A program made the position numbers and the translations under genes. Under the pieces are notes generated by a model, which was not told the origin of the DNA, did no database searches, and worked only from the letters and a program-made list of their open reading frames with translations. This document shows, in pieces, positions 1 through 64,000 of a stretch of 64,000 nucleotides of DNA; positions within the stretch are counted from its first letter, which is position 1, and each line of letters opens with the position of its first letter. The stretch lies in the NCBI GenBank assembly GCA_902779565.1, contig CACZCD010000001.1:3929-67928 (forward strand), written 5' to 3'. This DNA comes from an uncultured bacterium (GTDB lineage: Bacteria; Verrucomicrobiota; Kiritimatiellia; RFP12; UBA1067).

Positions 1-838
1 CCAAGATGGCGGCCTTCACCTCATGCCCGATGGCGTGTCCCTGCGAGATGGTGAGGTCGCGCGCCACCTGCACATGAAGATCGGATTGCATCGAGCCGCC
101 ATAGCGGCGGATACGCACCTTGTGCACCCTACGCACGCCGGGCACGGCACAGGCGATACGCTCCACCTCCTTCGCCACCGCCCCGCAGTTGGCATCCGTC
201 AACGCCTGAAACGCCGGCTTCGCGATTTCGAACGCCACACGCAGGATGAACACGCCCACCAATATCGCGCCGGCGGCATCCAGCCACTTGAGCGACGGGA
301 AGAAATGGGCGACGGCGACGGCGATCGCAACGGGGATGGAGCTGATGGCGTCGGACCGGTGATGCCAGGCGTTCGCCTCTGTCGCCGGCGAATTGAACCG
401 CTTCGCCACGGCATGCGTCCAGCGGTAGAGCGCCTCCTTCGCCACGACCGAAAGGAGCGCCACAAAGAACGCCATCGCGTCCGGCACCGAACCGCCGCCC
501 TGCAACAGCGCGCAAAGCCCCTTCCAGCCGATCTCCAACGCGACGCCCGCCACCATCAGGGCGATGAAGCCTGTAACGACCGCTTCAATCTTGCCGTGTC
601 CGTAGGGATGGTCCTCGTCCGCCGGCGAGACCCAGAACTTCACGCCGAGAACGAGCGCCGCATCTGTGATGAGGTCGGAGAGCGAATGGATGGCATCCGC
701 CAGAAGCGCCTGCGACGCAAACGCCAAGCCACCGGCAAACTTCACGCCCGCGATCAGCAGGTTCACCGCCGCGCCGGCATACGTCACGCGGCGCACAGCG
801 GCGACCGAAGCCGCCCGGCTCTCCTCATCGTCGCTCAT
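1..838 (-). CDS. Cation diffusion facilitator (CDF) family metal efflux transporter; C-terminus cut by the window edge
   Basis: Absent from the ORF track because it runs off the window edge. The reverse complement from 838 reads MSDDEESRAASVAAVRRVTYAGAAVNLLIAGVKFAGGLAFASQALLADAIHSLSDLITD...DHPYGHGKIE...NAWHHRSDAISS, the typical CDF TM2/TM5 metal-site pattern. ATG at 838 overlaps the folP stop (ATGA). Confidence 0.85.
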   Translation of the reverse strand, partial: MSDDEESRAASVAAVRRVTYAGAAVNLLIAGVKFAGGLAFASQALLADAIHSLSDLITDAALVLGVKFWVSPADEDHPYGHGKIEAVVTGFIALMVAGVALEIGWKGLCALLQGGGSVPDAMAFFVALLSVVAKEALYRWTHAVAKRFNSPATEANAWHHRSDAISSIPVAIAVAVAHFFPSLKWLDAAGAILVGVFILRVAFEIAKPAFQALTDANCGAVAKEVERIACAVPGVRRVHKVRIRRYGGSMQSDLHVQVARDLTISQGHAIGHEVKAAIL

Positions 839-1587
839 GACAGGTTCCCGCTGTCGCCGTCCGCGCCGCGAATCGTCTCCATCACCTTGATCGCCTGAAC
901 GGTCTCGCGCACGTCATGCACGCGGACGACGGCAGCCCCGTTCAGCGCACACCACACGGCGATGCCGAGATTGCCGCCGAGGTTCTTGCCCGTCACCTTC
1001 TCGCCGGTAAGCTTCTTCACGATGCGCTTCCGGCTCGCCCCCACCAGCACGCGCCCCTTCTTCGCCAGATCGGGGATGGCTCGCAGCAGCGCAAGATCCT
1101 CCTCGCGCGTGGTGCCGAAGCCGATCATCGGATCGAAGTAGATGCGCGACCGAAGCGCCGGATCGTCCGCCACCTGATCCCAGCAACCGGCCGGCATCAC
1201 AAGCTCCATCTGCGGAAACTCCCGCAGAAGTGCCAGCATCGCCGGAATGGGTTCGGCATAGACGCAGTTGAGGATCGTCGCACCCAATCCGATGGACTGC
1301 CGCGCCGTCTCGGGATGATAAGTGTCGATGGAGATCGGGGGTTGAGGGCGGTGGCGGGCGGGAGTGGCGAAAAAGCCCTCAAGAACCGGTTCAAGACGAG
1401 ACCACTCCTGTTCCCACGTAAGCGGCGTTGCGCCGGGGCGCGTGGACTCCGCGCCGAAGTCGATGATCGCCGCGCCTTCCTCGATAAGATTGCGCGCACG
1501 GCGGACGGCTTCTTCGGGACGAAAATACTGGCCACCGTCCGAAAACGAATCGGGCGTGACGTTGACAATCCCCATGACCTGCGTCAT
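835..1587 (-). CDS. folP: Dihydropteroate synthase
   Basis: 250 aa. N-terminal MGIVNVTPDSFSDGG pterin-binding signature, with family-typical similarity along the full length. ATG at 1587 overlaps the upstream stop. Confidence 0.95.
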   Translation of the reverse strand: MTQVMGIVNVTPDSFSDGGQYFRPEEAVRRARNLIEEGAAIIDFGAESTRPGATPLTWEQEWSRLEPVLEGFFATPARHRPQPPISIDTYHPETARQSIGLGATILNCVYAEPIPAMLALLREFPQMELVMPAGCWDQVADDPALRSRIYFDPMIGFGTTREEDLALLRAIPDLAKKGRVLVGASRKRIVKKLTGEKVTGKNLGGNLGIAVWCALNGAAVVRVHDVRETVQAIKVMETIRGADGDSGNLS

Positions 1588-2831
1588 TTCTTCACCTTCT
1601 TCCGGATGGCCACGAACTGTCCGGGATCCTTCGCCCGCGCGACGATATGTTCCGCATAGGTCTCGCTGTAGCTCTTGCCGTCCACCATCTCGTCGCTACG
1701 CCCGTTGTAGCGCTTCAGCGCCGTCTGCCAATCATCGAATGTACCGGAGGGACGCTTTGACGCCGGCTGGCCGCTCGCGCCAAAACCCTTGCGCGTCAGG
1801 AACCGGATGGCCGCGCGGATATTCTGCTCCGCCGTTCCTTCATTTCGCTTCGAGGGTTTCGTGAGACCCAGCGAAGACTTCGCATCGCTCCAATCTCCCG
1901 GCACATTGACCTGCTGCGGATCCACATCCCACGCCGCCAACGAACGGGTGTCGCGCCCCCCCGTCTCCTCGATCATGTGCGACTTGACGAGCGCCGAGGT
2001 CAACGCGGGAATCTTCTTCCCCTGCGCAGGGGTCGCGCCGGCCCAGTCCGTGCGATTGCGGTTGAACTCGTCCACGCACCGCACGATGAGCGCATCATGC
2101 TCCTGATAGCGGTCATCCTCAAATCCCCGGAAGATCGGTACGCGCCGCACGCGCCATTCGGCGGCGCGATCCACGATGGCGCCCGGCGGCGTGGGCGCAG
2201 TCTCTGTCTCGCCCGTGCGATGTGCCGGTGGGGTCACGCGTCCCGCGTGACCGCCGGGCGGTGTCTTGCCGGTGGGCTGCCTTTTGCCGACGGGCGGCGC
2301 CTTTCCGGCGTTGGCCGCCATCCACCGCTTGTGGAAACGGCGGTAGAGGGCTTCGACCTTCTGAAGCGCGGGGCGCTCCTCCTTCTTCACGAACCGGTCG
2401 TCGAAGTAGAGATAGCCATACTTGTCGAATGCGAACCGGTTGTTCATCACATTGATCTCGAACGCGACGCCAGCCTTGGACATCGGCTCCTCCTCGATGC
2501 CCTGCGCCTTCAGCTTCGCCAAATAGACCGCACGGCGCTCCCCTGATTTCTGGATCACCTGCATCACCTCGGTGAACGCCTGTGCAATCTCCAACCATTC
2601 AGCCGGTGCAATCTGCAGCGAGGTCGCCGGCAACCCCTTCAACCCTTCCCCCATGGGCTGGAAGTTGACGGCCGCATTCATCAACGCGCCCAGGACATCC
2701 TGCGGCACGGACGGCGCCGGCGCACGTGCTGGTTTCGGGGCGGTGCCTTGCGGTGCCGCCTCAGCGCAGAACGTCAGGACGACCAAAGTGGTCGCCAGCC
2801 CAAAACAGAACTTGGAAAGATTGTTTGCCAT
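1584..2831 (-). CDS. Secreted protein with a possible C-terminal lysozyme-like/lytic-transglycosylase-like domain
   Basis: 415 aa with a hydrophobic signal-like N-terminus (FGLATTLVVLTFCAEA). The C-terminal part (SHMIEETGG...DPQQVNVPGDW...IRAAIRFL) loosely resembles SLT/lysozyme-like folds, so the function is tentative. Confidence 0.6.
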   Translation of the reverse strand: MANNLSKFCFGLATTLVVLTFCAEAAPQGTAPKPARAPAPSVPQDVLGALMNAAVNFQPMGEGLKGLPATSLQIAPAEWLEIAQAFTEVMQVIQKSGERRAVYLAKLKAQGIEEEPMSKAGVAFEINVMNNRFAFDKYGYLYFDDRFVKKEERPALQKVEALYRRFHKRWMAANAGKAPPVGKRQPTGKTPPGGHAGRVTPPAHRTGETETAPTPPGAIVDRAAEWRVRRVPIFRGFEDDRYQEHDALIVRCVDEFNRNRTDWAGATPAQGKKIPALTSALVKSHMIEETGGRDTRSLAAWDVDPQQVNVPGDWSDAKSSLGLTKPSKRNEGTAEQNIRAAIRFLTRKGFGASGQPASKRPSGTFDDWQTALKRYNGRSDEMVDGKSYSETYAEHIVARAKDPGQFVAIRKKVKK

Positions 2832-2840
2832 ACGCCGCTG

Positions 2841-2849
2841 ATTATATCA
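2841..2849 (-). promoter_or_regulatory. Extended -10 element TGATATAAT, 9 nt upstream of the ATG at 2831
   Basis: The minus strand reads TGATATAAT-CAGCGGCGT-ATG with no Shine-Dalgarno in between. It lies inside the 3' end of the upstream gene. Confidence 0.45.
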
Positions 2850-2858
2850 CATGTTCGG

Positions 2859-4589
2859 TCATTTCAACCGGCCGATGAACGAAATCCGGCCGGCGCCCGT
2901 TGGCTTCTCGTAGGCGAGCGGATAGTTGGCGAGCGCCGCCAGCGGCGAGGCGGCCGAGGTGAGGGAGGGCTGACCCGTTGCATCCTTCTGGAAAGCCTTC
3001 GCATATTCCGCCAGCACCAGATAGTCCGTCGCCATGCCGTTCTCAATCTTCTTCGTGCTGCGGAACATCGCGAACCCATCGCCGCCATCCACAAGTGTAA
3101 AGCCATTCCCGACAACACGATAGACGCCGTGCGGATCAAGCGGAACGAACTTCCCCTCCTTGCGGTCGTAAACCTGCACGTTCTTGACGCGATAGACGCC
3201 GTTCGACGGTCCAGCCACCCATGCACCCGTCGCATCCACCTGTATGGCGGACTTCACCGTCACGTCCACCGCATACTTGAGACCGGCGACCTGAAGAAAT
3301 CCGCCGAACTCCGCCTCGCCCCCAACCTGCGCACCGAACTCAAGCGCGTCGAGAATCTGCCGCCCGTTCGCCTCCACCACGCCGATGTCCCCGCCGAACG
3401 GCTGCACTGTGCGGAGCGCCTTGAGCGTCACGTCGCCCGCTGGGATGTCCGCGCGCACGTTGCCGCCGTTCATGAGCGCACAGTCGCACGCGAAACCATA
3501 CCGCTCGTTCGCGCACCACCACGCGGCATCCGCCGCGAAATCACCCGCCGAGCAATCTTCCTTGCGCGCCAGACGGTCCGTCGTGCCCGGCACATAGGCG
3601 CAGAGCGCGGTGGGGGCGACCGCCACGCGCTTCCCCAGCTGACGCGCCACCTTGTCGGCCAGCTCCTGTTCGAGACGGGCCACCGCCGGCTTCTTCTCGC
3701 CGCGCGGATACACCGTACCGGCGGCGACGCACCGTCCATCCTCAAACGTCAACGAGCCCAAGATGCCGAGGTAGCTGCCACTCTGCGTGAGCACCACCTC
3801 TTGCCCCACCGCGTTACGCACGCGCATGCCGGTATACTCGGAATGCGAATGGCCATCGATGAACGCAACCACGTTCGTGGTGTGCGCAATCACGTCCAAT
3901 GACCGATAACCCGCACAGTCGGGCGACACGCCCATGTGACCGAGCAGGATCGTGTAGTCCGCGTGCGCGGCAGCTTCGTCCACGGCCTGCTGCACGGCGG
4001 CATAGAGCGCGTCGCCACGCTCTCCCGCAATGAAATCGTACGCGCGCCAACTCCCCGAGGGATCGAGGAAGGTTGACGGTTTCGCCGAGACGAGCGTGGT
4101 GGGCGTGGTGACGCCGACGAACGCCACGCGCACCGTCCCCGCCGTCACCACCACATACGACGGCAGCACGCGCGTCCCCGGATCGTCAGGTGCCTTTCGG
4201 TGGATGAAGTTGCAGCAGGTGTAGCGGAACGTCGCTCGACGGACATTGTCAAACATCGTCTGCATGCCATAGTCGAACTCGTGGTTGCCGAGCGTCGCCA
4301 CGTCGTAGCCGGCGGCGTTCATGATGCCGATCACGCTGCGGCCCGAATCGTATCCGCCGAGGGCGGTGCCCTGCACATGGTCGCCCGCATCCACCAGGAT
4401 CACATGTTCACCAGCCGCCTCAAGGCGATCCTTTTCCGCCGCAATCGCCGAGAACGCGACAAGCCCGTCGTCAATGTGGGAATGTGTGTCGTTCGTGTGC
4501 AGCACCGTCACACGCGCGGCTACAGCCGTGCACGACACAAGCATCGCCGCCACGACGATCATTCCATTCATTTTTCTTTCTTTCATCAT
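2859..4589 (-). CDS. Secreted 5'-nucleotidase / UshA-family bifunctional metallophosphatase
   Basis: LHTNDTHSH, DAGDHVQGT and GNHEFDYG metallophosphatase motifs plus a C-terminal 5'-nucleotidase domain. I place the start at ATG 4589 (MMKERKMNG..., signal peptide, AAGGAG 6 nt upstream). The ORF-track start at 4745 would translate the tandem repeats. Confidence 0.9.
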   Translation of the reverse strand: MMKERKMNGMIVVAAMLVSCTAVAARVTVLHTNDTHSHIDDGLVAFSAIAAEKDRLEAAGEHVILVDAGDHVQGTALGGYDSGRSVIGIMNAAGYDVATLGNHEFDYGMQTMFDNVRRATFRYTCCNFIHRKAPDDPGTRVLPSYVVVTAGTVRVAFVGVTTPTTLVSAKPSTFLDPSGSWRAYDFIAGERGDALYAAVQQAVDEAAAHADYTILLGHMGVSPDCAGYRSLDVIAHTTNVVAFIDGHSHSEYTGMRVRNAVGQEVVLTQSGSYLGILGSLTFEDGRCVAAGTVYPRGEKKPAVARLEQELADKVARQLGKRVAVAPTALCAYVPGTTDRLARKEDCSAGDFAADAAWWCANERYGFACDCALMNGGNVRADIPAGDVTLKALRTVQPFGGDIGVVEANGRQILDALEFGAQVGGEAEFGGFLQVAGLKYAVDVTVKSAIQVDATGAWVAGPSNGVYRVKNVQVYDRKEGKFVPLDPHGVYRVVGNGFTLVDGGDGFAMFRSTKKIENGMATDYLVLAEYAKAFQKDATGQPSLTSAASPLAALANYPLAYEKPTGAGRISFIGRLK

Positions 4590-4605
4590 AGTCTCCTTGA
4601 CGGTC

Positions 4606-4640
4606 AGTTGGTAGTTGATAGTTGGTGGTTGATTTGTCTC
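4606..4640 (-). repeat. Heptamer tandem repeat forming the 5' leader of the nucleotidase gene (mRNA sense ACCAACU/AUCAACU x4)
   Basis: The plus strand reads AGTTGGT AGTTGAT AGTTGGT GGTTGAT TTGTCTC. This is near-identical in architecture to 25361-25400, upstream of the esterase gene. Confidence 0.8.
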
Positions 4641-4705
4641 ACGCAGAGGCGCAGAGGACGCAGAGAGAAATTTCGGAGTTGTGACTCCGCTCAAAAAATA
4701 ACATG

Positions 4706-4777
4706 GATTCCACCTTTCCACTTTTCCACCTTTCCACCATTCCACCTTTCCACTTTTCCACCTTTCAACCTTTCAAC
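4706..4777. repeat. Nine exact-length 8-bp tandem units NNTTCMAC (minus-strand sense GTKGAANN)
   Basis: gaTTCCAC ctTTCCAC ttTTCCAC ctTTCCAC caTTCCAC ctTTCCAC ttTTCCAC ctTTCAAC ctTTCAAC. The U32 stop codon (4765-4767) lies inside unit 8. Confidence 0.9.
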
Positions 4778-6045
4778 TTTTGGATGAGGAACACCTTGTC
4801 GCCCACGCGGCAGCGCGGGGCCGGGAACGTCACCCACGTCCCCTTCTCGGCCACCTCCGGTACTTCCTCGTCGCGCCGGAGCGAAGCGATGCGAAACTCC
4901 TGTACGCCCGTTGTGGGACCTTGGATCTGGACGAGATCACCCACTTTTACGGCGGCATCCTGAATCTTCACCTGCGCAATCTCCGCCTTCAGGAAATAGT
5001 CGATCACGATGCCGACGTGGCGTTTCACCTCCTGCGCGGACGAATTGGGCGTATCAGTGAACTGGTCCACTCCCGGACGCCCAAAGTAGAGGCCGCGCGA
5101 ATATTCGCGATGGAAGAAACGCCGCGTCCGCGCGACCAGACGCTCCGCCTGCTCGGGCGTATACGTGCCGGCCAACACAGCATCCACCGCTTCGCGGTAA
5201 GCGCTCACCACTGTCATCACATATTCGGCGTTGCGGGCGCGTCCCTCGATCTTGAACGACGCGATGCCCGCCGCCATCAGCTGATCGATGAACGGCAGCG
5301 AACAGAGGTCCTTCGCCGAGAGCACGGTGTGGGGCGTCACAAAGAACTCCGTCTCCGAATCATGCACGGGCTGCCCCTCGCCATCCGAATAGAGATCAAC
5401 GGCCTTTAGAAGAAACGTGCGCCGGCAGGGCTGGCGACACTCGCCGCGGTTCGCGCTGCAGCCGTAGGCGTCGTGGCTCATCATGCAGCGTCCGCTCTCC
5501 GCCACGCATTGCGCGCCATGCACGAAGCACTCCACCTCCAGGCCGCCTGCCGCCACGATGCGCTTCACCTCGTCAAGCGTGCATTCGCGCGCCAGCACCA
5601 CGCGCGAAGCGCCCTGCTCCTTCACGAAGCGCACCGCCGCCGAATTCGAGATGCTCATCTGCGTGGAGACGTGAAACCGCACGCCGTGTTTTCGGCACAG
5701 CGCCACCACGCCCCAGTCCGCAACGATGAACGCATCCACATACGGCTTCGCCGCCATGATCATCCGCTCTACTTTCTCCGTCTCATCCTCAAACAGGATC
5801 GCGTTGAGCGTGAGATAACGCTTCACCCGCCGCGGTGCCGCTTCGCACCGCCGCTGGATCTCCGGCAGGTCTTCCACCGTGAAGTTCACGCCCGCGCGCT
5901 GGCGCATGTTGAATTCGTCCAAGCCGAAATAGACGGCGTCCGCCCCCGCATCAATTGCCGCCTGAAGGCAGGTCATGTCACCGGCCGGCGCCAAGATCTC
6001 AGGCGCCTTCAGGCCGCAACCAACATCGCGCACATCCTGCTGCAT
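4765..6045 (-). CDS. Peptidase U32 family protein (collagenase-like / RlhA-TrhP-UbiU-type)
   Basis: LAPAGD...AIDAGADAVYFG...HVSTQMS...VLARE...CFVHGAQC...CSANRGECRQPC, the typical U32 pattern. Start placed at ATG 6045 (MQQDV), just after the prfA stop. Confidence 0.88.
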   Translation of the reverse strand: MQQDVRDVGCGLKAPEILAPAGDMTCLQAAIDAGADAVYFGLDEFNMRQRAGVNFTVEDLPEIQRRCEAAPRRVKRYLTLNAILFEDETEKVERMIMAAKPYVDAFIVADWGVVALCRKHGVRFHVSTQMSISNSAAVRFVKEQGASRVVLARECTLDEVKRIVAAGGLEVECFVHGAQCVAESGRCMMSHDAYGCSANRGECRQPCRRTFLLKAVDLYSDGEGQPVHDSETEFFVTPHTVLSAKDLCSLPFIDQLMAAGIASFKIEGRARNAEYVMTVVSAYREAVDAVLAGTYTPEQAERLVARTRRFFHREYSRGLYFGRPGVDQFTDTPNSSAQEVKRHVGIVIDYFLKAEIAQVKIQDAAVKVGDLVQIQGPTTGVQEFRIASLRRDEEVPEVAEKGTWVTFPAPRCRVGDKVFLIQKLKG

Positions 6046-6061
6046 GGTTCCCGCCTGCGCG

Positions 6062-7150
6062 TCAGATCTTTCCCAGACCGGCGGCGATGCGCTCCGAGAG
6101 ATCCTTGTCACGAAGCGCGGTGAGAACCGGATCAAGTTCTCCCTCGATGATGCGGTCGAGCGAATAGAGAGTGAGATCCACGCGATGATCGGTCAACCGG
6201 TTCTGCGGGAAGTTATAGGTACGGATGCGCTCGGAGCGGTCGCCCGAACCGCGCAGCGTCAGACGCGACGCGCCCAGCTTCGCCTCTTCCTCGCGCCGCT
6301 TGAAGTCGAGGATGCGCGCCTTGAGGGTGGCCAGACACTTCTCGCGGTTTCGGATCTGCGAGCGTTCATCCTGACACTGCGCCACGAGTCCCGTGGGAAG
6401 ATGCGTCATGCGGACGGCGGACTCCGTCTTGTTTACGTGCTGACCGCCCGCGCCGCCCGCACAGAAGAGGTCGATGCGCAGATCCTTCTCGGGAATCTCC
6501 AGCTCATCCTCCTCGTCCGCCTCCGGGAACACCACCACCGTCGCCGCGCTCGTGTGGATGCGTCCCTGCGCCTCCGTCTCAGGCACGCGCTGGACGCGGT
6601 GTCCGCCGCTCTCGAAACGGAAGAGCCCGTAGGCCCCCTCACCCTCAACGGTGAAGATGACCTCCTTGTAGCCATCAAGAGAAGTCTGGTTTTCGGACAT
6701 CACGCGGATGCGCCAGCCCCTCGCCTCGCAGTAGCGCGAATACATGCGGAACAGGTCGCCCGCGAACAGCGCGGCCTCCTCGCCGCCGGTGCCGGCGCGG
6801 ATCTCGAAGCAGGCGTTGCGCGCCTCGAGCGGATCGGGCGGCAGAAGTCCCGCCAGCACCTCACGCTCGGCATCCGGGATGCCCGACGAAAGCAACTCGA
6901 CCTCCTTCGTCGCCTCGGCCGCCAATTCGGGATCCAAAGAGGCGTCGGACAGCATCGCCTTGGCGCCGTCGATGTCGTCCAACAGCTTGAAGTAGCGCTT
7001 CGCCGCCGCTTCGAGCTTCTTGAGGGCCGTGTGTTCGCGCACCGTCTCGCGGTAGCGCTTCACGTCCGCAATAACGGAAGAATCGCCCATCGCGGCTTCC
7101 ACCGCAGAGAGGCGATCCAACACTTTTCCGATCTGGGCTTTCTCGATCAA
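6062..7150 (-). CDS. prfA: Peptide chain release factor 1
   Basis: GGQHVNKTESAVR (GGQ motif), RVPETEAQGRIHTS (RF1-type tripeptide region) and AGTGGEEAALFAGDLFRMY. The start codon appears to be TTG at 7150, overlapping the rpmE stop (TTGA). Confidence 0.95.
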   Translation of the reverse strand: MIEKAQIGKVLDRLSAVEAAMGDSSVIADVKRYRETVREHTALKKLEAAAKRYFKLLDDIDGAKAMLSDASLDPELAAEATKEVELLSSGIPDAEREVLAGLLPPDPLEARNACFEIRAGTGGEEAALFAGDLFRMYSRYCEARGWRIRVMSENQTSLDGYKEVIFTVEGEGAYGLFRFESGGHRVQRVPETEAQGRIHTSAATVVVFPEADEEDELEIPEKDLRIDLFCAGGAGGQHVNKTESAVRMTHLPTGLVAQCQDERSQIRNREKCLATLKARILDFKRREEEAKLGASRLTLRGSGDRSERIRTYNFPQNRLTDHRVDLTLYSLDRIIEGELDPVLTALRDKDLSERIAAGLGKI

Positions 7151-7359
7151 GCCTTTTTCTGGAATTTCGCGTAGCGCTTCTTGAACGAGTCAACGCGGCC
7201 TTCCGTGTCAACCATCGTCTTCTGCCCCGTGAAGTAGGGGTGGCACGCGGAGCAGGTGTTCACCTGCATCTCCTTCTTGGTGGAACGCGTCTTGATGACA
7301 TTGCCGCACGCGCACGTAATCGTCGCGTCTTCGTAGGTAGGATGGATTCCTTCTTTCAT
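7147..7359 (-). CDS. rpmE: 50S ribosomal protein L31 (Zn-ribbon type)
   Basis: MKEGIHPTYEDATITCACGN...CSACHPYFTGQ. ATG at 7359 with AGAAGAAAG upstream. Confidence 0.95.
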   Translation of the reverse strand: MKEGIHPTYEDATITCACGNVIKTRSTKKEMQVNTCSACHPYFTGQKTMVDTEGRVDSFKKRYAKFQKKA

Positions 7360-7391
7360 CTTTCTTCTCTGCCTTTCAAAAAAGTGTGCGT

Positions 7392-7420
7392 ATGATACCA
7401 TTTTGCCGCCCTCCGCGCAA
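7392..7420 (-). promoter_or_regulatory. Putative rpmE promoter: TTGCGC-N17-TATCAT with a TGG extended -10
   Basis: The minus strand reads TTGCGC ggagggcggcaaaaTGG TATCAT, 32 nt upstream of the ATG. The -35 ends 8 bp from the boundary of repeat array C. Confidence 0.5.
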
Positions 7421-7427
7421 GAGGGTG

Positions 7428-7652
7428 CGCGGGAAAGGCGCTTGTGCTTGTGTTTGTTGCCAGTCCGTGGCCGCGTCCGTTGTAGCCCGTTGCCTGTCCG
7501 TTAGGCGTCCGTATTAGCCCGTGTGAAGTCCGTAATCTGCCTGAAGCCTGTCCATGATATGTCCGTGGGTAGTCCGTGGTGTGTCCGTCTATGGGAGGGC
7601 GAGTGTCCTCGTGAAACGCCTCAAGTCCGTAATGCGTCCTTCTCGTATCCGT
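7428..7652. repeat. Array C: GTCCGT (complement of ACGGAC) hexamers at about an 11-bp period, plus a terminal block that is an inverted copy of 23224-23287
   Basis: Cores start at 7463, 7475, 7485, 7496, 7507, 7517, 7528, 7539, 7550, 7561, 7572, 7583, 7605, 7625, 7636 and 7647, with degenerate positions at 7594 and 7616. Segment 7428-7490 equals the reverse complement of 23224-23287 except for one T indel. Confidence 0.9.
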
Positions 7653-7660
7653 GTGAAGAA

Positions 7661-7697
7661 ATGCGAAAAGGCGGGCGGCCCGAAGACCGCCCGCCGC
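7661..7697 (-). terminator. Rho-independent terminator of the HU-like gene cluster
   Basis: The minus strand reads GGCGGGCGG-tcttcggg-CCGCCCGCC followed by TTTTCGCATTT, about 70 nt downstream of the stop at 7766. Confidence 0.7.
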
Positions 7698-7765
7698 CAC
7701 GGAGGGTGCGCGCGTCCACGAATGCAATCCGCTACGCAATCGCGCGCCTCCGTCTTTCTCCGCCC

Positions 7766-8833
7766 TTATATCGAGACGACAGTCACCGTCACCGGCGAAG
7801 AGGTGTGATCCGCACCGCCGCTGTGGCGCGTCACCGTGACCGAAACCTCGGAATTGTCCAGTACATCGTCGAGTCCGGTGGGCCACTCGGACTTCAAGTA
7901 CACATCGGTCATCTCGTGTACGCTTCCCCAGACCTCCGCACCGTCCTCGCGGGTGAATTTCACCGACAACTCTGAGCCGTCATACCCGAAGTTGCGCCCA
8001 GAGATCATGACTTCCTCTCCCTTGATGAGCTGCCCCGGTATGGCACCCGCAGCCGTAGAGACGATTGAGGTCACCACCGGTGTCAGATCCGGTCCGGGCG
8101 GGATCGCCGCCGCCTTGACCGTGACCTTGTGCAGAGCCGTGACGAGCGGAGCCGTGGGGTCGAGACCGTGCGAGACGAGCCGCACGTAGTATGTCCCCGC
8201 CGATACCGCCGAGGCGAGCGTGCAGATGATCCGCTGGCCGTCCTCGGTGGAGACCACCGTGATGTCTGCGACCTTGGTCAGTCCGTCCGCCGCAACGAGC
8301 GCAAGGGATTCGTCCTCGCCGTCCGGCACCGTGAGATCGATGCCCGCAATGCGGAACTCCTTCAGTCCGTCGATCAGGCGGTAGGTCTCGGACGCGAGAT
8401 CCATGACAGAACTGATCTTCACGTTGCCGTTCACCGCTTCCACCCCGAGGCTTGTCGGTGCTATGCCGGACACCGCATCGCGGATGTCCTGTGAGAGCGT
8501 CGCGCCGATGTAGAGCGTGTTGCGCGGGGCGCGGAACTCGTCGTCCTCGCTGTCGAACGCCCCGCCAATCATCGGATAGAGCGACACCGCGCCCATGTTG
8601 ATGCGTACGACATCGTCCGCGATCTTCTCGGCGGCAAACTCATAGAACGCGTTCAGGAAGTACTGCGCCGTAGCGCGGGTCATGAACGTGCCCCTGTCGA
8701 GCATCCGCTGGAGGATGTTGTCGTAGGCGAGCGAGCCAATCGGAACGGCCACGCCAAGATACGGAGCCTTCGCCGCCGTCGAAGTGCCGTTACGCACGAG
8801 ACGGTAGCCGACTTTCATTGTCTTCGTTGACAT
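7766..8833 (-). CDS. HU-like DNA-binding domain protein with C-terminal Ig-like (DUF4469-type) repeats
   Basis: 355 aa. The N-terminal about 100 aa (KVGYRLVRNG...YLGVAVPIGSLAYDNILQRM...VRINMGAVSLYPMIGGAF) follows the Bacteroidota-type HU/DUF4469 pattern. It is a paralog of the next gene. Confidence 0.7.
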   Translation of the reverse strand: MSTKTMKVGYRLVRNGTSTAAKAPYLGVAVPIGSLAYDNILQRMLDRGTFMTRATAQYFLNAFYEFAAEKIADDVVRINMGAVSLYPMIGGAFDSEDDEFRAPRNTLYIGATLSQDIRDAVSGIAPTSLGVEAVNGNVKISSVMDLASETYRLIDGLKEFRIAGIDLTVPDGEDESLALVAADGLTKVADITVVSTEDGQRIICTLASAVSAGTYYVRLVSHGLDPTAPLVTALHKVTVKAAAIPPGPDLTPVVTSIVSTAAGAIPGQLIKGEEVMISGRNFGYDGSELSVKFTREDGAEVWGSVHEMTDVYLKSEWPTGLDDVLDNSEVSVTVTRHSGGADHTSSPVTVTVVSI

Positions 8834-8850
8834 GATGTTTATCCTTTCTT

Positions 8851-9558
8851 TTATTCCGCCTTCACGACAATGTTCTTCACCTTTGCCGTTGCGGGCTTCA
8901 GCGATTCGCGCATCCCGTTGCGGCAGCTCACGACAAGCGTGTACGTGCCGGGTTCAGGCGGCTCCGCGAAGACGCAGTCGATGGTCTGGCTATCGCTCCG
9001 CTCCACTGTCGCCGTGGCGACGATGTCGCCCGTCTTGGCGTTGACGAGCCACACGCCCTCGTCCGGGTTGTCCGGCGAGATGCCGAGTTTCTGACCCTGA
9101 ATGAGCACGCGATTCGTGCCGGTGATCTCGGAAACGCGCTTCGTGACGGCGTCCATCACGGCGGCGACCGTACAGGTGAGACCGAGCGTGACGTTCTCCG
9201 GCAGCACCGCCGACATCGCACTCTTGAGCGGATCGAGCGTGCGTATCGTCGCGATGAGCTGGTGCCGTTCCGGATCGAACGCCTCATCCTCGCTCATGAA
9301 CGCGCCGCGTATCGCGAAGCCCGTGGTGAGCTGTCCGAGGTTAATGCGGTAGCCCGCAATCAGCTGAGTCATGATCTCCTCCGAGAGCGCGTCGAGGAAG
9401 TACTTCCACAGCGATGCGTCCTGCTTGGTGCGCTCCGCAAGACGCTCCGCGAGTTCATCGCGCCCGATCGTGCCGTTCGTCTGAACGTGGGCTGTATAGA
9501 CCACGCGATCCGTGATTGCGTCAGGAACACGCGTCAGGGAGAATACGATATTGTCCAT
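8851..9558 (-). CDS. HU-like DNA-binding domain / DUF4469 protein
   Basis: 235 aa. N-terminal HU-like module (VYTAHVQTNGTIGRDELAERLAERT...YRINLGQLTTGFAIRGAF). C-terminal DUF4469-like Ig module (LIQGQKLGISPDNPDEGVWLVNAKTGD...PGTYTLVV). Confidence 0.75.
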   Translation of the reverse strand: MDNIVFSLTRVPDAITDRVVYTAHVQTNGTIGRDELAERLAERTKQDASLWKYFLDALSEEIMTQLIAGYRINLGQLTTGFAIRGAFMSEDEAFDPERHQLIATIRTLDPLKSAMSAVLPENVTLGLTCTVAAVMDAVTKRVSEITGTNRVLIQGQKLGISPDNPDEGVWLVNAKTGDIVATATVERSDSQTIDCVFAEPPEPGTYTLVVSCRNGMRESLKPATAKVKNIVVKAE

Positions 9559-9571
9559 TGCATTCCCCCTT

Positions 9572-9763
9572 TCACTTGTTCACCTGAATGCCGAACGGCA
9601 CGCCAAGCCCCACAACCCCGATTGTGTGTGCGGAGTCCGCCGGAGTCGTGACGGCGGTGCATCCCGCAAGCGCCGCACCTGCGACGCCCGCAACGGCCGC
9701 AACTGCGGCCCGTACCGCCTCCTTCAGGAAGGCGATCAGCTTGTTCTTCAGCTTGCTTTTCAT
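9572..9763 (-). CDS. Small putative lipoprotein (63 aa)
   Basis: MKSKLKNKLIAFLKEAVRAAVAAVAGVAGAALAGC... with an LAGC lipobox-like site. Start placed at ATG 9763; the longer ORF-track start is unsupported. Confidence 0.5.
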   Translation of the reverse strand: MKSKLKNKLIAFLKEAVRAAVAAVAGVAGAALAGCTAVTTPADSAHTIGVVGLGVPFGIQVNK

Positions 9764-9876
9764 TGACTGTTTTCCTTTGTCTGCATTGAACGGCGGCGAG
9801 CGCATGGCCACGCGGACATGTACGTCCTCCGCCACCATGCATTGGCGTCGGGGATGCGTCCGGGTTCGGAAAATCT

Positions 9877-10374
9877 TCAGAAACCTTCCGCCGCCCACAA
9901 CGCCTTGAACCGCGAAATGAATCCCGGCAGAACATGACGCCGGAACGTCCACATGGCGATGCCGATCTCCGCCGCGACCTTCTTCCAGTTCAGCAGCTTC
10001 ATGTAAAGTTCGGCAATCCGGCGATCCTCCGGCGAAAGCCGAGCGACGGTGTGGCGCACCGCAAGGCGGTCACGCTCCCGGACACGCTGACGCGACGACA
10101 TGGCGTACATGTCCCGCACGGCCTCAACGGCAGGCTCTCCACACCGCATCTGCCACGGAATGAGGGACCGAAAATTGCGCCGCCCTTCGTTCTGCGCCTC
10201 GTTCAAAGCCAAGGAAAGCGCAGCCTTCCGACCGCGCTCCCCTTTATCCTTATTATAGTGCAACCTCCGCAGTATCATGTTCTCGACATCCGATTCGTCG
10301 AGTCCATACGGACGATGCTCACGCACATAGCGCCTCGACCAATGCCGAGCGAAGTCGATTGATTTCCGGTCCAT
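9877..10374 (-). CDS. Sigma-70 region-4-like HTH protein (small sigma/ECF-like regulator)
   Basis: 165 aa. LSPEDRRIAELYMKLLNWKKVAAEIGIAMWTFRRHV resembles a sigma70_r4-type HTH. I see no clear region 2. Confidence 0.6.
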   Translation of the reverse strand: MDRKSIDFARHWSRRYVREHRPYGLDESDVENMILRRLHYNKDKGERGRKAALSLALNEAQNEGRRNFRSLIPWQMRCGEPAVEAVRDMYAMSSRQRVRERDRLAVRHTVARLSPEDRRIAELYMKLLNWKKVAAEIGIAMWTFRRHVLPGFISRFKALWAAEGF

Positions 10375-10484
10375 GCCAATGTCCTTTTTCTGGTGGAGGT
10401 CCGGCCCATTCCAGACACTCCCAAGACATTGGCATCGACTTCGCCATCAGGTTCGGTTTCAACGAAAACAATTCAAAAAACTTA

Positions 10485-10631
10485 GCAGGGTGCGACACCC
10501 GGACATCGCACCCTGCAATCACCAAACTCCGCAAGGTGCGACACGGACACTTCGCACCCTGCGACTCTCTCTTGTTGCACCCTGCAACATCGCGCTATCG
10601 CACCTTGCCACTTTCGCCCGTCATACCCTGC
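10485..10631. promoter_or_regulatory. Iteron/operator cluster: two 32-bp palindromes (GCARGGTGCGA-N10-TCGCACCCTGC) plus three direct half-sites, right halves phased at 23 bp
   Basis: Right half-sites at 10506, 10552, 10575, 10598 and 10621. Inverted left halves at 10485 and 10531. The cluster lies 110-260 bp upstream of the sigma-like gene. Confidence 0.8.
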
Positions 10632-10803
10632 GACTCAAAAAACCTCTTTTAGGGCACCCAAACCACCGCCCCCGCATCATCGCGCCGCCCCTCCGCTCAT
10701 GCATTGAAGGCCCCTGTTCTCCACCGTTTTAACAAAGGAGGGCCGCCACCGACATTGGCCTGCCTTCCGAATTCATTGGTGCAATAGCTTGTTCATTCAT
10801 AGT

Positions 10804-11634
10804 TTACATCTTTGGCATCGTGTCCTTCATGCCAAGCGCAAGATACTTGGAGCGCGCATAGTCGTAGTACTTGAGATCGACTATGGAATTCTCTGGAATG
10901 CCGATCGAGGCAAGGTAGCGGTGACGTGCAGTGGTGTCCACGCCATCGGTGCAGCCGGGCACAACAAGGCAGCGAACCTCCATCTTCGCCTTCGCCGCGA
11001 CCAGCCGCTCAAGATTCTTCCTGACGATCTTGTTTGAAACTCCCGTGTACTTCATGTGCAACGTATCGTCCTCGGCCTTGTAGTCTGGGAGCCACAGGTC
11101 CGTGACGGGCAGCATCGCGTCAATCGCAGCGGGTGGCGCGTAGAGCGATGTGTCAAGGCATGTATGAAGTCCGGCGGCCTTGAATGCCTTGAACAGCTCC
11201 GCCGCCCATTCCCAGAAGAACAGCGGTTCGCCGCCGGAGAGCGTCACGCCACCGCCCGACTCGTCGTAGAACGCCTTGTCCTCAAGAGCCTTCGCGACGA
11301 TCTCGGGAATCGTCATCGGCTTGCCGTAGAGCTTGAGCGCCCGCGTCGGACACGTTGCCTCGTCCATCGTGCAATGCTCGTGGTGCTTGCACAGGTGCTG
11401 GAACCGCGCCCACTGCGCCTCAGACTTTATCGATTCGGGGTTGTGGCACCAGATGCACTTCAAGGGGCACCCCTTCACGAAGAAGGTCGTGCGGATGCCC
11501 GGCCCGTCCCAGATCGCCATCCGTTTAGTGTCGAGCATCAGCGGCGCCTTAACGGCACGCCCGGCTGCGGACAGCATTGGGCTTACGGCAAACGCTGTCG
11601 AAGATACGATGAAACTCTTGCGCGTTACAGTCAT
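10804..11634 (-). CDS. Glycyl-radical enzyme activating enzyme (radical SAM, PflA-like short type)
   Basis: DGPGIRTTFFVKGCPLKCIWCHNPES (CxxxCxxC) and GGVTLSGGEPL. An alternative start at M33 (MLDTKRM) is possible, since the first 30 aa look signal-like. Confidence 0.9.
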   Translation of the reverse strand: MTVTRKSFIVSSTAFAVSPMLSAAGRAVKAPLMLDTKRMAIWDGPGIRTTFFVKGCPLKCIWCHNPESIKSEAQWARFQHLCKHHEHCTMDEATCPTRALKLYGKPMTIPEIVAKALEDKAFYDESGGGVTLSGGEPLFFWEWAAELFKAFKAAGLHTCLDTSLYAPPAAIDAMLPVTDLWLPDYKAEDDTLHMKYTGVSNKIVRKNLERLVAAKAKMEVRCLVVPGCTDGVDTTARHRYLASIGIPENSIVDLKYYDYARSKYLALGMKDTMPKM

Positions 11635-11638
11635 TATG

Positions 11639-11686
11639 TCACCACTGCTTCATGATATTCTCGGCACGGCGGATGTAGGCATGCCC
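11639..11686 (-). pseudogene. Relic 3' end of a glycyl-radical enzyme gene (16 codons)
   Basis: The minus strand reads GHAYIRRAENIMKQW-stop, preceded by an in-frame TAA. The intact enzyme ends DAYIRRAENVMKGW-stop at 17821-17865. Confidence 0.75.
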
Positions 11687-11717
11687 TTATTGTGCCACAT
11701 TGGCGCATCAGCCACTT

Positions 11718-14700
11718 TCAAGGCAAATATGGACGAATGCAGACGAAATTGACGCCCAGGCGCTCACCCTTGGACGCGGCCTCGTCCGTGATCACGAGTT
11801 CCGTTTCGCCGCGCTCGGCCGCAAACACGACCTGATGCAGGTTGATCCGCCCGTATTTGCCCTTCTTCTTGCTGACCTTCGTGCTGCGGTCAACATATGA
11901 CCAGCTGAGTTCGGGAAGCAACCGCACACCGTCCTTGAAGATGGCCTTAAGCGGAATTTCGCGCGGGTTGGCCTTTCCGGCCTTCATGTCGTCCACATCA
12001 AACGTGGCGTACCTGAGAACGTATGTCCTCCCAGCGACAAGGCCGCAGACCGACTGCGTAAGGTTGTTCGCGGTTTCGCCGCGCTTGAACGAAGCGAAGG
12101 TGTCGCCGCATCCAGTTCTGCCCGCCAGATAACGGTTTTCGGCCCACTCGGCAAGCTTGGGGCATTCGTCAAGCGTCACGTCCCCATGCACCTTCCACGG
12201 CCCGAAAGCGTGCTCGAAATCGCCGTTCCGGAGATGGCCCGGGATGTAGCGCAGACCATACTGCTCCGCAATCGAATCGGTGCGTCCCTCTATGCAGTAG
12301 TGCCGCATCAGGCGGAACGACCAGCGCAGCGTATCGTCATCGGCATGATGGGCGCCCCAGTAACCGGCGGCGACGAGACCATCGCATCGCGGGTCGGTGG
12401 CGAGCGCGTGTATCTGCATCGCGAGATACGCGTTGTAATCGACCTCGGGATGGTGCGCGATCGAAAGCTGCAGAAGCCCCGTGAAGTTCCCACTGACCAC
12501 GCCCAGGCAGTCCTGGCAGAACGGATGCGTATCGCGATACAGCCCCACGCCGACAATCATGGATTCGATGGCCGCAAGCGCCTCAGCCTCCGTCTTTTTC
12601 GTGCGCATATAGCGCTCGTTGAGGAGAAGTCCGCGCCCATGGCCGGCATTCGCAATCGCCGCGAACATCTCGGACTCAATCGGCCGCCGCGTTGGCGACG
12701 CGATCACCCAGGTGCAGACCGTCCGCTCCGTGTCGCGTTCCGCGCAGAACTTCTCGATGGCGTCTATGAACTCCATGTTGGTCTTGTCGTTCTTCGGGCG
12801 GAGTCCCTGTTCGTCGAGCGTGATGCCGTCGCATGCGCGCTGGTTCAGCCCCGTCGATCTGCCGATGTTCCTGCTCATCCTCTCGGCCGTGCCGAGCGTC
12901 CTCACGTTCGCGAGCCACTGCCGCCCGAGGTCGTGCAACCGCCCGATGCTCTCCTTGGGCGCAGGCCCGCCGTTCATCGTCGTCACGCTTGGAACCACGT
13001 AGCGCCAGTAGAAGTCCCAATCGTAGCTCTCCTTGAGCGGCAGCTTGCGCGCGTAGGGGGCATAACAGATGATCATGGGGATCTCGCGCACCGCAATCCG
13101 CCCGGCGCCCTTGACGGCAAGCTGGTGCTCGCCTTGAGAAACAAGCCGCACCGTCTCCAGGGCGGGCGTGCCGTTCGTTATCACGCACTGCCCGTCAAGG
13201 CTTACCTCCGCGCTGTCAGCACCCGACACTCCGATGAACACCCATCCGTGTCTCCGCGTCTCGAACAGAAACTCTCCGGACGTCTCCTCCCCTGGCATTT
13301 TGGCGTCCAGCACCTCGGTCACGTAGTTGTTGAGTCGTTTGCGCCGCTCGGGATGCTTGATCTCCTGCACGGTCTCCACGCCGTACCGATACTTCTTCTC
13401 GTGTATTGCCGTTCCATCGCTGCGGCGCACCAGCGAAACCGTCATACAACCGGAATCGGCATTCTCCGGTAACGTGAAGAACATCTCGTCGCGCACAAGC
13501 GGTGCCCGCAGTTCGCCGCCCCATCCTTCGGAAGATATGAAGACGTCGCAAGTGCTCAGATCGGCGCCGCCCGGCAACTCCCCGAAAAAGCGAAACGAGA
13601 AACGCCGGTCGTCGCTTCTGATCCGCGCAAGCCGGCGGCTCCAAGGCACGAAGCGGGGCTTGCCGTCCACGGATTCGACGGTCCTGTCGGCATCCGAATG
13701 GGCAGTCCAGAATATGGCCGGCCTCAGATCGACATCGCCATCTGCGAGCGTAAACTTCACGTCCTCGAGCTTCACGTTGTCGGCGCAGTCGATGTAGAGG
13801 CCGAATGCCGGCAGGATTGAGGACCCGAAGCTGACCGCAGCATCAGGATACGCTCCCGGCAGCTTCGGCACGGGCTTTTCCATCGCCTCCTTGCTCTTCT
13901 CCTCCCCGGCACCATGGCATGTGATCTTCACGTTCCGCAACGTTACGTTCTTCGCGCGGCATCCGTCAACGCCGGTGATGGAGCTCGCCACAACGCCGTC
14001 CGCCTCGCCCGTCACGTTCTCGATCACGATGTCGCGCAGGATGTAGCTTTTGCCCGGCGACACTCCGGTTGAACGCCCGGTGCGCGTGCCGCCGCGCACG
14101 AATATCGGAACCTTCGCGCCATTCTCAAACGTTATACCGCTGTACCGCACCTGCTCCACCATTCCACCGTCCACGCACTCAACGGAGATGGCCGAGTTGG
14201 CAACGCCGAACGGCGCGCGCTTCGTCGCGCGCCAGAAATACCTGTTCTTCCCGCGATGTTTGGGATTCTTCGAAAGACAGTCGCGCCTCGCGGCCTCGCA
14301 GCGACAGTCTTCGAAGCGGATATTGCGCACCGTGCCGTGGCTGGCCGTGCCTATCTTGAACACGTTGCATTGCGAGCGCCCCACGCAGCGGCGGATCAGG
14401 ACGTTCTCCACGGTGTAGTCTGGGTCGTTGGATTTTATGCAGAACGCATCGTCGCCCGAATCGACATCGCAGTCCTCGATAAGCACGTTCTTCGCCTCGA
14501 TGTCGAACCCGTCGTTGAAGGAATCGGCATGGCTATCGACCTTCACGCGCCGCGCCACAACGTCCTCGCAGCGCTTGAACACGATTCCCCAGCAGGCCGC
14601 GTCGCGCAGGGTGAAATCCTCCAGACGCACCCCCTTGCAGTCCCCGAAGAACAGTCCGCGTGCGTTCAGGCCCTCGCGGCAACCCTTGACGTCCTTCGGG

Positions 14701-15062
14701 CGCTGCGGCCAGCTGAAGCCGTCGCCAAACACCGTCCCCGGCCCCGTGACCGCAACGTTCGTGGCGCAGAGCGCGAACACCACCGCGCTCCACGTCCCCT
14801 CGGAACACGGAAGTTCGGTTACGCGGTAGTCCTTGATGTTCGCAGACCCTTGCAGAACTGCGCCTTCGGCAAGATGCAGCTCCACATTGCTCTTGAGGTC
14901 AAGCTGTCCCACAAGATGCCGCCCGGCCGGCACAACCACCCGTCCACCGCCAGCCGCGTTCGCCGCATCGATCGCGGTCTGCCAGCGCGCGGTTTCGAAA
15001 CCATCTGCAAAAGCGGCCAGCTTGATTGCGCCGGCCGCCGCTACGCAAAATGCACGCAACAT
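11718..15062 (-). CDS. Secreted multidomain glycoside hydrolase: N-terminal GH28-like beta-helix, C-terminal CBM-like domain
   Basis: NDGFDIEAKNVLIEDCDVDSGDDAFCIKS (GH28-type catalytic Asp pattern). Signal peptide present. A C-terminal NGDFE... galactose-binding-like module. ATG at 15062 overlaps the upstream stop (TGATG); the ORF-track start at 15065 is GTG. Confidence 0.8.
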   Translation of the reverse strand: MLRAFCVAAAGAIKLAAFADGFETARWQTAIDAANAAGGGRVVVPAGRHLVGQLDLKSNVELHLAEGAVLQGSANIKDYRVTELPCSEGTWSAVVFALCATNVAVTGPGTVFGDGFSWPQRPKDVKGCREGLNARGLFFGDCKGVRLEDFTLRDAACWGIVFKRCEDVVARRVKVDSHADSFNDGFDIEAKNVLIEDCDVDSGDDAFCIKSNDPDYTVENVLIRRCVGRSQCNVFKIGTASHGTVRNIRFEDCRCEAARRDCLSKNPKHRGKNRYFWRATKRAPFGVANSAISVECVDGGMVEQVRYSGITFENGAKVPIFVRGGTRTGRSTGVSPGKSYILRDIVIENVTGEADGVVASSITGVDGCRAKNVTLRNVKITCHGAGEEKSKEAMEKPVPKLPGAYPDAAVSFGSSILPAFGLYIDCADNVKLEDVKFTLADGDVDLRPAIFWTAHSDADRTVESVDGKPRFVPWSRRLARIRSDDRRFSFRFFGELPGGADLSTCDVFISSEGWGGELRAPLVRDEMFFTLPENADSGCMTVSLVRRSDGTAIHEKKYRYGVETVQEIKHPERRKRLNNYVTEVLDAKMPGEETSGEFLFETRRHGWVFIGVSGADSAEVSLDGQCVITNGTPALETVRLVSQGEHQLAVKGAGRIAVREIPMIICYAPYARKLPLKESYDWDFYWRYVVPSVTTMNGGPAPKESIGRLHDLGRQWLANVRTLGTAERMSRNIGRSTGLNQRACDGITLDEQGLRPKNDKTNMEFIDAIEKFCAERDTERTVCTWVIASPTRRPIESEMFAAIANAGHGRGLLLNERYMRTKKTEAEALAAIESMIVGVGLYRDTHPFCQDCLGVVSGNFTGLLQLSIAHHPEVDYNAYLAMQIHALATDPRCDGLVAAGYWGAHHADDDTLRWSFRLMRHYCIEGRTDSIAEQYGLRYIPGHLRNGDFEHAFGPWKVHGDVTLDECPKLAEWAENRYLAGRTGCGDTFASFKRGETANNLTQSVCGLVAGRTYVLRYATFDVDDMKAGKANPREIPLKAIFKDGVRLLPELSWSYVDRSTKVSKKKGKYGRINLHQVVFAAERGETELVITDEAASKGERLGVNFVCIRPYLP

Positions 15063-16402
15063 CACTCAATGCTCCCCATGCAGACGAGACGCACACCGTG
15101 CGTCTCGCTTCTATACGTCGGAGAGCCGTTCCCACGCGAAGCAGACCTGCATAAAGAAGCCGCACTTCCGTAGTAACCTCCACGCACAACGCGCATAGAT
15201 GAAGTGCCACGCCGCGGAGACTGGCCATCGTCGGAGACGTTTGCCGCTCCGTTGAGGCTGGAGCAGTCGTCCACATAGTAGTCGTGGCACCATTCCCCCA
15301 AGTTGCCATGCATATCGTAGAGTCCCCAACTATTCTTGCCGTACGACCCGACAGCCGCAGTTGCGTTGTTGGTGGTGCAGAACCTGTCGGGAGCGTCCGT
15401 ACCGTTCACAAGCCCGCCGTTGTACTTGTACCGCCCTGGCAGATTGGAATCTTCTTCCGCATTAGAGTACGGAGTGCCGTCGCCCCATTTGCCTTCGCCG
15501 TTGCCGGCGCGGCAAGCGAATTCCCACTGCGCTTCCGTGGGCATGTCGAAGTCTATGCTTGTCCGCTTGCGAATCATTCCGAGAAATGAATTCTTATGTG
15601 GTGCTTGGGGCCAGTAGGTGGTCTTGTCTGGTTGCACCTGGCTGGTAGTCACCCACCCGGAACACCTGATCTCGGTATAGGCAACGCGATCTACCGGACG
15701 CATTGCTTTGTATGCCTCGTTCGTGTATATGCTGGGGCACTTCCCCATCACGTGATACCATTGCGTCTGGGTCACGGGGAATACGCCGATGTAGTAGTCG
15801 TTCGAGAGCGTCACGAGATGCGGAATTTCGTTTGCCGAGTTGCGCCCAGCCTCGTTGACGCTGCCCATGGTCCACTCCACGTTCTTCGCGTGGATGCGGC
15901 GCATGACCATCTTCGTGGTGCGGTAGTCGTCGTTGCCAAGAAGGCCGCCGGGAAGGAACTCCTCGGACGGATAGTACGCCTGCGTATTTGTCGATACGGT
16001 TGTGATATCCACCACCATGTAGTCCGGCGGCGCGTTCGTCTCCCAGGCCGTGAGAACGGCGCGGATGTTGTTCGCGGGAACCCTGTGTCCCGGCCACGAG
16101 AGGTCGGGCCGCCATTTGATGGAGTAGCGCGACTTGCCGCCAACGATACGGAACACGTCGCTGTCCTCGGTGAAGTTCTGGATGTGTTCGCCGCCGATCG
16201 ACACCCATCCGTTCGCGCCGTTCGTCTGCACGTCAAGCGTCACCACCGCCGGAGACTGCGTGAGTGAATACTCGATGGTTACCGTTCGCCTGACTTGCCG
16301 CACCGTCATGTCTGTGACCTCAGGAAGGTCCGCAATTCCGGAGACGGCGGCGCACGCCGTAATTGCCGCCGCGAATGCCATTTTCATCTTCTGTGCTTTC
16401 AT
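15062..16402 (-). CDS. Secreted SUMF1/FGE-sulfatase domain protein with an N-terminal Ig-like region
   Basis: WGLYDMHGNLGEWCHDYY...RVVRGGYYGSAASLCRSASR, the formylglycine-generating-enzyme fold signature. Signal peptide present. Confidence 0.85.
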   Translation of the reverse strand: MKAQKMKMAFAAAITACAAVSGIADLPEVTDMTVRQVRRTVTIEYSLTQSPAVVTLDVQTNGANGWVSIGGEHIQNFTEDSDVFRIVGGKSRYSIKWRPDLSWPGHRVPANNIRAVLTAWETNAPPDYMVVDITTVSTNTQAYYPSEEFLPGGLLGNDDYRTTKMVMRRIHAKNVEWTMGSVNEAGRNSANEIPHLVTLSNDYYIGVFPVTQTQWYHVMGKCPSIYTNEAYKAMRPVDRVAYTEIRCSGWVTTSQVQPDKTTYWPQAPHKNSFLGMIRKRTSIDFDMPTEAQWEFACRAGNGEGKWGDGTPYSNAEEDSNLPGRYKYNGGLVNGTDAPDRFCTTNNATAAVGSYGKNSWGLYDMHGNLGEWCHDYYVDDCSSLNGAANVSDDGQSPRRGTSSMRVVRGGYYGSAASLCRSASRGNGSPTYRSETHGVRLVCMGSIE

Positions 16403-16423
16403 TGTTTTTCCTCTTTGATTGGG

Positions 16424-16621
16424 TTACCTGATGCAGACCGAAATTCCACGGAAGAGCCCGTCGCTGTTAAAGTCGAATCCGGAGACCGCCGTTTCCGTGC
16501 AGTATCTGGTATCAAGCTCGAAACCGAACAAAGCCACGCCTGGCATCACCACGTCGTCTGACGCGGTGGAGGCCGCCATCAATGCCGCCGTTGCGGCAAG
16601 AACTGCAATCTTCTTCATCAT
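16424..16621 (-). CDS. Small secreted protein (65 aa)
   Basis: MMKKIAVLAATAALMAASTASDD... signal peptide. GGAGAGAG lies upstream. The ATG overlaps the upstream stop (ATGA). No homology that I recognise. Confidence 0.5.
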   Translation of the reverse strand: MMKKIAVLAATAALMAASTASDDVVMPGVALFGFELDTRYCTETAVSGFDFNSDGLFRGISVCIR

Positions 16622-17685
16622 GCTCTCTCCTTTTGTTTTAATGCTTCTGCGAAAAGATCTATACCCTTGAGGTTGAAGTCGAGGTTCGCCTGCGAACAGC
16701 AGTTGGCCCATGGGGCCATGAGAAAACCGAGGAGGTGTTCGCTCAATATGTGCTTGCGGCAGTACGGCACGAGCGCGCCGATGATGTCGTCGCCGCCGGT
16801 CTTCTGCCGTTTGCGCGCACCGGCGCCCGCCCAGTTCGTGCCGCACGGTATCTGGTCGAAGCCAGCCTTCTCAAGCGCATCGAACGCAGCAAGGCGGTGC
16901 GCGTGCCTGTTGATCTTCGGATCGAGCGACCATTGTCCGAGCTGTTCGTCGTAGTACCAGTTGGACTGCACCACGCTTCTCGGGCAGCGCGTGAAGAACT
17001 CCTCGTGCTCCCAGCCGAAATCACTCCACACCCAGGCGCGCGAGCCAAGCTCCTCCACGCAGCCGACGGTGTAGAGGAAATCGCGCCACCACATGTCGCC
17101 CTGGCGCATGACGAAGTAGTCGCGCCCAGGCGCAAAAAGCGCAGTCTCCTCGTCCCAGCCGAGGTGGAAGAAGCGAGGACGCGAGAAGATCTCCGAAACG
17201 TCACGGATGACGTCTTTGGCCACAATATACCATTCCGGCAGCGTCAACATCCTATGATAATCCTTAAGCCAGCCGTCGTGCGTAGCGGAGAAGTTCAGCT
17301 TCGGGATCGGCTCAAGGCCTGCGGTCCTTAGGCGCTCCACCTCCGCGCGAAGCTTCTCCGCCGACCAGCTGCCCTCAATCGCCAGCTCGGGATGGCTGGG
17401 ATAGATGAGACCCTCGCCGATATCAATCACGATCATGTTGAGATTGCGCTCAACCATCCTATCCGTCACGCGCCGCCAAAGTTCTTCCTTGCATCGAAGG
17501 TTCAGGTCTGGAGTCAGGCGTTTCGGCAGGGAATGCCAAAGATGGCGCGGCAGCCACTCGCCCCACATGTTGTGGCCAAGATGCATCAGCATGGCGCGGA
17601 TGGGTTCCTTCCCGCCTGCATAAGCACCGCCCGCCCCGCGCGTTCCGCGCGAGGCATCGGTGTTGCTATTGATGTCAGTTGCCAT
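16618..17685 (-). CDS. TIM-barrel glycoside-hydrolase-like protein (GH20-like motifs)
   Basis: 355 aa. IRAMLMHLGHNMW and FHLGWDEE resemble the GH20-type R-x-LD and H-x-G-x-DE regions, so the functional call is tentative. Confidence 0.6.
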   Translation of the reverse strand: MATDINSNTDASRGTRGAGGAYAGGKEPIRAMLMHLGHNMWGEWLPRHLWHSLPKRLTPDLNLRCKEELWRRVTDRMVERNLNMIVIDIGEGLIYPSHPELAIEGSWSAEKLRAEVERLRTAGLEPIPKLNFSATHDGWLKDYHRMLTLPEWYIVAKDVIRDVSEIFSRPRFFHLGWDEETALFAPGRDYFVMRQGDMWWRDFLYTVGCVEELGSRAWVWSDFGWEHEEFFTRCPRSVVQSNWYYDEQLGQWSLDPKINRHAHRLAAFDALEKAGFDQIPCGTNWAGAGARKRQKTGGDDIIGALVPYCRKHILSEHLLGFLMAPWANCCSQANLDFNLKGIDLFAEALKQKERA

Positions 17686-17820
17686 TTGCTTTATGCCGCT
17701 TGATCCTGATGCAACTCTGGTTGTTCCTTAATTGGCGCGTGTTATATCCCGACCGCATCCTATTTCGCAATCCCGATAGAAAGGTGAATCCGCCATCTCG
17801 CATAGGACAGTCATTGTGTG

Positions 17821-23786: not shown

Positions 23787-25346
23787 TCAGTCGCCGATGT
23801 GGAAGGCGCCGAGCGGGAGATTGACGTCGTTGTAGATCGAGCCGAACCACGGCGACGAATACAGGTAGCGGAGCTTCTTCGGCTCCTTCACGCCCGGTGC
23901 GGAGACGGCGATCCGGGGGCCGTCCAACGTGCCGTGGTACACGGGTTTCCCGTCGCGCTTCGAGGCGACGGCGTTCTGGATCTTCGCCGGCACGAACTTC
24001 CCGTCGGCACCCGCGATCTCGAAGCCGTTCGAAAGCGAACGGTCGGCGTTGTACACGTAGAGACCCTTCGCATGGTTGAACTCCATCACGAACTTGTCGC
24101 CTTCGATCTTCCAGCTCTTGAGCGTCGGCGACTCGTCCTCAATGTCCGTAAAGCCATAGTCACGCTTGAGGGCATGGAGCGCCAGGCGCTTGGCGACAAG
24201 TTCCTTCTCGTTCGGGTGGATATCGCGCAGATTGCCGAGGTCGTTGATGACGGCCATCGCCGCGTTCTTCTCCTCGGCGACGAACTTCGCCTGCGCCTGC
24301 TGGATGTACGGGATGATGTCGGTGCCCCACGGCGCGAGCTGCACGAAGTAGAGCTTGAGATCGGGATTCTCGAAGCACTTCGACCAGCCGTTGTACAGCG
24401 CGTGCATGATGGTATCGTAGCGCGCATAGTCCTTGGCGTTGCTGCAGCCCTGATACCAGATGAAACCGCGCATCGCGAACGGCGTCCACGGTGCCACCAT
24501 CTCGTTCCAGAGCGCCATCGGCTGATCACGGAACGTCTGACGCGAATAGCCAAGTTCCTTCATCCGCTCCGGCTTGAAGTTGGCGACCTCCGGCTGGTAG
24601 GCCGCCTCCTTTTCGCATCCCTTCGTCGCGGCAAAGCCCTCACGCGGCGTCCACGGTTCGGCGCGCGTGCCGCCCCAGTAGCTACCGACGATGCCCACGG
24701 GGATCTCCAAGGCCGCATAGAGCTCCAGCGCATAGTACACGCCCATCGCGGAGAAGCTCGGTGGTTTCGCGAGGTTCTCCGGCGTGAACGCCTTCCATGC
24801 GACCGGATAGTCGGCCTTCGCCTTCGGCGCCGCCGCAGCCTTATAGTTGGAGCAGTAGGCGAACCGTATGAACGGGCGGTGCGTCACCTGCGCCACCATC
24901 GCCCCCTGACGGTCGCGGAAGCGCGGGCTGCCGCCAACGAGCGGAAACTCCGTGTTGGACTGTCCACAGCAGTACCACACCTCGCCCACGAGAACATCCT
25001 TGACCTCCACGATGTCGTCGTCGGGGATGGAGGCGAAGAGCCCCCACAGGTTCGTCCACCGTGCATTCTCGTCGTTCCAGGCGCTCACCTTGAGCGTACG
25101 CCCTTCCTTCGAAGTCTCTAACGGCGCAAGATCCACACGCCATTTGCCGGTGGCGTCCGCCTTCGCCGTGCGCGTCTGCCCGGCGAATTCCACCGTCACC
25201 TCTTCGCCGGCATCCGCCCAGCCCCACACCGGCACGTTCATGCCACGCTGAAGCACCATGCCATCCGCAAACGGGGTGCCGAGCTTCAGTCCCGCCTGCG
25301 CCGCCAGCGCCGCCAACGCCGCCGATACAATCATGAGTTTTTTCAT
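23787..25346 (-). CDS. Secreted sialate O-acetylesterase (SASA/SGNH-type carbohydrate esterase)
   Basis: Signal peptide, the GQSN catalytic block (VWYCCGQSNTEF), and length and architecture typical of 9-O-acetylesterases. Confidence 0.85.
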   Translation of the reverse strand: MKKLMIVSAALAALAAQAGLKLGTPFADGMVLQRGMNVPVWGWADAGEEVTVEFAGQTRTAKADATGKWRVDLAPLETSKEGRTLKVSAWNDENARWTNLWGLFASIPDDDIVEVKDVLVGEVWYCCGQSNTEFPLVGGSPRFRDRQGAMVAQVTHRPFIRFAYCSNYKAAAAPKAKADYPVAWKAFTPENLAKPPSFSAMGVYYALELYAALEIPVGIVGSYWGGTRAEPWTPREGFAATKGCEKEAAYQPEVANFKPERMKELGYSRQTFRDQPMALWNEMVAPWTPFAMRGFIWYQGCSNAKDYARYDTIMHALYNGWSKCFENPDLKLYFVQLAPWGTDIIPYIQQAQAKFVAEEKNAAMAVINDLGNLRDIHPNEKELVAKRLALHALKRDYGFTDIEDESPTLKSWKIEGDKFVMEFNHAKGLYVYNADRSLSNGFEIAGADGKFVPAKIQNAVASKRDGKPVYHGTLDGPRIAVSAPGVKEPKKLRYLYSSPWFGSIYNDVNLPLGAFHIGD

Positions 25347-25360
25347 GTTAATCCTTTTTT

Positions 25361-25433
25361 AGTTGATAGTTGATAATTGATGATTGGTGGTCTAGTCTCA
25401 ACCTTTCCACTTTTCCACCTTCCCACTTTTAAC
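25361..25433. repeat. Composite intercistronic repeat: heptamer leader (AGTTGAT x4-5) plus octamer units (NNTTCMAC x5)
   Basis: The plus strand reads AGTTGAT AGTTGAT AATTGAT GATTGGT GGTCTA then GTCTCAAC CTTTCCAC TTTTCCAC CTTCCCAC TTTTAAC. It abuts the AI-2E stop at 25435 and the esterase RBS. Confidence 0.85.
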
Positions 25434-25434
25434 T

Positions 25435-26571
25435 TCAGATAACACCTTTGATGTACCGTTCCTTCACCGTGCGCCAAAGCACCAGGCAGAACGCCGAAAG
25501 CGGGATGGCGAGCAGGAGCCCCAGGAGCGACTTGAACACCGCGCTCCAGAACAGGAACGAGAAGATCACGCCCGCAAAGCCAAGTCCTGTGCGCTGGCCC
25601 TGGATGAGCGGCGTGATGGCATAGCCGTCCGCGATCTGGCCGGCCGCCCATACGCTCGACACACCGATGAGCCGCAACAGACTGCCACCATCGCCGAAGA
25701 AGGCGAGCAGGAGCGCAAGCGGAAGGCAGATTACAGTACCGAGGAGCGGCACAAGGTTGATCGCTCCCAGCGCAAAGCCGATCACGAAGCCGTAGGGCAG
25801 CCCCACGAGAACGAATCCGAGGCCGTAGAGCACGCCTTCCACAAGGCAGATGATCACCTGCCGCTGGAAAAAGGAGACGATGATGTCCGTGAACGTATCG
25901 ATCTGATCCGCCACAAACCCGCGCGTCTCCTCCTTCAGGAACGGCATCTGCCGCACACAGTCCTCGCCGCGCAGCGCCGGCTTCATCAGGAAGTACACGA
26001 AGAAGATCATCGTCACAACCCACCCGACAAGACCCATGAGGTACTTCACCACACTGAAGCTCACCTTCACCGCCTTTCCGCCGTACTGCGCGCCGAGCTG
26101 GGAGAGGATATCGTGCGAGAACTGCGCGGGATCCGTGAAGAACAGAAGCGCGGAGTCCGGCACGCCGAGCTTCACAAGCCCCGCATGAAGCCCCGGATGC
26201 TGGGCCTGGAACCATTCGCTCGCGCGCGTCACAATCGTTGGCGCAGCGGTGATGAAGGCCGAGAGCTGCTCGATCAGCATCGCGCCCGTGAGCCACAGCA
26301 CGAGACCCGCCGGCACAAGGACCGTGAGGGACATCGCCACCAGCGCCAGGGTCGGGTTGTGCAACCGCTTCAGGAACCATCCGTAGTACGGCTTGAAGAA
26401 CATCGAAAGGAGCAATCCCATGATGACCGGTGTCAGCGCGGGCGCCGTCAGGTTCAGGAGCTTCAACACAAACCAGCCAATACCGAGCGCAAAGGCGACC
26501 ACCAGCGCCACCGCCAGAGACGTGACGCCCGCCGCCGCCCATTTCTTCTGCCGATTGCTCAAGTCAATCAC
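25435..26571 (-). CDS. AI-2E family transporter (PerM/UPF0118)
   Basis: 378 aa multi-TM protein with the family-typical C-terminal block (GLPYGFVIGFALGAINLVPLLG...). The start appears to be GTG at 26571, overlapping the upstream stop. Confidence 0.85.
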   Translation of the reverse strand: MIDLSNRQKKWAAAGVTSLAVALVVAFALGIGWFVLKLLNLTAPALTPVIMGLLLSMFFKPYYGWFLKRLHNPTLALVAMSLTVLVPAGLVLWLTGAMLIEQLSAFITAAPTIVTRASEWFQAQHPGLHAGLVKLGVPDSALLFFTDPAQFSHDILSQLGAQYGGKAVKVSFSVVKYLMGLVGWVVTMIFFVYFLMKPALRGEDCVRQMPFLKEETRGFVADQIDTFTDIIVSFFQRQVIICLVEGVLYGLGFVLVGLPYGFVIGFALGAINLVPLLGTVICLPLALLLAFFGDGGSLLRLIGVSSVWAAGQIADGYAITPLIQGQRTGLGFAGVIFSFLFWSAVFKSLLGLLLAIPLSAFCLVLWRTVKERYIKGVI

Positions 26572-28046
26572 GATGCGCCTCCCTTCGTTTGCTCGCCGCC
26601 GCGGAAATCCAGAAGATGCCCCAGCAGCGAACGGATTCCACGATAGTAGAACGAAAAATCAAAAAGCGTCCGGGTGGAGGTCAGCCGCCGCCAAAGCGCC
26701 GCCGGCTGCAGGAACCCGCGATAGACCTCGCGGATCGCGCACTTGATCTCATCCTCCGTGACAAGCGGCGTCTTGGTGATCGCGCGCCGCATGTCATACT
26801 CGTCCCAGTCAAGCGTCGTGAGACCGTCCGCCGCCGCCAGCTCCTTGAAGAGCGGCGTGCCGGGATAGGGGATCGTGAGCGTACACTGGAGCGTCGAGGC
26901 CCAGCCTTTCGCCAACATCCGCCGCGCGAGGGCCACCGTGTTCGCGATCTCCGCCTTGCCTTCCCAGGCGTGCCCGAACATGAACGTAAGATGCACGTCC
27001 AGCCCCGCCTCGCTCGCCCACTGCGCGCCCTGCTCCACGTCCTCGACCTTGAGCGCTTTCACGAAGCGGTCGAGCGTGTACTGATTGGCGCTCTCCACGC
27101 CAAAGAGCACCAGACGGAAGCCCGCCTTGCGCATCAGCCGGTAGTCCTCGGACGTCAACCGCCCGAACCGCATGTTGCAGTCGATGCGGACCTTGCGGTT
27201 CAGCCCCCGCTTGATCATCTCGTCGCAGAAGATCTTCAGGAATCCGCCCACCGGAAAGGAGCCGGAGTCGTCCATGATCTCCTTCACGCCGTACGTCTTC
27301 ACGAGGTGTTCAATCTCGTTCACCACGTCGTAGGGGTCGCGCGTGCGGTAGGTCGGATAAAGCGTCGTCCAACTGCAGAAGGTGCACTTCGCGTGCCAGC
27401 AGTCGCGACCAGACATGATGTAGGTGCCGGGCGTGCGGCGGAAGTTTCCGTTCTTGGTCGCGTAGAGCTTCCACTTGCACAGGTCACGGTCGATCCACGG
27501 CGTCTTCTTGAGATCGTGGTTGAGCTGGAAGCGTCCCGTGTTCTGGACGTCGCCCTTCTCACCCCGGTACCAGATGCCGGGCTCATATTGGGAAGCCTCG
27601 CCCGCCGCCGCCAACAGGTTCATCAGGAGAAAATCCCAATCGCCGCCCGTGAGGATGAAATCGACGGGGCATTTCTCCATCGTCTCCTCCGGCATCGCCG
27701 TCACATGATCGCCGACGAGGATGTATTTGGACGTTGCGAGTTGCTGCTTCTGGTCGGCGATCCACTTCCAATGGCGCTTGACGACGGGCGTCTTCGTTTC
27801 AACAACAACATAATCTGGGGCAAACTCGCGAAGCCGACGGTCGAACTCATCGGGCATCAGCTCCTCCGCGATGCCATCAAGCCACAGGACATCATGTCCT
27901 GCGGCTTTGAGCATCGTTGCGGCCGTCCCCGGCACCACCGGAAAGATGTAGGTGGGCCGGGAGAACCACTGGAACTGCCGGTTCTGCGAAAGGAGCGGCA
28001 CGCCCTTCTCGCTCGGCAGCGGCGGATAGCAGATCGCGACTTTCAT
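26568..28046 (-). CDS. B12-binding-domain radical SAM protein
   Basis: N-terminal Rossmann-like cobalamin-binding region (KYILVGDHVTAMPEE) and radical SAM CWHAKCTFC (CxxxCxxC). Confidence 0.85.
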   Translation of the reverse strand: MKVAICYPPLPSEKGVPLLSQNRQFQWFSRPTYIFPVVPGTAATMLKAAGHDVLWLDGIAEELMPDEFDRRLREFAPDYVVVETKTPVVKRHWKWIADQKQQLATSKYILVGDHVTAMPEETMEKCPVDFILTGGDWDFLLMNLLAAAGEASQYEPGIWYRGEKGDVQNTGRFQLNHDLKKTPWIDRDLCKWKLYATKNGNFRRTPGTYIMSGRDCWHAKCTFCSWTTLYPTYRTRDPYDVVNEIEHLVKTYGVKEIMDDSGSFPVGGFLKIFCDEMIKRGLNRKVRIDCNMRFGRLTSEDYRLMRKAGFRLVLFGVESANQYTLDRFVKALKVEDVEQGAQWASEAGLDVHLTFMFGHAWEGKAEIANTVALARRMLAKGWASTLQCTLTIPYPGTPLFKELAAADGLTTLDWDEYDMRRAITKTPLVTEDEIKCAIREVYRGFLQPAALWRRLTSTRTLFDFSFYYRGIRSLLGHLLDFRGGEQTKGGAS

Positions 28047-28079
28047 GGGGACGCGGCGCGAACGCGCAACCCTCGCTAA

Positions 28080-29093
28080 TCACCACTTGTAGCCGATGCC
28101 GAGCATGTAGCGCAGGTCGGAGTGCTTCGTGCCCGCACCGACCTTGCTCTTGTAGTCCCATTCGATCTTGCCGAGCAGCTGCCAGTTGGCCCGGAACGCA
28201 TAGGTGAAGCCCACGTCGCTGTCGATGATGTAGTTATCTTCCCAATCGGAGAGCTCAGGGATATACTCAAAGTTGTGCGTGAAGTTGAAACCCGTAATCC
28301 AGTTCGGATCCCAGGCAAGGTGGTGGGCGTAGCGGAACGCCAAGTAGTCGTCATCCAGCGTGGATTTGTAGCGCTCCTTCACCCAGGTGAGACCGGCTTC
28401 CTGGTTGAAGCTCCATTTGCCGAAGTTCTCGAATGCACGCCCGTCAAGCCACTGGAGACCGAGACCGGCACCCACGCGATAGCGGTAGTCGAGGTTCATG
28501 ATGCGATCATACTCATACTTGCCGTTGATGTAGCTGTAGAACATCGAGGTCCAGAAGTGGTCCTCCTGCGCCTGGAGCTCAAAGCGGTTGGAGGTCTTCT
28601 GCTTGTCTTCCTTGCTGTCGCCGGACTGCGCAAAGTTGTAGGCGGCGGAACCGGTCAGACGATCCTTCTCCCAGCGGCGGGCAAGATCCGCAAACAGCGA
28701 CACGGCTTCGGAGACCGTATTCCCGCGCGCCGCGGTCGCCGAAAGGTTCACGCTGCCGTGCCAGGTCTCGGGCGTGGGGTTCACGCTCTTCACCTTGCCC
28801 ATGTCAAGGGCGTCGCCATCGAGCGTGAAGCCCTTCTCGTCGCGACCCACAACGCCGGTCTCCACATGCTTGTCGTTGAACTCGACGGGATTTGCCTTGT
28901 CGGTGGTCATCGACACCACGTTGTCCTGCTTGATTTTGATATCGCCCACGTCTTCAGACGCAAAATCAATCGTGCCGCCTTCAATGTGCTTGACGGTACC
29001 GACGAACTTGGCGCCAGACTTCATCACGATGACGTCGGCCGACGCGACCAGCCCCATGTACAGGGCAGCTACGCAAACGAGGATTTTCTTCAT
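28080..29093 (-). CDS. DUF481 (YdiY-like) outer-membrane beta-barrel protein
   Basis: Signal peptide. N-terminal DVIVMKSGAKFVGTVKHIEGGTIDF motif. Alternating beta-strand pattern ending LGIGYKW. Confidence 0.8.
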   Translation of the reverse strand: MKKILVCVAALYMGLVASADVIVMKSGAKFVGTVKHIEGGTIDFASEDVGDIKIKQDNVVSMTTDKANPVEFNDKHVETGVVGRDEKGFTLDGDALDMGKVKSVNPTPETWHGSVNLSATAARGNTVSEAVSLFADLARRWEKDRLTGSAAYNFAQSGDSKEDKQKTSNRFELQAQEDHFWTSMFYSYINGKYEYDRIMNLDYRYRVGAGLGLQWLDGRAFENFGKWSFNQEAGLTWVKERYKSTLDDDYLAFRYAHHLAWDPNWITGFNFTHNFEYIPELSDWEDNYIIDSDVGFTYAFRANWQLLGKIEWDYKSKVGAGTKHSDLRYMLGIGYKW

Positions 29094-29123
29094 TGTATTC
29101 TCCTTGGTTGAAAAAACGCACGT

Positions 29124-29132
29124 ATTGTATCA
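29124..29132 (-). promoter_or_regulatory. Extended -10 TGATACAAT upstream of the DUF481 gene
   Basis: The minus strand reads TGATACAAT followed by a 30-nt leader with AAGGAG, then ATG 29093. The TGA of the motif is the stop codon of the GT fragment. Confidence 0.5.
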
Positions 29133-29630
29133 TAAAGCCACAGCAAATGCCACATAGCCCGCATAAAGTTTTTGGGCATCAAAAGCCTCCGCCAAAGCCG
29201 CCACCCCCGCCCGTTTCCCAACGGCGGCGCGGACCGCCGTGCGCAGCGCCGCCGGATCGCCCGCCGTGTAGGTGACGCCCGCCGCGTGCCGCGTCAAAAG
29301 GTCGGCCGTCTCGCCATGCAGCGAACTCGCCACGGGGAGGCCCGCCGCCGCGTAGTCCGCGAGCTTGTACGGCACGCCCACGCAGGAATCGTCGAACATC
29401 GGCACGAGCCCCACATCCGCCTGCGCCAGCTGCGCACGGAGCGCCGTCTCGTCGAGATAGCCATGGAACCGGATGCGGTCACAACCCGCCGCCCGCCGTC
29501 GGAGAGCAGCCTCGTCGGGGCCCGCCCCCGCTAAATCGAGCGTCAGCTCCGTATCCCCCATCACGGCATCCACGGCCGTAGCCAGATCGTAGCTCAAGCT
29601 CATGTTCCCGATATAGACGATTCTTATCAT
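29130..29630 (-). CDS. Glycosyltransferase (GT-B, GT4-like) C-terminal half only; truncated gene or stand-alone domain
   Basis: 166 aa. It matches only the second Rossmann domain (LDLAGAGPDEAALRR...IRFHGYL...ADVGLVPM...KLADYAAAGLPV). No room for an N-terminal half, because the ABC ATPase ends at 29643. Confidence 0.55.
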   Translation of the reverse strand: MIRIVYIGNMSLSYDLATAVDAVMGDTELTLDLAGAGPDEAALRRRAAGCDRIRFHGYLDETALRAQLAQADVGLVPMFDDSCVGVPYKLADYAAAGLPVASSLHGETADLLTRHAAGVTYTAGDPAALRTAVRAAVGKRAGVAALAEAFDAQKLYAGYVAFAVAL

Positions 29631-29642
29631 CTGCGCCTTAAA

Positions 29643-30572
29643 TTATACCACCGTCGGCGAACGCGAAAGAAACGCCTCCTCAAGCGAGAGACCGGACGCC
29701 ACGGCCAGCACGTCCGTCTGGGCGAGCAGCGCTGGCAGGAGCCGCCGGTTCACCGCCGCCACGCCGCCGGCTTCATCGCCAAATGTGCAGACCAGGAGAC
29801 GTTCCGCCGCACGCCACTCGAATGATGCACCGGGCACGGCAGCGGAAAGCGCCGCGATGTTGCCCGGTTCATGGACCAGCGTGAACACGATGCGGTCCGT
29901 CGCGTGCGTGATGGAGGCGACGGAATCCATGCGCGTCACGCGTCCCTTTTCAATGAAGGCCACATGCGTGCAGAGCCGCTCGATGTCTTCCAGGTTGTGC
30001 GACGAGATGACGATCGTCTGCCGCCCCCGCTGCGACAGGATGAACCGGCGCAGACGATCCGCCTCCACGGGATCGAGACCGTTCAACGGCTCATCCAGCA
30101 GCACCACCTCCGGCCGCCCCACGAAGCACTGGGCGACCATCGCGCGCTTGCGCATTCCGTGGGAGAGCGTCCGCATCCGGGAGCGCGCGCGATCCGTGAG
30201 ATTGACAGCCGCCAGCGTCTCGCGCACGCTGCGCCGCGCGGCCGCCGCCGTCAGCCCCTGAAGACGTCCGAACCGGTAGAGCGCCCCCTCCGGCGTATCT
30301 TCCAGCGGAAGTTCCGAGTCCTGCGGCAGGATCGCCACGCGTCCGCCGTGCCGCGTGGCGTCGAACGGTCCGTTCCCAAGCAGATCGATCTCGCCTGCGT
30401 CCGGACGCAGGAATCCGGCGACCGTCATCATCCAGGTGGTCTTCCCCGCGCCGTTCGCGCCCACCATCCCCATCACCGCGCCGCGCGGCACGGAAAGCGA
30501 GAGACCGTCGAGCGCACGTTGGCGACCACGGCGCTTGACGAGATTGCGCGTGACGATAGCAAAGCCGATCAT
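29643..30572 (-). CDS. ABC transporter ATP-binding protein
   Basis: Walker A GANGAGKTT, signature LSHGMRKR, Walker B VVLLDEP. True start is ATG 30572 (MIGFAIV), overlapping the permease stop (ATGA). The 596-aa ORF-track version is a high-GC read-through. Confidence 0.92.
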   Translation of the reverse strand: MIGFAIVTRNLVKRRGRQRALDGLSLSVPRGAVMGMVGANGAGKTTWMMTVAGFLRPDAGEIDLLGNGPFDATRHGGRVAILPQDSELPLEDTPEGALYRFGRLQGLTAAAARRSVRETLAAVNLTDRARSRMRTLSHGMRKRAMVAQCFVGRPEVVLLDEPLNGLDPVEADRLRRFILSQRGRQTIVISSHNLEDIERLCTHVAFIEKGRVTRMDSVASITHATDRIVFTLVHEPGNIAALSAAVPGASFEWRAAERLLVCTFGDEAGGVAAVNRRLLPALLAQTDVLAVASGLSLEEAFLSRSPTVV

Positions 30573-31474
30573 ACGTCCCTCCGGCAGAAAAAGGCCGCGC
30601 CCGCCATGAGATACGTGAGCCCCAGGATCACGAGATGGAAACTTCCTGAAAGGAGCGGAACCGCCGAAAACCGCCAGAGCGACATCTCGGCACCCGCCGG
30701 CACGAGCATCCGCAGATGCGTGAGAACGCCCGGCCAGCCGTGGAAGGAATGCAGGAAATCCATAAGCGGCGGCAACGCCCCGAAAAGCCCGATCGCCACG
30801 ATACCGAGCGACGTAGCGCGCCCGGGCGACCGCGTGAGATGCGAAATGCCGAGCGCCAGCCCGAGCCACGCCAGCGAATAGATCCATGCGCGCAGCCCCC
30901 AGTTGAGCAACGGCAGGAAAAGCGAGGCCGCCGTGCCGGAAGGCAGGCGGCAGAACGCCACCACGGCGGCCCCCATCGCACTCACGACCAACGCCACTGC
31001 AATCATGAGCGCCTGCCCGAGATACTTCCCGACCGACCACTCCAGGCGTGTCTCGCGCACGAGCATGTACCGCACCGCACCCGAACGAAGATCCTCCGAG
31101 ACGCGCGTGCCCGCCACAAGTACCGTCAGCAGCGGCGCGCACAAAAACACGAACCACGCATAGATCAGTTCCACCGGATGCCGCCCCGAGATGTCGTCCA
31201 GCACAGGACTCTCCCCCACCACCGAGCGCACAATCCGGTTGAAGGGCTTCGACTTCCAGAGCGATGCCGAGACCACGCCCGTCTCGTCCGAATCCGGCAG
31301 CTGCAGCACCACCGCCAGCTCCTTCTCCATCCGGCCGAGCACGGAGATAGTACCGTTCATGCACAGCAGGGCGGCGCCGAGATACAGTACCAGCAACACG
31401 AGCGCACGGCGGCTGCGGATCGCCCCGCCCCACTCACCGAGCGCCGTCTGCCAGATATGCCACAGCGTGCGCAT
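30569..31474 (-). CDS. ABC-2-type transporter permease-like membrane protein
   Basis: 301 aa with about six hydrophobic segments. Translationally coupled to the ATPase. Confidence 0.7.
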   Translation of the reverse strand: MRTLWHIWQTALGEWGGAIRSRRALVLLVLYLGAALLCMNGTISVLGRMEKELAVVLQLPDSDETGVVSASLWKSKPFNRIVRSVVGESPVLDDISGRHPVELIYAWFVFLCAPLLTVLVAGTRVSEDLRSGAVRYMLVRETRLEWSVGKYLGQALMIAVALVVSAMGAAVVAFCRLPSGTAASLFLPLLNWGLRAWIYSLAWLGLALGISHLTRSPGRATSLGIVAIGLFGALPPLMDFLHSFHGWPGVLTHLRMLVPAGAEMSLWRFSAVPLLSGSFHLVILGLTYLMAGAAFFCRRDV

Positions 31475-32233
31475 TCACCGGTTCCTTCTGCGTGGAGCCG
31501 GGAAATTCTCCAGCTTCCCCTGCACGTCAATGAGCGGCTCGGCGACGCCGGGATCGATGAAGTCCACCATCTGCATCGAGGAAACCTGCTCGCGCATGTC
31601 AGGCGCGGCGCAGGCGCCAATCTTGTCGTAAGTCTCGGCCAGGATCGTGCTCGTTTCGCCCACCAACCGCAGCCCCAGCTCCGGCGTCATGCTGTCCCGC
31701 CCCTCCAGAAGCCCGGCCAGCGCCGCGACGCTGTCATAGAGACGCTCGTTCATCTCCTGCAGCGCGGCGTCGAACGCCTTCTCGCCCTCACCCGAAAGCT
31801 TCAGCTTCGACTTCCACTGCGCGCGCGCAAGATCCACGCGCGTCCGCCACAGGTCTTGCGCCTCCTCAATCCGCGCGCGCAGATCCTCCGGCGACAGGCG
31901 CGGCGGTACGGCGTTCGTCGAAGCGACGGCATTGGGTTTCTCCTTCGCAGTGGGCGGCGGCACGGGAGCATGCTTTGCGGCGACCTTGTTCGTGGCGGCG
32001 ATGGGCGGGAGCGGCGCCTTGGGCCGGTCCGGGCGCGGACGGCGCGACCGGCGGGCCGATTCGGGAATCTTCACCATCTGGGCAAAGGCATCAAACCCAC
32101 CGGGCTTGGCGGCGGTGTTCTGCTTCACGTCCCGCGCATGCGACCGGAACGAGCGCAATTCGTCCTGCGCCCCCCACGATCCGATGAGGTACCCGACGAG
32201 ACAGGCGAGCGGCAGCCACAAATAGACCTTCAT
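31475..32233 (-). CDS. Hypothetical membrane-anchored protein with a proline/alanine-rich linker
   Basis: 252 aa with an N-terminal TM helix (VYLWLPLACLVGYLIGSW). Its stop abuts the permease start. No recognisable family. Confidence 0.6.
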   Translation of the reverse strand: MKVYLWLPLACLVGYLIGSWGAQDELRSFRSHARDVKQNTAAKPGGFDAFAQMVKIPESARRSRRPRPDRPKAPLPPIAATNKVAAKHAPVPPPTAKEKPNAVASTNAVPPRLSPEDLRARIEEAQDLWRTRVDLARAQWKSKLKLSGEGEKAFDAALQEMNERLYDSVAALAGLLEGRDSMTPELGLRLVGETSTILAETYDKIGACAAPDMREQVSSMQMVDFIDPGVAEPLIDVQGKLENFPAPRRRNR

Positions 32234-32274
32234 GGGTGGAACCTCCGAGCTTGCAGGAAGAGGACGGCGGAACG

Positions 32275-33183
32275 TCAGCCGCAGCTGATCGTTGTCGTGA
32301 CCGCCTTGCGGTAGCCGGTCACGGCGATGGCGCCGGAGGGATAGATCTCCGCGAGCGCGTAGCTGTTCTCCTCTTCTCCGGCGTTCAGGACAAGGCCGCG
32401 AAGAGAATAGTACGTGATGCCCTTGATGATATCAATCAGCCCAGAGTGCTGATGGCCCGTGAACACCGCCTTCACCTTGCCGCTCTTCTCAATCACTTCT
32501 CGCACCGCCGCCGCGTTCTTGACGATGTGCTGGGGCTCGGCGGCAGAGCAGAGGCACTGATGGCAGAATATGACAACCCGTCCGGGCGCAGCGGCCAGTT
32601 CCTTCTGGAGCCAGGCAATCTCCTCCGGCGGCACATTGGCGTTGTTCCATGGATTGTTGCAGCTGTACGGTTTCATCGCCGAGTCGAAGCAGGCGTTCAT
32701 CACGATGAACGTCACGCCACCCCTCACGAAGGTGTAGTAACCGGTCTTGGACACCTTCCCGTCATTCGGCACGCGCGAGAAAAACTCTTCTGTCGTAAGG
32801 CAATCGAAGTCGTGGTTGCCGGCCACATGGTAGCGCGGCCCCTTGAAGCCGCTGAAAACCGTCTCGATCTTTTCGAGATAGCCGAGGGTCGCCGCCTTGG
32901 TCGGGCCCAGATCCTTGAAGTCCCCCAACTCGATCATGAAGTCCGGCCGCTCCCGGTTCATCACCGCCACGCATTCGGCAAGCTTCTTCGCCGACTCGCT
33001 GTAGGCGGCGTCACCAACCGGATAGGCGCGCTTCGCGTAAGGAATCTCCGCATAGTGGCAATCCGTTACCATGCCGAACCGCACCACGGGCTTCTCGCCC
33101 GGCTTCGGCAGCGAACAGCCGGCCAGCGTCACCGCCGAGAACATCCCGAACCCTTCAATGAAAAACCTGCGTGAACATTCCAT
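32275..33183 (-). CDS. Exported calcineurin-like metallophosphoesterase
   Basis: MECSRRFFIEGFG...LAGC (Tat/lipobox-like leader), then DCHY...GDFKD...GNHD...GHQH motifs. Start placed at ATG 33183. Confidence 0.82.
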   Translation of the reverse strand: MECSRRFFIEGFGMFSAVTLAGCSLPKPGEKPVVRFGMVTDCHYAEIPYAKRAYPVGDAAYSESAKKLAECVAVMNRERPDFMIELGDFKDLGPTKAATLGYLEKIETVFSGFKGPRYHVAGNHDFDCLTTEEFFSRVPNDGKVSKTGYYTFVRGGVTFIVMNACFDSAMKPYSCNNPWNNANVPPEEIAWLQKELAAAPGRVVIFCHQCLCSAAEPQHIVKNAAAVREVIEKSGKVKAVFTGHQHSGLIDIIKGITYYSLRGLVLNAGEEENSYALAEIYPSGAIAVTGYRKAVTTTISCG

Positions 33184-33228
33184 GGACTTCTTTCCTTTCT
33201 TTGTCTGGTATTCCTCCATTGCCCTATA

Positions 33229-33237
33229 TTATAACAT
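33229..33237 (-). promoter_or_regulatory. Extended -10 TGTTATAAT upstream of the metallophosphoesterase gene
   Basis: The minus strand reads TGTTATAAT about 45 nt upstream of ATG 33183. Confidence 0.45.
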
Positions 33238-33297
33238 ACGATCCGCTCTTCGGGAAACCCGACGAACGGATCGCAGATTGGCCAGTTTAAAACACCG

Positions 33298-33660
33298 CTA
33301 CCAGGAGCGGTAATAGACCGGCGGAGGCGGCGGGGGCGGCGGCGCCACCACAACCGGGGCCGGGGAATAGACCGGGGTGCTATAGACCGGCGTGCTATAG
33401 ACCGGTGTGCTATAAACCGGCGTGCTATAGACTGGCGCAGGCGCCACGACAACTGGCGGACGAACGATGCTGTTCACGATCGCCGCAGTGCCGAGAGCGG
33501 CTCCCGCAATGCCCCATCCGCAATGGTGGTGATGATGATGGTAGCCATGGCCACCATGGAACCTAGGACCGCCATGGAACCCACCATGGAACCCCGGACG
33601 GGCGAACATCACACCTGCCGTTGCCACGACTGCCAGCATTACTATCAGTTTCTTGTTCAT
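33298..33660 (-). CDS. Small secreted His-rich / Pro-rich repeat protein
   Basis: 120 aa. Signal peptide, GFHGGFHGGPRFHGGHGYHHHHHHC, a hydrophobic segment, (PVYST)x5, and a polyproline run. Confidence 0.7.
   Translation of the reverse strand: MNKKLIVMLAVVATAGVMFARPGFHGGFHGGPRFHGGHGYHHHHHHCGWGIAGAALGTAAIVNSIVRPPVVVAPAPVYSTPVYSTPVYSTPVYSTPVYSPAPVVVAPPPPPPPPVYYRSW
33362..33435. repeat. 15-bp tandem repeat (NGTGCTATAGACCGG, 4 full units plus 1 partial) encoding PVYST units
   Basis: Read directly inside the His-rich protein gene. The repeat is in frame (15 bp equals 5 codons). Confidence 0.9.
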
Positions 33661-33792
33661 GTTTTTCTCCTCTTTCTGTCGTTATCGACAATGGGTATGG
33701 CAGCCTCGCCAAAGAAATCTGACAACGTTTTCAAAAAAAATTTTGCGCCGCTTTCTCATAAGGAGGTGCTTAGCCTGAATCTTGCCGGCACA

Positions 33793-36700
33793 TTAGGGCT
33801 TTACGCGCACGGTTTCAGCGGTTGAGTGTGCCGTGAACTCGGGCGCGTACATGCATTGGATCGTCGCAAGCCCGCCGATAAACACGCCGCGCTGCTGCAC
33901 GCGATACGACGTCTCAAGAACGAACACGCCCTTGTTGAGACAGTCGATGTAGTAGTGCGTGGCCGTATCCTTCGTGGACTGATAATAACCCACGCCATCG
34001 CGCCAGCGGTACGACGACAGCACATCCTCCGGCTCCGCGCACGCAGGCCGCTCGTCAGAGAGATGCACGAACTCGTACGTGCGGTCGCTCGTGATCTCAA
34101 GCCGCGCCACGATCTCGTCGCCCGGCTCAAGCACGCCATCGATCGACGTGAGCCGTGTCCCATCCGCGCCCTTCACCTTCTTGTAGTACTTCTTCTCCAC
34201 CCGCAACTCCTTCGGCTCGTGCGCGCGTACCTTAAGGACATCCTCAAAGTACGTCCAGTGGACGCCGCCCCACGCAACGCCCTTCTCGCCCGCACCCGTA
34301 AACGTGATCTCGCCCATCTCGGGCCTGATCTGCGCCGCGGCGTAGCGGTGCGAATACATCCCCGTGCCCGCCTCGGCGTTCGCCACCGGCACCTTCTCGC
34401 CCGCCAGCGTGACCTCGGCCAGCTTGTCGCCCGCCAGCAGATCCGTCCCGCCGCCCAGAAGGAGCGCATAGATCGCGTCCACCGTCGCGGCGGTCGTCGT
34501 CCAATCCTGCGTCTGCTTCTGCTTCAGGAGCCACACGTTGCAGGCATCTGCGCTCTCCTCGTCGCGCGTCACCTCGCGGAACGCCTCAATGATCAGCGCC
34601 TGCGTCGAGACGGGCGCGGCGAACACGCTGCACGAGAAGAAGGACGACCTCTTCCAGTATAGGCCGAGTTCCTCTGAAAGGACGCCCCGCTCCTTGATCG
34701 ACGCCATGATCTTCCGCGCGAACTTTTCCTCGCCCATGCGCTTCAAGGCGATGGCCGCCAGCGCCTGCGAGCTGAGGCCGAAGTCCGTCCACTCCTCCTT
34801 GAGATGCTTGACGAAGAGCTTTGCCGGCTGCGCATCCTTCGCGGCGGCGACGCCCTTGAACGTATGGAGGTAGAGCCAGCGAATGTCGAAGCCATCCACA
34901 TGGAACTTGATGCCCAGTCTCTTCGCCTCCTTGAGCCGCTCCTTCACATCCTCAGAAACGAACGCGTCAAGTGCTTCCACCGCCTCCGCAAAGAAGTCGG
35001 GATACGTCCTCTGCGCCAGGAAGTTGAGCCGCGCGAACCCCGTCAGGATATAGAGCGAGATGCCGGGCGCGGACGGCCCGCCCGGGAACCACGGCCAGAG
35101 TCCGCCGCCACACCGCGCGAGTCGCAACTTCTCAAGGCACTTTTCCTGCTCACCCGCCAGACGGTCGGCGGCGAAGAGTTCACCAAGCCGCGCGCGGGCT
35201 GCGCTTTCGTGCGCCGCCTCACGGACCCACGGCGTCGCTTCAAGCGCAATCGCCTTGAGGTGTTCATCCGTCTCAAGCGGGCTCTTCAGCGTTTCGCCGC
35301 CCGCCGCCTTCCACGCGTCGAACGTGGCGCGGATGCGCGGATCGGCGTTTGCGATGTACTGTCCCAGCGCGTTCGCATAGTAGCGGCTGAACGTCTGCTC
35401 GCAGCATTCGTGCGGGAACTCCATCAGGTACGGAAGCGACAACACCGCGTACCACGCCGGACGCGACACGGCGCGCACCGTGAGATCCTGATGGCGGACC
35501 GTCTCAGACCCCTTGCTCGCCAGCAGGTTCTCGAACCGAAACGATTTCGTCGCCGCGCCACGCACGTTGAGCTGCACGGCCTCGCGCACCATCACGCGGC
35601 GCGCCAGCACCGGCAGCACGCCCTCTTCGCCGTCCGCGAACGCCGCGCCCTTCGCGCGCGCGACATATTTGAGATAGCCGCACCCATCCGGGATCCGCAA
35701 CGGGAACTCGAACGTCTTCGATTCGTGCGGAACCAGGTTGAAAGGTTGAAAGGTTGAAGCGTTGAAAGGTTGAAGCGTTGACGGGTTGGCATTTTCAGCA
35801 GAACTTTTCAACTCTTCAACCTTCAACTCTACAACTCCCTGCTGCGGCGCGTCCTCGGTGTTCGTCACCTTGACGGCAAAGAAGAAGTTGTCACCTTCGC
35901 GCACGAAACGCGGTGCGTTCGGTTCGCACATGAGCGGCTTCGTCGTCACGATCTCGTTGTTGCGGAAGATGTCGCCGCGAAGCGCGTTGTCATGCGCGAC
36001 CATCAGGAACTTCCAGCCCGTGAGCGCGTCCGGCACCGTGAACGAGAACGACACCTTCCCGTCCGCATCCGTCTCCAGGTTCGGGAAGAAGAACGCCGTC
36101 TCCTTCAGGTTCGTGCGCGGCGGCGCATCCGGTTCCTTCTCGGACTTCGCGGATGGTGCAGCACCACACACCGCCACCGTTTCTTCTTCCAAGACGCACC
36201 TTTCATTCATCACGCCCATCCCGGCCGCGGCGGACTTGCAGACCATGCCGCCCCGTCTTCGCAGTCTGCCATACTCGTACAGCGACCGCCACGAAGGCCA
36301 TCGGAAGTTGGAGAACCACGTGGACTTGCTTGGGAACCGACCGCCGAGATCCATCAGCTCCGTGGTCGTATTCTGGATTGCCGGACTTCCGAGCCAGCGC
36401 GTCCAGGGCGTAAAGTGACTTGAAAAACCGAGCGACACATCATGCCATTTGTACGCATCGAGCGAACGGTCGTACATGAAAGCGAGCACTTCCGCAGGGC
36501 CCGACACCTTGAACGTCCATATTTCCTTGTTGCCGGGATTGAGCTTGCTCGTCAGGTGCTCCGCCGTGATATCCAGATACTTGTTGTCCCACGGCACATT
36601 CACGCAGGTGCTGTCGCAATAGATGCGGTTCTCGCGCACGAAGGTGGTCTCAATCCTCACTTCGCCGCGATGCTCCTCCTGGATCGGCAGCTCGAAAAAC

Positions 36701-39663
36701 CAAGATGGGCTCTCCCCGCCGATCGTCTTTTCAAGAAGCGTCTTCCGGTTGTTCGTCACCTTCACGCGGCACCAGCCCGTCGCATAGCCCGAGCCCCAAT
36801 AGGCGCGGAGCGTCTCGCCGACCTTCACCATCCCCCTCTCCGAGCAGAAGTAGGTCGGCACGGCAATTCCAAGGCCTTTCGCGGACGGATCGAACACGAA
36901 GACTTCTGCGTAGTCCTTCACCGTCTTGCCGTTCGGATCCTTCGCTTCGAACATGAGACGATAGGCACCGACACCGAGCTTGATCTCGCCCGTCCACTTC
37001 TCCGGCTTGTCCGTGGAGATATCGAGCGACAGCACCTCTTCGCCCATCTTCCACGTCTTCCAGTCCCAAGGACCTTTCACGTTCCGGTCAGAGCCGTAGC
37101 GGCCCTCACCCGCCGGCTTGCGAACCGGCCTTTCGGGTGCGACGAGCCGATAGGCCTTCAGCGTGCCCTTGACCGGCAGCGGCGCACCTGCAAGCGAGTT
37201 GATCGTCACACGCGGCGCAACAGGCACGTCAGGCGTCTGCCATTTTTCGCCGGTCCACACGCTTGCGCGCCAGGCCACGGTTCCGATCTCGAACGACGAC
37301 TCCGCCGTGTGCTCCTCGCCCGTTTCGTCCGTCACCTCCGCCGTCACCGAAAACTCGAACGACGGATCGCCCGACAGGTCGGCTTTAGGAGAAGCGACGG
37401 GTGTGAACGTCACCTCGAAGACGCCGTTGCCGTCCGTCTTCGCCTCTCCCTTCCCGACAAAGTTTTCACCGTCATCGTCTGACGTGCCACCGAACCATCG
37501 CCACCAGCTGGGATAGCGCGTGGCGCGCTCCACCGACCATTTGACCTTCGCGTTCTGCACGGGAAGCCCCGAGTAGGTGAGCGCCTTGCCCGTCACCGTC
37601 ACCGGCACGCCCAGCGTCCCCTGCTCCGGCGCCGCCTCGAACGAGACGGTGAACTTCGGCCGCTTGTACTCCTCCACGTTCACGCGCTTCTGCGATTCGC
37701 CTGTCTTGCCATCCTTCAGGACGACGCGCGCCATCACCGTGTATTCACCGGTAAGCCGATCCGTCGGCGCCGTGAAAGTGTAGGTGAACGATCCCCACTT
37801 GTTCGTGCGGAGGCGTTTCGCGGCGACTTCCTTATCGTTCGGATCGCTGAATGTCACGAGTACCAGTTCATCCGGCAGCGTGTGGAAATCCTGCGTATGC
37901 GGATTCGCGTGGTAGGCGATGCCCTTCACCCGGATCTCCTGACCCGGACGGTAGATCGCACGGTCGGTGAAGAGATCCATGTATTCGTACTTCGGCGCTT
38001 CGTACGATTCGCTGCCCGATCCCTCGCTGCCGAGGGAAAGCACTTCGTCATTCTCCTTGATGACGCGAACGTTCCGCATCAGCGCGTTATAGTCGTCCTT
38101 CTTCGCCACGTCGGCGACAAAACGTCCATCCTTGTCCGTCACATACGTCTCGCGCAGCACCAGAACGCGTCCGCCTTGGGGCGGGTACCCCCAAAGCTCC
38201 ACCTTCGCGTCCGCGACCGTCTCACCGGACTCCGCACGATAGACCGTGCCGCCGAACGCGCCGTTGCCCGTCTCAAGGGCGAGCGCCAGCGATGTGACGG
38301 TGACATACTGCGCGAACAGCGGCTGCTTGTCCGAACCGAAGGCCTCGTTCCCGGCCGCGTAGAGGACATAGTGTCCAACCTTCAGATCCGACGGCGCCGT
38401 GAACTTGAACGTCTGCTCGGTGTAGTCCGGCTTCAGCGGAAGCACTTCCTTCCACTCCTTGACCGGGCGGCGCGACAGGTACTTGTTCTTCATCTCATCG
38501 CGAGCGCCCCCCCGTCCGGCCGAGCCCATCGAGGTGTCATTGACGAGGTCCTGGAACGAAACCGGCACAAGGCGGAAGTGGACTTCCGTGAGGTTCTTCG
38601 CGCGAACCTCAATCTCCGGCCAGGGTGCACACCAGTTGCGTTCAATCTTGCACGCCAGCTTCTTCCCCTCGATGGCGGCGACAATGTTGGCGCATTTCTT
38701 CCCCCCCGGCGAATCGGACCACTTCGCCTCGTATTCAGCGGCAAGATCATGCGCCGCGAGAAGATTGGTTTTACAGAGCTGCTCCGCCTTCAGTGCCGCC
38801 GCGTAGGCGACGGCTTCGGTTTTCCCCTCGTACCGCTTGATGAAATTATCCAGAAACGCCCCGAACACGGCTTCGCGCGCCTTCTCTGGCTGGTTGTCGA
38901 ACGAACGGATGTACTCGGCGGCGTCCAGCTCAGCCATCGCGAGCGCATCGGCGTTTCCGTCTCCTTGATGAAAATCAATCAGCCGTCGATAGAGCGCGAG
39001 ACCCTTTTCAAGCGTCTTGTCCGGAATCGTCTCGCCGTAAAAGCTGATGGCATCCCGCACGGCGAAATCGTAGAGTGTCGGCACATACGTTTTCGGATAG
39101 TCGCCACGATGGAAAATCTCCGTCCAGTCCGCGAGCATCATCCCCTTCAGCTCTTCGGCATAAGCGAACACCTTCGCGAACTGCATCTCGAGCGTGTCGG
39201 CGATCTTCTCGGGCGACCATGGCGGCATCTTGTCGGCGGCGGCGGCCTCGTCCAGCTTCGTCGGCGCGGCGCCGCCCCAGCGCCACCGGCGCGAGTTCTC
39301 CTGGTAGGTGTGGGCGAGGTGGAGCTGGAGGACGGCCTGAAGCGGCGCGGGCTGCGCATCAACCGACGCGGCAAAGGCCGGCAGCCAATTCTGCGGCAGT
39401 TCGTCTCGAAACTCCTTCATCGCCTGCTCGCGGACAAGAAAGGCCCGTGCGGCATCAGGCCAACGCGCGGCGGCGACGGCCTCGCGCGCAATCTCCTCCA
39501 CCTTGTTTGTGACGGTGCGCGGCAGTCCGTTTTCCTGCGCCTCCTCGACGGCCTTCCAGGCCTTGGCGAAATTGTACGCTCCCATGACAGCTCCCTTCAG
39601 GGTGACGGAGGCGGCAAGAATCGCCAGCGCCCATACGGTTCTTTTTCGGCTTATTAGACTCAT
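33793..39663 (-). CDS. Alpha-2-macroglobulin family protein (large bacterial A2M with a thioester motif)
   Basis: 1956 aa. MG-domain architecture, the thioester-type motif FPHECCEQT (CxEQ), and C-terminal A2M receptor-like region. Start placed at ATG 39663 (MSLISRKR..., signal peptide). Confidence 0.9.
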   Translation of the reverse strand: MSLISRKRTVWALAILAASVTLKGAVMGAYNFAKAWKAVEEAQENGLPRTVTNKVEEIAREAVAAARWPDAARAFLVREQAMKEFRDELPQNWLPAFAASVDAQPAPLQAVLQLHLAHTYQENSRRWRWGGAAPTKLDEAAAADKMPPWSPEKIADTLEMQFAKVFAYAEELKGMMLADWTEIFHRGDYPKTYVPTLYDFAVRDAISFYGETIPDKTLEKGLALYRRLIDFHQGDGNADALAMAELDAAEYIRSFDNQPEKAREAVFGAFLDNFIKRYEGKTEAVAYAAALKAEQLCKTNLLAAHDLAAEYEAKWSDSPGGKKCANIVAAIEGKKLACKIERNWCAPWPEIEVRAKNLTEVHFRLVPVSFQDLVNDTSMGSAGRGGARDEMKNKYLSRRPVKEWKEVLPLKPDYTEQTFKFTAPSDLKVGHYVLYAAGNEAFGSDKQPLFAQYVTVTSLALALETGNGAFGGTVYRAESGETVADAKVELWGYPPQGGRVLVLRETYVTDKDGRFVADVAKKDDYNALMRNVRVIKENDEVLSLGSEGSGSESYEAPKYEYMDLFTDRAIYRPGQEIRVKGIAYHANPHTQDFHTLPDELVLVTFSDPNDKEVAAKRLRTNKWGSFTYTFTAPTDRLTGEYTVMARVVLKDGKTGESQKRVNVEEYKRPKFTVSFEAAPEQGTLGVPVTVTGKALTYSGLPVQNAKVKWSVERATRYPSWWRWFGGTSDDDGENFVGKGEAKTDGNGVFEVTFTPVASPKADLSGDPSFEFSVTAEVTDETGEEHTAESSFEIGTVAWRASVWTGEKWQTPDVPVAPRVTINSLAGAPLPVKGTLKAYRLVAPERPVRKPAGEGRYGSDRNVKGPWDWKTWKMGEEVLSLDISTDKPEKWTGEIKLGVGAYRLMFEAKDPNGKTVKDYAEVFVFDPSAKGLGIAVPTYFCSERGMVKVGETLRAYWGSGYATGWCRVKVTNNRKTLLEKTIGGESPSWFFELPIQEEHRGEVRIETTFVRENRIYCDSTCVNVPWDNKYLDITAEHLTSKLNPGNKEIWTFKVSGPAEVLAFMYDRSLDAYKWHDVSLGFSSHFTPWTRWLGSPAIQNTTTELMDLGGRFPSKSTWFSNFRWPSWRSLYEYGRLRRRGGMVCKSAAAGMGVMNERCVLEEETVAVCGAAPSAKSEKEPDAPPRTNLKETAFFFPNLETDADGKVSFSFTVPDALTGWKFLMVAHDNALRGDIFRNNEIVTTKPLMCEPNAPRFVREGDNFFFAVKVTNTEDAPQQGVVELKVEELKSSAENANPSTLQPFNASTFQPFNLVPHESKTFEFPLRIPDGCGYLKYVARAKGAAFADGEEGVLPVLARRVMVREAVQLNVRGAATKSFRFENLLASKGSETVRHQDLTVRAVSRPAWYAVLSLPYLMEFPHECCEQTFSRYYANALGQYIANADPRIRATFDAWKAAGGETLKSPLETDEHLKAIALEATPWVREAAHESAARARLGELFAADRLAGEQEKCLEKLRLARCGGGLWPWFPGGPSAPGISLYILTGFARLNFLAQRTYPDFFAEAVEALDAFVSEDVKERLKEAKRLGIKFHVDGFDIRWLYLHTFKGVAAAKDAQPAKLFVKHLKEEWTDFGLSSQALAAIALKRMGEEKFARKIMASIKERGVLSEELGLYWKRSSFFSCSVFAAPVSTQALIIEAFREVTRDEESADACNVWLLKQKQTQDWTTTAATVDAIYALLLGGGTDLLAGDKLAEVTLAGEKVPVANAEAGTGMYSHRYAAAQIRPEMGEITFTGAGEKGVAWGGVHWTYFEDVLKVRAHEPKELRVEKKYYKKVKGADGTRLTSIDGVLEPGDEIVARLEITSDRTYEFVHLSDERPACAEPEDVLSSYRWRDGVGYYQSTKDTATHYYIDCLNKGVFVLETSYRVQQRGVFIGGLATIQCMYAPEFTAHSTAETVRVKP
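35737..35835. repeat. 99-bp imperfect-palindromic octamer-repeat element, in frame within the A2M gene
   Basis: The plus strand reads (GTTGAAAG/GTTGAAGC)x5 GTTGACGG GTTGGCAT-tttcagcagaac-TTTTCAAC TCTTCAAC CTTCAAC TCTACAAC. It encodes VVELKVEELKSSAENANPSTLQPFNASTFQPFN. Confidence 0.85.
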
Positions 39664-39670
39664 GCACGCT

Positions 39671-39699
39671 ATTATACAGAAATGCCGCCCGTCAGGCAA
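39671..39699 (-). promoter_or_regulatory. A2M promoter TTGCCT-N17-TATAAT; the -10 ends 7 nt from the ATG (leaderless geometry)
   Basis: The minus strand reads TTGCCT gacgggcggcatttctg TATAAT agcgtgc ATG, with no SD. Confidence 0.55.
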
Positions 39700-39759
39700 T
39701 GGCCTCCCACGCGCTATATGTTGACCTTATTCCCCGGCTGTCAACACTGTTGTGGGGTT

Positions 39760-41526
39760 CTATCTCTTCTTCATTGGAGACAACCGCTCAATGACGAGAC
39801 GCCCGGGTTTCATGCGGCTCTTCACGCCACGCTCGAAGTAGATGTGGTAGGAATCCGACTCGCCACGCTTGTCGGGCCTGCCGTTAACATGCTCCATCAC
39901 ATAGCGCATGCTGCCGGACTTCCCGGGCGGCGTGGAGTAGCGCGTTGAGCCGAAGCCCGGTCCCTTCGCGTTGCTGAGGCGAATGTTCCACCGGGTCGAA
40001 CCCTCCGGCTGGTCGCTCTCCAGATCGAACGTAACGCGGAACTCCGTGCCCGCCTTACCCGCGAACAGCCCTTCCGGCAGACGTATCACCCAGTCGCTGC
40101 TGCCGAACGGACCGTACCATCCGTCCTTGCCCGCTTTCGCGCGCCGCTTCCCTTCCGCCGCAAGCCTGCGCGGATAGATGCCAAACTCGGCGGCGGGATC
40201 GGCGGACTCCAGCACCACCGTCCCCCGCGTCCACTCCGGAACGGTCACCTCGTTCGAGAGGATCTTCCCCTTGCCGAACACACGGAACGGGTTCATGGGC
40301 GTAACCACGAACCTCACCGTATCCCCGACCGTCAGGAACGGCGCCTCGAAGAGCGTCTCCAGAACGGGCTGGCGCTCCTTCGGCGGCAGCCACCAGTCGC
40401 CCAGCATTTCGCGCCACGTGAACTGCTCCCACGCGCCATTCGCGCCCTTGCGCTCCGCCGCGATCACGTACTTGAACGCGGAAGGTCCGGCGGACGGGAT
40501 TGTAAGCGAAAAGCCCTGGAACGGCGAACCTTTCGCCTCCGCCTTCACCGTGGCACCCGCCTCAAACTCCGGGACGGGGCACTCCGCCTTCGCAACCTCG
40601 CGCCGCCACGGGGCGGTTTCGGCGACGAACGGGAGCGGCACGATCCACGGCTTGCCGGGCAGGATCTCGCTACCGTCTCGCACGTCCCAGCGGCGAACGT
40701 CGAGCCGGTCGGCGAAGACGTCCACGGTGATCACGCCGTACGACTGCCGGCGCGGTTCGGGATGGCCGATCGTGAACGAACCCCAGTTCTGGAGGCAACC
40801 GGAGCTGATCGCCGTGAACTTCCCCTGGCGGATGTGCAGGTCGTTGCGGACGGTACCGTGCGCGTGACCGCAGAAGTACACCACCTGCGGGAACTTGGAG
40901 AGGATCTCGGTGCGCCTCGGGTCGGGAACGCCCCACACGCCGCCGGCGGGGATGTGGTCCGTCACGAACACCGGCTTGCCCGGGTTGGCGGCGCAGGCGT
41001 CGGCGATGCGCTTTTCATACTCATCCCAGCCGATGAACCCTTTGCTTCCCACAAACTGCGGGAACACCACGAAGGTGTAGCCCTTGTGGACGACGGTATC
41101 GGTGTGGGAGTTGGGTGCCTTCAGGAGCACCCGCGTCTCCTCAAATGCCTCCGGCGCGTCCCGCACGGCCATCTCGCGCGCGTGACCTTTATAAGCAAAG
41201 GCGTCGTGCCAGGCATAGACGTAGATCTCGCCGGGCTTCTGCTCCGCGCCGGCGAACACCTCGTCGAACACCTGCCGGTAGGCCTGGTAGCCGGTTGGGT
41301 AGTGCCAGTCGGCGATGTCGCCCGTGTTGATCACGAGCTCGCATCCCTTCGAGCGGAAGAGCTGGAGCGCGAGCTTCACGCGTCCGCAGCTCTCGACCGT
41401 CTTGCCGACGTGCGTATCGGTCATCACGCCAAACCGGAACAGCGGCTTCTCATCCGCCGCCCAAAGCCGAACCCCAAGCGGCGCCAGCATCGCACCGCCG
41501 AGAAATGTGCGTCTCGTTGTTCTCAT
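39760..41526 (-). CDS. Exported metallophosphoesterase with a large C-terminal extension
   Basis: MRTTRRTFLGGAMLAPLG (Tat-like leader), then GVMTDTHVG...NTGDIAD...FCGHAHGT motifs. Start placed at ATG 41526. Confidence 0.82.
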   Translation of the reverse strand: MRTTRRTFLGGAMLAPLGVRLWAADEKPLFRFGVMTDTHVGKTVESCGRVKLALQLFRSKGCELVINTGDIADWHYPTGYQAYRQVFDEVFAGAEQKPGEIYVYAWHDAFAYKGHAREMAVRDAPEAFEETRVLLKAPNSHTDTVVHKGYTFVVFPQFVGSKGFIGWDEYEKRIADACAANPGKPVFVTDHIPAGGVWGVPDPRRTEILSKFPQVVYFCGHAHGTVRNDLHIRQGKFTAISSGCLQNWGSFTIGHPEPRRQSYGVITVDVFADRLDVRRWDVRDGSEILPGKPWIVPLPFVAETAPWRREVAKAECPVPEFEAGATVKAEAKGSPFQGFSLTIPSAGPSAFKYVIAAERKGANGAWEQFTWREMLGDWWLPPKERQPVLETLFEAPFLTVGDTVRFVVTPMNPFRVFGKGKILSNEVTVPEWTRGTVVLESADPAAEFGIYPRRLAAEGKRRAKAGKDGWYGPFGSSDWVIRLPEGLFAGKAGTEFRVTFDLESDQPEGSTRWNIRLSNAKGPGFGSTRYSTPPGKSGSMRYVMEHVNGRPDKRGESDSYHIYFERGVKSRMKPGRLVIERLSPMKKR

Positions 41527-41561
41527 TGTGTACGCATTCCTTTCTTTTGTTGTGGTCGCGA

Positions 41562-41589
41562 TTTTACCACATCCGCCCCGCCCGTTCAA
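41562..41589 (-). promoter_or_regulatory. Promoter TTGAAC-N17-TAAAAT with a TGG extended -10
   Basis: The minus strand reads TTGAAC gggcggggcggatgTGG TAAAAT, followed by a 35-nt leader with AAAGGAA, then ATG 41526. Confidence 0.6.
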
Positions 41590-41593
41590 CAGG

Positions 41594-42328
41594 TCAGGGC
41601 GTAGAAGGCGCGATGTAGCGGTAGCCGACGCCGTGGATGGTTTCGATGCAGTCGGCCGCGCGCCCCAGCTTCCGCCGGACTTTCATGACATACTGGTCAA
41701 CGGTACGGGTGTTTCCGCCAACGCCGCCGCCCCAGAACTCATTGAGGAGCGAGTCCCGCGAAATGACCTCGCCCGGATGTTCCGCGAGCCGCCGCAGCAC
41801 CTGTATCTCACGGAACGACAGCGCCTCTTCACGTCCCTTGGCATCCACAAGCGCGAAACGCTTCACATCCACCCGATACGGTCCAATCTTGAAATCCCCC
41901 GTCGCCGCCAGCGCACGGTCCGGCACGGGCGGCGGCACCGGTGAGACGGCGGCCGGCGCCGTGCCGCGCGTACGCCGGAACACCGCCCGGATCCGGGAGA
42001 CGAGCACGTTGCGGTCGAACGGCTTGGGCAGATAGTCGTCCGAACCGAGATTGAGACCCATCGCAACATCGGCCGGTGCACCTTTGGCCGAAAGGAAGAT
42101 GATCGGAAGCGCCGGATCGTTCTGGCGAATCTGCTTCAAGACCCTGTAGCCGTTCTTCTTCGGCATCATGATGTCGAGCAGCAGCATGTCGGGGCGGCAC
42201 TTCGCGTATTCCGCCAGCGCCTCCTCGCCGTTCGCCGCCAAGCGCACGGTATGCCCTTCCTCGGCCAGAAGGATCGACAGCGTGTTGCGGATGGACGGCG
42301 TGTCATCCGCCACAAGTATGTCAGCCAT
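41594..42328 (-). CDS. OmpR-family response regulator
   Basis: Receiver domain (ILVADD...LLLDIMMPKKNGY...SAKG) plus a C-terminal winged-helix (trans_reg_C). Confidence 0.92.
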   Translation of the reverse strand: MADILVADDTPSIRNTLSILLAEEGHTVRLAANGEEALAEYAKCRPDMLLLDIMMPKKNGYRVLKQIRQNDPALPIIFLSAKGAPADVAMGLNLGSDDYLPKPFDRNVLVSRIRAVFRRTRGTAPAAVSPVPPPVPDRALAATGDFKIGPYRVDVKRFALVDAKGREEALSFREIQVLRRLAEHPGEVISRDSLLNEFWGGGVGGNTRTVDQYVMKVRRKLGRAADCIETIHGVGYRYIAPSTP

Positions 42329-43511
42329 GATTCCCCTCCTCTCCGGACACTTCGCCGCCCGGCAGCGTCACCTTGAAAACACTTCCGCCGCCCGCGCGGT
42401 CCAGCGCCTCCACGGTACCGCCCATCCCGCGCACGAGGCCCGAGACGATCGCAAGCCCGAGACCCAACCCGCGCTGCGGCGCCGTCTCGTCCGTCCCTTG
42501 GTAAAAACGTTCAAAGAGCGCCTCCCGCGGCCCGGGCGGAAGTCCCGGCCCCCGATCCGCCACTTCCACCTCCACCTGCCCTTTCGCACCGGGACGGAAA
42601 GAGACCTCAATCGTCTCATCCCCGGCGTACTTGCAGGCGTTCTCCACAAGATTGATGACGATCTGCTCAACCTTGTCTCGGTCGGCGCAGGCCCTCACGG
42701 GCGATTCGCCCGAAACCGACAGCGCACAGTCGGGATAGCGGCGGCGCATGAGCCCGACCGCCGACGCCACCACCTCGCCGAGTTCAAAGGGCGCACGGGC
42801 GAAGGTGAGCTTTCCGTTGCGCAAACGCACCATCGTCAGAAGCTCATTGATCATGCGCGACATGCGCACCGATTCCCGTCGCACCGTCTCAAGCGCCTCC
42901 GCCTGATGGCGAGCCTCCTTGATGCCGCCTTCCGCCAGAGCGGAGGCGAGCGGCACGATACTCGCGAGCGGCGTGTTGAGTTCGTGCGACACCATGTCGA
43001 GGAAGGTCTCCTTGACCTCAAGGTCTTCACGCGCGCGCCGCGCAGTGCCGACCAGCCGCCAACTATTGGAAAACAGTATGATAAAGATGAGGATTATCAT
43101 GACCGCCCCGAGACCGAACAAATAAAACGTCAGGCGGTCCTGATACACGAAGCCACGCTCGTTGTAGCCGATCACAGAGCCGTCGCCCAACCGCGCCCAG
43201 CCGATGACCGTTCCATTAGTAGAGGGGATCCAGCCATACTTCGCGCGCGGGGAGGCATTCGTGCCGATCGGCGCCAGTCCCTTGTCCCATTGGTAGTCAG
43301 CCTTCCCATCCTTCTCGTAGGCCCTCACGCGCGTCAGTAGGCGGGACTTGAGATTCGATTCGTAATGCTCAAACTGCACCTCGCGCCGCGCCCGCCTCAT
43401 CTCGTCCGTCAACCCGCTCGTGCCGAACACGAGCAGGAGCAGCCCGGCGGCGGTGATGAGAACGGCCGAAAGACCGATGAACAGGAAATATGTGCGAATG
43501 TCACGATCCAT
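42321..43511 (-). CDS. Sensor histidine kinase
   Basis: Two TM segments, H-box MVSHELNTPLASI, and HATPase_c N/G boxes (NLVENACKY, DRGPGLP, GLGLGLAIV). It overlaps the response-regulator start by 8 nt. Confidence 0.92.
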   Translation of the reverse strand: MDRDIRTYFLFIGLSAVLITAAGLLLLVFGTSGLTDEMRRARREVQFEHYESNLKSRLLTRVRAYEKDGKADYQWDKGLAPIGTNASPRAKYGWIPSTNGTVIGWARLGDGSVIGYNERGFVYQDRLTFYLFGLGAVMIILIFIILFSNSWRLVGTARRAREDLEVKETFLDMVSHELNTPLASIVPLASALAEGGIKEARHQAEALETVRRESVRMSRMINELLTMVRLRNGKLTFARAPFELGEVVASAVGLMRRRYPDCALSVSGESPVRACADRDKVEQIVINLVENACKYAGDETIEVSFRPGAKGQVEVEVADRGPGLPPGPREALFERFYQGTDETAPQRGLGLGLAIVSGLVRGMGGTVEALDRAGGGSVFKVTLPGGEVSGEEGNHG

Positions 43512-43523
43512 GGCATCGCCCCA

Positions 43524-45440
43524 TCACAACGCGTCTGTCATGAATGTATGCGCCACCGTCCAAGGCGCGCTCTTGATCCGTTTCATGCGCATCAAAAGCG
43601 AAAGGCGGTGGCGTTCAAGCTCCGCATCGCCCCGTGCCGGCAGTTCGCCGAGACGGCGTCGGATCGCATCGCCCCATAGCCGCCGCAGAAAATCCTCAAG
43701 AATGCGCGCTGGGTCCAACTCGGAAAGCGATGCGCGCTCCCGCGACAGGAACACGCCCTCCAAAAGCGCACCATCCGCCGCGGAAAGCGTCCCGCGGAGT
43801 TCCGCCATCGCCTGCTCGTTCCCGCGCGTCTCCTGCACATAGGCGTGAACGAACCCGCACGTCAACGCATGCTGGAAAATCGTGTCGGGCGCATAGGATT
43901 CCAGCATCTCCGTCAGCTGCCCATCCGGTCCGTTTCCGAACAGAAACTCCATGAGTGCCATCTCTGTCCGAGGCGGCGGATTGTTCTCCGGAGCCGCAGC
44001 GTCTTCCGAGGGTTGAGAGTTGGGAGTTGAGGGTTGAGGGCTTGCCGCGCCGAAGCCTTCGGCGGAGGCGGGTTGCGTACTTCCTCTTCCCTCTTCCCTC
44101 TTCCCTCTTCCCTCTTCCCTCTTCCCTTTCTCTAGATCCTCCTCAAGGGCGGCGACCGGTATCTTCAGAAGTGTGGAAGCCTCCTGCAGCAAACTGGCGC
44201 GCATGACCGCGCTCGAACTGCACCTGACCAACGCCAAGACAGCGCGCGCCGCGCGGGAGATCGCATCGTAGGAGTCAGGTGTCTGCTCCATCGCGCGGGC
44301 GATGCGTACTTGAAAGGCGACCAGCGACTCAGCCGAATCAAGGCAGGCCTGAAACGCCGCCGGACCTTTCGTGCGAAGCAGAGAATCTGGGTCTTCGCCC
44401 GGCGGAAGACTTGCCACGCGCACCAACAATCCGGCGGCCAGCATCTCGCCGCCCGTGCGAATCGCCGCCTTCTGTCCAGCGGCATCGGCGTCAAAGACCA
44501 GCACGGCGGCATCGGCGACCTTCTTCAGGATCTGGACATGCTCCTTCGTGAAGGCCGTCCCCTGCGACGCGATCGCACGGGAGAATCCCGCCGCATGGCA
44601 GCGGATCACATCGATCTGCCCTTCGCAGACGATGGCCTCGCGAACGGGCTTGGCGTTGGCGATCTTCCCCGCCGCAAGATCGAACGCATAGAGAACATCC
44701 GACTTCCGGAAGATGAGCGTCTCGGGCGAATTGACGTACTTGCCGCCGCGCATCTTCGTCTTATCCGTCTCAAGCGTCCGTCCCGAGAACGCGATCACGC
44801 GTCCAGACCGGTCACGGATCGAGAACATGACGCGTCCGGCGAACGGCGAGTACCAGCGTCCGCCCGGATACTTCGGCGGACGCAGCACGCCGGCCGCCTC
44901 AAGCTCTTCGGTGGTGAAATGATGCTTCTCCGCCCATTTGAGCATCGCCTCGGCCTGCTGCGGCGCGTAGCCGATCTGGAACTGCTCCGCGATCTCGTCC
45001 GGGATGTCGCGCGACGCGAGATAGTTGCGCGCACGCGCCGCCTCAGCGGCCGTCTTGAGGCAACGCCGGTAGAACGCCGCCAACTCGGCGTGGAGCACAA
45101 GTTGGCGCTTGCGCGCGGCCGCTTGCGGATCGCTATTCGTCTCCTCGATGGTGATGTTCGCCGCCGCCGCCAGCTTCTTCGCCGCCTCCACGAAGCCCAG
45201 CCCCTCGTACTTCATCACGAACTTGATCACGTCGCCGGACTCGCCGCAACCGAAGCAGTGGTAGAATCCCTTCGCCGGCTGGATGTTGAAACTCGGCGTC
45301 TTTTCATGATGAAACGGGCAGCAGGCCTTGTACGACCCACCTGCCCGTTTCACTTGGATCCCGTAGCTGGCGATCAAATCTGCAAGGTCCGTACGGGCCT
45401 TGATCTCTTCGATCGTCTGCTCCGAAATGCCGAAGGCCAT
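43524..45440 (-). CDS. dnaG: DNA primase
   Basis: Zn ribbon CPFHHEKTPSFNIQPAKGFYHCFGCGESGD, a Toprim domain (EGQIDV...VFDADAAG), and a C-terminal helicase-interaction region. Confidence 0.95.
   Translation of the reverse strand: MAFGISEQTIEEIKARTDLADLIASYGIQVKRAGGSYKACCPFHHEKTPSFNIQPAKGFYHCFGCGESGDVIKFVMKYEGLGFVEAAKKLAAAANITIEETNSDPQAAARKRQLVLHAELAAFYRRCLKTAAEAARARNYLASRDIPDEIAEQFQIGYAPQQAEAMLKWAEKHHFTTEELEAAGVLRPPKYPGGRWYSPFAGRVMFSIRDRSGRVIAFSGRTLETDKTKMRGGKYVNSPETLIFRKSDVLYAFDLAAGKIANAKPVREAIVCEGQIDVIRCHAAGFSRAIASQGTAFTKEHVQILKKVADAAVLVFDADAAGQKAAIRTGGEMLAAGLLVRVASLPPGEDPDSLLRTKGPAAFQACLDSAESLVAFQVRIARAMEQTPDSYDAISRAARAVLALVRCSSSAVMRASLLQEASTLLKIPVAALEEDLEKGKREEGRGKREEGRGSTQPASAEGFGAASPQPSTPNSQPSEDAAAPENNPPPRTEMALMEFLFGNGPDGQLTEMLESYAPDTIFQHALTCGFVHAYVQETRGNEQAMAELRGTLSAADGALLEGVFLSRERASLSELDPARILEDFLRRLWGDAIRRRLGELPARGDAELERHRLSLLMRMKRIKSAPWTVAHTFMTDAL
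44012..44126. repeat. Heptamer tandem repeats in the dnaG linker: (GTTGRGR)x4, palindrome GCCGAAG-C-CTTCGGC, (TCTTCCC)x5
   Basis: Read directly. It encodes EKGKREEGRGKREEGRGSTQPASAEGFGAASPQPSTPNSQPSE in the primase frame. Confidence 0.9.
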
Positions 45441-45458
45441 CGCTGACCTCTCTCGGCC

Positions 45459-49796
<4,338 letters not shown>

Positions 49797-49818
49797 TGTT
49801 CCGTTCTCCTTGCGAAAA

Positions 49819-53751
<3,933 letters not shown>

Positions 53752-53852
53752 GGTTCTTACCTTTCTTCTTTCAACTGGAAATTCGCGAAATCACGCGCAA
53801 ATGAAGTCCGGTAAGCGGCCGGTTTGTTAACTGTTAAGGCGTGAAGCGGCGT

Positions 53853-53881
53853 AAGATATCAAATCCGCGTCTAAAAAGCAA
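53853..53881 (-). promoter_or_regulatory. Candidate rpoBC promoter TTGCTT-N17-TATCTT
   Basis: The minus strand reads TTGCTT tttagacgcggatttga TATCTT, in the AT-richer 215-bp gap between dtd and rpoB. Confidence 0.3.
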
Positions 53882-53966
53882 GCACTAAAAAATTAATTAC
53901 CGAAAAACGGGAAACCGCTTCATTTTCGGCAGAATGTTTTCCGATTGGGCAAACGGAGGGGTGGAT

Positions 53967-54410
53967 TTAGGTCAGAAGCTCTACCGAAAACGGTCCGTCG
54001 TTGAGGAGGCGCACCTTCATCTCCGCGCCGAAACGACCAGTGCCGACGCGCGACGCGCCGAGCTTCGCGCGGAGATCCGCCACCACGCGTTCATACAGCG
54101 GTTCCGCGAGTTCCGGACGCGCCGCGTTCGAAAATCCCGGGCGCCGCCCGTGGGACGTATCGGCATAGAGCGTGAACTGCGACACCACGATCACGCTACC
54201 GCCCACGTCGAGAAGCGAGCGGTTCGTCTTCCCGGCCTCATCCTCGAAGATGCGCAACGTGCAGAGGCGCTCGGCCATTTCGTCCGCCGCCTTCTCCGTA
54301 TCCGTGTGAGTCACGCCAAGCAGCACAAGATAGCCCTGCCCGATCTCCGCGACCCGTTCGCCCGCAATCTCGACCGACGCCTCGGTCACGCGTTGGACCC
54401 ATGCCTTCAT
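53967..54410 (-). CDS. dtd: D-aminoacyl-tRNA deacylase
   Basis: MKAWVQRVTEASVEI...GYLVLLGV...VSQFTLYADT..GRRPGF...NDGPF. Start placed at ATG 54410. Confidence 0.93.
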   Translation of the reverse strand: MKAWVQRVTEASVEIAGERVAEIGQGYLVLLGVTHTDTEKAADEMAERLCTLRIFEDEAGKTNRSLLDVGGSVIVVSQFTLYADTSHGRRPGFSNAARPELAEPLYERVVADLRAKLGASRVGTGRFGAEMKVRLLNDGPFSVELLT

Positions 54411-54432
54411 GCCGTCTGCCCTCCGTGTCACC

Positions 54433-54663
54433 TTACCGGCGGATGTCGCGGCTGACCCCGTTCGTCGCCACGTTCAGCAAGATGTCCAGCTTGGAATCCA
54501 TACCCTCAAGGCGGCTGTTCAACCCAGCCACGTCATGGTCGATCTTTTCCTGCAGCATGCTGTTCGTCACCGCATCCGGCTGCGCGGTGAGCCGCATGCC
54601 GATGTACAGTCCGCCAATGAACACAACGGTCAGCACGAGTGCCGTGATCAATGCTATCTTCAT
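54433..54663 (-). CDS. Small single-pass membrane protein
   Basis: 76 aa with an N-terminal TM helix (IALITALVLTVVFIGGLYIG). The ATG overlaps the upstream stop (ATGA). Confidence 0.55.
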   Translation of the reverse strand: MKIALITALVLTVVFIGGLYIGMRLTAQPDAVTNSMLQEKIDHDVAGLNSRLEGMDSKLDILLNVATNGVSRDIRR

Positions 54664-55118
54664 TTCGTTTCCTCCTTTTCAAGGGATTCCAAAAGACGGG
54701 TGCAACCCAAAATGACATCGGCATACGTCTCCTCGAAATTGCCGGTGTACCACGGATCGGCGACATCGCGATCAAGCCCCGCATACGTCAGAAGCTTGCG
54801 CAACTTCGAGCGGTCATCCGGGAAAACGAGTCGCCGGAGATCGGCCATATTGTAGCCATCCATGCCGACGATGAGATCGTATTCGGATGCCTTCGCCGCC
54901 GAAAGGAGCCACGCCGCGCGGGGTGTATAGGGGATGCCGTGGTGATCCAGCTCCCGCCGCGTGCCGCGATGGATGTCATGGCCAAGCTCGTCCGTGTGCA
55001 ACGCCGCCGATTCCACAACAACGTCATGCCGCCCCGCCTTCTCCAGCAGATCCTTCATCACAAACTCCGCCATCGGACTTCGGCAAATGTTGCCATGACA
55101 AACAAAGAGCAGCTTCAT
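54660..55118 (-). CDS. Low-molecular-weight protein tyrosine phosphatase
   Basis: MKLLFVCHGNICRSPMAE (CX5R(S) P-loop) and a DPW/Y region (VADPWY). Start placed at ATG 55118. Confidence 0.9.
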   Translation of the reverse strand: MKLLFVCHGNICRSPMAEFVMKDLLEKAGRHDVVVESAALHTDELGHDIHRGTRRELDHHGIPYTPRAAWLLSAAKASEYDLIVGMDGYNMADLRRLVFPDDRSKLRKLLTYAGLDRDVADPWYTGNFEETYADVILGCTRLLESLEKEETK

Positions 55119-55216
55119 CCTACGCTTCTTCTTTGTTGCCTTTCGGCAGACTCTTTGCATGGTTTTCAGCATCTCTGTGCATAACTACCCGCTCTTTTGG
55201 GGGTTTTGGCGTTCAA

Positions 55217-55237
55217 TTATCCACACACTTATCCACA
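55217..55237 (+). promoter_or_regulatory. Two perfect consensus DnaA boxes (TTATCCACA) separated by 3 bp
   Basis: TTATCCACA at 55217-55225 and 55229-55237. A one-mismatch box lies in the opposite orientation at 55176-55184 (TGTGCATAA). Confidence 0.7.
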
Positions 55238-55261
55238 ATCCTGTCAATATCGGTTCATAAC

Positions 55262-56023
55262 TTACGCCCAGACCATCGCCGCCGTGGACAAAACAAGACC
55301 ATCTGCCGGACGTCGGATGAGGTGGAGCGTGCGCCCTTCCGCGCGAAAACATTCCGATACGAGCAGGTCACCGGCTTTCGCCGCCGCGCGGAACACAACA
55401 TCCATCTCCGCAGGGCCTGTCCCCAGAGTTGAAGGGTCTGTCCCCACAGGCATCGTTTCAAGCATCCATTCGACATAGTGGACGTTGTTGACATGGTCGT
55501 TGAAATCAAGGTCGCTCTGGCGCACGCGAATCTCAACGCGGGACGTCACATCGGGAAGCTGCGTGAACTTGCCGCCGATGTCATCGAAGAGAATGTCCGG
55601 TGTATCGGCGGGGACGAGATCGGCAAAGGTTTCAGGAAGCTTGGCGATCTTCTGCGCCTTCATATCGACATACAGCCATTCGGAGTGCGCCTGCAACACT
55701 TCCGTCCCAGCCCCATCCGCGCCCTGGAAGCAGCGCGTGGCGATGAGCCGCCCCTTCATGCCGCTGGGCCAGGTGCGCAAGGTGATCTTCTCGCCCCACG
55801 GCACATAGCGCGTCACTTTCAGGTGCAGACGCGACAACATCCATGTGAGACCCTCTTCCTGCAGCTTGCGGATGCCCCAGCCGAGTTTCTCTGCGTTCAA
55901 GCCGGCAATCTCCTGCAGGAAATTGCACAGCGTCGGAAGCGAAACGTGGTTCGTCACGCCCGATTCGTAAGATCGCACGGCGAAAGTTTCGTCTAAATAG
56001 AATTTCGGCTCATAAAATCTCAT
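55262..56023 (-). CDS. Acyl-ACP thioesterase
   Basis: 253 aa with the double hot-dog FatA/B-like pattern (FAVRSYE...LCNFLQEIAGLNAEKLGWG...WMLSRLHLKV...DLDFNDHVNNVHY). Confidence 0.88.
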   Translation of the reverse strand: MRFYEPKFYLDETFAVRSYESGVTNHVSLPTLCNFLQEIAGLNAEKLGWGIRKLQEEGLTWMLSRLHLKVTRYVPWGEKITLRTWPSGMKGRLIATRCFQGADGAGTEVLQAHSEWLYVDMKAQKIAKLPETFADLVPADTPDILFDDIGGKFTQLPDVTSRVEIRVRQSDLDFNDHVNNVHYVEWMLETMPVGTDPSTLGTGPAEMDVVFRAAAKAGDLLVSECFRAEGRTLHLIRRPADGLVLSTAAMVWA

Positions 56024-56030
56024 GCCGCAA

Positions 56031-56039
56031 ATTATACCA
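56031..56039 (-). promoter_or_regulatory. Extended -10 TGGTATAAT, 7 nt from the thioesterase ATG (leaderless geometry)
   Basis: The minus strand reads TGGTATAAT ttgcggc ATG, with no SD. Confidence 0.55.
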
Positions 56040-56111
56040 CAAGTCTTCGCAATCTAACGCGCCGATCTTCGGCATCGCCTCCAACCCCCTGAAGAATGTA
56101 TCGGCGGAGCC

Positions 56112-57890
56112 TCACCGGTTCGGCAACTCATAAAATCGAGTCTGGATCGGTGCAAGCTCGATCAGAATGTTGCGCTGCGGGAACCCATTGCCAAGATCGA
56201 GCGAACAAGAAACCGTTTCACGCGACGAATTCACCGCCACCAAATGAACTTTGTCTTCATGTCGCCACGCGCGCACGCCCACTGCTTTGGGGAGCTTTGC
56301 CGCTCCCGGGAGCACCACATCTTCATCAAGCATGACAGGTATCATATCGGCAATTTCACGGGCCACTTTCAGCACTTCGCCGAGTACGCGATCCTTGTCC
56401 GCCGGCTTCAGGAATGAAAGCAGGCTATGCATAGAATACCACGTAAGACCATTTGCCCCTCCTGCTATCGCCTGCCAAGCCATGTTGCGCATCTCGTTTT
56501 CTGTTGGCATGCGCCGCACATGGTTACCGCGCGCACGCTCATCTGCGACACCCCGGTACCAAGTCCAATCAAAGGATTGTAGCGTCATTATAAGCGGCTT
56601 CGAGGCGAAGATTCCGCTGTTCAGCTGACGCGTGTAGTCAAGAACCTGCCCTATCTCCGCACCGCCGCCTATCGGATAGGGATCGGCGCAGATCACATCT
56701 TGGCAATCCAGAAACATCCTGGCGTAGTAAATCCTGTCGAAACAGGAACGCGTGGGGTGGTCAGGGTCGTGCAAACGTGCGAGCCGTTCATGTTTGCGCA
56801 TCTTGTCTGCATTCCCAAAAGCGTGGGGTTCATCGTAGAGATACCACATCAACACACAGGGACGCCCCTTTAACTCCTGTAGTTTCATCACAAGTCCGCC
56901 ATCATCGTGTGGGAGCCTTGCTATGGCCATTTTACCGCACTTCTCAATCCAATCCAGCAATTTGCCATCTACACCGTTCATCACAAATGAATTGTAACTG
57001 CACTCTTCAAGCATTCTGCGTACATCCGGACCCAGTTTCAAATCGGCTCCCCACAAGGTCGTTGCCAAAGGCCAGAACTTCTTTCCGCGTACAACAAACT
57101 TTCCGTCCGGCCCGCACCAGACCTCTGGATGCGTCAAGCCGTTGGTCCTGGCAAACTTCATCGTGGCCGACCATAGCTCACCCGTTCCGTCCGACCGTAA
57201 AAGCACGAATCTGAAATCGTTAGTCCCCATTGCCATGTCGCAGACCGGCACTTTCGCCAAAGCGGAATGTTCCACTCCGGAAAACTCCATCCGTATGCGT
57301 CTGGCATGTCCGTCAGCTCCGGGATATTCCATCTCAGCGCGACAGCCCAAAGTCGAGAATCCACTGTTGAATGACATCGTGAATGTGACATCACCATCCC
57401 ACGCTTCGTCCCGGTAAGCGGAGTTTACAACATAATCAACTGGCGAGGGATCAAACGGCTCTACCTTCGCATCGGCCAACCAAACCTTGCCAACCGCCTT
57501 TTTCTCGGTATATTGCTCAAAGTAGGCGTACACGGCATTTGTTGGTATGGTCACGCTCGTATCGGCAAGTTCGTACCAGTCCGCGCTGCCCTTTTTCCCA
57601 CGGACAGAAAAACCACCGTGACACGTCTCCGTTCTGCACACCTTTCCGTGCGCATCATAAATCCAGAAACCGATGCGGGCCTCGCTCTCCCTTCCGTCCT
57701 TAAGCCGCAGATTATCCTGCTTGAAGCGGCACGACACCCTGTACCGCTTGCCCGGCACAAGATCAACCTTTGTCTTGAAAGAGAACGGGGCTTCATGGAG
57801 GCCGTTCTTGGATTCATTAACGGCATTCGCAAATCCGCACAGTCCTGCTGAACAGATCGCTGCAACAATTACCAACTTATGGATTTTCAT
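56112..57890 (-). CDS. Secreted protein, putative clan GH-A-like glycoside hydrolase with an N-terminal CBM-like domain
   Basis: Signal peptide MKIHKLVIVAAICSAGLCGFANA. A WYLYDEP motif resembles the NEP acid/base strand of TIM-barrel hydrolases. Visibly lower GC than the flanks. Function tentative. Confidence 0.6.
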   Translation of the reverse strand: MKIHKLVIVAAICSAGLCGFANAVNESKNGLHEAPFSFKTKVDLVPGKRYRVSCRFKQDNLRLKDGRESEARIGFWIYDAHGKVCRTETCHGGFSVRGKKGSADWYELADTSVTIPTNAVYAYFEQYTEKKAVGKVWLADAKVEPFDPSPVDYVVNSAYRDEAWDGDVTFTMSFNSGFSTLGCRAEMEYPGADGHARRIRMEFSGVEHSALAKVPVCDMAMGTNDFRFVLLRSDGTGELWSATMKFARTNGLTHPEVWCGPDGKFVVRGKKFWPLATTLWGADLKLGPDVRRMLEECSYNSFVMNGVDGKLLDWIEKCGKMAIARLPHDDGGLVMKLQELKGRPCVLMWYLYDEPHAFGNADKMRKHERLARLHDPDHPTRSCFDRIYYARMFLDCQDVICADPYPIGGGAEIGQVLDYTRQLNSGIFASKPLIMTLQSFDWTWYRGVADERARGNHVRRMPTENEMRNMAWQAIAGGANGLTWYSMHSLLSFLKPADKDRVLGEVLKVAREIADMIPVMLDEDVVLPGAAKLPKAVGVRAWRHEDKVHLVAVNSSRETVSCSLDLGNGFPQRNILIELAPIQTRFYELPNR

Positions 57891-57999
57891 TTCCCCTCCC
57901 CCTTCTTCGCCGCCGGCTGCGCCAAGGCAAGACAAACTGTGGCAAAGAAAATTCCTTTCACGTTGTTCCTCCCTGTCGCGCGTACCCGCGCCATTGACA

Positions 58000-60135
58000 C
58001 TACTTAACGATGAAGAACCGATCGTAGAAAATGCGGTTCGGGCCTTGTGCGCCCTTTACGAACGCCGGGCCGGTGAACTTCGCTGAGACCCAGAACTCGC
58101 GCTCCTCCACACGCGGCTCGAACGACGGGATCCAAGGATTGAACTTCCCGTCGCCTATGTACGAGCGCGCCGACGCCACGAGACCCACCTTGCCGATCTT
58201 CACGAGATGGAACTTGCCGTCCGACGGGATCTGCTCCTTCTTGAGCGACATCCAACTGCTCTTGCGCGTCCATCCGTCATGCACGCTGGCCTTGAACGGC
58301 ATTCCGCACTTCGCGGCCGGGTCGTACGCGGAATGGCCGATGGCGGAATCCGGGTCGGGGGCATCCACTAGGCCGTGCTTGATCCGCGTCACGCTCCATT
58401 CGATCACGTCCCGCCCTTCCAGCTCCTTCGGCGTGGGCGGCGGGAAGCTTGCCGCGAACGCCCTCATCCGCTCGCCCTCCCTGCGTGCGGCCTCCATGCG
58501 CGGAGCGCGGTCCTTCGGCCAGAAGCCCCAGGCGTCAACAACGTTCGTGGCGCAGACGGCGATGCGCTCCGCCGCCGCACGCACGTCAAGCCCCGACGCC
58601 GACGCCACGCGCCATTCGTCCACAAGCGCCCTGTCGAACACGAGCCTTTCGTGGCGCACGTGCGCGAGCTGGGCCGGGCTGCCCTTGGCGGCGGCGATGC
58701 GCTCAGCCTCATCGAGCATGGGTGCCGCCGTCGCGAAGAACTCCCCGTCGAGGTAACCTCGCTGAACGTACATCGCGAGATGGCCGGACGTGATCGAGCG
58801 TATGAACGCCGGATCAATCTCCGCGCACTTCGCCTTCTGCCGCCGCTCGAGGTAGTCGCGGTACTTCCCGATCGCCCCCGCCGCCGCGCCATAGTGGGCG
58901 CCCATGAACTCCGCCGCCAGCCGCCTCGCGTCCTGGTCGGGGTTGTCGGCGAGCTTGAAGAAGAGCCACACGTCCATCAGCGCGAACGACCTGCTGAGCG
59001 GTTCCTCGCCCTCCAGAAAATATCCGTGCACGTGCATGTCGCGGCAGAAGCGCATTTCAGCGCCGATGTCGTCGCATGGCTTTACCGCCGGGAACATCGG
59101 CCCGGAATATCCGCGCCAGTATCCCCACACGTACTTCTGCTCCACGTGGTCGTCCCATCCCCTGAACACGCGCCCGTTGTCGGTGTCCGCCGTGAGCGGC
59201 TGGAACAGGAAGCTGCGGCAGTAGCGGATCGCGAGGTTGCGGGCGGCCCGCAGCGCGTTCGTCGGCGGCAGCTCGGTGTAGGAGTAGGCGAACGTGCGCA
59301 CCGTCACGTCGGGGAACTCGCGCCCCACCTCCTCCGCCACGGCGCTCGCGAACTCGATGTTCGGCCCGGACCACGATCCCGCCGCCTCCTTTGACCGCAG
59401 GCACGCCGCGCAGCGGCACCTGAATCCGTTGCCGCCGTCGTCCTGGCTCAGCTCGTATGTCGTAGGCCACGAATAGCGCGGGGATTTCGCGCGCTCTTCG
59501 CGGTCGCGCCTGATGTTCGCCTTCATCTGCTCCGCCACGCCGTGGCGCACCGCTGGGTCGGAAAGGCAGAACCACGGATATTCGGCGCTCCCCTGGAAAT
59601 TCGTGAGCCCCTTCGCGTACACGCCGAACGTGTGGCAGTCCTTCGGTGCTCCGCTCTGCTCGGTGTCCCCCACGCCCGCGCGCGCGGTCCCCTTGTTGCG
59701 GAAAAACCACGTGGACGGCACCTTGTCGGCGCCGCCGAGGTACGGGAACCGGCTCAGTATCGCGGGCCGCCCCTCGAACTCCATCTCCGGCAGCGTCCAT
59801 CCAGAGAGGTCTGGCTTCCTCTCGGTGTCGGGCGCGTACCAGCGGCATCCGATGCGCTCGAGGAAGGAATAGACGCCATACGCCACGCCAAGCCCGTCGC
59901 GCCCTGTCACGGTGAGGTCACCACTCTTCGCCTTCACCCGCCACGCCTGCGTCGGCATCGCGGGATCGATCGCAAACCGTACCTTCACCGGCCGGTCGCC
60001 CAGCACCGCCAGCAGATCCTTCGCCGCCGTGCGCGCGGCAGGGTCGTCCAACGGTACCACAATCTCCGCCGCCATTACCGGAAGTGTCACGCTTGTCGCG
60101 ACCGCCACACCGATTGCAAATATTTGACCTCTCAT
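58000..60135 (-). CDS. DUF4838 domain protein (GH20-like/alpha-glucuronidase-like fold, secreted)
   Basis: Signal peptide. The N-terminal GRDGLGVAYGVYSFLERIGCRWYAPD pattern is typical of DUF4838. Start placed at ATG 60135. Confidence 0.75.
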   Translation of the reverse strand: MRGQIFAIGVAVATSVTLPVMAAEIVVPLDDPAARTAAKDLLAVLGDRPVKVRFAIDPAMPTQAWRVKAKSGDLTVTGRDGLGVAYGVYSFLERIGCRWYAPDTERKPDLSGWTLPEMEFEGRPAILSRFPYLGGADKVPSTWFFRNKGTARAGVGDTEQSGAPKDCHTFGVYAKGLTNFQGSAEYPWFCLSDPAVRHGVAEQMKANIRRDREERAKSPRYSWPTTYELSQDDGGNGFRCRCAACLRSKEAAGSWSGPNIEFASAVAEEVGREFPDVTVRTFAYSYTELPPTNALRAARNLAIRYCRSFLFQPLTADTDNGRVFRGWDDHVEQKYVWGYWRGYSGPMFPAVKPCDDIGAEMRFCRDMHVHGYFLEGEEPLSRSFALMDVWLFFKLADNPDQDARRLAAEFMGAHYGAAAGAIGKYRDYLERRQKAKCAEIDPAFIRSITSGHLAMYVQRGYLDGEFFATAAPMLDEAERIAAAKGSPAQLAHVRHERLVFDRALVDEWRVASASGLDVRAAAERIAVCATNVVDAWGFWPKDRAPRMEAARREGERMRAFAASFPPPTPKELEGRDVIEWSVTRIKHGLVDAPDPDSAIGHSAYDPAAKCGMPFKASVHDGWTRKSSWMSLKKEQIPSDGKFHLVKIGKVGLVASARSYIGDGKFNPWIPSFEPRVEEREFWVSAKFTGPAFVKGAQGPNRIFYDRFFIVK

Positions 60136-60274
60136 GCTGTTTCTCCATTCAACCATGATCTGAACGTCCTCATCGTAATTGTTTCACTTTTTAGGTTCTT
60201 CTCATTCTGTCCGAACTGATGACAGTCAAAATCTGATTCTGTCATTTTCTGGACATCGTTCTTTACGTCTGGGA

Positions 60275-60283
60275 ATTGTAGCA
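60275..60283 (-). promoter_or_regulatory. Extended -10 TGCTACAAT upstream of the DUF4838 gene
   Basis: The minus strand reads TGCTACAAT in the AT-richer 200-bp gap. The leader would be about 130 nt. Confidence 0.4.
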
Positions 60284-60358
60284 TATCACGACAGGAGCCG
60301 CAATACAGGCGGCGGATTTTCAGTATCGAGGAGAGGCGGCGCCGACAATTTGTTGCCT

Positions 60359-61603
60359 TCAATCCGTTCGCAGAAGTCCTCCAGCGGAGAAGAGAAAACG
60401 CAGGAGCGAGGCGGCGCCAAACCACAAAAGTAGCGTGGGAAGATCGGTAATGCCACCCCAGCGCGCGGCGCCGTACAGCGCCAACGGATAGACGAGATGG
60501 AGCGGCACCAACCAGATGAGAAAACCAAAACGTCCCGCCGACACTTCGGCGTTTGTGTAGAACACCTGACAGGTTGTCAGCGCCGTGATCACGACGAGCC
60601 ACGGCATGTAAGACGCGTAGGCGGCATAGTCCGATCCGTGCGGCATGAGCGAGAGGAACGTCAACCCAAAGAACTGATAGGCGAGCGCCATCAACGCCGC
60701 CGCGACAAGCGTGACCGCCGCACATTTGAGGACGAACGGGCGGGTTGAGTCCTTGCGCTGCGCCGCCGTGGCCGTGTAAGGGAACATCACCAGCAGCAGC
60801 GGAAACGTGAGGTAGTAGAGAAAATCGGAGAACCGCGAAACCATATAGTAGCCGGCCGAGTCAAGTGTCGAAAGCTGCGTGCGCAGAAGAGACTGTTCCA
60901 CGAGCGACGCCGCCATGGGAATTCCCTGATAGACGACGATGGCAAGAAACGCCAACGAGATGCGACGGATCGCCGCGCGATCCCAGTACGGTTCCGCCGG
61001 CACCGAAAGGTCCTTTCGCAGCGCCAGCACGCTGCCCGCGATGCGGAAGGCGGGAAGTGCGGCCTGACCCGCAAAATAACCCGCCAGCGCGCGAATCGGC
61101 ATCGCGCAAAACATCACCAGAAAGCGCAGCACCGAACCGGCAACCTCAACCGCCGCCAACGCACGGAACCGCTTGAGCGACTGTAGCGCATCCGTATAGA
61201 CGGGCGCAACGCATCCGAGAAACGCCGCCGCCACGACAAGGAATCCGACAGACGCATCCGAAACGCGCATCGCCGAAAGAAAATGCGGCACCGCCACCGC
61301 CGCGACGGACAGCACCAGAACCAGGATCGCCGCCACCGCGACAAACACACCTTTCAAGAGCGACTTTACCTTCCCGCGTGCGCCGACCGTCGACAGGCAC
61401 GCGGACTCCTTCATCACCGTCATCGCGAACGCAAACATCGGAAGCGACAGAAAAGTGGCGAATAAAGTGACCGGTAGCACCGCGCCGATATCCTCTGGCG
61501 AAACATAGCGCGGCACGAACCACATCCCGGCGGCGACATTGACGAAGTCGCCCACACGCAAGGCGACGAACAGAAGAAGCGCGTTTTTCGCGAAGCCGTC
61601 CAT
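60359..61603 (-). CDS. MOP-superfamily (Wzx/MurJ-like) polysaccharide/lipid flippase-like membrane protein
   Basis: Polytopic membrane protein of more than 400 aa. I prefer ATG 61603 (MDGFAKNA), because the longer start at 61681 would bury the metF promoter. Confidence 0.65.
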   Translation of the reverse strand: MDGFAKNALLLFVALRVGDFVNVAAGMWFVPRYVSPEDIGAVLPVTLFATFLSLPMFAFAMTVMKESACLSTVGARGKVKSLLKGVFVAVAAILVLVLSVAAVAVPHFLSAMRVSDASVGFLVVAAAFLGCVAPVYTDALQSLKRFRALAAVEVAGSVLRFLVMFCAMPIRALAGYFAGQAALPAFRIAGSVLALRKDLSVPAEPYWDRAAIRRISLAFLAIVVYQGIPMAASLVEQSLLRTQLSTLDSAGYYMVSRFSDFLYYLTFPLLLVMFPYTATAAQRKDSTRPFVLKCAAVTLVAAALMALAYQFFGLTFLSLMPHGSDYAAYASYMPWLVVITALTTCQVFYTNAEVSAGRFGFLIWLVPLHLVYPLALYGAARWGGITDLPTLLLWFGAASLLRFLFSAGGLLRTD

Positions 61604-61649
61604 ACGGCGGCGTATTGTACCAAATTCCGCTATGCGTGGCATGGGAGTT

Positions 61650-61658
61650 TTGCTATAA
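61650..61658 (+). promoter_or_regulatory. Extended -10 TGCTATAAT upstream of metF
   Basis: TGCTATAAT is followed by a 46-nt leader with GGGAGAAG, then ATG 61705. Confidence 0.5.
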
Positions 61659-61704
61659 TCGCCCGCCATACGAATTTCCATCGTTTGAAATGGGAGAAGA
61701 CGAC

Positions 61705-62568
61705 ATGAAAATCAAGGACATTCTCGCTCAGGAACGGCCTTCCGTTTCTTTCGAAGTGTTTCCGCCCCGGAAGGATGCACCGTTCGAACCGGTGAAGGAC
61801 GCCGTGGCGCAGCTGGCCCAGGAACGGCCGTCATTCATGTCCGTCACCTACGGCGCCTCGGGGAACGCCCAGGCGAACACGGCGGCGATCGCCTCCTTCG
61901 TGCAGGCGTGCGGCGTGCCGGCACTCGCGCACCTCACGTGCCTGACCGCGACGCGCGAAAGCATCGAAAGCGAAGCGGACGCGCTGCGCCGCGCCGGCAT
62001 CGAGAACGTGCTGTGTCTGCGCGGCGATCTGCCGAAGGATGCATCCGAACCGCCGCCCGGCAACTTCTCGCACGCGGTGGATCTTGTGCGTGCGCTCCAC
62101 GGATCCGGATTCTGCCTCGGCGGCGCCTGCTATCCGGAGTGCCATCCCGACTGCCCCCACATGGAGGATGACATCCGCCATCTGCGCGAGAAGGTCGAGG
62201 CCGGTCTCGACTTCGTCACCACGCAGATGTTCTTCGACAACAACATCTTCTACCGCTATCTCGCGAAACTCCGCGACCACGGCGTGACCGTGCCCGTGAT
62301 CGCCGGCATCATGCCCGTCACGAACGGCAAGCAGATCGCGCGCATCTGCCGGCTTTCGGGCACCTACCTCCCCAGCCGCTTCAAGGCAATCGTGGATCGC
62401 TACGGCGACCATCCCGCCGCCATGCTCGATGCGGGCGTCGCCTACGCCACCGAGCAGATCATCGACCTCTTTGCGAACGGCATCAATGCCGTACACATCT
62501 ACACGATGAACAAGCCCGAAGTCGCCACTCGCATCATGTCCAACCTCCACAATATCATTGGCCATTGA
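61705..62568 (+). CDS. metF: Methylenetetrahydrofolate reductase
   Basis: SFEVFPPRKD...MSVTYGASG...HLTC...NVLCLRGD...TQMFFD. Start placed at ATG 61705. Confidence 0.93.
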   Translation: MKIKDILAQERPSVSFEVFPPRKDAPFEPVKDAVAQLAQERPSFMSVTYGASGNAQANTAAIASFVQACGVPALAHLTCLTATRESIESEADALRRAGIENVLCLRGDLPKDASEPPPGNFSHAVDLVRALHGSGFCLGGACYPECHPDCPHMEDDIRHLREKVEAGLDFVTTQMFFDNNIFYRYLAKLRDHGVTVPVIAGIMPVTNGKQIARICRLSGTYLPSRFKAIVDRYGDHPAAMLDAGVAYATEQIIDLFANGINAVHIYTMNKPEVATRIMSNLHNIIGH

Positions 62569-63146
62569 TGGTAGATCTCCAAGAGATCGCGCGGTACATG
62601 CGCATGGGGCGCACCGTCCCTGACGGCGCGCTTGCGGCGCGTGTCGCCGAGCTCCGCGACGAAGCGCTCACGATCATACGGCCGGCGCACATCGGGCGGC
62701 GGTTCCCGATCCAAGATGGGAACATCGTCTCCGGCTCGGTCCGGCTCGCCGTCGCCGGAACATTGGCGAAACATCTCGTGGGCTGCCGCTCCGCCTATCT
62801 GGCGTGCGGCACGCTCGGCGCAGGGTTCGACGCCTTTCAACGCCGCGTCTCCGCGACCTCGGGTGCAGATGCGCTGATCGTGCAGGCCATCGGCGCGGCG
62901 CTCATCGAAAAGTTGATGGATGATGTTGAAGCGGAAATCCGCCGCGAACTGCAGCCGAACGAAACGCTCGTTTCGCGATACTCCCCCGGCTACGGTGACT
63001 TTCCGCTCACCGCCCAGCGCGAACTGCTCTCGCTTCTCGACGCTCCGCGCAAGGTGGGCGTGTCGCTCACCGACACCCTTCTTATGGTTCCCTCGAAATC
63101 CGTCAGCGCAATCATCGGCGTCAAAGAGGAGATCCCCACCACATGA
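62568..63146 (+). CDS. Methionine synthase activation (AdoMet-binding) domain protein, encoded as a separate ORF
   Basis: RYSPGYGDFPLTAQRELLSLLDAPRKVGVSLTDTLLMVPSKSVSAIIG matches the Met_synt_B12-type domain. ATG at 62568 overlaps the metF stop. Confidence 0.85.
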   Translation: MVDLQEIARYMRMGRTVPDGALAARVAELRDEALTIIRPAHIGRRFPIQDGNIVSGSVRLAVAGTLAKHLVGCRSAYLACGTLGAGFDAFQRRVSATSGADALIVQAIGAALIEKLMDDVEAEIRRELQPNETLVSRYSPGYGDFPLTAQRELLSLLDAPRKVGVSLTDTLLMVPSKSVSAIIGVKEEIPTT

Positions 63147-64000
63147 AAGACATCCTCAACAAGACCCCACTCCTGTTTCTTGACGGCGGCATGGGAACGC
63201 AGCTTCAGGCCAAAGGGCTTCAGCCGGGCGAAATCCCCGAACTGTGGAACGTCACACGTCCGCAGGATGTCCGCGCGGTGCACGAGGCGTACTTCACCGC
63301 CGGGGCGGATGTCGTGTACGCCAACACGTTCGGCGCCAACGCCGCCAAGTATCACGGTGACGCCCCGCTCGCAGATGTCCTCACGGCCGCGATCGGCATC
63401 GCGCGCGAGGCGGCGGATAATGTTGGCGGGCGGCGCTTTGTCGCGCTCGACGTCGGGCCGACCGGACGGCTGCTCAAACCCGCGGGCGATTTCGAATTCG
63501 ATGCCGCCTACGATGCGTTTGCGGAACAGGTCTCCATCGGCGCGAAAGCCGGAGCTGACCTGATCGTGATCGAAACGATGGGCGACACCTACGAACTCAA
63601 GGCCGCCGTCCTCGCCGCAAAGGAGAACGCGTCGCTGCCAATTCTCGCCACCGTCGCACTCGGCGATGACGGCAAACTGCTCACGGGCGGAAACGTGGAG
63701 TGTGTAGCGGCGCTTTTAGAAGGTCTGCGCGTGGACGCCCTCGGTTTCAACTGTGGGCTCGGTCCCGACCGAATGCTTCCCTACGTGAAACGGCTCGCGA
63801 CATCGACGACACTTCACATCGCCGTCAAGCCGAACGCGGGCATGCCGAAAGTGATCGACGGTCGTACCGTATTCACCGTGGGACCGGAAGAATTCGCACA
63901 GGATATCGCCACACTCGTGGAGGCGGGGGCCTCGATTGTCGGTGGATGCTGTGGAACAACTCCCGCCCACATCGTTGCCCTCCAAAGCCTAGCCACCAAC
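63143..64000 (+). CDS. metH: Methionine synthase, N-terminal homocysteine S-methyltransferase domain (continues beyond the window)
   Basis: Absent from the ORF track because there is no stop in the window. From ATG 63143 it reads MKDILNKTPLLFLDGGMGTQLQAKGL...VHEAYFTAGADVVYANTFGAN...GCCGTTP. Overlaps the previous stop (ATGA). Confidence 0.88.
   Translation, partial: MKDILNKTPLLFLDGGMGTQLQAKGLQPGEIPELWNVTRPQDVRAVHEAYFTAGADVVYANTFGANAAKYHGDAPLADVLTAAIGIAREAADNVGGRRFVALDVGPTGRLLKPAGDFEFDAAYDAFAEQVSIGAKAGADLIVIETMGDTYELKAAVLAAKENASLPILATVALGDDGKLLTGGNVECVAALLEGLRVDALGFNCGLGPDRMLPYVKRLATSTTLHIAVKPNAGMPKVIDGRTVFTVGPEEFAQDIATLVEAGASIVGGCCGTTPAHIVALQSLATN

What the first reader, a model, noticed from the sequence alone, without database searches (positions are those of the whole stretch)
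4606..4777. Composite intercistronic element: octamer array starting in the upstream stop codon, then a heptad-repeat CA-rich leader, before a secreted nucleotidase gene
Reading along the mRNA (minus strand), the U32 gene ends inside (GTTGAAAG)2(GTGGAAAG/AAAG/AATG)7, which is nine exact 8-bp units at 4706-4777. Next come a small hairpin (CGGAG-tcacaa-CTCCG) and three CCTCTGCG-type octamers (mRNA sense, written CGCAGAGG on the plus strand, 4641-4668). Then comes a leader made of heptads ACCAACU AUCAACU ACCAACU (4606-4640), directly before the AAGGAG RBS. The purine-rich GGA-containing units and the downstream CA-rich units are partly complementary (GUUGA with UCAAC, GGUGG with CCACC). Possible roles include long-range pairing that gates the RBS, binding of an RNA-binding protein (repeated GGA is the CsrA/RsmA recognition core), or an unstructured CA-rich translational enhancer. 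All of these are inferences. The same two-part architecture recurs at 25361-25433.
Basis: partly seen in the sequence, partly recalled or inferred. Interest (0 to 1): 0.55.

Follow-up and report, generated by a model that had tools for sequence, protein, structure and literature searches.

The report
Hypervariable short-repeat filler between two genes
The flagged stretch is a real but strain-specific patchwork of 7- and 8-base tandem repeats filling the gap between two genes of an uncultured gut Kiritimatiellia bacterium; it belongs to the known but still unexplained class of bacterial heptamer repeats near start codons, and it is not a folded RNA switch.

Summary
Nine in-register octamers start in the U32 stop codon. 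They are followed by a small hairpin, three CTCTGCG units, four CAAC heptads, AAGGAG and the ATG of a 5'-nucleotidase lipoprotein gene. A twin lies at 25361-25433.

The element is not a conserved regulator. Strains with 92-97% identical flanking proteins carry only octamers (L110), a different foldback (L022) or unrelated DNA (L025), and the twin site is empty in L108 and L110. In the same strains the rpoB leader is nearly invariant.

The two arms pair no better than shuffles (z +0.14), the RNA folds no better than shuffles (z +0.23), and Rfam finds nothing.

The arrays belong to a lineage-enriched population of 7-8 nt repeats: 10.9 per 100 kb here, 1.6 in other Kiritimatiellia, 0 in unrelated gut DNA. 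These change by whole units. They also sit in frame in DnaG and A2M, and A2M is frameshifted in two sister genomes.

CAACTAY-type heptads lie sense-oriented against the start codon in seven spacers, flip strand with the genes, and go with more accessible start regions (p=0.028).

Closest known: TAACTGA heptamers (Beggiatoaceae) and Xanthomonas GGGAATC arrays. Verdict: new member of a known kind, moderate interest.

The parts
4765..4767 (-). TGA stop codon of the Peptidase_U32 gene, lying inside the second GTTGAAAG unit
   Evidence: Pfam
4706..4777 (-). Purine-rich, C-free octamer array: (GTTGAAAG)2 then seven GTGGAAAR-type units. The GAAAGG/AAGG core is the same as the local Shine-Dalgarno core. 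The first units are the native K-L-K codons of U32.
   Evidence: The array is present at the same site as (GTTGAAAR)~10 in L110 and as a 3-unit remnant in L022. SD cores are tabulated.
4690..4705 (-). T-rich connector CCATGTTATTTTTTGA
   Evidence: private to this strain
4674..4689 (-). Small hairpin CGGAG-TCACAA-CTCCG followed by AAATTTCTCT; a weak terminator-like site
   Evidence: 2 terminator-like sites found in the region against 1.0 +/- 1.2 expected, so not significant
4641..4668 (-). Three CTCTGCG-type units ending in CTCTGCGTG. They resemble one arm of the CGCAGAG foldback elements seen whole in sister genomes.
   Evidence: Whole foldbacks are seen at L104 1330-1480 and in the L111 Rce1->PseudoU spacer. 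No second copy occurs in the window.
4606..4640 (-). G-free heptad array AATCAAC CACCAAC TATCAAC TACCAAC (CAACTAY family), in sense orientation and ending 7 nt before the SD
   Evidence: The 15-mer CCACCAACTATCAAC is shared with the SASA leader of L109. Family census.
4584..4598 (-). AAGGAG Shine-Dalgarno (4598-4593) and the ATG ATG start of the 5'-nucleotidase lipoprotein gene. This is the only part of the spacer conserved in L022.
   Evidence: the alignment resumes at CGTCAAGGAG
25361..25433 (-). Twin cassette between the AI-2E transporter stop and the SASA esterase start: about four GTGGAAAR octamers, GTTGAGACTAGA, then CCACCAA TCATCAA TTATCAA CTATCAA CT, then AAAAAGGA
   Evidence: It is filled, with other copy numbers, in L109 and empty in L108 and L110.
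35735..35837 (-). Complementary octamer arms (GTTGAAGA-type and CTTTCAAC-type) read in frame inside the alpha-2-macroglobulin gene; they grew out of native codons (the QPF motif)
   Evidence: z -2.77; z -3.8
44008..44127 (-). (GGGAAGA)6, a GC hairpin, then (CCTCAAC)4, read in frame in the DnaG linker
   Evidence: z -2.16; z -5.0

Best explanation
The 190 nt between the U32 peptidase gene and the 5'-nucleotidase gene are an intercistronic spacer filled by fast-evolving simple-sequence DNA. They are not a folded riboregulator.

The spacer has three modules of different age.
- (a) A purine-rich, C-free octamer array. It grew by replication slippage out of the last U32 codons (AAG TTG AAA) and the SD-like GAAAGG core. 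It occurs at this site across the species-level clade, with different unit sequence and copy number.
- (b) A weak hairpin plus what looks like half of a CGCAGAG foldback element. This module is private to this strain.
- (c) A G-free CAACTAY heptad array abutting the SD. It belongs to a dispersed family that, in this clade, is found sense-oriented right in front of start codons.

Shown here:
- The arrays change by whole units between strains.
- Whole cassettes are present or absent at the same site.
- The two arms do not pair.
- Array polarity follows the direction of transcription.

Inferred:
- The effect on the mRNA is passive. A C-free stretch followed by a G-free stretch can hardly fold on itself or onto the RBS. 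The filler therefore acts as a structure-poor leader that leaves the nucleotidase start accessible.
- Selection removes arrays in the opposite orientation, or in places where they would do harm.
- Copy-number change may tune expression slightly, but no sequence-specific regulator is needed.
For: Not conserved at this locus:
- 17 relatives at 65-82% U32 identity have no array, and the nucleotidase gene is not even the neighbour.
- L110 (U32 95%, nucleotidase 92% identical) has only (GTTGAAAR)~10 running to the SD.
- L022 (94%) has a different 280-bp foldback plus three octamer remnants.
- L025 (97%) has unrelated upstream DNA.
- Window and L022 align at about 93% up to ...AAGTTGAAA and again from CGTCAAGGAG onward, with nothing alignable between.
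- Internal control: the ~150-nt rpoB leader is almost identical in the window, L102 and L104, while the DNA just upstream of it differs completely.

No fold:
- z +0.23 for the whole spacer.
- Arm-to-arm duplex z +0.14.
- Allowing G-quadruplexes adds less than 1 kcal/mol.
- No Rfam match at gathering threshold or at E<=1.

Slippage behaviour:
- L106 and L107 differ by exactly two CTCCTCCA units.
- The DnaG linker carries different 7-mers and copy numbers in five strains.
- The SASA cassette has 4+4 units in the window against about 5+8 in L109.

Lineage enrichment: 10.9, 1.6 and 0 arrays per 100 kb in the window, other Kiritimatiellia and unrelated gut DNA respectively.

Cassette gain or loss does not follow strain relatedness.

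Polarity and position:
- Seven spacers have sense heptads 0-25 nt from the start codon.
- Arrays occur on both strands within L109 and within L111, each matching the local gene direction.

Accessibility: median opening energy is 5.6 vs 10.1 kcal/mol, Mann-Whitney p=0.028.

Precedent: heptamer SSRs are the commonest long SSR class in bacteria and are attributed to polymerase slippage (Mrazek 2007, as cited in PMC4679880; PMC4692102).
Against: - The heptads of independent loci share a core (CAACTAY/CGACTAA), and all are in sense orientation. That is more order than random slippage seeds predict and would also fit a binding site.
- Four of the seven array-preceded genes have no SD, as if the array replaced it.
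- The flagged gene's own opening energy (7.8 kcal/mol) is only mid-range.
- The accessibility test is post hoc on 10 vs 56 genes. The three rSAM-locus arrays, which have complementary arms, are among the least accessible.
- About 190 nt around the A2M repeat are identical in L106 and L107 despite about 6% flank divergence. That hints at constraint or transfer rather than neutral drift.
- The census rests on about 0.5 Mb of fragments, not on whole genomes.
Confidence: 0.55

Rival explanations
1. The CAACTAY heptads (with or without the purine arm) are binding sites for a trans-acting factor. Candidates are ribosomal protein S1, a cold-shock-type protein, or a dedicated regulator. In this reading they form a post-transcriptional or translation-initiation network, as was proposed for the TAACTGA heptamers of Beggiatoaceae.
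For: - Seven spacers carry sense-oriented heptads abutting the start codon.
- Four of them have no SD.
- The heptads share an AACT/CAAC core, and their polarity follows transcription.
- The 15-mer CCACCAACTATCAAC is shared between two unrelated leaders.
- Close parallel in PMC4679880. Modest reporter effects of start-proximal heptamers were measured in Nostoc.
- In viral contigs CAACTAY arrays lie near gene starts more often than random positions do: 7/21 vs 7.1%, p=0.0004.
Against: - The same gene has or lacks the array in strains about 90% identical, and copy number and unit sequence drift.
- No gene-class pattern is visible among the seven downstream genes.
- In the viral sample the antisense control is nearly as high (5/21), so orientation specificity does not generalise.
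- No candidate protein could be examined.
Confidence: 0.2
2. The bipartite cassette (purine arm plus heptad arm) is a small non-autonomous mobile element that inserts between a stop codon and the next RBS. The flagged spacer would then be a native octamer array into which such a cassette and a CGCAGAG foldback have inserted.
For: - Clean filled and empty alleles exist at AI-2E->SASA. The central junction GAAAGGTTGRGACTAGRCCACCAA is shared by the window and L109, and the distribution does not follow strain relatedness.
- GTGGAAAR octamers and CCACCAACTATCAAC occur at both window loci, whereas L110 has only GTTGAAAR at the U32 site.
- True insertion polymorphism of foldbacks is seen in L104 and L022.
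Against: - No terminal inverted repeats: the arms are not complementary.
- No target-site duplication is visible.
- Copies differ in unit number and sequence.
- At the A2M site the array demonstrably grew out of native codons rather than being inserted.
- Homologous recombination between strains could produce the same filled/empty pattern.
Confidence: 0.12
3. Contingency locus: unit-wise slippage changes spacer length or reading frame, and so switches or tunes expression of the neighbouring genes (phase variation).
For: - Whole-unit copy-number differences between strains.
- In L106 and L107 the A2M gene is split by 3 and 5 CTCCTCCA units, whereas 4 would be in frame.
Against: - At the flagged site the array lies after the U32 stop and upstream of the SD, so slippage changes neither a reading frame nor any recognisable promoter spacing. 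No sigma-70-like promoter was found.
- Essential DnaG also carries such arrays.
- MAG consensus sequences cannot show within-population switching.
Confidence: 0.07
4. RNA switch by long-range pairing, or CsrA/RsmA binding to the GGA octamers, or a G-quadruplex, triplex or terminator role for the purine array.
For: - Repeated GGA and GG tracts are present.
- A weak hairpin plus a U-rich tail lies at 4689-4665.
Against: - Folding and duplex energies equal those of shuffles.
- The G4 option adds less than 1 kcal/mol, and only G2 tracts are present.
- L110 has GTTGAAAR units without GGA at the same site.
- The terminator-like count is not above expectation.
- Rfam is empty.
Confidence: 0.05

Closest known systems
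TAACTGA heptamer direct repeats of marine Beggiatoaceae, some Cyanobacteria and Bacteroidetes (MacGregor 2015, PMC4679880)
   Same: - Tandem heptamers in forward orientation within a few nucleotides of start codons.
- They often overlap or follow the stop codon of the upstream gene.
- A canonical SD is often missing.
- They occasionally lie inside ORFs at protein peripheries.
- No pattern in downstream gene function, and the function is unproven.
- The unit shares the AACT core with CAACTAY/CGACTAA.
   Different: - The unit is not TAACTGA, and several unit variants coexist here.
- The organism belongs to another phylum (Kiritimatiellota).
- The heptads are usually preceded by a purine-rich, SD-like arm, giving a bipartite cassette.
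- The flagged copy keeps a strong AAGGAG SD.
- Presence or absence between close strains is documented here.
GGGAATC / GGGGA(C/T)T heptamer arrays of Xanthomonas and Nostoc, including convergent inverted pairs (Rehm et al. 2015, PMC4692102)
   Same: - Lineage-enriched heptamer SSRs, mostly between co-directional ORFs and close to stop or start codons.
- 70-75 inverted pairs per genome.
- Length and sequence vary between sister species while the site is kept.
- They are transcribed, and no function has been found.
   Different: - Those units have G3-4 tracts and form G-quadruplexes in vitro. The flagged octamers have only GG tracts and no predicted G4 gain.
- The flagged arms are not complementary.
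- Many different units occur here rather than one dominant unit.
Long simple sequence repeats (5-11 nt units) of prokaryotes, and cyanobacterial STRR heptamers (Mrazek 2007 as cited in PMC4679880; STRR from my own knowledge of Mazel et al. 1990)
   Same: - Head-to-tail 7-8 nt units.
- Sporadic phylogenetic distribution.
- Whole-unit indels attributed to polymerase slippage.
- Mostly intergenic.
   Different: - 7- and 8-nt arrays here are also tolerated in frame in essential (DnaG) and large (A2M) proteins.
- Polarity strictly follows transcription in the sample examined.
Rickettsia palindromic elements and prokaryotic MITEs inserted in frame in genes (review PMC10969869; RPE from my own knowledge of Ogata et al. 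2000)
   Same: - Hairpin-forming repeat DNA that is read in frame inside protein-coding genes (the DnaG and A2M copies).
- Insertion polymorphism of foldbacks between strains (L104, L022).
   Different: - The arrays are not copies of one consensus element.
- No TIR or TSD was found.
- The A2M array arose from native codons.
- The flagged intergenic copy has no complementary arms.

Membership tests
Long simple-sequence repeats (7-8 nt unit SSR arrays) | Head-to-tail copies of a short unit beyond chance | tested here: met
   TRF gives 8.4, 2.9 and 4.0 copies for the three arrays. My period scan finds 4 arrays against 0 in five shuffles.
Long simple-sequence repeats (7-8 nt unit SSR arrays) | Whole-unit copy-number polymorphism among close relatives | tested here: met
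   - U32 site: 9 units (window), about 10 (L110), 3 (L022).
- SASA site: 4+4 units vs about 5+8.
- A2M site: 3 vs 5 units, an exact 16-nt indel.
Long simple-sequence repeats (7-8 nt unit SSR arrays) | Lineage-specific enrichment | tested here: met
   10.9 per 100 kb in the window, 1.6 in other Kiritimatiellia (306 kb), and 0 in 465 kb of unrelated gut DNA.
TAACTGA-type start-proximal heptamer repeats | The unit is TAACTGA | tested here: not met
   The units are CAACTAT, CAACTAC, CAACTAA, CGACTAA and CAACTGA. Only the AACT core is shared.
TAACTGA-type start-proximal heptamer repeats | Forward orientation within a few nt of the downstream start codon | tested here: met
   Seven spacers, with heptads 0-25 nt from the ATG, all sense-oriented, on both strands of L109 and L111. 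In the flagged copy the array ends 7 nt before the SD and 19 nt before the ATG.
TAACTGA-type start-proximal heptamer repeats | Canonical SD usually absent between the repeats and the start | tested here: inconclusive
   Absent in 4 of 7 spacers. The flagged copy has AAGGAG.
G-quadruplex-forming heptamer repeats (GGGNATC type) | At least four G3+ tracts per array | tested here: not met
   The flagged octamers have only GG tracts, and G4-aware folding gains 0.9 kcal/mol. The feature is met by the DnaG (GGGAAGA)6 array and the L007 (GGGGAAC)8 array.
Inverted-pair repeat arrays / MITE-like foldback | Complementary arms able to form a hairpin | tested here: not met
   The flagged copy has z +0.14 and the twin z +1.22. 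The A2M and DnaG copies do meet it (z -3.8 and -5.0).
Inverted-pair repeat arrays / MITE-like foldback | Target-site duplication and shared termini between copies | tested here: inconclusive
   No TSD is seen at the filled versus empty SASA site. The copies share only array units and one 15-mer.
CsrA/RsmA-regulated leader | A-N-GGA motifs, typically in hairpin loops and overlapping the SD | tested here: not met
   The octamers read G-U-GGA and are unstructured. The orthologous L110 array has no GGA. The motif definition is from my own knowledge.
CsrA/RsmA-regulated leader | A csrA gene in the genome | not testable with these tools
   Only the 64-kb window and fragments are available. tblastn against the 0.95 Mb held finds nothing.
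Known cis-regulatory RNA (riboswitch, leader, thermometer) | Match to a curated covariance model, or a fold better than chance | tested here: not met
   Rfam gives nothing at gathering threshold or at E<=1 in this region. Fold z is +0.23.
Intrinsic terminator | GC-rich stem followed by a U-run | tested here: inconclusive
   CGGAGTCACAACTCCG plus AAATTTCTCT passes the simple scan. But 2 sites were found against 1.0 +/- 1.2 expected, and the tail is weak.

The most novel reading that the evidence does not exclude
CAACTAY heptad arrays, usually paired with an SD-like purine arm, are self-propagating intercistronic cassettes. They would serve as structure-free, partly SD-independent ribosome landing pads, or as sites for a dedicated RNA-binding factor, in gut Kiritimatiellia. 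That would make them a convergent counterpart of the TAACTGA arrays of Beggiatoaceae. Natural filled and empty alleles in strains about 90% identical would then give a direct handle on what start-proximal heptamer repeats do.
Probability: 0.2. Interest if true: 0.65.

Novelty: new member of a known kind. Interest (0 to 1): 0.4.

Why it matters
Heptamer arrays next to bacterial start codons have been described since the cyanobacterial STRR sequences, and again in Beggiatoaceae, Xanthomonas and Nostoc, without an accepted function.

What this case adds:
- The phenomenon extends to Kiritimatiellota.
- In this clade the polarity of the arrays follows transcription rather than replication.
- The same site can be filled, empty or differently filled in strains about 90% identical.
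- The same repeat chemistry invades protein linkers (DnaG) and can break a large gene (A2M).

Practical consequences:
- It warns annotators that repeat-rich 'leaders' of this kind are not conserved regulators.
- Genes split at such arrays in MAGs may reflect slippage.

Tried and rejected
- **Long-range pairing:** whole-spacer RNA folds and arm-to-arm or arm-to-RBS duplexes were compared with shuffles. None was better than chance for the flagged copy or its twin.
- **G-quadruplex:** G4-aware folding gave a negligible gain.
- **Known RNA families:** Rfam at gathering threshold and at E<=1 gave only sub-threshold miRNA-precursor look-alikes on the A2M hairpin.
- **Promoter and terminator scan:** no promoter, and no excess of terminator-like sites.
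- **Exact-protein look-up:** the ATG at 4589 found nothing, and the ATG at 4586 found only the same strain.
- **Conservation in GTDB relatives:** the site is not syntenic there.
- **'The A2M repeat is a foreign in-frame insertion' (RPE-like):** rejected. Orthologues have a native segment of the same length, and the repeated motif is the native QPF motif.
- **'All copies are one mobile element':** rejected. Units differ between loci and between strains at the same locus.
- **'CAAC heptads always precede starts':** the strict CAAC search showed many copies inside genes or far from starts. The association holds only for the CAACTAY/CGACTAA intergenic subset.
- **Viral-contig test of orientation preference:** arrays are enriched near gene starts, but the antisense control is similar.
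- **csrA and hfq search in the held DNA:** nothing found, which is uninformative.
- **Second copy of the CTCTGCG arm in the window:** none found.
Full report
**What is there.**
Read on the minus strand, the Peptidase_U32 gene (Pfam) ends ...QKLKG*. Its TGA (4767-4765) lies inside the second unit of an in-register array of nine octamers at 4777-4706: two GTTGAAAG units, then seven GTGGAAAR-type units. After the array come:
- a T-run;
- a 5-bp hairpin with a 6-nt loop, which the scan counts as 6 pairs with a 4-nt loop (4689-4674);
- three CTCTGCG-type units (4668-4641);
- four CAAC heptads (about 4634-4606);
- AAGGAG (4598-4593);
- the ATG of a Metallophos/5_nucleotid_C protein whose N-terminus reads as a lipoprotein signal.

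A period scan finds four strong arrays in the window and none in shuffles.

**It does not fold.**
- The 211-nt RNA folds no better than dinucleotide shuffles: z +0.23, with 122 of 200 shuffles at least as stable. The twin also gives z +0.23.
- Duplex energy between the octamer arm and the heptad arm equals that obtained with a shuffled heptad arm, with z +0.14 for the flagged copy and +1.22 for the twin. The RBS region gives the same result.
- Allowing G-quadruplexes changes the energy by less than 1 kcal/mol.
- Rfam has no match at gathering threshold or at E<=1.
- No sigma-70-like promoter was found, and terminator-like sites are not in excess.

The 'partial complementarity' is simply a C-free sequence facing a G-free one.

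**Organism and conservation.**
U32 relatives identify a gut or rumen Kiritimatiellia lineage. In 17 relatives at 65-82% identity there is no array after U32, and the nucleotidase gene is not adjacent. Closer strains are decisive:
- L110 (U32 95%, nucleotidase N-terminus 92% identical) has a pure (GTTGAAAR)~10 array from the U32 stop straight to GAAAGGAG and the start. It has no hairpin, no CTCTGCG units and no heptads.
- L022 (94%) ends U32 at ...QKLK*. It carries an unrelated 280-bp foldback, and only GGTTGGAAGGTTGAAAA remains before the SD.
- L025 (97%) has unrelated upstream DNA.

Window and L022 align at about 93% up to AAGTTGAAA and again from CGTCAAGGAG onward, with nothing alignable between. 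So the octamer array is a site-stable but sequence-unstable feature of the species-level clade, seeded in native K-L-K codons. The rest of the 'composite' is private to one strain.

As a control, the ~150-nt rpoB leader is nearly invariant in the window, L102 and L104, while the DNA just upstream of it is completely different in each.

**The twin site behaves the same way.**
AI-2E->SASA is filled in the window (about 4 octamers and 4 heptads) and in L109 (about 5 and 8). The two share the central junction GAAAGGTTGRGACTAGRCCACCAA. The site is an empty 18-19-nt spacer in L108 and L110. The four strains are 89-93% identical in the flanking genes, and the closest pair (L108 and L109, 92.9%) differ in state. 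At least two gain, loss or transfer events are therefore needed.

**A lineage-wide repeat population.**
- Period 7-8 arrays occur at 10.9 per 100 kb in the window, 1.6 in other Kiritimatiellia and 0 in 465 kb of unrelated gut DNA.
- Two window copies lie in frame inside genes, in the DnaG linker (44008-44127) and in a variable loop of alpha-2-macroglobulin (35735-35837). There the arms are truly complementary (fold z -2.2 and -2.8; duplex z -5.0 and -3.8).
- The DnaG linker between ALEEDLEKG and SEDAAAPENNPPP is hypervariable among proteins about 90-98% identical overall. At the DNA level it carries different 7-mers and copy numbers in each strain.
- The A2M repeat is not a foreign insertion. 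Orthologues have a native segment of the same length, and the repeated peptide is the native QPF motif.
- In L106 and L107 the same A2M site has 3 and 5 CTCCTCCA units, an exact 16-nt difference. Both counts split the gene, and 4 units would be in frame.

These are the signatures of unit-wise slippage.

**What survives of the leader idea.**
Curating the spacers of the sister loci by their public gene calls shows CAACTAY/CGACTAA-type heptads in sense orientation 0-25 nt from the downstream start in seven spacers:
- U32->5'-nucleotidase
- AI-2E->SASA
- DUF6930->SASA
- DUF481->rSAM
- HisKA_3->response regulator
- Rce1->pseudouridine synthase
- tRNA-synt_2->ACP

These are five or six independent loci, because the two SASA leaders may be orthologous and the rSAM-locus arrays are a different unit type with complementary arms.

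Further points:
- The heptads are usually preceded by a purine-rich arm that starts at or just after the upstream stop codon.
- Four of the seven have no SD between the array and the ATG.
- Within L109 and within L111 arrays occur on both strands, each matching the local gene direction. The polarity therefore follows transcription, not replication. The window alone could not separate the two, because its GC skew and gene direction coincide.
- The octamer core GAAAGG/AAGG equals the commonest SD cores of these genomes, which are AAAGG, AGGAG and AAGGA.
- Start regions behind arrays cost less to open: median 5.6 vs 10.1 kcal/mol, one-sided Mann-Whitney p=0.028, n=10 vs 56. The G-free leaders lie at 2.9-7.8, the complementary-arm rSAM arrays at 12.7-19.9, and the flagged gene at 7.8.
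- In an independent sample of 22 CAACTAY arrays from viral contigs, a long-ORF start follows within 25 nt in 7 of 21 usable arrays, against 7.1% of random positions (p=0.0004). The antisense control is 5 of 21, so arrays sit at gene boundaries there without a clear orientation preference.

**Interpretation.**
The best-supported reading is a slippage-driven, strain-specific mosaic that fills an intercistronic spacer and acts at most passively. A C-free stretch followed by a G-free stretch cannot fold, so it keeps the RBS open, and only harmless orientations survive. Shown and inferred steps are separated in the Best explanation section of this report.

The main rival is a sequence-specific factor that binds the heptads, as proposed for TAACTGA repeats. 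It is favoured by the shared core, the strict sense orientation and the SD-less cases. It is disfavoured by the filled and empty alleles of the same gene.

A mobile-cassette origin is compatible with either reading.

**Comparison with the literature.**
- Heptamers are the commonest long SSR class in bacteria and are attributed to polymerase slippage (Mrazek 2007, as cited in PMC4679880).
- TAACTGA heptamers of Beggiatoaceae lie in forward orientation just upstream of starts, often overlap the upstream stop, and often lack an SD. S1, Csp and CsrA were proposed as binders without any test.
- Xanthomonas GGGAATC arrays form 70-75 convergent pairs per genome and vary in length between sister species at conserved sites. 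No function has been found.
- In Nostoc, deleting start-proximal heptamers had modest, context-dependent reporter effects.

The flagged element is thus a new member of this known, unexplained kind, in a new phylum and with its own units.

**Side finding.**
ACGGAC hexamers phased at 11 nt form arrays at 23016-23247 (+), 22615-22695 (+) and 7463-7583 (-). None occur in shuffles.
- The 265-nt array is 100% identical in L109, although coding DNA of the two strains is about 90% identical. The hairpin just upstream shows compensatory changes.
- The two window paralogues keep the phased hexamers and an identical ~75-nt tail, but differ in the spacers between hexamers.
- The RNA is predicted to be unstructured (z +0.28).

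This conserved multi-site element fits the A-N-GGA idea, or a one-site-per-helical-turn DNA array, far better than the flagged octamers do. It deserves its own analysis.

Noticed in passing
window 23016-23247 (+), 22615-22695 (+), 7463-7583 (motif on minus strand); L109 6101-6332 (-): ACGGAC-type hexamers phased at 11 nt form arrays of 19, 7 and 11 copies, and none occur in 20 shuffles. The 265-nt array is 100% identical between the window and L109, although their coding DNA is about 90% identical. The two window paralogues share the phased hexamers and an identical ~75-nt 3' tail but differ in their spacers. The RNA is predicted to be unstructured (z +0.28), and there is no Rfam match. It could be a multi-site protein-sponge sRNA (A-N-GGA sites) or a DNA array with one site per helical turn.
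   Followed up: partly
L106 5880-5970 and L107 5870-5970 (same site as window 35735-35837): The alpha-2-macroglobulin gene is split into two overlapping ORFs at a CTCCTCCA octamer array. L106 has 3 units and L107 has 5 (an exact 16-nt difference), and 4 units would restore the frame. About 190 nt around the repeat are identical although the flanks differ by about 6%. This is either phase-variation-like slippage or a MAG consensus of a mixed population.
   Followed up: partly
window 44008-44127; L102 11300-11500; L103 4390-4435; L104 11310-11375; L105 2215-2330: The linker of the essential primase DnaG is a hotspot of in-frame 7-nt arrays. Unit sequence and copy number differ in every sister strain, giving peptides such as GNGERG, TRNPEPE and TQNSKLE.
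   Followed up: yes
L104 1330-1480; L111 about 1900-2070 (minus strand); L022 2680-2940: Foldback or MITE-like elements show true insertion polymorphism. One type has CACGCAGAGACGCAGAGAG arms and sits between dtd and rpoB in L104 but not in the window. Another has doubled GCCACAAAGAACAGGAGAAGCAGGAGA arms and sits in the U32->nucleotidase spacer of L022.
   Followed up: partly
L105 5040-5210 and 5410-5463: Nested complementary arrays flank a ~200-bp unique segment: GTTGAGGG/GGTGAAAG-type arrays on one side, AACTCAACCC/CTTCACC-type arrays on the other, and an inner GTTTGAGAG/TCAAAC pair. No known RNA family matches the segment.
   Followed up: partly
L109 1480-1568: A bipartite cassette, (AGCGGACAGARGAT)x3 followed by (CTATCAA)x4, is read in frame inside a radical-SAM/B12-binding gene. 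The product is 511 aa there, against 492 and 504 aa in L108 and L110.
   Followed up: no
window 22852-22975: A CA-rich degenerate repeat tract (TCCTCCAATCCACCAC...) lies about 270 nt downstream of an AraC-family gene. It is followed by a hairpin plus T-run (GATGTTCATGG...CTGAACATCGGTTTTTT), just before the ACGGAC array.
   Followed up: no
window 33367-33437: A 15-nt tandem repeat (ATAGACCGGCGTGCT x4.7, 89% matches) is the highest-scoring TRF array in the window. Its context was not examined.
   Followed up: no
L112-L136 (IMG/VR contigs): CAACTAY x3 or longer arrays occur in 25 viral contigs of 21-66% GC, including giant-virus MAGs, with up to 24 units. A third of them are followed within 25 nt by a long-ORF start.
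   Followed up: partly
L007 8039-8098: A (GGGGAAC)8 array is read in frame inside an 857-aa ORF of a more distant Kiritimatiellia/Lentisphaerae MAG. The unit resembles the G-quadruplex-forming heptamers of Xanthomonas and Nostoc.
   Followed up: no

What the first reader, a model, noticed from the sequence alone, without database searches (positions are those of the whole stretch)
7428..7652. Inverted partner array (array C) with a 63/64-nt identical terminal block, abutting the rpmE promoter
The plus strand here carries the complementary core GTCCGT at the same period, from 7463 to 7647 with a few degenerate positions. Segment 7428-7490 (CGCGGGAAAGGCGCTTGTGCTTGTGTTTGTTGCCAGTCCGTGGCCGCGTCCGTTGTAGCCCGT) equals the reverse complement of 23224-23287 except for a single T indel. 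Beyond that block the spacers diverge completely while core and phase persist. The outer end of the block lies 8 bp from the -35 of the putative rpmE promoter. The inner end of the array is followed by the terminator of the HU-like gene cluster. Two long arrays of the same exotic motif in inverted orientation, with identical outermost ends, look like the termini of a single element or the arms of an invertible segment.
Basis: seen in the sequence. Interest (0 to 1): 0.8.

Follow-up and report, generated by a model that had tools for sequence, protein, structure and literature searches.

The report
Repeat-array ends of a mobile island
The repeat array next to the rpmE promoter is one of two mirror-image ends of a 15.9-kb gene island that is present in some strains of an uncultured rumen bacterium and cleanly absent in others, and ends built like this, from about 20 evenly spaced copies of one 6-base word, are unusual for a bacterial mobile element.

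Summary
GTCCGT cores recur at a strict 11-bp period in three arrays: C 7463-7652, A 22615-22700 and B 23016-23252. There are 25 triple-unit matches against 0 in shuffles. The outer 54 nt of C and B are a perfect inverted repeat, 63/64 with one indel.

Comparison with other assemblies gives the main result. The segment 7431-23284 (15.85 kb) is an insertion. At least 11 related contigs join yqeY directly to rpmE with no block or array. Strains whose flanks differ by 4-11% carry island DNA that is 99.8% identical, and the identity drops exactly at the block's outer edge. A second island with a different AraC gene carries the same ~540-bp end module at the same site.

The block was not found anywhere else. 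The junction is clean, with 0-1 bp duplicated. No recombinase is encoded in the island or the window.

The GTCCGT/11-bp array itself is a dispersed intergenic repeat family, seen at dozens of loci in two Lentisphaeria genomes. Cores are conserved (1.2-2.0 bits) and spacers are random (≤0.24 bits).

Best reading: these are terminal inverted repeats of a site-specific island mobilised in trans. The arrays would be helically phased protein-binding platforms; that step is inferred. I found no evidence for inversion.

The parts
7431..23284 (.). Whole inserted element, about 15,854 bp. It is bounded by long inverted terminal modules. G+C is 58.4% against 62-63% in the flanks.
   Evidence: Empty sites in L121, L123-L128, L130, L131, L257 and L261. 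Identity discontinuity against L134 at 23287/23288. G+C.
7431..7462 (+). It holds a small GCGC...GCGC hairpin and three CTTGTG-like hexamers.
   Evidence: Found only at the two ends, plus a degenerate copy in L129.
7428..7490 (+). 7428-7430 is probably flank.
   Evidence: junction analysis.
7463..7588 (+). Array C, outer run: 12 register positions at 10-12 bp spacing, 8 of them exact GTCCGT.
7625..7652 (+). Array C, inner three units (GTCCGT, GTCCTT, ATCCGT). They resemble array A.
   Evidence: (pair I3).
7663..7695 (-). Terminator-like hairpin (GGCGGGCGG/CCGCCCGCC plus TTTTC) that closes the HU-like cassette.
   Evidence: 29 of 29 nt are identical after the paralogous cassette in L201. It fails the tool's T-run rule.
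7766..10644 (-). Multi-copy 'HU cassette': a 355-aa HU-like protein (7766-8833) with a hypervariable C-terminus, a 235-aa HU-HIG/DUF4469 protein (8851-9558), an 88-aa protein (9572-9838), and a 165-aa protein with a weak sigma-70 region-4 match (9877-10374).
   Evidence: Pfam and NCBIfam; homologues and their contexts; DNA homology limits 10644-8088; alignment.
10804..21654 (-). Cargo: radical-SAM activase, GH28 enzyme of 1115 aa, FGE-sulfatase-domain protein, 65-aa and 355-aa proteins of unknown function, glycyl-radical enzyme, Fic.
   Evidence: No recombinase family matched.
21793..22584 (+). PAS-AraC regulator, convergent with yqeY.
   Evidence: The protein is identical in L134-L136.
22615..22700 (-). 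Array A: 3+4 exact GTCCGT units on the - strand.
   Evidence: It is missing from the second island type in L256.
22744..23015 (.). Inner part of the right terminal module. It includes a variable patch (22823-23010) that is 64-86% identical between strains, a G+T-rich short repeat (22852-22888) and a palindrome (22934-22971). The palindrome is a perfect 28-mer, ATGTTCATTGTTTGCAAACAATGAACAT, in L134 and L256.
   Evidence: (pair I7).
23016..23252 (-). Array B: 22 consecutive units in 11-bp register, 14 of them exact.
   Evidence: It differs from L134, L256, L258, L259 and L265 by at most one SNP or indel.
23224..23287 (-). Right arm of the inverted block. The head proper is 23253-23284 and 23285-23287 is flank.
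   Evidence: junctions.
7392..7420 (-). Putative rpmE promoter (TTGCGC-17-TATCAT). It is chromosomal and lies 10 nt from the element end.
   Evidence: Read directly from the sequence. Conserved in empty-site strains. Not called by the scan.

Best explanation
Array C and its 32-nt head form the left terminal inverted repeat of a 15.85-kb horizontally mobile genomic island, which sits in an uncultured rumen bacterium of the Planctomycetes-Verrucomicrobia-Chlamydiae (PVC) group, related to Kiritimatiellia.

Shown:
- The island carries a glycan-degradation cluster with a glycyl-radical enzyme, an AraC regulator, Fic and an HU-like cassette.
- It has been inserted, with at most 1 bp of target duplicated, between the stop codon of yqeY and the rpmE promoter.
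- Its ends are the outer edges of the two blocks.
- The same end module is attached to at least two different cargos at the same site.
- Island DNA is nearly identical in strains whose flanks have diverged.
- The island encodes no recognisable recombinase.

Inferred:
- The island is moved in trans by an enzyme encoded elsewhere in the genome, which recognises the heads.
- The GTCCGT arrays are subterminal binding sites. One hexamer per 11 bp puts all sites on one face of the negatively supercoiled helix. A sequence-specific DNA-binding protein can then polymerise along about 250 bp at each end, and the two oppositely oriented filaments pair the ends for excision or integration.
- The junction structure (inverted ends, no staggered-cut duplication) fits a serine-recombinase-like or other non-DDE chemistry better than a classical DDE transposase.
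For: - Empty sites: at least 11 contigs from related strains have yqeY followed after 96 nt by rpmE, with no block or array (L121, L123-L128, L130, L131; L257, L261). Some of these encode the same YqeY protein allele as filled sites.
- Boundary: window against L134 is 99.8% identical from 19123 to 23287, apart from one variable patch. Identity falls to 89-97% from 23288 onward, with differences starting at the third base outside the block. Flanking genes differ by 3-12% among strains.
- At least four flank haplotypes carry the end module (window, L134, the L256 type, L265).
- Cargo swap: L256 shares the block, array B and the inner module as far as window position ~22744. It then continues with a different AraC gene.
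- Inverted ends: a 54-nt perfect inverted repeat, and both ends have a two-part array.
- The target is kept intact. The left flank covers positions 1-12 of the empty-site sequence and the right flank covers positions 12-21.
- The block is not found elsewhere.
- Cores are conserved while spacers are random, and the 11-bp phase is strict.
- The array motif is dispersed at dozens of intergenic loci in two Lentisphaeria genomes. There it sits inside mosaic repeats with sharp 3' boundaries, as small non-autonomous elements do.
- A bacterial precedent exists for helically phased subterminal direct repeats that nucleate a recombinase filament and leave no target duplication: the IS607 family (PMC6188088).
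- Island G+C is 58.4% against 62-63% in the flanks.
Against: - No transposase or integrase was found in the island or anywhere in the 64-kb window.
- No second insertion site for the block is known, so mobility is inferred from presence/absence and from identity discontinuities at a single locus.
- The left junction was seen in only one strain background.
- The protein that binds the arrays is unknown.
- In the Lentisphaeria genomes the arrays are mostly solitary. They lie in either orientation relative to neighbouring genes and are not arranged as paired element ends.
- An array also follows a paralogous HU cassette in L201, where no element end is evident. The array could therefore belong to that cassette rather than to the mobility apparatus.
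- A 63-nt perfect repeat is far longer than any known recombinase site needs.
Confidence: 0.55

Rival explanations
1. The arrays are generic, lineage-wide intergenic repeat modules, comparable to BOX, BIME, REP or MITE mosaic elements. They would serve a host function, such as binding a nucleoid-associated protein, or none at all. The island merely carries two copies. Only the 32-nt heads, or nothing in the modules, would matter for its movement. The modules could also act as homology arms for swapping cargo between islands.
For: - There are dozens of array loci in JAPXLT and about ten in JAQVUB. All are intergenic, lie next to both housekeeping and accessory genes, and occur in either orientation.
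- The arrays are embedded in mosaic repeats that are homologous over more than 240 bp.
- The window and its relatives hold several other kinds of strain-variable short tandem arrays in intergenic spacers.
- An array follows a paralogous HU cassette in L201.
- Two islands with different cargo share the module, which fits recombinational exchange.
Against: - Empty sites have no module at all, so the modules arrive with the cargo.
- The identity break sits exactly at the head's outer edge.
- In the 48 kb of this window outside the island, and in about 150 kb of related loci, there is not a single array.
- Random spacers with conserved cores and phase argue for sequence-specific constraint rather than slippage.
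Confidence: 0.25
2. The arrays are cis-regulatory or architectural sites bound by proteins the island itself encodes: the HU-like pair, the 165-aa protein with a weak sigma-region-4 match, or the PAS-AraC regulator. They would insulate, silence or loop the acquired cluster, or act like a plasmid centromere. They would play no part in mobility.
For: - Array C directly follows the HU cassette, and the same arrangement (cassette, same hairpin, ACGGAC array) recurs in an unrelated context, L201-L203.
- Another cassette variant is followed by a different short-repeat array in L204-L206.
- Tandem 10-12 bp iterons are typical of parC and tubC centromeres and of OmpR/PhoB-type operators (my own knowledge).
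Against: - Three or four cassette copies have no array (L210, L252, L253).
- No HU-like homologue lies near any array in the Lentisphaeria genomes (tblastn).
- There is no ParM, ParA or TubZ partner.
- Array B lies next to no such gene, yet it is the most conserved part of the end module across islands.
Confidence: 0.12
3. The two blocks are the arms of an invertible 15.7-kb segment that flips between two orientations.
For: A perfect 54-nt inverted repeat could support RecA-dependent inversion.
Against: - Every contig that crosses the yqeY-side junction into island sequence past the shared end module (window, L134, L256) shows the same orientation. None places the HU cassette next to yqeY or the AraC gene next to rpmE.
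- No invertase gene is present.
- Inversion would leave both flanking junctions and the rpmE promoter unchanged, so it would switch nothing obvious.
- Presence/absence polymorphism explains the repeats without inversion.
Confidence: 0.04
4. The arrays act as RNA: an unstructured transcript with about 20 ACGGAC (ANGGA-like) or GUCCGU motifs that titrates an RNA-binding protein, in the manner of CsrB.
For: ACGGA fits the A(N)GGA core of CsrA/RsmE sites (my own knowledge). The arrays are unstructured as RNA.
Against: - There was no Rfam hit, and no promoter or terminator was called around the arrays.
- Orientation relative to neighbouring genes is mixed in the Lentisphaeria genomes.
- The strict 11-nt phase has no rationale for an RNA sponge.
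- Array C lies behind a terminator-like hairpin.
Confidence: 0.03

Closest known systems
IS607-family transposon ends (IS1535, IS607), moved by the small serine recombinase TnpA
   Same: Short direct repeats lie near the ends in helical phase, at 10-11 bp. They nucleate a cooperative protein filament that captures the other end. There is no target-site duplication (PMC6188088).
   Different: IS607 elements are about 2 kb and encode TnpA (and TnpB). They have 2-5 motifs of 9 bp per end and no long terminal inverted repeat. Here there are 15-29 hexamer units per end, a 54-63-nt perfect inverted repeat, 15.9 kb of cargo and no recombinase gene.
Eukaryotic class II elements with long TIRs or subterminal repeats (hAT Ac/Ds AAACGG hexamers, CACTA En/Spm, Mutator/MULE, Foldback, Galileo)
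   Same: The ends extend for hundreds of bp and are built from many short transposase-binding repeats in inverted orientation at the two ends. Non-autonomous copies are mobilised in trans (my own knowledge; abstracts of PMC3688188 and PMC3310237; discussion in PMC6188088).
   Different: Those elements are eukaryotic and use DDE transposases that leave 8-9 bp duplications. Their repeat spacing and orientation are usually irregular. Here the host is a bacterium, the 11-bp phase is strict and there is no duplication.
TnGBS, ISLre2 and ISKra4 elements (prokaryotic Mutator-like transposases)
   Same: These elements range from 1.1 to 52 kb and insert at a fixed short distance upstream of the -35 of sigma-A promoters, which spares the promoter (PMC3942029). 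Here the end lies 10 nt upstream of a putative -35. A different element in L129 ends 2-3 nt closer to the -35 than that.
   Different: Those elements encode their DDE transposase, have 24-40 bp IRs and make direct-repeat duplications, at a distance of 15-17 bp. None of these features is met here.
Site-specific islands inserted just downstream of a conserved gene (Tn7-like elements at glmS, SCCmec at rlmH/orfX), including recombinase-less derivatives
   Same: One chromosomal site next to a housekeeping gene is empty in some strains and is filled by elements with conserved ends and variable cargo in others (my own knowledge).
   Different: Tn7-like elements have 3-4 TnsB sites of 22 bp at each end, a 5-bp duplication and tns genes. 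SCC elements have short direct and inverted repeats and ccr genes.
Modular dispersed intergenic repeats (pneumococcal BOX A-(B)n-C, E. coli BIME/REP, MITEs)
   Same: In the Lentisphaeria genomes the array is the variable-copy middle module between a head and a conserved hairpin tail of about 60 nt, at dozens of intergenic loci.
   Different: The repeated module is an 11-bp unit with a 6-bp core, not a 45-bp box. In the window the two copies bound a 15.9-kb insertion.
Type II and type III plasmid centromeres (R1 parC with 11-bp iterons, tubC with 12-bp iterons)
   Same: Arrays of 10-12 bp iterons are coated by a small DNA-binding protein into a helical filament (my own knowledge).
   Different: Those arrays have 4-10 iterons placed next to parMR or tubRZ, and the whole unit is conserved. 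Here there is no partition gene and only 6 of 11 positions are conserved.

Membership tests
Classical bacterial IS or transposon with a DDE transposase | Terminal inverted repeats | tested here: met
   A 54-nt perfect inverted repeat, 63/64 with one indel.
Classical bacterial IS or transposon with a DDE transposase | Target-site duplication of fixed length (2-14 bp) | tested here: not met
   Left and right flanks overlap by at most 1 nt on the empty-site sequences. The GC-rich target varies between strains, so 0 and 1 bp cannot be told apart.
Classical bacterial IS or transposon with a DDE transposase | Transposase gene inside the element | tested here: not met
   Pfam, NCBIfam and PHROGs scans of all island ORFs gave no transposase or recombinase family.
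Classical bacterial IS or transposon with a DDE transposase | Several copies at different sites | tested here: inconclusive
   The block occurs only at this locus in all fetched DNA and in the IMG/VR and JGI scans. The rest of the host genome could not be searched.
IS607 family | Serine recombinase TnpA with an N-terminal MerR-like DNA-binding domain | tested here: not met
   No Resolvase or Recombinase domain in the island or the window.
IS607 family | Helically phased subterminal direct repeats and no target duplication | tested here: met
   11-bp phase and 0-1 bp duplication. Family features taken from PMC6188088.
IS607 family | No terminal inverted repeats; small size (about 2 kb) | tested here: not met
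   A 54-63-nt terminal inverted repeat and a length of 15.85 kb.
Invertible DNA segment (Hin/Gin/Fim type) | Both orientations present in a population | tested here: inconclusive
   Only one orientation was seen in the contigs that cross the yqeY-side junction into island sequence past the shared end module (window, L134, L256). No read-level data were available.
Invertible DNA segment (Hin/Gin/Fim type) | Adjacent site-specific invertase | tested here: not met
   None found.
Integrase-type genomic island or ICE | Integrase gene and direct att repeats, often at a tRNA gene | tested here: not met
   No integrase, no tRNA, and the repeats are inverted rather than direct.
Type II or III partition centromere (parC, tubC) | Iteron array next to a parR/parM or tubR/tubZ operon | tested here: not met
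   The iteron-like array is present, but no actin-like, tubulin-like or ParA-type gene is.
Dispersed intergenic repeat family (BOX, BIME or MITE-like) | Many copies per genome, intergenic, modular with a variable number of the internal unit | tested here: met
   This holds for the GTCCGT array motif in Lentisphaeria genomes JAPXLT and JAQVUB. It does not hold for the block, and could not be tested for the host genome of the window.
Known RNA families (Rfam 15) | Match at the gathering score | tested here: not met
   0 matches in the window. Fold z-scores are +0.4 to +1.7.

The most novel reading that the evidence does not exclude
GTCCGT/11-bp arrays are the signature of an undescribed family of bacterial mobile elements in Lentisphaerota and Kiritimatiellota. 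Their ends would be built like those of eukaryotic Foldback, hAT or Mutator elements: long inverted termini made of many helically phased copies of one hexamer. A trans-acting, non-DDE recombinase would coat these termini. The family would range from MITE-like units of 200-500 bp, present in dozens of copies per genome, to 16-kb cargo islands that insert without target duplication a fixed few bases upstream of a promoter.
Probability: 0.3. Interest if true: 0.8.

Novelty: new variant of a known kind. Interest (0 to 1): 0.68.

Why it matters
If the reading holds, this locus is a clean natural case, with empty sites, filled sites and swapped cargo in one rumen population, of a large metabolic island that moves without its own recombinase. 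Its ends have an architecture not described for bacterial elements: about 250 bp of strictly phased hexamers behind a 32-nt head.

That makes three questions directly testable:
- Which protein reads the GTCCGT arrays.
- Whether filament-mediated end pairing of the IS607 kind scales up to long arrays and large cargo.
- How glycan-degradation clusters spread among uncultured PVC bacteria of the rumen.

The arrays also break short-read assemblies (contigs L120, L135, L255, L264 end in or near them). Islands of this type are therefore probably under-represented in metagenome-assembled genomes.

Tried and rejected
- Viral origin or phage iterons. A 4-unit scan of IMG/VR gave 44 loci. Two control hexamers of the same composition gave 15 and 24. 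All viral hits are perfect 11-bp tandem repeats, so they are mostly background. I drew no inference.
- HU-like genes as a general partner of the arrays. tblastn of all island proteins against 118 array loci found nothing except one AraC paralogue. Only 2 of about 7 cassette contexts have GTCCGT arrays.
- IS256 link. The IS256 IR (GATAAAGTCCGTATAATTGTG; PMC4207318) contains GTCCGT, and a Cloacimonadaceae repeat resembles it. However, the subterminal motif conserved across that family is TGTAAA (PMC7780238), IS256 makes 8-bp duplications, and no Mutator-like transposase lies near any array. I keep this as a lead only.
- Serine-integrase 2-bp core model. The flanks overlap by at most 1 nt on every empty-site allele, so an identical dinucleotide at both junctions could not be demonstrated.
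- Spread of the island by homologous recombination in the flanks. Sequence differences begin 3 nt outside the block, so this is unlikely.
- Coding repeat. An 11-nt period is out of frame, and ORFs across the arrays have no codon bias.
- Literature search on the hexamer returned only primer sequences. A search for Lentisphaerae intergenic tandem repeats found nothing relevant.
- Chi-like protection of a linear form. The orientation would fit, but the strict 11-bp phase has no role in that model.
- Structure prediction of the HU-like protein was prepared (alignment A2) but not run, because it does not bear on the ends.
Full report
**Observation.**
- On the + strand, GTCCGT recurs from 7463 to 7652 at steps of 10-12 bp, mostly 11. 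Nine cores are exact and five have one mismatch in register.
- On the - strand there are two further arrays. Array B (23016-23252) has 22 consecutive units in register. Array A (22615-22700) has 3+4 units.
- A three-unit pattern with up to two mismatches matches 25 times, only in these arrays, and never in 100 dinucleotide-preserving shuffles.
- Over all 44 units the six core positions carry 1.2-2.0 bits and the five spacer positions 0.05-0.24 bits. Core variants recur as GTCCGT-GTCCGT-GCCCGT triplets, which gives a 33-bp higher-order period.
- The outer ends of C and B are a perfect 54-nt inverted repeat (7428-7481 with 23234-23287), or 63 of 64 with one T indel.
- The two ends resemble each other further in. 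They share an identical 18-mer at the inner edge, and the inner three units of C look like array A. Both ends are therefore two-part modules.

**Setting.**
- The window is ordinary chromosome with almost all genes on the - strand.
- Array C lies between a hairpin that closes two HU-like genes (PF14848, DUF4469) and the putative rpmE promoter. Arrays A and B lie between a PAS-AraC gene and the stop codon of yqeY.
- Between the arrays are a radical-SAM activase, a GH28 enzyme, an FGE-sulfatase-domain protein, a glycyl-radical enzyme, Fic and a few proteins of unknown function.
- No transposase, integrase or invertase is present there or anywhere else in the window.
- There is no Rfam family and no tRNA. 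The arrays are no more structured as RNA than shuffled sequence (z = +0.4 to +1.7).
- The host is an uncultured rumen bacterium of the Planctomycetes-Verrucomicrobia-Chlamydiae (PVC) group. Its prfA falls in a 90%-identity cluster with genome bins that NCBI labels Kiritimatiellae.

**The segment between the blocks is an insertion.**
Exact-protein look-ups for YqeY and L31 returned contigs from many rumen samples.
- In L121, L123-L128, L130, L131, L257 and L261, yqeY is followed after 96 nt by rpmE. The spacer has no block and no array.
- I aligned the two window junctions on these empty sites. The yqeY-side flank covers positions 1-12 of the empty-site sequence CATCCCCGCCGCCGCGCACCC, and the rpmE-side flank covers positions 12-21.
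- The target is therefore intact and at most one base is duplicated. The element runs from 7431/7432 to 23284.
- The rpmE promoter-like sequence is present unchanged in empty sites, so it is chromosomal. The element ends 10 nt upstream of its -35.

**The island has moved recently.**
- L134 comes from another study and another strain. Its yqeY is 95.8% identical to the window's and its SASA gene 95.4%. It carries the same island.
- From 19123 to 23287 the two sequences are 99.8% identical, apart from a 190-bp variable patch. From 23288 outward identity drops at once to 89-97%, and differences begin three bases beyond the block.
- Contigs that encode one and the same YqeY protein allele show the empty site (L257, L261, L260) and the filled site (L256, L258, L259, L264, L265). 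Array B differs from the window by one SNP in the filled ones.
- At least four flank haplotypes carry the module.
- Homologous recombination in the flanks would have carried donor flank sequence along with the island, and none is seen.

**The ends are shared by different cargos.**
- L256 matches the window from yqeY through the block, array B and the inner module up to about window position 22744. It then continues with a different AraC-family gene and lacks array A.
- L129 has a 1.75-kb insert with an SSF transporter at the same site. Next to rpmE it carries a degenerate copy of the head (GGCAACAAGCACAAGCACAAGAGTCTCTCCC), and its junction is shifted by 2-3 nt.
- The site is thus a hot spot that can be empty or filled by at least two or three different inserts, and at least two of these share the same end module.

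**Is the block a common dispersed repeat?**
- blastn of the head against the window and all fetched loci finds it only at the two ends, in the same-site contigs, and degenerate in L129.
- A degenerate 21-mer scan of JGI metagenomes gave 20 hits. All are unrelated CTTGTG microsatellites.
- IMG/VR has none.
- The rest of the host genome could not be searched, so this is absence in what was available, not proof of absence.

**The array motif, by contrast, is widespread in relatives.**
About 30 came from one Lentisphaeria genome bin (JAPXLT) and about 10 from another (JAQVUB), both at about 52% G+C.
- In those genomes the arrays have up to 22 units and are all intergenic. They lie in either orientation relative to neighbours, which range from purD and alaS to restriction-modification, ABC-3C, Fic and exosortase genes.
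- They are near-perfect 11-mers (GTCCGTgtccc, gtaaa, gttcc). On the 5' side lie other short tandem repeats. On the 3' side lies a conserved ~60-nt tail with a hairpin that shows compensatory changes and a sharp end at GGTTAAAAA.
- Upstream parts are homologous over more than 240 bp between loci.
- These are mosaic dispersed repeats of the BOX, BIME or MITE kind.
- Hits outside Lentisphaeria are short. Given the control scans in viral contigs (44 loci against 15 and 24), they are mostly background. Small recurrent families do exist in a Cloacimonadaceae genome bin, Myroides and Xanthomarina.

**The HU-like genes.**
- The 355-aa protein has 187 homologues, most on contigs of 1-2.5 kb.
- The four-gene cassette is a multi-copy paralogue with 80-97% DNA identity between loci. 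That identity always stops at window position ~8090, where a hypervariable C-terminal domain of about 100 aa begins.
- In L201-L203 the cassette sits behind a GH20 cluster. It is followed by the same hairpin and an 18-unit ACGGAC array with random spacers, which shares 26 identical bases with array B. An inverted GTTCGT array follows.
- In L204-L206 another cassette variant is followed by GGTTAGTT-type repeats.
- In L210, L252 and L253 there is no array.
- No HU-like gene lies near arrays in the Lentisphaeria genomes.
- The association is real but partial.

**Mechanism.**
Shown:
- The island is bounded by inverted repeats and is polymorphic between strains.
- It was recently transferred and is site-specific.
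- Its ends are conserved while its cargo varies.
- There is no staggered-cut duplication and no recombinase gene.

Inferred:
- The island is mobilised in trans.
- The head is the site of DNA chemistry.
- The arrays are binding platforms.

On the third point, the strict 11-bp step equals the helical repeat of negatively supercoiled DNA (established knowledge). All cores therefore face one side. Conservation of cores and phase over random spacers indicates sequence-specific protein contacts repeated once per turn.

The closest bacterial precedent is the IS607 family. There, four helically phased 9-bp direct repeats nucleate a TnpA filament that captures the other end, and no duplication is made (PMC6188088). 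In overall shape the ends resemble the long, repeat-built termini of eukaryotic hAT, CACTA, Mutator, Foldback and Galileo elements. Insertion a fixed short distance upstream of a -35 recalls the TnGBS, ISLre2 and ISKra4 elements (PMC3942029), but those encode DDE transposases and make duplications.

I put the element-terminus claim at about 0.85 and the platform-for-mobility claim at about 0.35. The stated confidence of 0.55 is for the package.

**Rivals.**
- The arrays may be generic repeat modules that the island merely carries (0.25).
- They may be cis-regulatory or architectural sites for the island's own DNA-binding proteins (0.12).
- Inversion (0.04) and an RNA sponge (0.03) have little support.
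- An assembly artefact is excluded. Several independent assemblies from different studies give the same filled junction.

**Novelty and verdict.**
Mobile islands at fixed sites and helically phased subterminal repeats are both known. Three things are not described, to my knowledge and in the searches run: long inverted termini made of 15-29 strictly phased hexamers; their attachment to a 16-kb recombinase-less island that inserts cleanly next to a promoter; and the same motif forming a dispersed repeat family in related genomes. I rate this a new variant of a known kind, with interest 0.68.

Noticed in passing
window 4606-4774, 25360-25430, 35735-35837, 44008-44127, 33367-33437: There are other short tandem arrays in intergenic spacers between co-directional genes. 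Read in mRNA sense, they start right after the stop codon: (AAGGTGGA/AAAGTGGA)n, then (CAACTAC/ATCAACT)n just before the next start codon. Elsewhere the units are AGGTTGAA/AACTCTTC, GAGGGTT/CCTCTTC and a 15-mer repeated 4.7 times. Copy number differs between strains: 8, 3, 2 or 0 units, with spacers from 178 nt down to 22 nt. Some strains have AAGGTTGA units instead. Their function is unknown. They look like a second, separate class of strain-variable intergenic repeat.
   Followed up: partly
window 7766-8833 (C-terminal part about 7766-8090): The 355-aa HU-like protein belongs to a multi-copy cassette family. The N-terminal ~250 aa are nearly invariant and the last ~100 aa are hypervariable. 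DNA homology between paralogous cassettes always stops at the same point, window position ~8090. This suggests cassette-type or targeted diversification of a C-terminal domain.
   Followed up: partly
window 22823-23010; L134, L256, L258, L259, L265: Inside an otherwise 99.8% identical island, a 190-bp patch between arrays A and B is only 64-86% identical between strains. It holds a palindrome that is a perfect 28-mer (ATGTTCATTGTTTGCAAACAATGAACAT) in five contigs and imperfect in the window. It looks like an operator for a dimeric protein.
   Followed up: partly
L129:8198-10000: A third allele of the yqeY-rpmE spacer carries an SSF-family transporter gene in A+T-richer DNA. Only one degenerate copy of the terminal head is present, next to rpmE, and there is no array.
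   Followed up: partly
L201:8850-9320: Downstream of a paralogous HU cassette, an ACGGAC array is followed head-to-head by a 7-unit array of a variant core, GTTCGT, also at an 11-bp period. Further short ACGGAC runs follow, then a tRNA gene and a prophage-like region with a large serine recombinase.
   Followed up: partly
L001, L029, L060, L106, L112 (genome bin JAQVUB): A ~300-bp composite repeat is present at six or more loci. It consists of an ACGGAC array, an 80-bp centre and a GTCCGT array, with the 5' ends of the two arrays facing each other. The GTCCGT array varies from 4 to 11 or more units, as counted.
   Followed up: partly
L051, L073, L084, L116; L002, L048, L107; L026, L063: Small dispersed repeats with 3-5 GTCCGT units at 11 bp recur in a Cloacimonadaceae genome bin, Myroides and Xanthomarina. 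The Cloacimonadaceae unit (GATAAAGTCCGTAAT) resembles the IS256 terminal repeat GATAAAGTCCGTATAAT. No transposase lies next to them.
   Followed up: partly
L120, L135, L255, L264, L202, L205-L209: Short-read contigs repeatedly end inside the block, inside array A, or at the edge of the HU cassette. These repeats fragment metagenome assemblies.
   Followed up: no
window 56112-57935: A 607-aa ORF lies in a stretch of locally low G+C (53%). My G+C-based gene call missed it. I did not annotate it.
   Followed up: no

What the first reader, a model, noticed from the sequence alone, without database searches (positions are those of the whole stretch)
7766..10374. Four-gene module: sigma-region-4-like HTH, small lipoprotein and two paralogous HU-like/DUF4469 proteins, framed by DNA repeat arrays
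The module is one co-directional unit, with iterons upstream, a strong terminator at 7661-7697, and array C immediately beyond. Both large proteins combine an N-terminal HU/IHF-like DNA-binding module with Ig-like DUF4469 domains. To my knowledge this family is of unknown function and is best known from Bacteroidota. DNA-binding proteins of unknown specificity placed next to two different kinds of phased DNA repeats suggest a self-contained nucleoprotein system. Possible roles include segregation, silencing or architectural control of the island. That functional link is inference only.
Basis: inference. Interest (0 to 1): 0.65.

Follow-up and report, generated by a model that had tools for sequence, protein, structure and literature searches.

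The report
HU–Ig gene cassette inside mobile island
The four genes are a real, conserved cassette of rumen Kiritimatiellae, made of a regulator with its own seven-site operator array, a tiny membrane protein and two acidic HU-plus-Ig proteins (one with a hypervariable tail); the second repeat array is the end of a 15.9-kb mobile island that carries the cassette.

Summary
Four co-directional minus-strand genes (9877-10374, 9572-9763, 8851-9558, 7766-8833), an upstream repeat block, a strong terminator and an 11-bp phased GTCCGT array are all present.

- Both large proteins belong to the HU-HIG (HU + Ig, PF14848/DUF4469) family, whose prototype is PDB 4FMR.
- They are acidic, and their HU "arms" are short and acidic, so wrapping DNA like HU or IHF is unlikely.
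- The "iterons" are seven 13-bp palindromes (TCGCA-N3-TGCGA) spaced exactly 23 bp apart.
- In relatives the palindromes change sequence together with gene 1 (the HTH protein), not with the HU genes. They are most likely gene 1's operators.
- The larger HU protein has a constant 240-aa part (median identity 85%) and a swapped C-terminal Ig domain (median 25%; 39 types in 78 sequences).

Array C is the subterminal repeat block of a 15.85-kb insertion (7432-23283). This insertion has 50-nt perfect terminal inverted repeats and a 4-bp CGCG duplication. It is absent from the yqeY-rpmE spacer in 8 related contigs and encodes no recognisable transposase.

The same array also follows the closest cassette relatives in two other genomic contexts. 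A cassette-array link is therefore not excluded. Function remains unknown; a conflict or recognition role is the best guess.

The parts
10483..10633 (.). Operator ('iteron') array: seven 13-bp imperfect palindromes, TCGCA-(GGG/CCC)-TGCGA, at exactly 23-bp spacing. In gene direction the orientations are > > > > < > <.
   Evidence: Conserved upstream of gene 1 in L003/4 and L012-L018. Replaced by TCAAT-CSG-ATTGA palindromes in the same layout in L005/L007.
10375..10482 (-). A+T-rich stretch and gene 1 leader. The hairpin GCCAAUGUC...GACAUUGGC ends directly at the AUG and covers the likely Shine-Dalgarno sequence.
   Evidence: -33.5 kcal/mol, z = -2.5. Sequence conserved in L003 and L012-L015. 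No sigma-70 consensus promoter found.
9877..10374 (-). Gene 1: 165-aa protein with a C-terminal sigma-70-region-4/LuxR-like helix-turn-helix (about residues 95-153). Proposed operator-binding regulator.
   Evidence: Sub-threshold hits to TIGR02937, SigF and SigE r4 and to PDB 3HUG, 2H27 and EL222, all at the same residues. 57 homologs, no Pfam domain. dN/dS 0.20-0.26.
9572..9763 (-). Gene 2: 63-aa small membrane protein or lipoprotein (Lys-rich N-terminus, hydrophobic stretch, lipobox LAGC, 28-aa mature part with GVVGLGVPFGIQV).
   Evidence: A 93-94-aa variant occurs in L002/L006/L019. L019 lacks the Cys, so lipidation is not universal.
8851..9558 (-). Gene 3 (HU235): HU-HIG family protein, HU-like domain plus DUF4469 Ig domain. 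Acidic and very conserved.
   Evidence: PF14848 4.6e-11, PF14734 6.8e-07, PF18291 1.7e-06. Best 120 homologs are 86-100% identical. dN/dS 0.11-0.13. Net charge -7.
8111..8833 (-). Gene 4 (HU355), constant part (about 240 aa): HU-like domain plus Ig domain, paralog of gene 3.
   Evidence: PF14848 7.5e-13. Paralogy E = 8e-16. Median pairwise identity 85%. DNA homology to other loci stops at 8082-8110. Foldseek top hit 4FMR.
7766..8110 (-). Gene 4, hypervariable C-terminal Ig/TIG-like domain (about 115 aa, net charge -10) after a Pro-rich linker.
   Evidence: Median identity 25%. 39 types (>=50% identity clusters) in 78 sequences. 60% of pairs with >=95% identical constant parts have <40% identical C-parts. 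dN 0.71/dS 0.82 against 0.007/0.15 in the constant part versus L016. Modelled at pLDDT >90 as a beta-sandwich.
7661..7697 (-). Intrinsic terminator of the cassette.
   Evidence: Conserved in L003, L006, L016-18 and L156.
7463..7652 (+). Array C: left subterminal array of the island, 14 GTCCGT-like units, mostly 11 bp apart.
7428..7481 (+). Left terminal inverted repeat: 50 nt (7432-7481) preceded by CGCG (7428-7431), which is duplicated at the other end.
   Evidence: (I1, 54 nt, 100%).
23016..23252 (-). Right subterminal array: 22 units in strict 11-bp register, mirror image of array C.
23234..23287 (-). Right terminal inverted repeat (23234-23283) plus CGCG (23284-23287), 22 nt downstream of the yqeY stop codon.
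22615..22700 (-). Extra internal array (7 units) in the same orientation as the right array. It is followed by a GC hairpin, a C-rich stretch and a hairpin with a T-run at 22937-22975.
7432..23283 (.). 15.85-kb island inserted in the yqeY-rpmE spacer. Cargo: the cassette, a radical-SAM activase, a GH28 protein, an FGE-sulfatase-like protein, a 355-aa unknown protein, a glycyl-radical enzyme, a Fic protein and an AraC/PAS regulator. No transposase or integrase was recognised.
   Evidence: Empty site in L140, L142-146, L148 and L149. Gene content.

Best explanation
The module is a self-regulated, horizontally shuffled cassette specific to a clade of rumen or gut Kiritimatiellae.

Shown:
- It is a discrete unit. 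DNA homology between loci with unrelated flanks runs from about 30 nt upstream of the first palindrome to a Pro-rich linker inside gene 4, and resumes at the terminator.
- All four genes are under purifying selection.
- Genes 3 and 4 are HU-HIG (HU + Ig) family proteins.
- Gene 4 carries a third Ig-like domain that is replaced wholesale between near-identical cassettes.
- The upstream repeats are seven phased palindromes.
- Array C is one end of a 15.85-kb insertion with perfect terminal inverted repeats.

Inferred:
- Gene 1 binds the seven palindromes as dimers through its sigma-r4/LuxR-type HTH. The 23-bp spacing places neighbouring dimers roughly on one face of the helix. Binding switches transcription of gene 1 and the downstream three-gene operon.
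- The two HU-Ig paralogs use the HU fold as a dimerisation scaffold, possibly as a heterodimer like IHF alpha/beta. They present Ig domains to a protein or other non-DNA ligand.
- The hypervariable, strongly acidic third domain is the specificity determinant.
- The 63-aa membrane peptide is an anchor or effector.

The pattern of a constant scaffold, a swapped recognition domain, insertion of restriction- or ATPase-type genes into the cassette, and residence on a mobile island fits a role at a conflict interface (phage, mobile element or strain recognition). It does not fit chromosome architecture.
For: Cassette conservation in different contexts.

Boundaries at 10644/10651 and 8082-8110.

Family membership: Pfam; profile to 4FMR E = 4.4e-16; Foldseek to 4FMR E = 2.9e-9; 54 of 66 relatives hit PF14848 and 39 of 66 hit DUF4469.

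Acidity and short arms.

Published structural argument that the Ig domain blocks the DNA cleft, and the conflict hypothesis for HU-HIG: PMC5499826.

Palindromic phased sites.

Switch of half-site from TCGCA to TCAAT together with a 52%-identical gene 1 whose predicted recognition helix differs (TFRRHV to TFR[YH]GV), while HU235 stays 92% identical. The DNA mosaic break lies between gene 1 and gene 2.

Hypervariable domain.

Purifying selection.

Defence-type insertions inside the cassette (EcoRI-like methylase, GmrSD/HNH, AAA_14/DUF4143).

Island, empty site, TIR and 4-bp duplication.
Against: No binding, expression or phenotype data exist for any of these proteins.

Gene 1's HTH assignment is below every curated threshold (best E = 0.0023 in NCBIfam, 0.26 against PDB).

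The covariation of gene 1 with the repeats rests on two intact specificity classes only. Two HTH sequence variants (AMW and SEG) share the same palindromes.

The palindromes can also fold as RNA, including a hairpin with a U-run just upstream of gene 1.

No match to any PADLOC defence model.

The HU-domain part of both AlphaFold models is of low confidence: pLDDT 36-66 and 25-86. The arm geometry is therefore read from sequence, not structure.

The ACGGAC array recurs next to the closest cassette relatives in three contexts. This is unexplained if cassette and array are unrelated.
Confidence: 0.5

Rival explanations
1. The two HU-like proteins are sequence- or structure-specific DNA binders. 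They coat the upstream repeats and/or the 11-bp array to build a nucleoprotein complex for segregation, silencing or architecture of the island.
For: HU-superfamily homology is real. The cassette sits between two kinds of phased repeats. The terminator plus ACGGAC array accompanies the closest cassette relatives in three different contexts. An 11-bp phase is what a protein filament on one helix face would use.
Against: Both proteins are acidic, with a short acidic loop in place of basic arms. The prototype structure has its cleft filled by the Ig domain (PMC5499826). The upstream repeats change with gene 1, not with HU235. Cassettes in L002, L003, L005, L006 and L019 lack GTCCGT arrays. More distant HU235 homologs are stand-alone genes. 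Window and L016 share the array but have unrelated C-terminal domains.
Confidence: 0.12
2. The cassette is the end-proximal accessory module of a family of transposase-less or trans-mobilised islands. The 50-nt inverted repeats and about 20 phased GTCCGT units per end would be assembled into a synaptic complex. The HU-like pair would play the DNA-bending role that HU or IHF plays for Mu, Tn10 or IS elements, and gene 1 would be the regulator.
For: Island with perfect TIRs, subterminal arrays in inverted orientation, a 4-bp duplication and empty sites. The cassette lies directly inside the left end. The same cassette-terminator-array arrangement occurs in L016-18 and L156. A second element with a similar terminal sequence sits at exactly the same target position in L147. 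The use of HU or IHF as transposition cofactors is established knowledge.
Against: No catalytic transposase or recombinase lies in the island. Only one insertion site was seen for this TIR. There are the same charge and arm objections as above. Many cassettes have no such array. No inverted repeats were found in L002, L003 or L016.
Confidence: 0.13
3. The repeat block is a plasmid-type origin or centromere (iterons next to an A+T-rich stretch). Gene 1 would be a small Rep- or ParR-like protein, making the cassette a remnant of an integrated replicon.
For: About 22-23-bp iteron spacing and an adjacent A+T-rich stretch resemble theta-replicon origins (own knowledge of RK2/R6K/pSC101 origins). 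The cassette is found in many genomic contexts.
Against: No relative of gene 1 or HU235 was found in 72,556 plasmids, apart from one weak Bacteroidota megaplasmid hit. None was found in 50,697 phages or in IMG/VR. There are no helicase, partition ATPase or Rep-family domains. The units are palindromes in mixed orientation rather than direct iterons. The contigs are chromosomal.
Confidence: 0.04
4. The palindromes act at the RNA level, as a leader with alternative hairpins (4:5, 5:6, 6:7, the last followed by a U-run). They would attenuate transcription into gene 1.
For: The 6:7 pair is a 14-bp hairpin followed by UAAGUUUUUU in gene direction. The region folds far better than shuffles, z = -6.2.
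Against: Each unit is itself a 5-3-5 palindrome, and this property is kept in a second, unrelated sequence class. That is a protein-dimer signature and is not needed for RNA pairing. The strict 23-bp phase over seven units is not needed for an attenuator. No promoter upstream of the block is evident.
Confidence: 0.06

Closest known systems
HU-HIG clade, Ig subclade (Pfam PF14848/PF18291 + PF14734 DUF4469; prototype BVU_2165, PDB 4FMR; Burroughs et al. 2017, PMC5499826)
   Same: Modified HU-like N-terminal domain followed by an Ig-like domain, about 235-250 aa. Short arms. Function unknown. Sometimes found as adjacent paralog pairs. Rapid diversification, interpreted as a conflict role.
   Different: These copies are in Kiritimatiellae rather than Bacteroidota. 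They form a conserved four-gene cassette with a dedicated HTH gene and operator array, whereas the paper reports almost no conserved operon links. HU235 is highly conserved rather than fast-evolving. Diversification is concentrated in an extra third Ig/TIG domain that is exchanged as a block.
Classical HU / IHF
   Same: Same superfamily. The profile match covers helices 1-2 and the first strand. The paralog pair is reminiscent of IHF alpha/beta.
   Different: HU and IHF are small basic proteins with long Arg/Pro-bearing beta-arms. These proteins are acidic, 235-355 aa, with a 15-residue acidic loop (invariant S-E-D) in place of the arms.
LuxR/GerE-type and sigma-70 region 4 HTH regulators that bind palindromes as dimers
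   Same: Gene 1 has a predicted C-terminal HTH of this type. Its targets are 13-bp palindromes directly upstream of its own gene.
   Different: Similarity is below all curated thresholds. The N-terminal 95 residues have no known relatives. Seven sites in strict 23-bp phase is unusual for this class.
Transposase-less elements bounded by inverted repeats (mobile insertion cassettes), and elements with multiple subterminal binding repeats such as the IS21 family, Tn7 and Mu (own knowledge, not tested here)
   Same: Perfect terminal inverted repeats, a short target duplication, passenger genes, an empty site in relatives, and repeated motifs inside both ends.
   Different: It is 15.85 kb with about 14-22 hexamer units at 11-bp phase per end. 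No cognate transposase was identified, and only one insertion site was observed.
Plasmid iterons / ParR-parC or omega-type centromere-operators
   Same: A phased array of short sites directly upstream of the gene for a small DNA-binding protein. Likely autoregulation.
   Different: No partition ATPase or Rep protein, palindromic units, chromosomal location, and no plasmid relatives.

Membership tests
HU-HIG (HU + Ig) family | N-terminal HU-like domain matching PF14848 above Pfam's gathering score | tested here: met
   HU355 49.0 bits and HU235 43.3 bits against a cutoff of 30. HU235 also scores 28.5 bits on PF18291 (HU-HIG) against a cutoff of 26.2.
HU-HIG (HU + Ig) family | C-terminal Ig-like DUF4469 domain (PF14734) | tested here: met
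   HU235 scores 29.6 bits against a cutoff of 22.6. HU355 alone is below the cutoff (17.9 bits), but it aligns with HU235 through this domain (E = 8e-16) and is modelled as a beta-sandwich at pLDDT >90.
HU-HIG (HU + Ig) family | Similarity to the solved prototype 4FMR across both domains | tested here: met
   Profile of 66 relatives against 4FMR: E = 4.4e-16 over residues 26-219. Foldseek top four hits are 4FMR chains, E = 2.9e-9 to 1.5e-8, but TM is only 0.27-0.39 because the HU part of the model is poor.
HU-HIG (HU + Ig) family | Extra N-terminal beta-hairpin buttressing the HU sheet | tested here: inconclusive
   Strands are predicted at 8-13 and 26-31 (HU355) and at 5-12 and 19-26 (HU235), but at pLDDT <50.
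Classical HU/IHF DNA-bending proteins | Basic protein with long beta-arms carrying conserved Arg/Pro that embrace DNA | tested here: not met
   Net charge is -7 (HU235). For HU355 it is -6 (constant part) and -10 (C-terminal part). The arm region is GAFMSEDEAFDPERH / GGAFDSEDDEFRAPRN, with S-E-D invariant in 76 sequences. The HU profile match ends before the arms.
Sigma-70 region 4 / LuxR-type HTH (gene 1) | Match above the curated threshold to a region-4 or GerE model | tested here: not met
   Best hits: TIGR02937 17.6 bits against a cutoff of 42.9; no Pfam hit; PDB profile hits 3HUG, EL222 and 2H27 at E = 0.26-0.72. All fall on residues 95-153, so the fold assignment is plausible but unproven.
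Bacterial lipoprotein (gene 2) | Signal peptide ending in a lipobox [LVI][ASTVI][GAS]C | tested here: met
   The window has LAGC at residues 32-35, and eight other loci have a lipobox. The long variant in L019 lacks the Cys. No signal-peptide predictor was available.
Iteron-type plasmid replicon or partition locus | Rep or Par protein family member next to the repeats, with relatives on plasmids | tested here: not met
   No Rep or Par domains. No plasmid or phage relatives of gene 1.
Transposon-like mobile element (the 7432-23283 island) | Terminal inverted repeats | tested here: met
   50 nt (54 with CGCG) at 100% identity. Unique in the window, with 0 matches expected by chance.
Transposon-like mobile element (the 7432-23283 island) | Empty site in relatives and a target-site duplication | tested here: met
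   Eight contigs with an identical RpmE have yqeY-97 bp-rpmE. A single CGCG in the empty site is present at both junctions here. CGCG is palindromic, so a 4-bp duplication cannot be told apart from a 54-nt IR.
Transposon-like mobile element (the 7432-23283 island) | Element-encoded transposase or recombinase | tested here: not met
   Pfam and NCBIfam find none among the island proteins that were scanned (ten against Pfam; eight against NCBIfam, not the radical-SAM activase, glycyl-radical enzyme or AraC/PAS regulator). The 65-aa ORF was not scanned. The 355-aa unknown protein has no significant PDB hit.
Known anti-phage defence systems | Match to a PADLOC model | tested here: not met
   0 families for all four proteins at E <= 1.

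The most novel reading that the evidence does not exclude
The cassette could be a previously undescribed recognition system. In it an HU-fold heterodimer displays an exchangeable, strain-specific Ig domain as a sensor for phage or mobile-element molecules. A 63-aa membrane peptide would be the output, and a dedicated regulator with a seven-site operator would be the switch. Alternatively, these HU-Ig proteins could be the end-binding or architectural proteins of a new family of transposase-less islands whose termini are built from about 20 hexamers phased at 11 bp.
Probability: 0.2. Interest if true: 0.78.

Novelty: new variant of a known kind. Interest (0 to 1): 0.55.

Why it matters
HU-HIG proteins are a large, expanded and experimentally untouched branch of the HU superfamily. 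The only published idea about them is a computational guess that they act in genome conflicts.

This cassette offers a tractable entry point:
- a fixed operon partner set;
- a candidate regulator with defined operator sites in two specificity classes;
- a sharply delimited hypervariable domain whose partner could be sought.

Separately, the window contains a clean occupied-versus-empty example of a 15.85-kb passenger island. Its ends are perfect inverted repeats followed by long 11-bp phased hexamer arrays, and it has no recognisable transposase. That is a concrete lead for finding the enzyme, and the role of such arrays, in a poorly studied phylum of gut and rumen bacteria.

Tried and rejected
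- **AlphaFold2 of HU235** with an 18-sequence alignment gave pLDDT 53 and was not used for fold search. The HU355 model is good only for the two Ig domains.
- **Rfam and tRNA scans** of the window found nothing.
- **PHROGs and PADLOC** gave nothing significant.
- **Phage, plasmid and IMG/VR searches** for gene 1 and HU235 found nothing, apart from one weak Bacteroidota megaplasmid hit. A phage or plasmid origin is therefore rejected.
- **Metagenome scan** for four GTCCGT units at 11 bp returned more than 120 contigs of 32-77% GC. These were mostly plain 11-bp tandem repeats in unrelated organisms and said nothing about homology. Only L048 resembles array C.
- **Silent copies** of other HU355 C-terminal types were sought in the window and none found. 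A pilE/pilS-like system within 64 kb is rejected.
- **A DGR-type mechanism** is rejected because both dN and dS jump in the variable part.
- **An earlier conclusion corrected.** I first concluded that array C was absent from all other cassette loci. This was corrected after L016-18 and L156 were read.
- **Inverted repeats** like the island's were not found in L002, L003 or L016.
- **Other insertion sites of the island** were sought through its AraC gene. Only the same site was found.
- **Literature.** There are no papers on DUF4469. The one paper naming PF14848/PF14734 only lists such a gene as differentially expressed.

Full report
**1. What is there**

The minus strand of 7766-10374 carries four ORFs:
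- gene 1, 9877-10374 (165 aa);
- a small gene, best read as 9572-9763 (63 aa);
- HU235, 8851-9558;
- HU355, 7766-8833.

The gaps are 113, 13 and 17 nt. The last three genes are therefore tightly coupled, and gene 1 is slightly apart.

The window is a metagenomic contig of a Kiritimatiellae bacterium from ruminant or gut samples. The flanks are ordinary chromosome: rpmE, prfA and a U32 peptidase on one side; yqeY and a SASA esterase on the other.

**2. The proteins**

HU355 and HU235 are paralogs, with 29% identity over 220 aa and E = 8e-16.
- Both exceed Pfam's cutoff for PF14848 (HU-DNA_bdg).
- HU235 also exceeds the cutoffs for DUF4469 and PF18291 (HU-HIG). HU355 is sub-threshold for DUF4469 and for TIG.
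- An HMMER search of 1.8 billion representatives finds 559 related clusters, mostly 230-250 aa.
- A profile of 66 of them hits the crystal structure 4FMR (BVU_2165) at E = 4.4e-16 over both domains. It hits classical HU at 2e-6, but only over the two helices and the first strand.
- The AlphaFold model of HU355 is confident for two beta-sandwich domains (residues 140-355, pLDDT >90) and poor for the HU part. Its best Foldseek matches are the four 4FMR chains.

It corresponds to the 'HU-HIG' clade, Ig subclade, of Burroughs et al. 2017 (PMC5499826).

[quoted passage not shown] The sequences here agree:
- HU235 has net charge -7.
- The HU355 constant part has net charge -6 and its C-terminal domain -10.
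- The stretch that would form the arms is a 15-residue acidic loop (SEDEAFDPERH / SEDDEFRAPRN). Its S-E-D is invariant across 76 sequences of both paralogs.

Gene 1 has no Pfam domain. It has only 57 homologs at 59-97% identity, all from the same kind of samples. Several independent sub-threshold hits fall on residues 95-153: TIGR02937, SigF, sigma-E region 4, PDB 3HUG and 2H27, and the LuxR-type EL222. They suggest a sigma-r4/LuxR-type HTH. I treat this as plausible, not established.

The small protein has a Lys-rich N-terminus, a hydrophobic stretch, a lipobox (LAGC) and a conserved Gly-rich tail. A longer variant exists, and one copy of it lacks the Cys.

**3. It is a cassette**

The order gene 1, small gene, HU235, HU35x recurs in L003/4, L005, L007 and L012-L018. 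Neighbours are unrelated in each case: Metallophos, GH20/DUF6259, AAA ATPases, and a prophage with a serine integrase.

DNA homology between the window and L016-18 is 96.8% and runs exactly from 10644 to 8088. That span goes from about 30 nt upstream of the first palindrome to the Pro-rich linker inside HU355. All other pairs break at 8082-8110 as well.

In a related genome the three-gene part lies next to dtd. The window's own dtd (53934-54455) has no cassette beside it. More distant HU235 homologs (about 60% identity) are stand-alone genes.

dN/dS is 0.11-0.13 for HU235, 0.05-0.16 for the HU355 constant part and 0.20-0.26 for gene 1. No relatives exist in phage, plasmid or IMG/VR collections, and no PADLOC model matches.

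**4. The hypervariable domain**

Among 78 full-length HU355 homologs, the first ~240 residues have a median pairwise identity of 85.4%. The last 85 or more residues (99-127 in the 29 sequences measured) have 25.4%.
- There are 39 C-terminal types at the 50% level.
- 60% of pairs whose constant parts are >=95% identical have C-parts below 40%.
- Against L016, dN/dS values jump from 0.007/0.15 to 0.71/0.82 at the linker. The domain is therefore replaced by recombination, not mutated in place.
- All types are strongly acidic, -9 to -18.
- No silent copies lie in the window.

It is not described for HU-HIG proteins in the paper read.

**5. The upstream repeats**

There are seven 13-mers at 10483, 10506... 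10621, an exact 23-bp period. Each is an imperfect palindrome, TCGCA-(GGG/CCC)-TGCGA.

The block is conserved with the cassette in L003/4 and L012-L018. In L005 and L007 it is replaced, in the same layout, by TCAAT-(CCG/CGG)-ATTGA palindromes. In those loci:
- gene 1 is only 51-53% identical, and its predicted recognition helix reads TFR[YH]GV instead of TFRRHV;
- the small gene (83-84%), HU235 (86-92%) and the HU355 constant part (77%) remain close;
- DNA similarity drops precisely at gene 1.

A third repeat type (GAACCATGCA, 22-23-bp spacing) accompanies truncated gene 1 copies in L002 and L154.

The units stay palindromic across sequence classes, and they co-vary with gene 1. The HTH protein encoded next door is the obvious candidate.

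Caveats:
- Only two intact specificity classes are available.
- Two HTH variants share one repeat type.
- The last two palindromes also form a terminator-like hairpin in gene direction.
- No consensus promoter was found.

**6. Array C and the island**

Array C (7463-7652) has 14 GTCCGT-like units, mostly 11 bp apart. It has a mirror image at 23016-23252, with 22 units in strict register. There is also an extra internal block at 22615-22700. The outermost 54 nt, 7428-7481 and 23234-23287, are 100% complementary.

Ten contigs carrying an identical RpmE were inspected. Eight have SASA-yqeY-97 bp-rpmE-prfA with nothing in between. Comparing junctions shows that the single CGCG of the empty spacer is present on both sides of a 15.85-kb insert (7432-23283). 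The insert begins and ends with GGAAAGGCGCTTGTG...CACAAGCGCCTTTCC.

This is the classical signature of a transposon-like insertion: a 50-nt perfect TIR and a 4-bp duplication, although the duplication is ambiguous because CGCG is palindromic. Yet none of the island proteins scanned (all but a 65-aa ORF) shows a transposase or recombinase domain. Only this one insertion site was found for this TIR.

In L147 a different insert (a solute symporter gene) sits at the same position. It has a similar terminal sequence on the rpmE side, which hints at target specificity.

**7. Is array C linked to the cassette?**

My first scan suggested it was not. Loci fetched later changed this. L016/17/18 and L156 are the closest cassette relatives and lie in two further genomic contexts. 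They have the same GC-rich terminator followed at once by an ACGGAC array. L002, L003 and L005 have other short-period arrays there, and L006 and L019 have none.

Short-period arrays are also common in other intergenic regions of the window.

The window and L016 share the array but have unrelated HU355 C-domains. The variable domain is therefore not the array reader.

Two readings remain:
- cassette and array travel together because they lie at the end of related islands;
- the array is functionally tied to the cassette.

I cannot separate them with the data available.

**8. Verdict**

The interpretation as a 'self-contained nucleoprotein system' of HU-like DNA binders is not the best-supported reading. 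The upstream repeats most likely belong to the HTH regulator. The HU-Ig proteins look like non-DNA-binding scaffolds with an exchangeable recognition domain. Array C is demonstrably part of the inverted-repeat ends of a mobile island.

The cassette is a new variant of a known but uncharacterised family. The island ends are an additional lead. Function remains inferred.

Noticed in passing
window 7432-23283: A 15.85-kb insertion in the yqeY-rpmE spacer. It has 50-nt perfect terminal inverted repeats, a CGCG duplication, about 14-22 GTCCGT units at 11-bp phase inside each end, carbohydrate-metabolism cargo, and no recognisable transposase. The site is empty in 8 related contigs.
   Followed up: yes
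L147:5880-5960: A different insert (SSF transporter gene) sits at exactly the same yqeY-rpmE position. On the rpmE side it ends with GGGCAACAAGCACAAGCACAAGAGTCTCTCCCG, similar to the island's terminal repeat. It has no GTCCGT array and no matching other end.
   Followed up: partly
window 22705-23026: Between the internal and right arrays lie a GC hairpin, a C-rich stretch, and a hairpin with a T-run on the + strand (22937-22975, z = -3.15). This may be a small RNA gene. There is no Rfam match.
   Followed up: partly
window 4606-4774, 25360-25430, 33367-33437, 35735-35837, 44008-44127: Many intergenic regions hold strand-asymmetric tandem arrays of 7-15-bp units (for example TTCCACCT x8, AGGTTGAA x5, CCTCTTC x6). 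Similar arrays occur in related loci (L002 11800-11960, L003 11960-12020, L005 after 7830). Their role is unknown.
   Followed up: no
L019:40-170 and 1490-1620; L013:1124-2281; L002:3415-9628: The 113-nt gap between gene 1 and the small gene is an insertion hot spot. An AAA_14/DUF4143 ATPase gene lies there on the opposite strand in two loci, once with a 130-bp direct duplication. A 7-kb block with an EcoRI-like methylase and a GmrSD/HNH nuclease lies there in L002.
   Followed up: partly
L002:2600-2850 and 3180-3320; L154:9400-9530: Further families of repeats phased at 21-23 bp (GGAACGGTCAATTT, GAACCATGCA, CTTCAAGTCAA) lie next to truncated gene 1 copies. The regulator-operator region appears to diversify and decay quickly.
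   Followed up: partly
L016:9470-9550 and 9873-18573: In the GH20 context the cassette and its array are followed by a tRNA gene. Next comes a prophage-like block with a large serine recombinase, DUF2924, a PD-(D/E)XK exonuclease and AAA_24.
   Followed up: no
window 10375-10440 (minus strand): A conserved leader hairpin, GCCAAUGUC...GACAUUGGC, ends immediately before the gene 1 AUG and covers the likely Shine-Dalgarno sequence. This may be translational control.
   Followed up: partly
L005:6001-6708: The HU235 ortholog in MAG RUG11483 has an in-frame stop at codon 70. It is either a pseudogene or an assembly error.
   Followed up: no
window 20512-21654: A Fic-domain protein with a weak 'mobile mystery protein B' match lies in a 51-52% GC stretch inside the island (window average about 62%). 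This suggests a separately acquired piece.
   Followed up: no

What the first reader, a model, noticed from the sequence alone, without database searches (positions are those of the whole stretch)
10485..10631. Iteron-like operator cluster: two 32-bp palindromes plus three direct half-sites phased at 23 bp, upstream of the sigma-like gene
Read directly. GCAGGGTGCGA-N10-TCGCACCCTGC (10485-10516) is a perfect 11-bp inverted repeat. GCAAGGTGCGA-N10-TCGCACCCTGC (10531-10562) is a second copy with one mismatch. These are followed by TTGCACCCTGC (10575), TCGCACCTTGC (10598) and TCATACCCTGC (10621). The right half-sites start at 10506, 10552, 10575, 10598 and 10621, giving intervals of 46, 23, 23 and 23 bp, or about two helical turns. 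This architecture is typical of plasmid or phage iteron origins and of autoregulated Rep or repressor operators. It sits 110-260 bp upstream of the small HTH gene (start 10374). The spacer of the second palindrome contains ACGGAC, the core of the flanking arrays.
Basis: partly seen in the sequence, partly recalled or inferred. Interest (0 to 1): 0.7.

Follow-up and report, generated by a model that had tools for sequence, protein, structure and literature searches.

The report
Phased seven-site operator array upstream of sigma-like gene
The repeats are real: seven copies of a 13-bp symmetric site, spaced exactly 23 bp apart, sit just upstream of an orphan sigma-factor-like gene in an uncultured rumen bacterium, and they most likely form a docking platform for an unidentified regulatory protein rather than a replication origin.

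Summary
The cluster at 10483-10633 is seven units in exact 23-bp register. Each unit is a 13-bp dyad, TCGCA-SSS-TGCGA. The two "32-bp palindromes" are neighbouring units whose centre triplet is flipped (GGG versus CCC). The motif occurs nowhere else in the 64 kb.

The array heads a ~3-kb cassette: array, AT-rich stretch, leader hairpin over the ribosome-binding site and start codon, 165-aa sigma-like gene, small lipoprotein-like gene, two HU-Ig genes. This cassette is 96.8% identical at another locus where both flanks differ.

In 14 relatives the 13-nt cores are conserved and the spacers are not. Apart from one degenerate distal unit, the only indels are whole 23-bp units. Other relatives keep the flanks, the unit count and the period, but carry a different motif.

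There is no Rep, Par or DnaA box, no skew change, and no phage or plasmid match. A weak RsmZ-like RNA match (20 bits against a threshold of 44) does not extend to the other classes.

Best reading: a cooperative multi-operator or upstream-activating array for an unknown trans-acting DNA-binding protein. Interest is moderate.

The parts
10483..10633 (.). Array of seven 23-bp units. Cores are at 10483-10495, 10506-10518, 10529-10541, 10552-10564, 10575-10587, 10598-10610 and 10621-10633. Each core is a 13-bp dyad TCGCA-SSS-TGCGA. On the + strand the centre triplet is GGG/AGG in units 1 and 3 and CCC/CCT in the others.
10634..10662 (-). Conserved distal flank (gene orientation TTTGGGTGCC-N9-TTTTTTGAGTC). 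It marks the outer edge of the cassette: homology to loci in other genomic contexts stops at about 10644-10662.
10441..10482 (-). AT-rich stretch (37.5% G+C, against about 60% in the surrounding kilobases) with a conserved T-run, lying between the array and the leader. It is the inferred site of the core promoter. No sigma-70 consensus match was found.
10372..10441 (-). 5' leader hairpin that pairs GUCGAUGCCAAUGUC with GACAUUGGCAUGGAC, burying the Shine-Dalgarno sequence and the AUG. The apical loop GGAAU is conserved.
   Evidence: (I3)
9877..10374 (-). 165-aa orphan protein with a sigma-70/ECF-like two-domain fold (sigma-4-like HTH at the C-terminus).
9572..9766 (-). 64-aa lipoprotein-like ORF (lipobox LAGC). 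It also follows the sigma-like gene in the remote homologue locus L030.
8851..9558 (-). HU-Ig protein 1 (HU-DNA_bdg + DUF4469).
7766..8833 (-). HU-Ig protein 2 (HU-DNA_bdg + DUF4469/TIG). Its C-terminal part is variable between loci.
7635..7698 (-). G+C-rich hairpin plus T-run after the last cassette gene, read by eye as a terminator (no terminator scan was run on this region). It is the last block shared with L015 (84% identity).

Best explanation
The cluster is a cis-regulatory DNA array. Seven dyad-symmetric binding sites on a strict 23-bp period abut the AT-rich core-promoter region of a cassette that encodes a sigma-like protein, a small lipoprotein and two HU-Ig proteins.

Inferred mechanism: dimers of a sequence-specific DNA-binding protein occupy the 13-bp cores and interact along the array. 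This cooperative nucleoprotein complex switches the cassette promoter on or off. A second control layer is the leader hairpin, which hides the ribosome-binding site.

Shown: the sites, their exact phasing, selection on cores but not spacers, selection on spacing, their fixed position relative to conserved flanks, and their exclusive association with this gene family.

Inferred: that a protein binds, that binding is cooperative, where the promoter lies, and the sign of regulation.

The data argue that it is not the HTH of the adjacent sigma-like protein, so it is probably encoded elsewhere.
For: (1) All seven units are in exact 23-bp register. The same holds in 14 non-redundant relatives.

(2) A logo of 104 units shows 1.3-1.9 bits at most positions from -6 to +6, dropping to 0.5-0.9 at the degenerate positions -5 and -1, and 0.75 bits or less in the 10-nt spacers.

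(3) In those diverged arrays the indels are insertions of one whole 23-bp unit (L006, L011, L026), plus one 1-nt deletion in a degenerate distal unit of L012. Single-base indels do occur in the flanking T-run and the leader.

(4) Class II loci (L001, L020) replace the motif with TCAATC-S-GATTGA. They keep seven units, the 23-bp period and nearly the same span between the conserved flanks: 159 bp, against 157-158 bp.

(5) A pseudogenised copy has a third motif at a 22-bp period (L014).

(6) Remote homologues have their own arrays. L030 has 3 units of CGTCA-S-TGACG at 22 bp. L032 has 5 units alternating GATGCGCATC and GTCCTAGGAC at 22 bp. L028 has 2 units at 23 bp. Even-length perfect palindromes are typical of operators for protein dimers.

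(7) The motif is absent from the rest of the 64 kb and from the other parts of the related loci, which suggests a dedicated rather than global site.

(8) The array ends about 45 bp upstream of a conserved leader, next to the only AT-rich stretch. No sigma-70 consensus promoter was found there, as would be expected for a factor-dependent promoter.
Against: No binding protein is identified, and no cassette-encoded protein co-varies with the array class. The transcription start is not mapped, so the positions of the sites relative to the promoter are inferred.

A 23-bp period is about 2.2 helical turns, so successive sites are not on one face of the helix. Two remote homologue loci (L031, L035) show palindromes but no clear array.

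On the sense strand the proximal unit pair plus the T-run scores as terminator-like. The region also gives a weak RsmZ-like match. A function at the RNA level is therefore not excluded.
Confidence: 0.55

Rival explanations
1. RNA-level element. The array is transcribed on the - strand, either as a repeat-hairpin sRNA that sequesters a protein (CsrB/RsmZ-like) or as a long leader or attenuator. In the attenuator version, units A4:B1 and A5:B2 form hairpins, the last one terminates transcription, and the alternative B1:A5 pairing prevents termination.
For: There is an Rfam PrrB/RsmZ match over the whole model on the - strand at 10484-10602, at 20.1 bits and E 0.008-0.015 for this small search. 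The unit UCGCAGGGUGCGA is close to the RsmZ hairpin UCGCAGGAAGCGA.

The proximal pair plus UAAGUUUUUU is flagged as terminator-like. In the two long stems, non-Watson-Crick positions are G.U on the sense strand in 14 cells and A.C in 1 (32 against 2 if the alternative B1:A5 pairing is included). The leader has a conserved GGAAU apical loop and an AAGGA Shine-Dalgarno sequence, like CsrA-controlled leaders.
Against: The score is far below the gathering threshold of 44, and nothing was reported in the whole-window scan. The loops read GGG or AGG, not GGA. The U-run starts 3-4 nt after the stem.

Exact 23-nt phasing, and the absence of loop or linker indels, are not expected for hairpin RNAs. Classes II and III and the remote arrays lack a terminator-like end, and their majority orientation does not keep GG in the loops. 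Folding z-scores are the same on both strands, -4.3 and -4.8. The G.U excess traces to very few independent substitutions.
Confidence: 0.17
2. Direct units are iterons of a plasmid- or phage-type origin. The inverted units form the operator through which the adjacent small HTH protein (acting as Rep or repressor) represses its own gene.
For: The geometry matches iteron plasmids: direct repeats at 22-23 bp, inverted copies nearest the gene, and an adjacent AT-rich stretch. The cassette sits in different genomic contexts at 96.8% identity.
Against: The HTH is identical in loci that carry different motifs. The AF2 model matches sigma factors, not winged-helix Rep proteins.

There is no DnaA box within 10 kb and no GC-skew change. 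There are no homologues in 50,697 phage or 72,556 plasmid records, and none in PHROGs. The motif is absent from viral contigs. No Par, relaxase or integrase gene lies in the cassette.
Confidence: 0.08
3. Recombination or transposition site. The array holds multiple binding sites for a recombinase or transposase at the end of a mobile cassette, as in Tn7 or Mu ends or integron attI.
For: Homology between cassettes in different contexts stops 10-30 bp outside the outermost unit. L015 has a large serine recombinase 3.4 kb beyond the cassette. Arrays are exchanged between conserved flanks.
Against: There is no second array or inverted copy of the motif at the other cassette end, or anywhere else in the 64 kb or the 12-kb L015 locus. 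No recombinase lies next to the window copy. In L028 and L030 the array lies inside an ordinary divergent intergenic region.
Confidence: 0.05
4. Non-functional tandem duplication or chance repeat.
For: Unit number varies between 7 and 8.
Against: Cores are conserved far above spacers in loci whose proteins are only 49-52% identical. Architecture is conserved across motif classes. 0 of 100 shuffles reach the observed count.
Confidence: 0.02

Closest known systems
Multi-operator regions of temperate-phage repressors (lambda OR1-OR3 / OL1-OL3)
   Same: Both have dyad-symmetric sites for dimers, a centre-to-centre spacing of 23-24 bp, and adjacent sites next to or overlapping a promoter, with cooperative occupancy inferred here. 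The lambda spacing is from general knowledge.
   Different: There are seven to eight sites instead of three. No repressor gene is adjacent. The sites carry an asymmetric centre triplet whose polarity is conserved (five of one polarity and two of the other; A A A A B A B in gene orientation). The context is not a phage.
Iteron regions with a rep operator in theta plasmids (pPS10, pSC101, R6K, RK2)
   Same: Both have direct repeats at a period of about 22-23 bp, inverted copies nearest the downstream gene, and an AT-rich stretch beside the repeats.
   Different: The downstream gene is sigma-like, not a winged-helix Rep. There are no DnaA boxes. The locus is chromosomal. The adjacent protein's HTH does not co-vary with the repeat.
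Plasmid centromere or operator arrays (R1 parC, F sopC, omega-repressor heptad arrays of pSM19035)
   Same: Both are arrays of many short sites in direct and inverted orientation upstream of an operon, bound cooperatively and also acting as the operator. This comparison is from general knowledge.
   Different: There is no ParA, ParM or TubZ partner and no small RHH or HTH centromere-binding gene in the cassette. The locus is not on a plasmid.
PrrB/RsmZ (Rfam RF00166) CsrA/RsmA-sequestering sRNAs
   Same: Both have repeated short hairpins. The unit UCGCAGGGUGCGA differs from the RsmZ consensus hairpin UCGCAGGAAGCGA only in the two loop bases after GG. A 3' hairpin is followed by a U-run.
   Different: The score is 20.1 bits against a gathering score of 44. 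There is no GGA. The period is rigid at 23 nt. The resemblance is lost in the other array classes.
HU-HIG proteins of Bacteroidetes (PMC5499826)
   Same: The cassette cargo is a tandem pair of HU-domain proteins fused to an Ig-like domain.
   Different: That paper reports almost no conserved operon linkage for this family. Here the pair is consistently linked to a sigma-like gene, a small lipoprotein gene and the array, in a lineage represented by a MAG labelled Verrucomicrobia.

Membership tests
Iteron-type replication origin | Three or more direct repeats of about 17-23 bp on a regular 22-23-bp period | tested here: met
   Seven units at exactly 23 bp
Iteron-type replication origin | Adjacent gene encodes the Rep initiator (winged-helix fold) that reads the iterons | tested here: not met
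   The AF2 model (pLDDT 85) has sigma factors as nearly all its top Foldseek PDB matches. The HTH is identical in loci with different repeats.
Iteron-type replication origin | DnaA boxes and an AT-rich unwinding element beside the iterons | tested here: not met
   A 40-bp AT-rich stretch is present, but no DnaA box with up to 1 mismatch lies within 10 kb.
Iteron-type replication origin | Located on a plasmid, phage or other replicon; supports autonomous replication | tested here: inconclusive
   No relatives in the plasmid or phage collections and no skew change. Replication itself cannot be tested with these tools.
Cooperative operator / upstream-activating site array (generic cis-regulatory class) | Sites lie in the promoter-proximal intergenic region of the regulated gene and keep a fixed position relative to it | tested here: met
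   The array is 111-257 bp from the ATG. The span between conserved flanks is constant in classes I and II.
Cooperative operator / upstream-activating site array (generic cis-regulatory class) | Site cores are under stronger constraint than spacers, and spacing is constrained | tested here: met
   Unit logo. Apart from one 1-nt deletion in a degenerate distal unit, the only indels are whole units.
Cooperative operator / upstream-activating site array (generic cis-regulatory class) | A cognate DNA-binding protein is identified | not testable with these tools
   No candidate co-varies. The sigma-like HTH is excluded as the specificity determinant.
PrrB/RsmZ-CsrB type sRNA | Reaches the Rfam gathering score | tested here: not met
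   20.1 bits against 44
PrrB/RsmZ-CsrB type sRNA | Several GGA motifs exposed in hairpin loops | tested here: not met
   Loops are GGG or AGG followed by U. Class III, L030 and L032 units do not expose GGA in hairpin loops.
PrrB/RsmZ-CsrB type sRNA | Own promoter and Rho-independent terminator | tested here: inconclusive
   A terminator-like hairpin is present, but the U-run is offset by 3-4 nt. No promoter was recognised.
Sigma-70 / ECF sigma factors (the adjacent gene) | Sequence match to sigma-70 region 2 / region 4 models above the curated cut-off | tested here: not met
   TIGR02937 scores 17.6 bits against 42.9. There is no Pfam sigma hit, and none in remote homologues.
Sigma-70 / ECF sigma factors (the adjacent gene) | Two-domain sigma-2 / sigma-4 fold | tested here: inconclusive
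   Foldseek top hits are almost all sigma factors, and the sigma-4 domain matches at probability 0.9. However, E-values are 0.03 or higher and TM-scores about 0.3.
Sigma-54 promoter with enhancer-binding-protein UAS | Invariant GG-N10-GC (-24/-12) element downstream of the sites | tested here: not met
   TGGCGAAGTCGATGCC fits in the window, but the GG is replaced in L001, L008, L018 and L025 (sequences).

The most novel reading that the evidence does not exclude
The arrays are interchangeable sensor modules. Each motif class would be the landing pad for a different DNA-binding protein, possibly one brought in by a phage or other mobile element. Occupancy of the seven-site platform would switch on an orphan sigma-like factor, which would then drive the HU-Ig proteins. 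That family has been proposed to act in conflicts with invading DNA (PMC5499826).

This would explain why nearly identical cassettes carry unrelated motifs in the same rigid frame, why the adjacent protein does not co-vary, and why the cassette moves between genomic contexts.
Probability: 0.08. Interest if true: 0.75.

Novelty: new variant of a known kind. Interest (0 to 1): 0.4.

Why it matters
If the reading is right, the locus gives a clean natural example of a rigid, modular promoter platform. It has seven sites on a fixed 23-bp period, at a fixed distance from the promoter. Its sequence specificity has been swapped at least three times while the frame was kept.

It also gives a first regulatory handle on two poorly understood protein groups. 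One is an orphan sigma-like family with only 79 cluster representatives among 1.84 billion proteins. The other is the HU-Ig proteins, for which no operon context was known.

The practical value is limited until the binding protein and the transcription start are found. The organism is an uncultured rumen bacterium.

Tried and rejected
**Dispersed REP-like element.** Rejected. There are no further copies in the window or in the non-upstream parts of 37 related loci.

**Chromosomal or plasmid origin.** Rejected. There is no skew switch, no DnaA boxes nearby, and no plasmid, phage, PHROG or viral-contig matches.

Rejected by the lack of co-variation.

**Sigma-54 promoter plus enhancer sites.** Rejected. 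The -24 GG is not conserved.

**Sigma-70 promoter.** The scan found nothing. Hand inspection gave two candidate placements: TAAATC as a -10 element, or an ECF-like G(A/T)AAAY-N16-17-GTCGAY. Neither holds in all variants. GTCGAY is also explained by pairing with AUGGAC in the leader.

**Coding potential of the ORFs overlapping the array (10359-10652 +, 10373-10732 +, 10319-10534 -).** Rejected. Whole-unit 23-bp indels would shift the reading frame.

**Link between ACGGAC in a spacer and the flanking ACGGAC arrays.** Rejected as not conserved.

**G.U versus A.C asymmetry as evidence for RNA.** Counted, but there are too few independent events to carry weight.

**Co-variation of the HU-Ig or lipoprotein genes with array class.** Could not be tested. 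All class II contigs end before those genes, and the class III copy is a decayed pseudogene.

**Literature searches.** Searches for HU-HIG context and for 23-bp operator arrays gave only the HU-HIG survey.

Full report
**1. Observation**

TCGCACCCTGC with up to 2 mismatches occurs seven times between 10485 and 10631. With up to 1 mismatch there is only one further copy in the window, at 62820. The 9-mer core GCARGGTGC occurs six times in the cluster and once elsewhere. The chance expectation is 1.6, and 0 of 100 shuffles reached 7.

The description can be simplified. Each half-site is the larger part of a 13-bp dyad, TCGCA-NNN-TGCGA. When centred on that dyad, all seven units fall on one exact 23-bp register, with centres at 10489, 10512, 10535, 10558, 10581, 10604 and 10627. 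The two "32-bp palindromes" are adjacent units whose asymmetric centre triplet has opposite polarity (GGG/AGG against CCC/CCT). That flip also produces the 21- and 25-bp start-to-start offsets.

**2. Setting**

All genes around the cluster are on the - strand. In reading order they are:
- a glycyl-radical-enzyme activase (10804-11634);
- the array;
- a 165-aa protein (9877-10374);
- a 64-aa lipoprotein-like ORF (9572-9766);
- two HU-domain proteins fused to Ig-like domains (8851-9558 and 7766-8833);
- a hairpin with a T-run, read by eye as a terminator, then rpmE and prfA.

The 165-aa protein has only sub-threshold sequence matches to sigma-70/ECF models. Its AlphaFold model has mean pLDDT 85, and nearly all its top Foldseek PDB matches are sigma factors. 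The C-terminal domain matches sigma-4 at probability about 0.9. The E-values are weak, at 0.03 or higher, so I call it sigma-like and do not file it as a sigma factor.

The family is very small. There are 57 clusters in 5.8 billion proteins and 79 representatives in a profile search of 1.84 billion. Most come from ENA metagenome assemblies. The only genome hit is a MAG labelled Verrucomicrobia bacterium Tb.RUG.75. Its name and several sample labels suggest rumen datasets.

**3. Related loci**

I collected 37 loci.

(a) *A cassette found in different contexts.* The window from 8088 to 10644 is 96.8% identical to L015, yet both flanks differ. L015 has a glycoside-hydrolase gene upstream, and beyond the cassette it has a different gene set that includes a serine recombinase. 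Across loci, homology to the window stops at 10635-10699, which is 2-66 bp outside the outermost unit (mostly 10-30 bp). The unit that travels is therefore: array, leader, sigma-like gene, small lipoprotein gene, HU-Ig genes.

(b) *Class I arrays.* Fourteen non-redundant loci carry the same motif. These include loci whose protein is only 49-52% identical to the window's. A logo of 104 units shows that information is concentrated in the 13-nt core, T-N-G-C-A-R-G-G-T-G-C-R-A. Most core positions carry 1.3-1.9 bits. The two degenerate positions carry 0.5-0.9 bits. The 10-nt spacer carries 0.75 bits or less.

Within the array, the indels in 14 diverged loci are insertions of one whole 23-bp unit (L006, L011, L026) and one single-base deletion in a degenerate distal unit of L012. 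Single-base indels also occur in the adjacent T-run and in the leader. The polarity pattern A A A (A) A B A B is conserved.

(c) *Class II arrays.* L001/L007 and L019-L024 have the same distal flank (TTTTTC(A/T)GTC), the same proximal flank (GACTATTT...GTAAATCTGGCGGC) and the same leader. Between these flanks lie seven units of a different dyad, TCAATC-S-GATTGA, again on an exact 23-bp register. The span between the flanks is 159 bp, against 157-158 bp for seven-unit class I arrays and 180-182 bp for eight-unit arrays.

(d) *Class III.* L014 has six or seven units of GAACCATGCAA at 22 bp. They precede a copy of the gene with a stop codon and an internal deletion.

(e) *Remote homologues* (profile E-values 1e-31 to 1e-11):
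- L030 has three units of CGTCA-S-TGACG at 22 bp, with the central base flipping.
- L032 has five units at 22 bp that alternate two perfect palindromes, GATGCGCATC and GTCCTAGGAC.
- L028 has two units at 23 bp.
- L031 and L035 have palindromes but no clear array.

**4. Who reads the array?**

That is not supported. L018, L025 and L026 (class I) and L001 and L020 (class II) encode the same helix-turn-helix, VALDFM(N/E)LLSWQKVAARRGMSEGSFRRHVLAGF. The window's own HTH is different (IAELYMKLLNWKKVAAEIGIAMWTFRRHVLPGF), yet it goes with class I. The recognition-helix region G-SEG-FRR-VLP is kept in the remote homologues P0065, P0075 and P0084. One of these, P0065 (L028), has another upstream motif. 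The array motif therefore changes without a matching change in this protein.

For the HU-Ig proteins, a published structural survey argues that the Ig domain fills the DNA cleft (PMC5499826). I could not test their co-variation with array class, because every class II contig ends before those genes. The motif is absent from the other 64 kb. This points to a dedicated factor rather than a global one, and that factor remains unknown.

**5. DNA or RNA?**

*Arguments for DNA-level recognition:*
- the exact period over all units, including those that cannot pair with a partner;
- near-absence of indels other than whole units;
- conservation of period, unit number and distance to the flanks when the motif is replaced;
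- even-length perfect palindromes in L032;
- equal predicted folding on both strands, with z-scores of -4.3 and -4.8.

*Arguments for an RNA role on the sense strand:*
- The proximal unit pair followed by UAAGUUUUUU is scored as terminator-like.
- Rfam gives a full-length but sub-threshold PrrB/RsmZ match, at 20.1 bits against 44. In that alignment the unit UCGCAGGGUGCGA lines up with the RsmZ hairpin UCGCAGGAAGCGA.
- In the two long stems, non-Watson-Crick positions are G.U in 14 cells and A.C in 1 (32 against 2 if the alternative B1:A5 pairing is counted).

These points are weak. The loops lack GGA. The U-run is offset by 3-4 nt. The G.U excess comes from a handful of substitutions. None of it carries over to the other array classes. 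I keep the RNA reading as the main rival, at about 0.17.

**6. Origin, centromere or transposon end?**
- GC skew is uniformly negative across the window.
- The nearest DnaA-like box is at 21176.
- The cassette proteins have no relatives in the phage or plasmid collections, and only one marginal PHROG match (E 0.0015, HU-Ig 2).
- The palindrome pattern is absent from IMG/VR.
- There is no Rep, Par, relaxase or integrase gene in the cassette.
- There is no second array at the other end of the cassette.

These readings are unlikely.

**7. Most likely mechanism**

The array abuts the only AT-rich stretch of the intergenic region: 10440-10479 has 37.5% G+C, against about 60% in the surrounding kilobases. 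That stretch is followed by a leader that folds at -42 kcal/mol, with a z-score of -4.45. In the fold, GUCGAUGCCAAUGUC pairs with GACAUUGGCAUGGAC, which buries the Shine-Dalgarno sequence and the AUG. Three pairs show compensatory changes across relatives.

I infer that the core promoter lies in the AT-rich stretch. No sigma-70 consensus was found there. The seven sites would then occupy roughly -40 or -60 to about -200. A dimeric factor would fill them cooperatively and control the cassette, with translation gated separately by the leader. The sites, their phasing and their selective constraint are shown. Protein binding, cooperativity, promoter position and the sign of regulation are inferred. 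Confidence is 0.55.

**8. Comparison and novelty**

In geometry the array works like lambda-type multi-operator regions, iteron-plus-operator regions, or parC/sopC-type arrays. It fails the defining tests for an iteron origin: no Rep, no DnaA boxes, and not on a replicon. It also fails the test for RsmZ membership. It fits the generic class of cooperative operator or upstream-site arrays, with the binding protein still missing.

Three things are unusual: the rigid seven-unit, 23-bp frame; the replacement of the motif inside that frame between close relatives; and the association with an orphan sigma-like family and with HU-Ig genes. I rate it a new variant of a known kind, with interest 0.4.

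Noticed in passing
window 7456-7650 (- strand), 22610-22700 and 23020-23260 (+ strand); L015 8635-8800: Long arrays of ACGGAC (variants ACGGGC, ACGGTC) at an 11-bp period, all in gene orientation. They lie upstream of rpmE and of the ORF at 23294. At both window loci they are followed by a near-identical ~55-nt block, ACGGACGCGGCCACGGACTGGCAACAAACACAAGCACAAGCGCCTTTCCCGCG. Such an array also follows the cassette in L015.
   Followed up: partly
window 10372-10441 (- strand): Conserved 5' leader hairpin (-42 kcal/mol, z -4.45) that buries the Shine-Dalgarno sequence and the AUG of the sigma-like gene. It has a conserved GGAAU apical loop and three compensatory pairs across relatives. The remote homologue locus L028 has an analogous hairpin with an unrelated sequence.
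   Followed up: partly
window 7635-10662; L015-L018, L025-L027: The sigma-like gene, the 63-88-aa lipoprotein-like gene and a pair of HU-Ig genes form a conserved cassette found in different genomic neighbourhoods. In L026 a convergent AAA_14/DUF4143 ATPase gene is inserted after the sigma-like gene, and the same arrangement appears to hold in L001. The published survey of HU-HIG proteins reports almost no conserved operon linkage.
   Followed up: partly
window 4606-4774 and 25360-25430; L010 1-80: Other short tandem arrays lie upstream of - strand genes: AGTTGAT x4 next to TTCCACCT/GGTGGAAA x3-8. The same TTCCAC array type appears upstream of the cassette in L010.
   Followed up: no
window 33367-33437: A 15-bp unit, ATAGACCGGCGTGCT, repeated 4.7 times with 89% matches in an intergenic region.
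   Followed up: no
window 55176-55237: Three DnaA-box-like 9-mers within 62 bp. Two are perfect TTATCCACA copies 12 bp apart, and one has a single mismatch on the other strand. They lie in a lower-G+C stretch. Over the whole window there were 10 matches against 4.8 expected.
   Followed up: no
window 10751-10762 and 10660-10700 (- strand): A second copy of the leader's GCCAATGTC arm lies upstream of the array, together with a block GAG-GGCGGCGCG-TGATGCG. Both are shared with L002, L004 and the class III locus L014. Their role is unknown (I14, 17).
   Followed up: no
L032 2117-2223: In a remote homologue locus, the upstream array alternates two different perfect palindromes (GATGCGCATC and GTCCTAGGAC) on a 22-bp period. 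This suggests two readers, or a 44-bp composite unit.
   Followed up: partly
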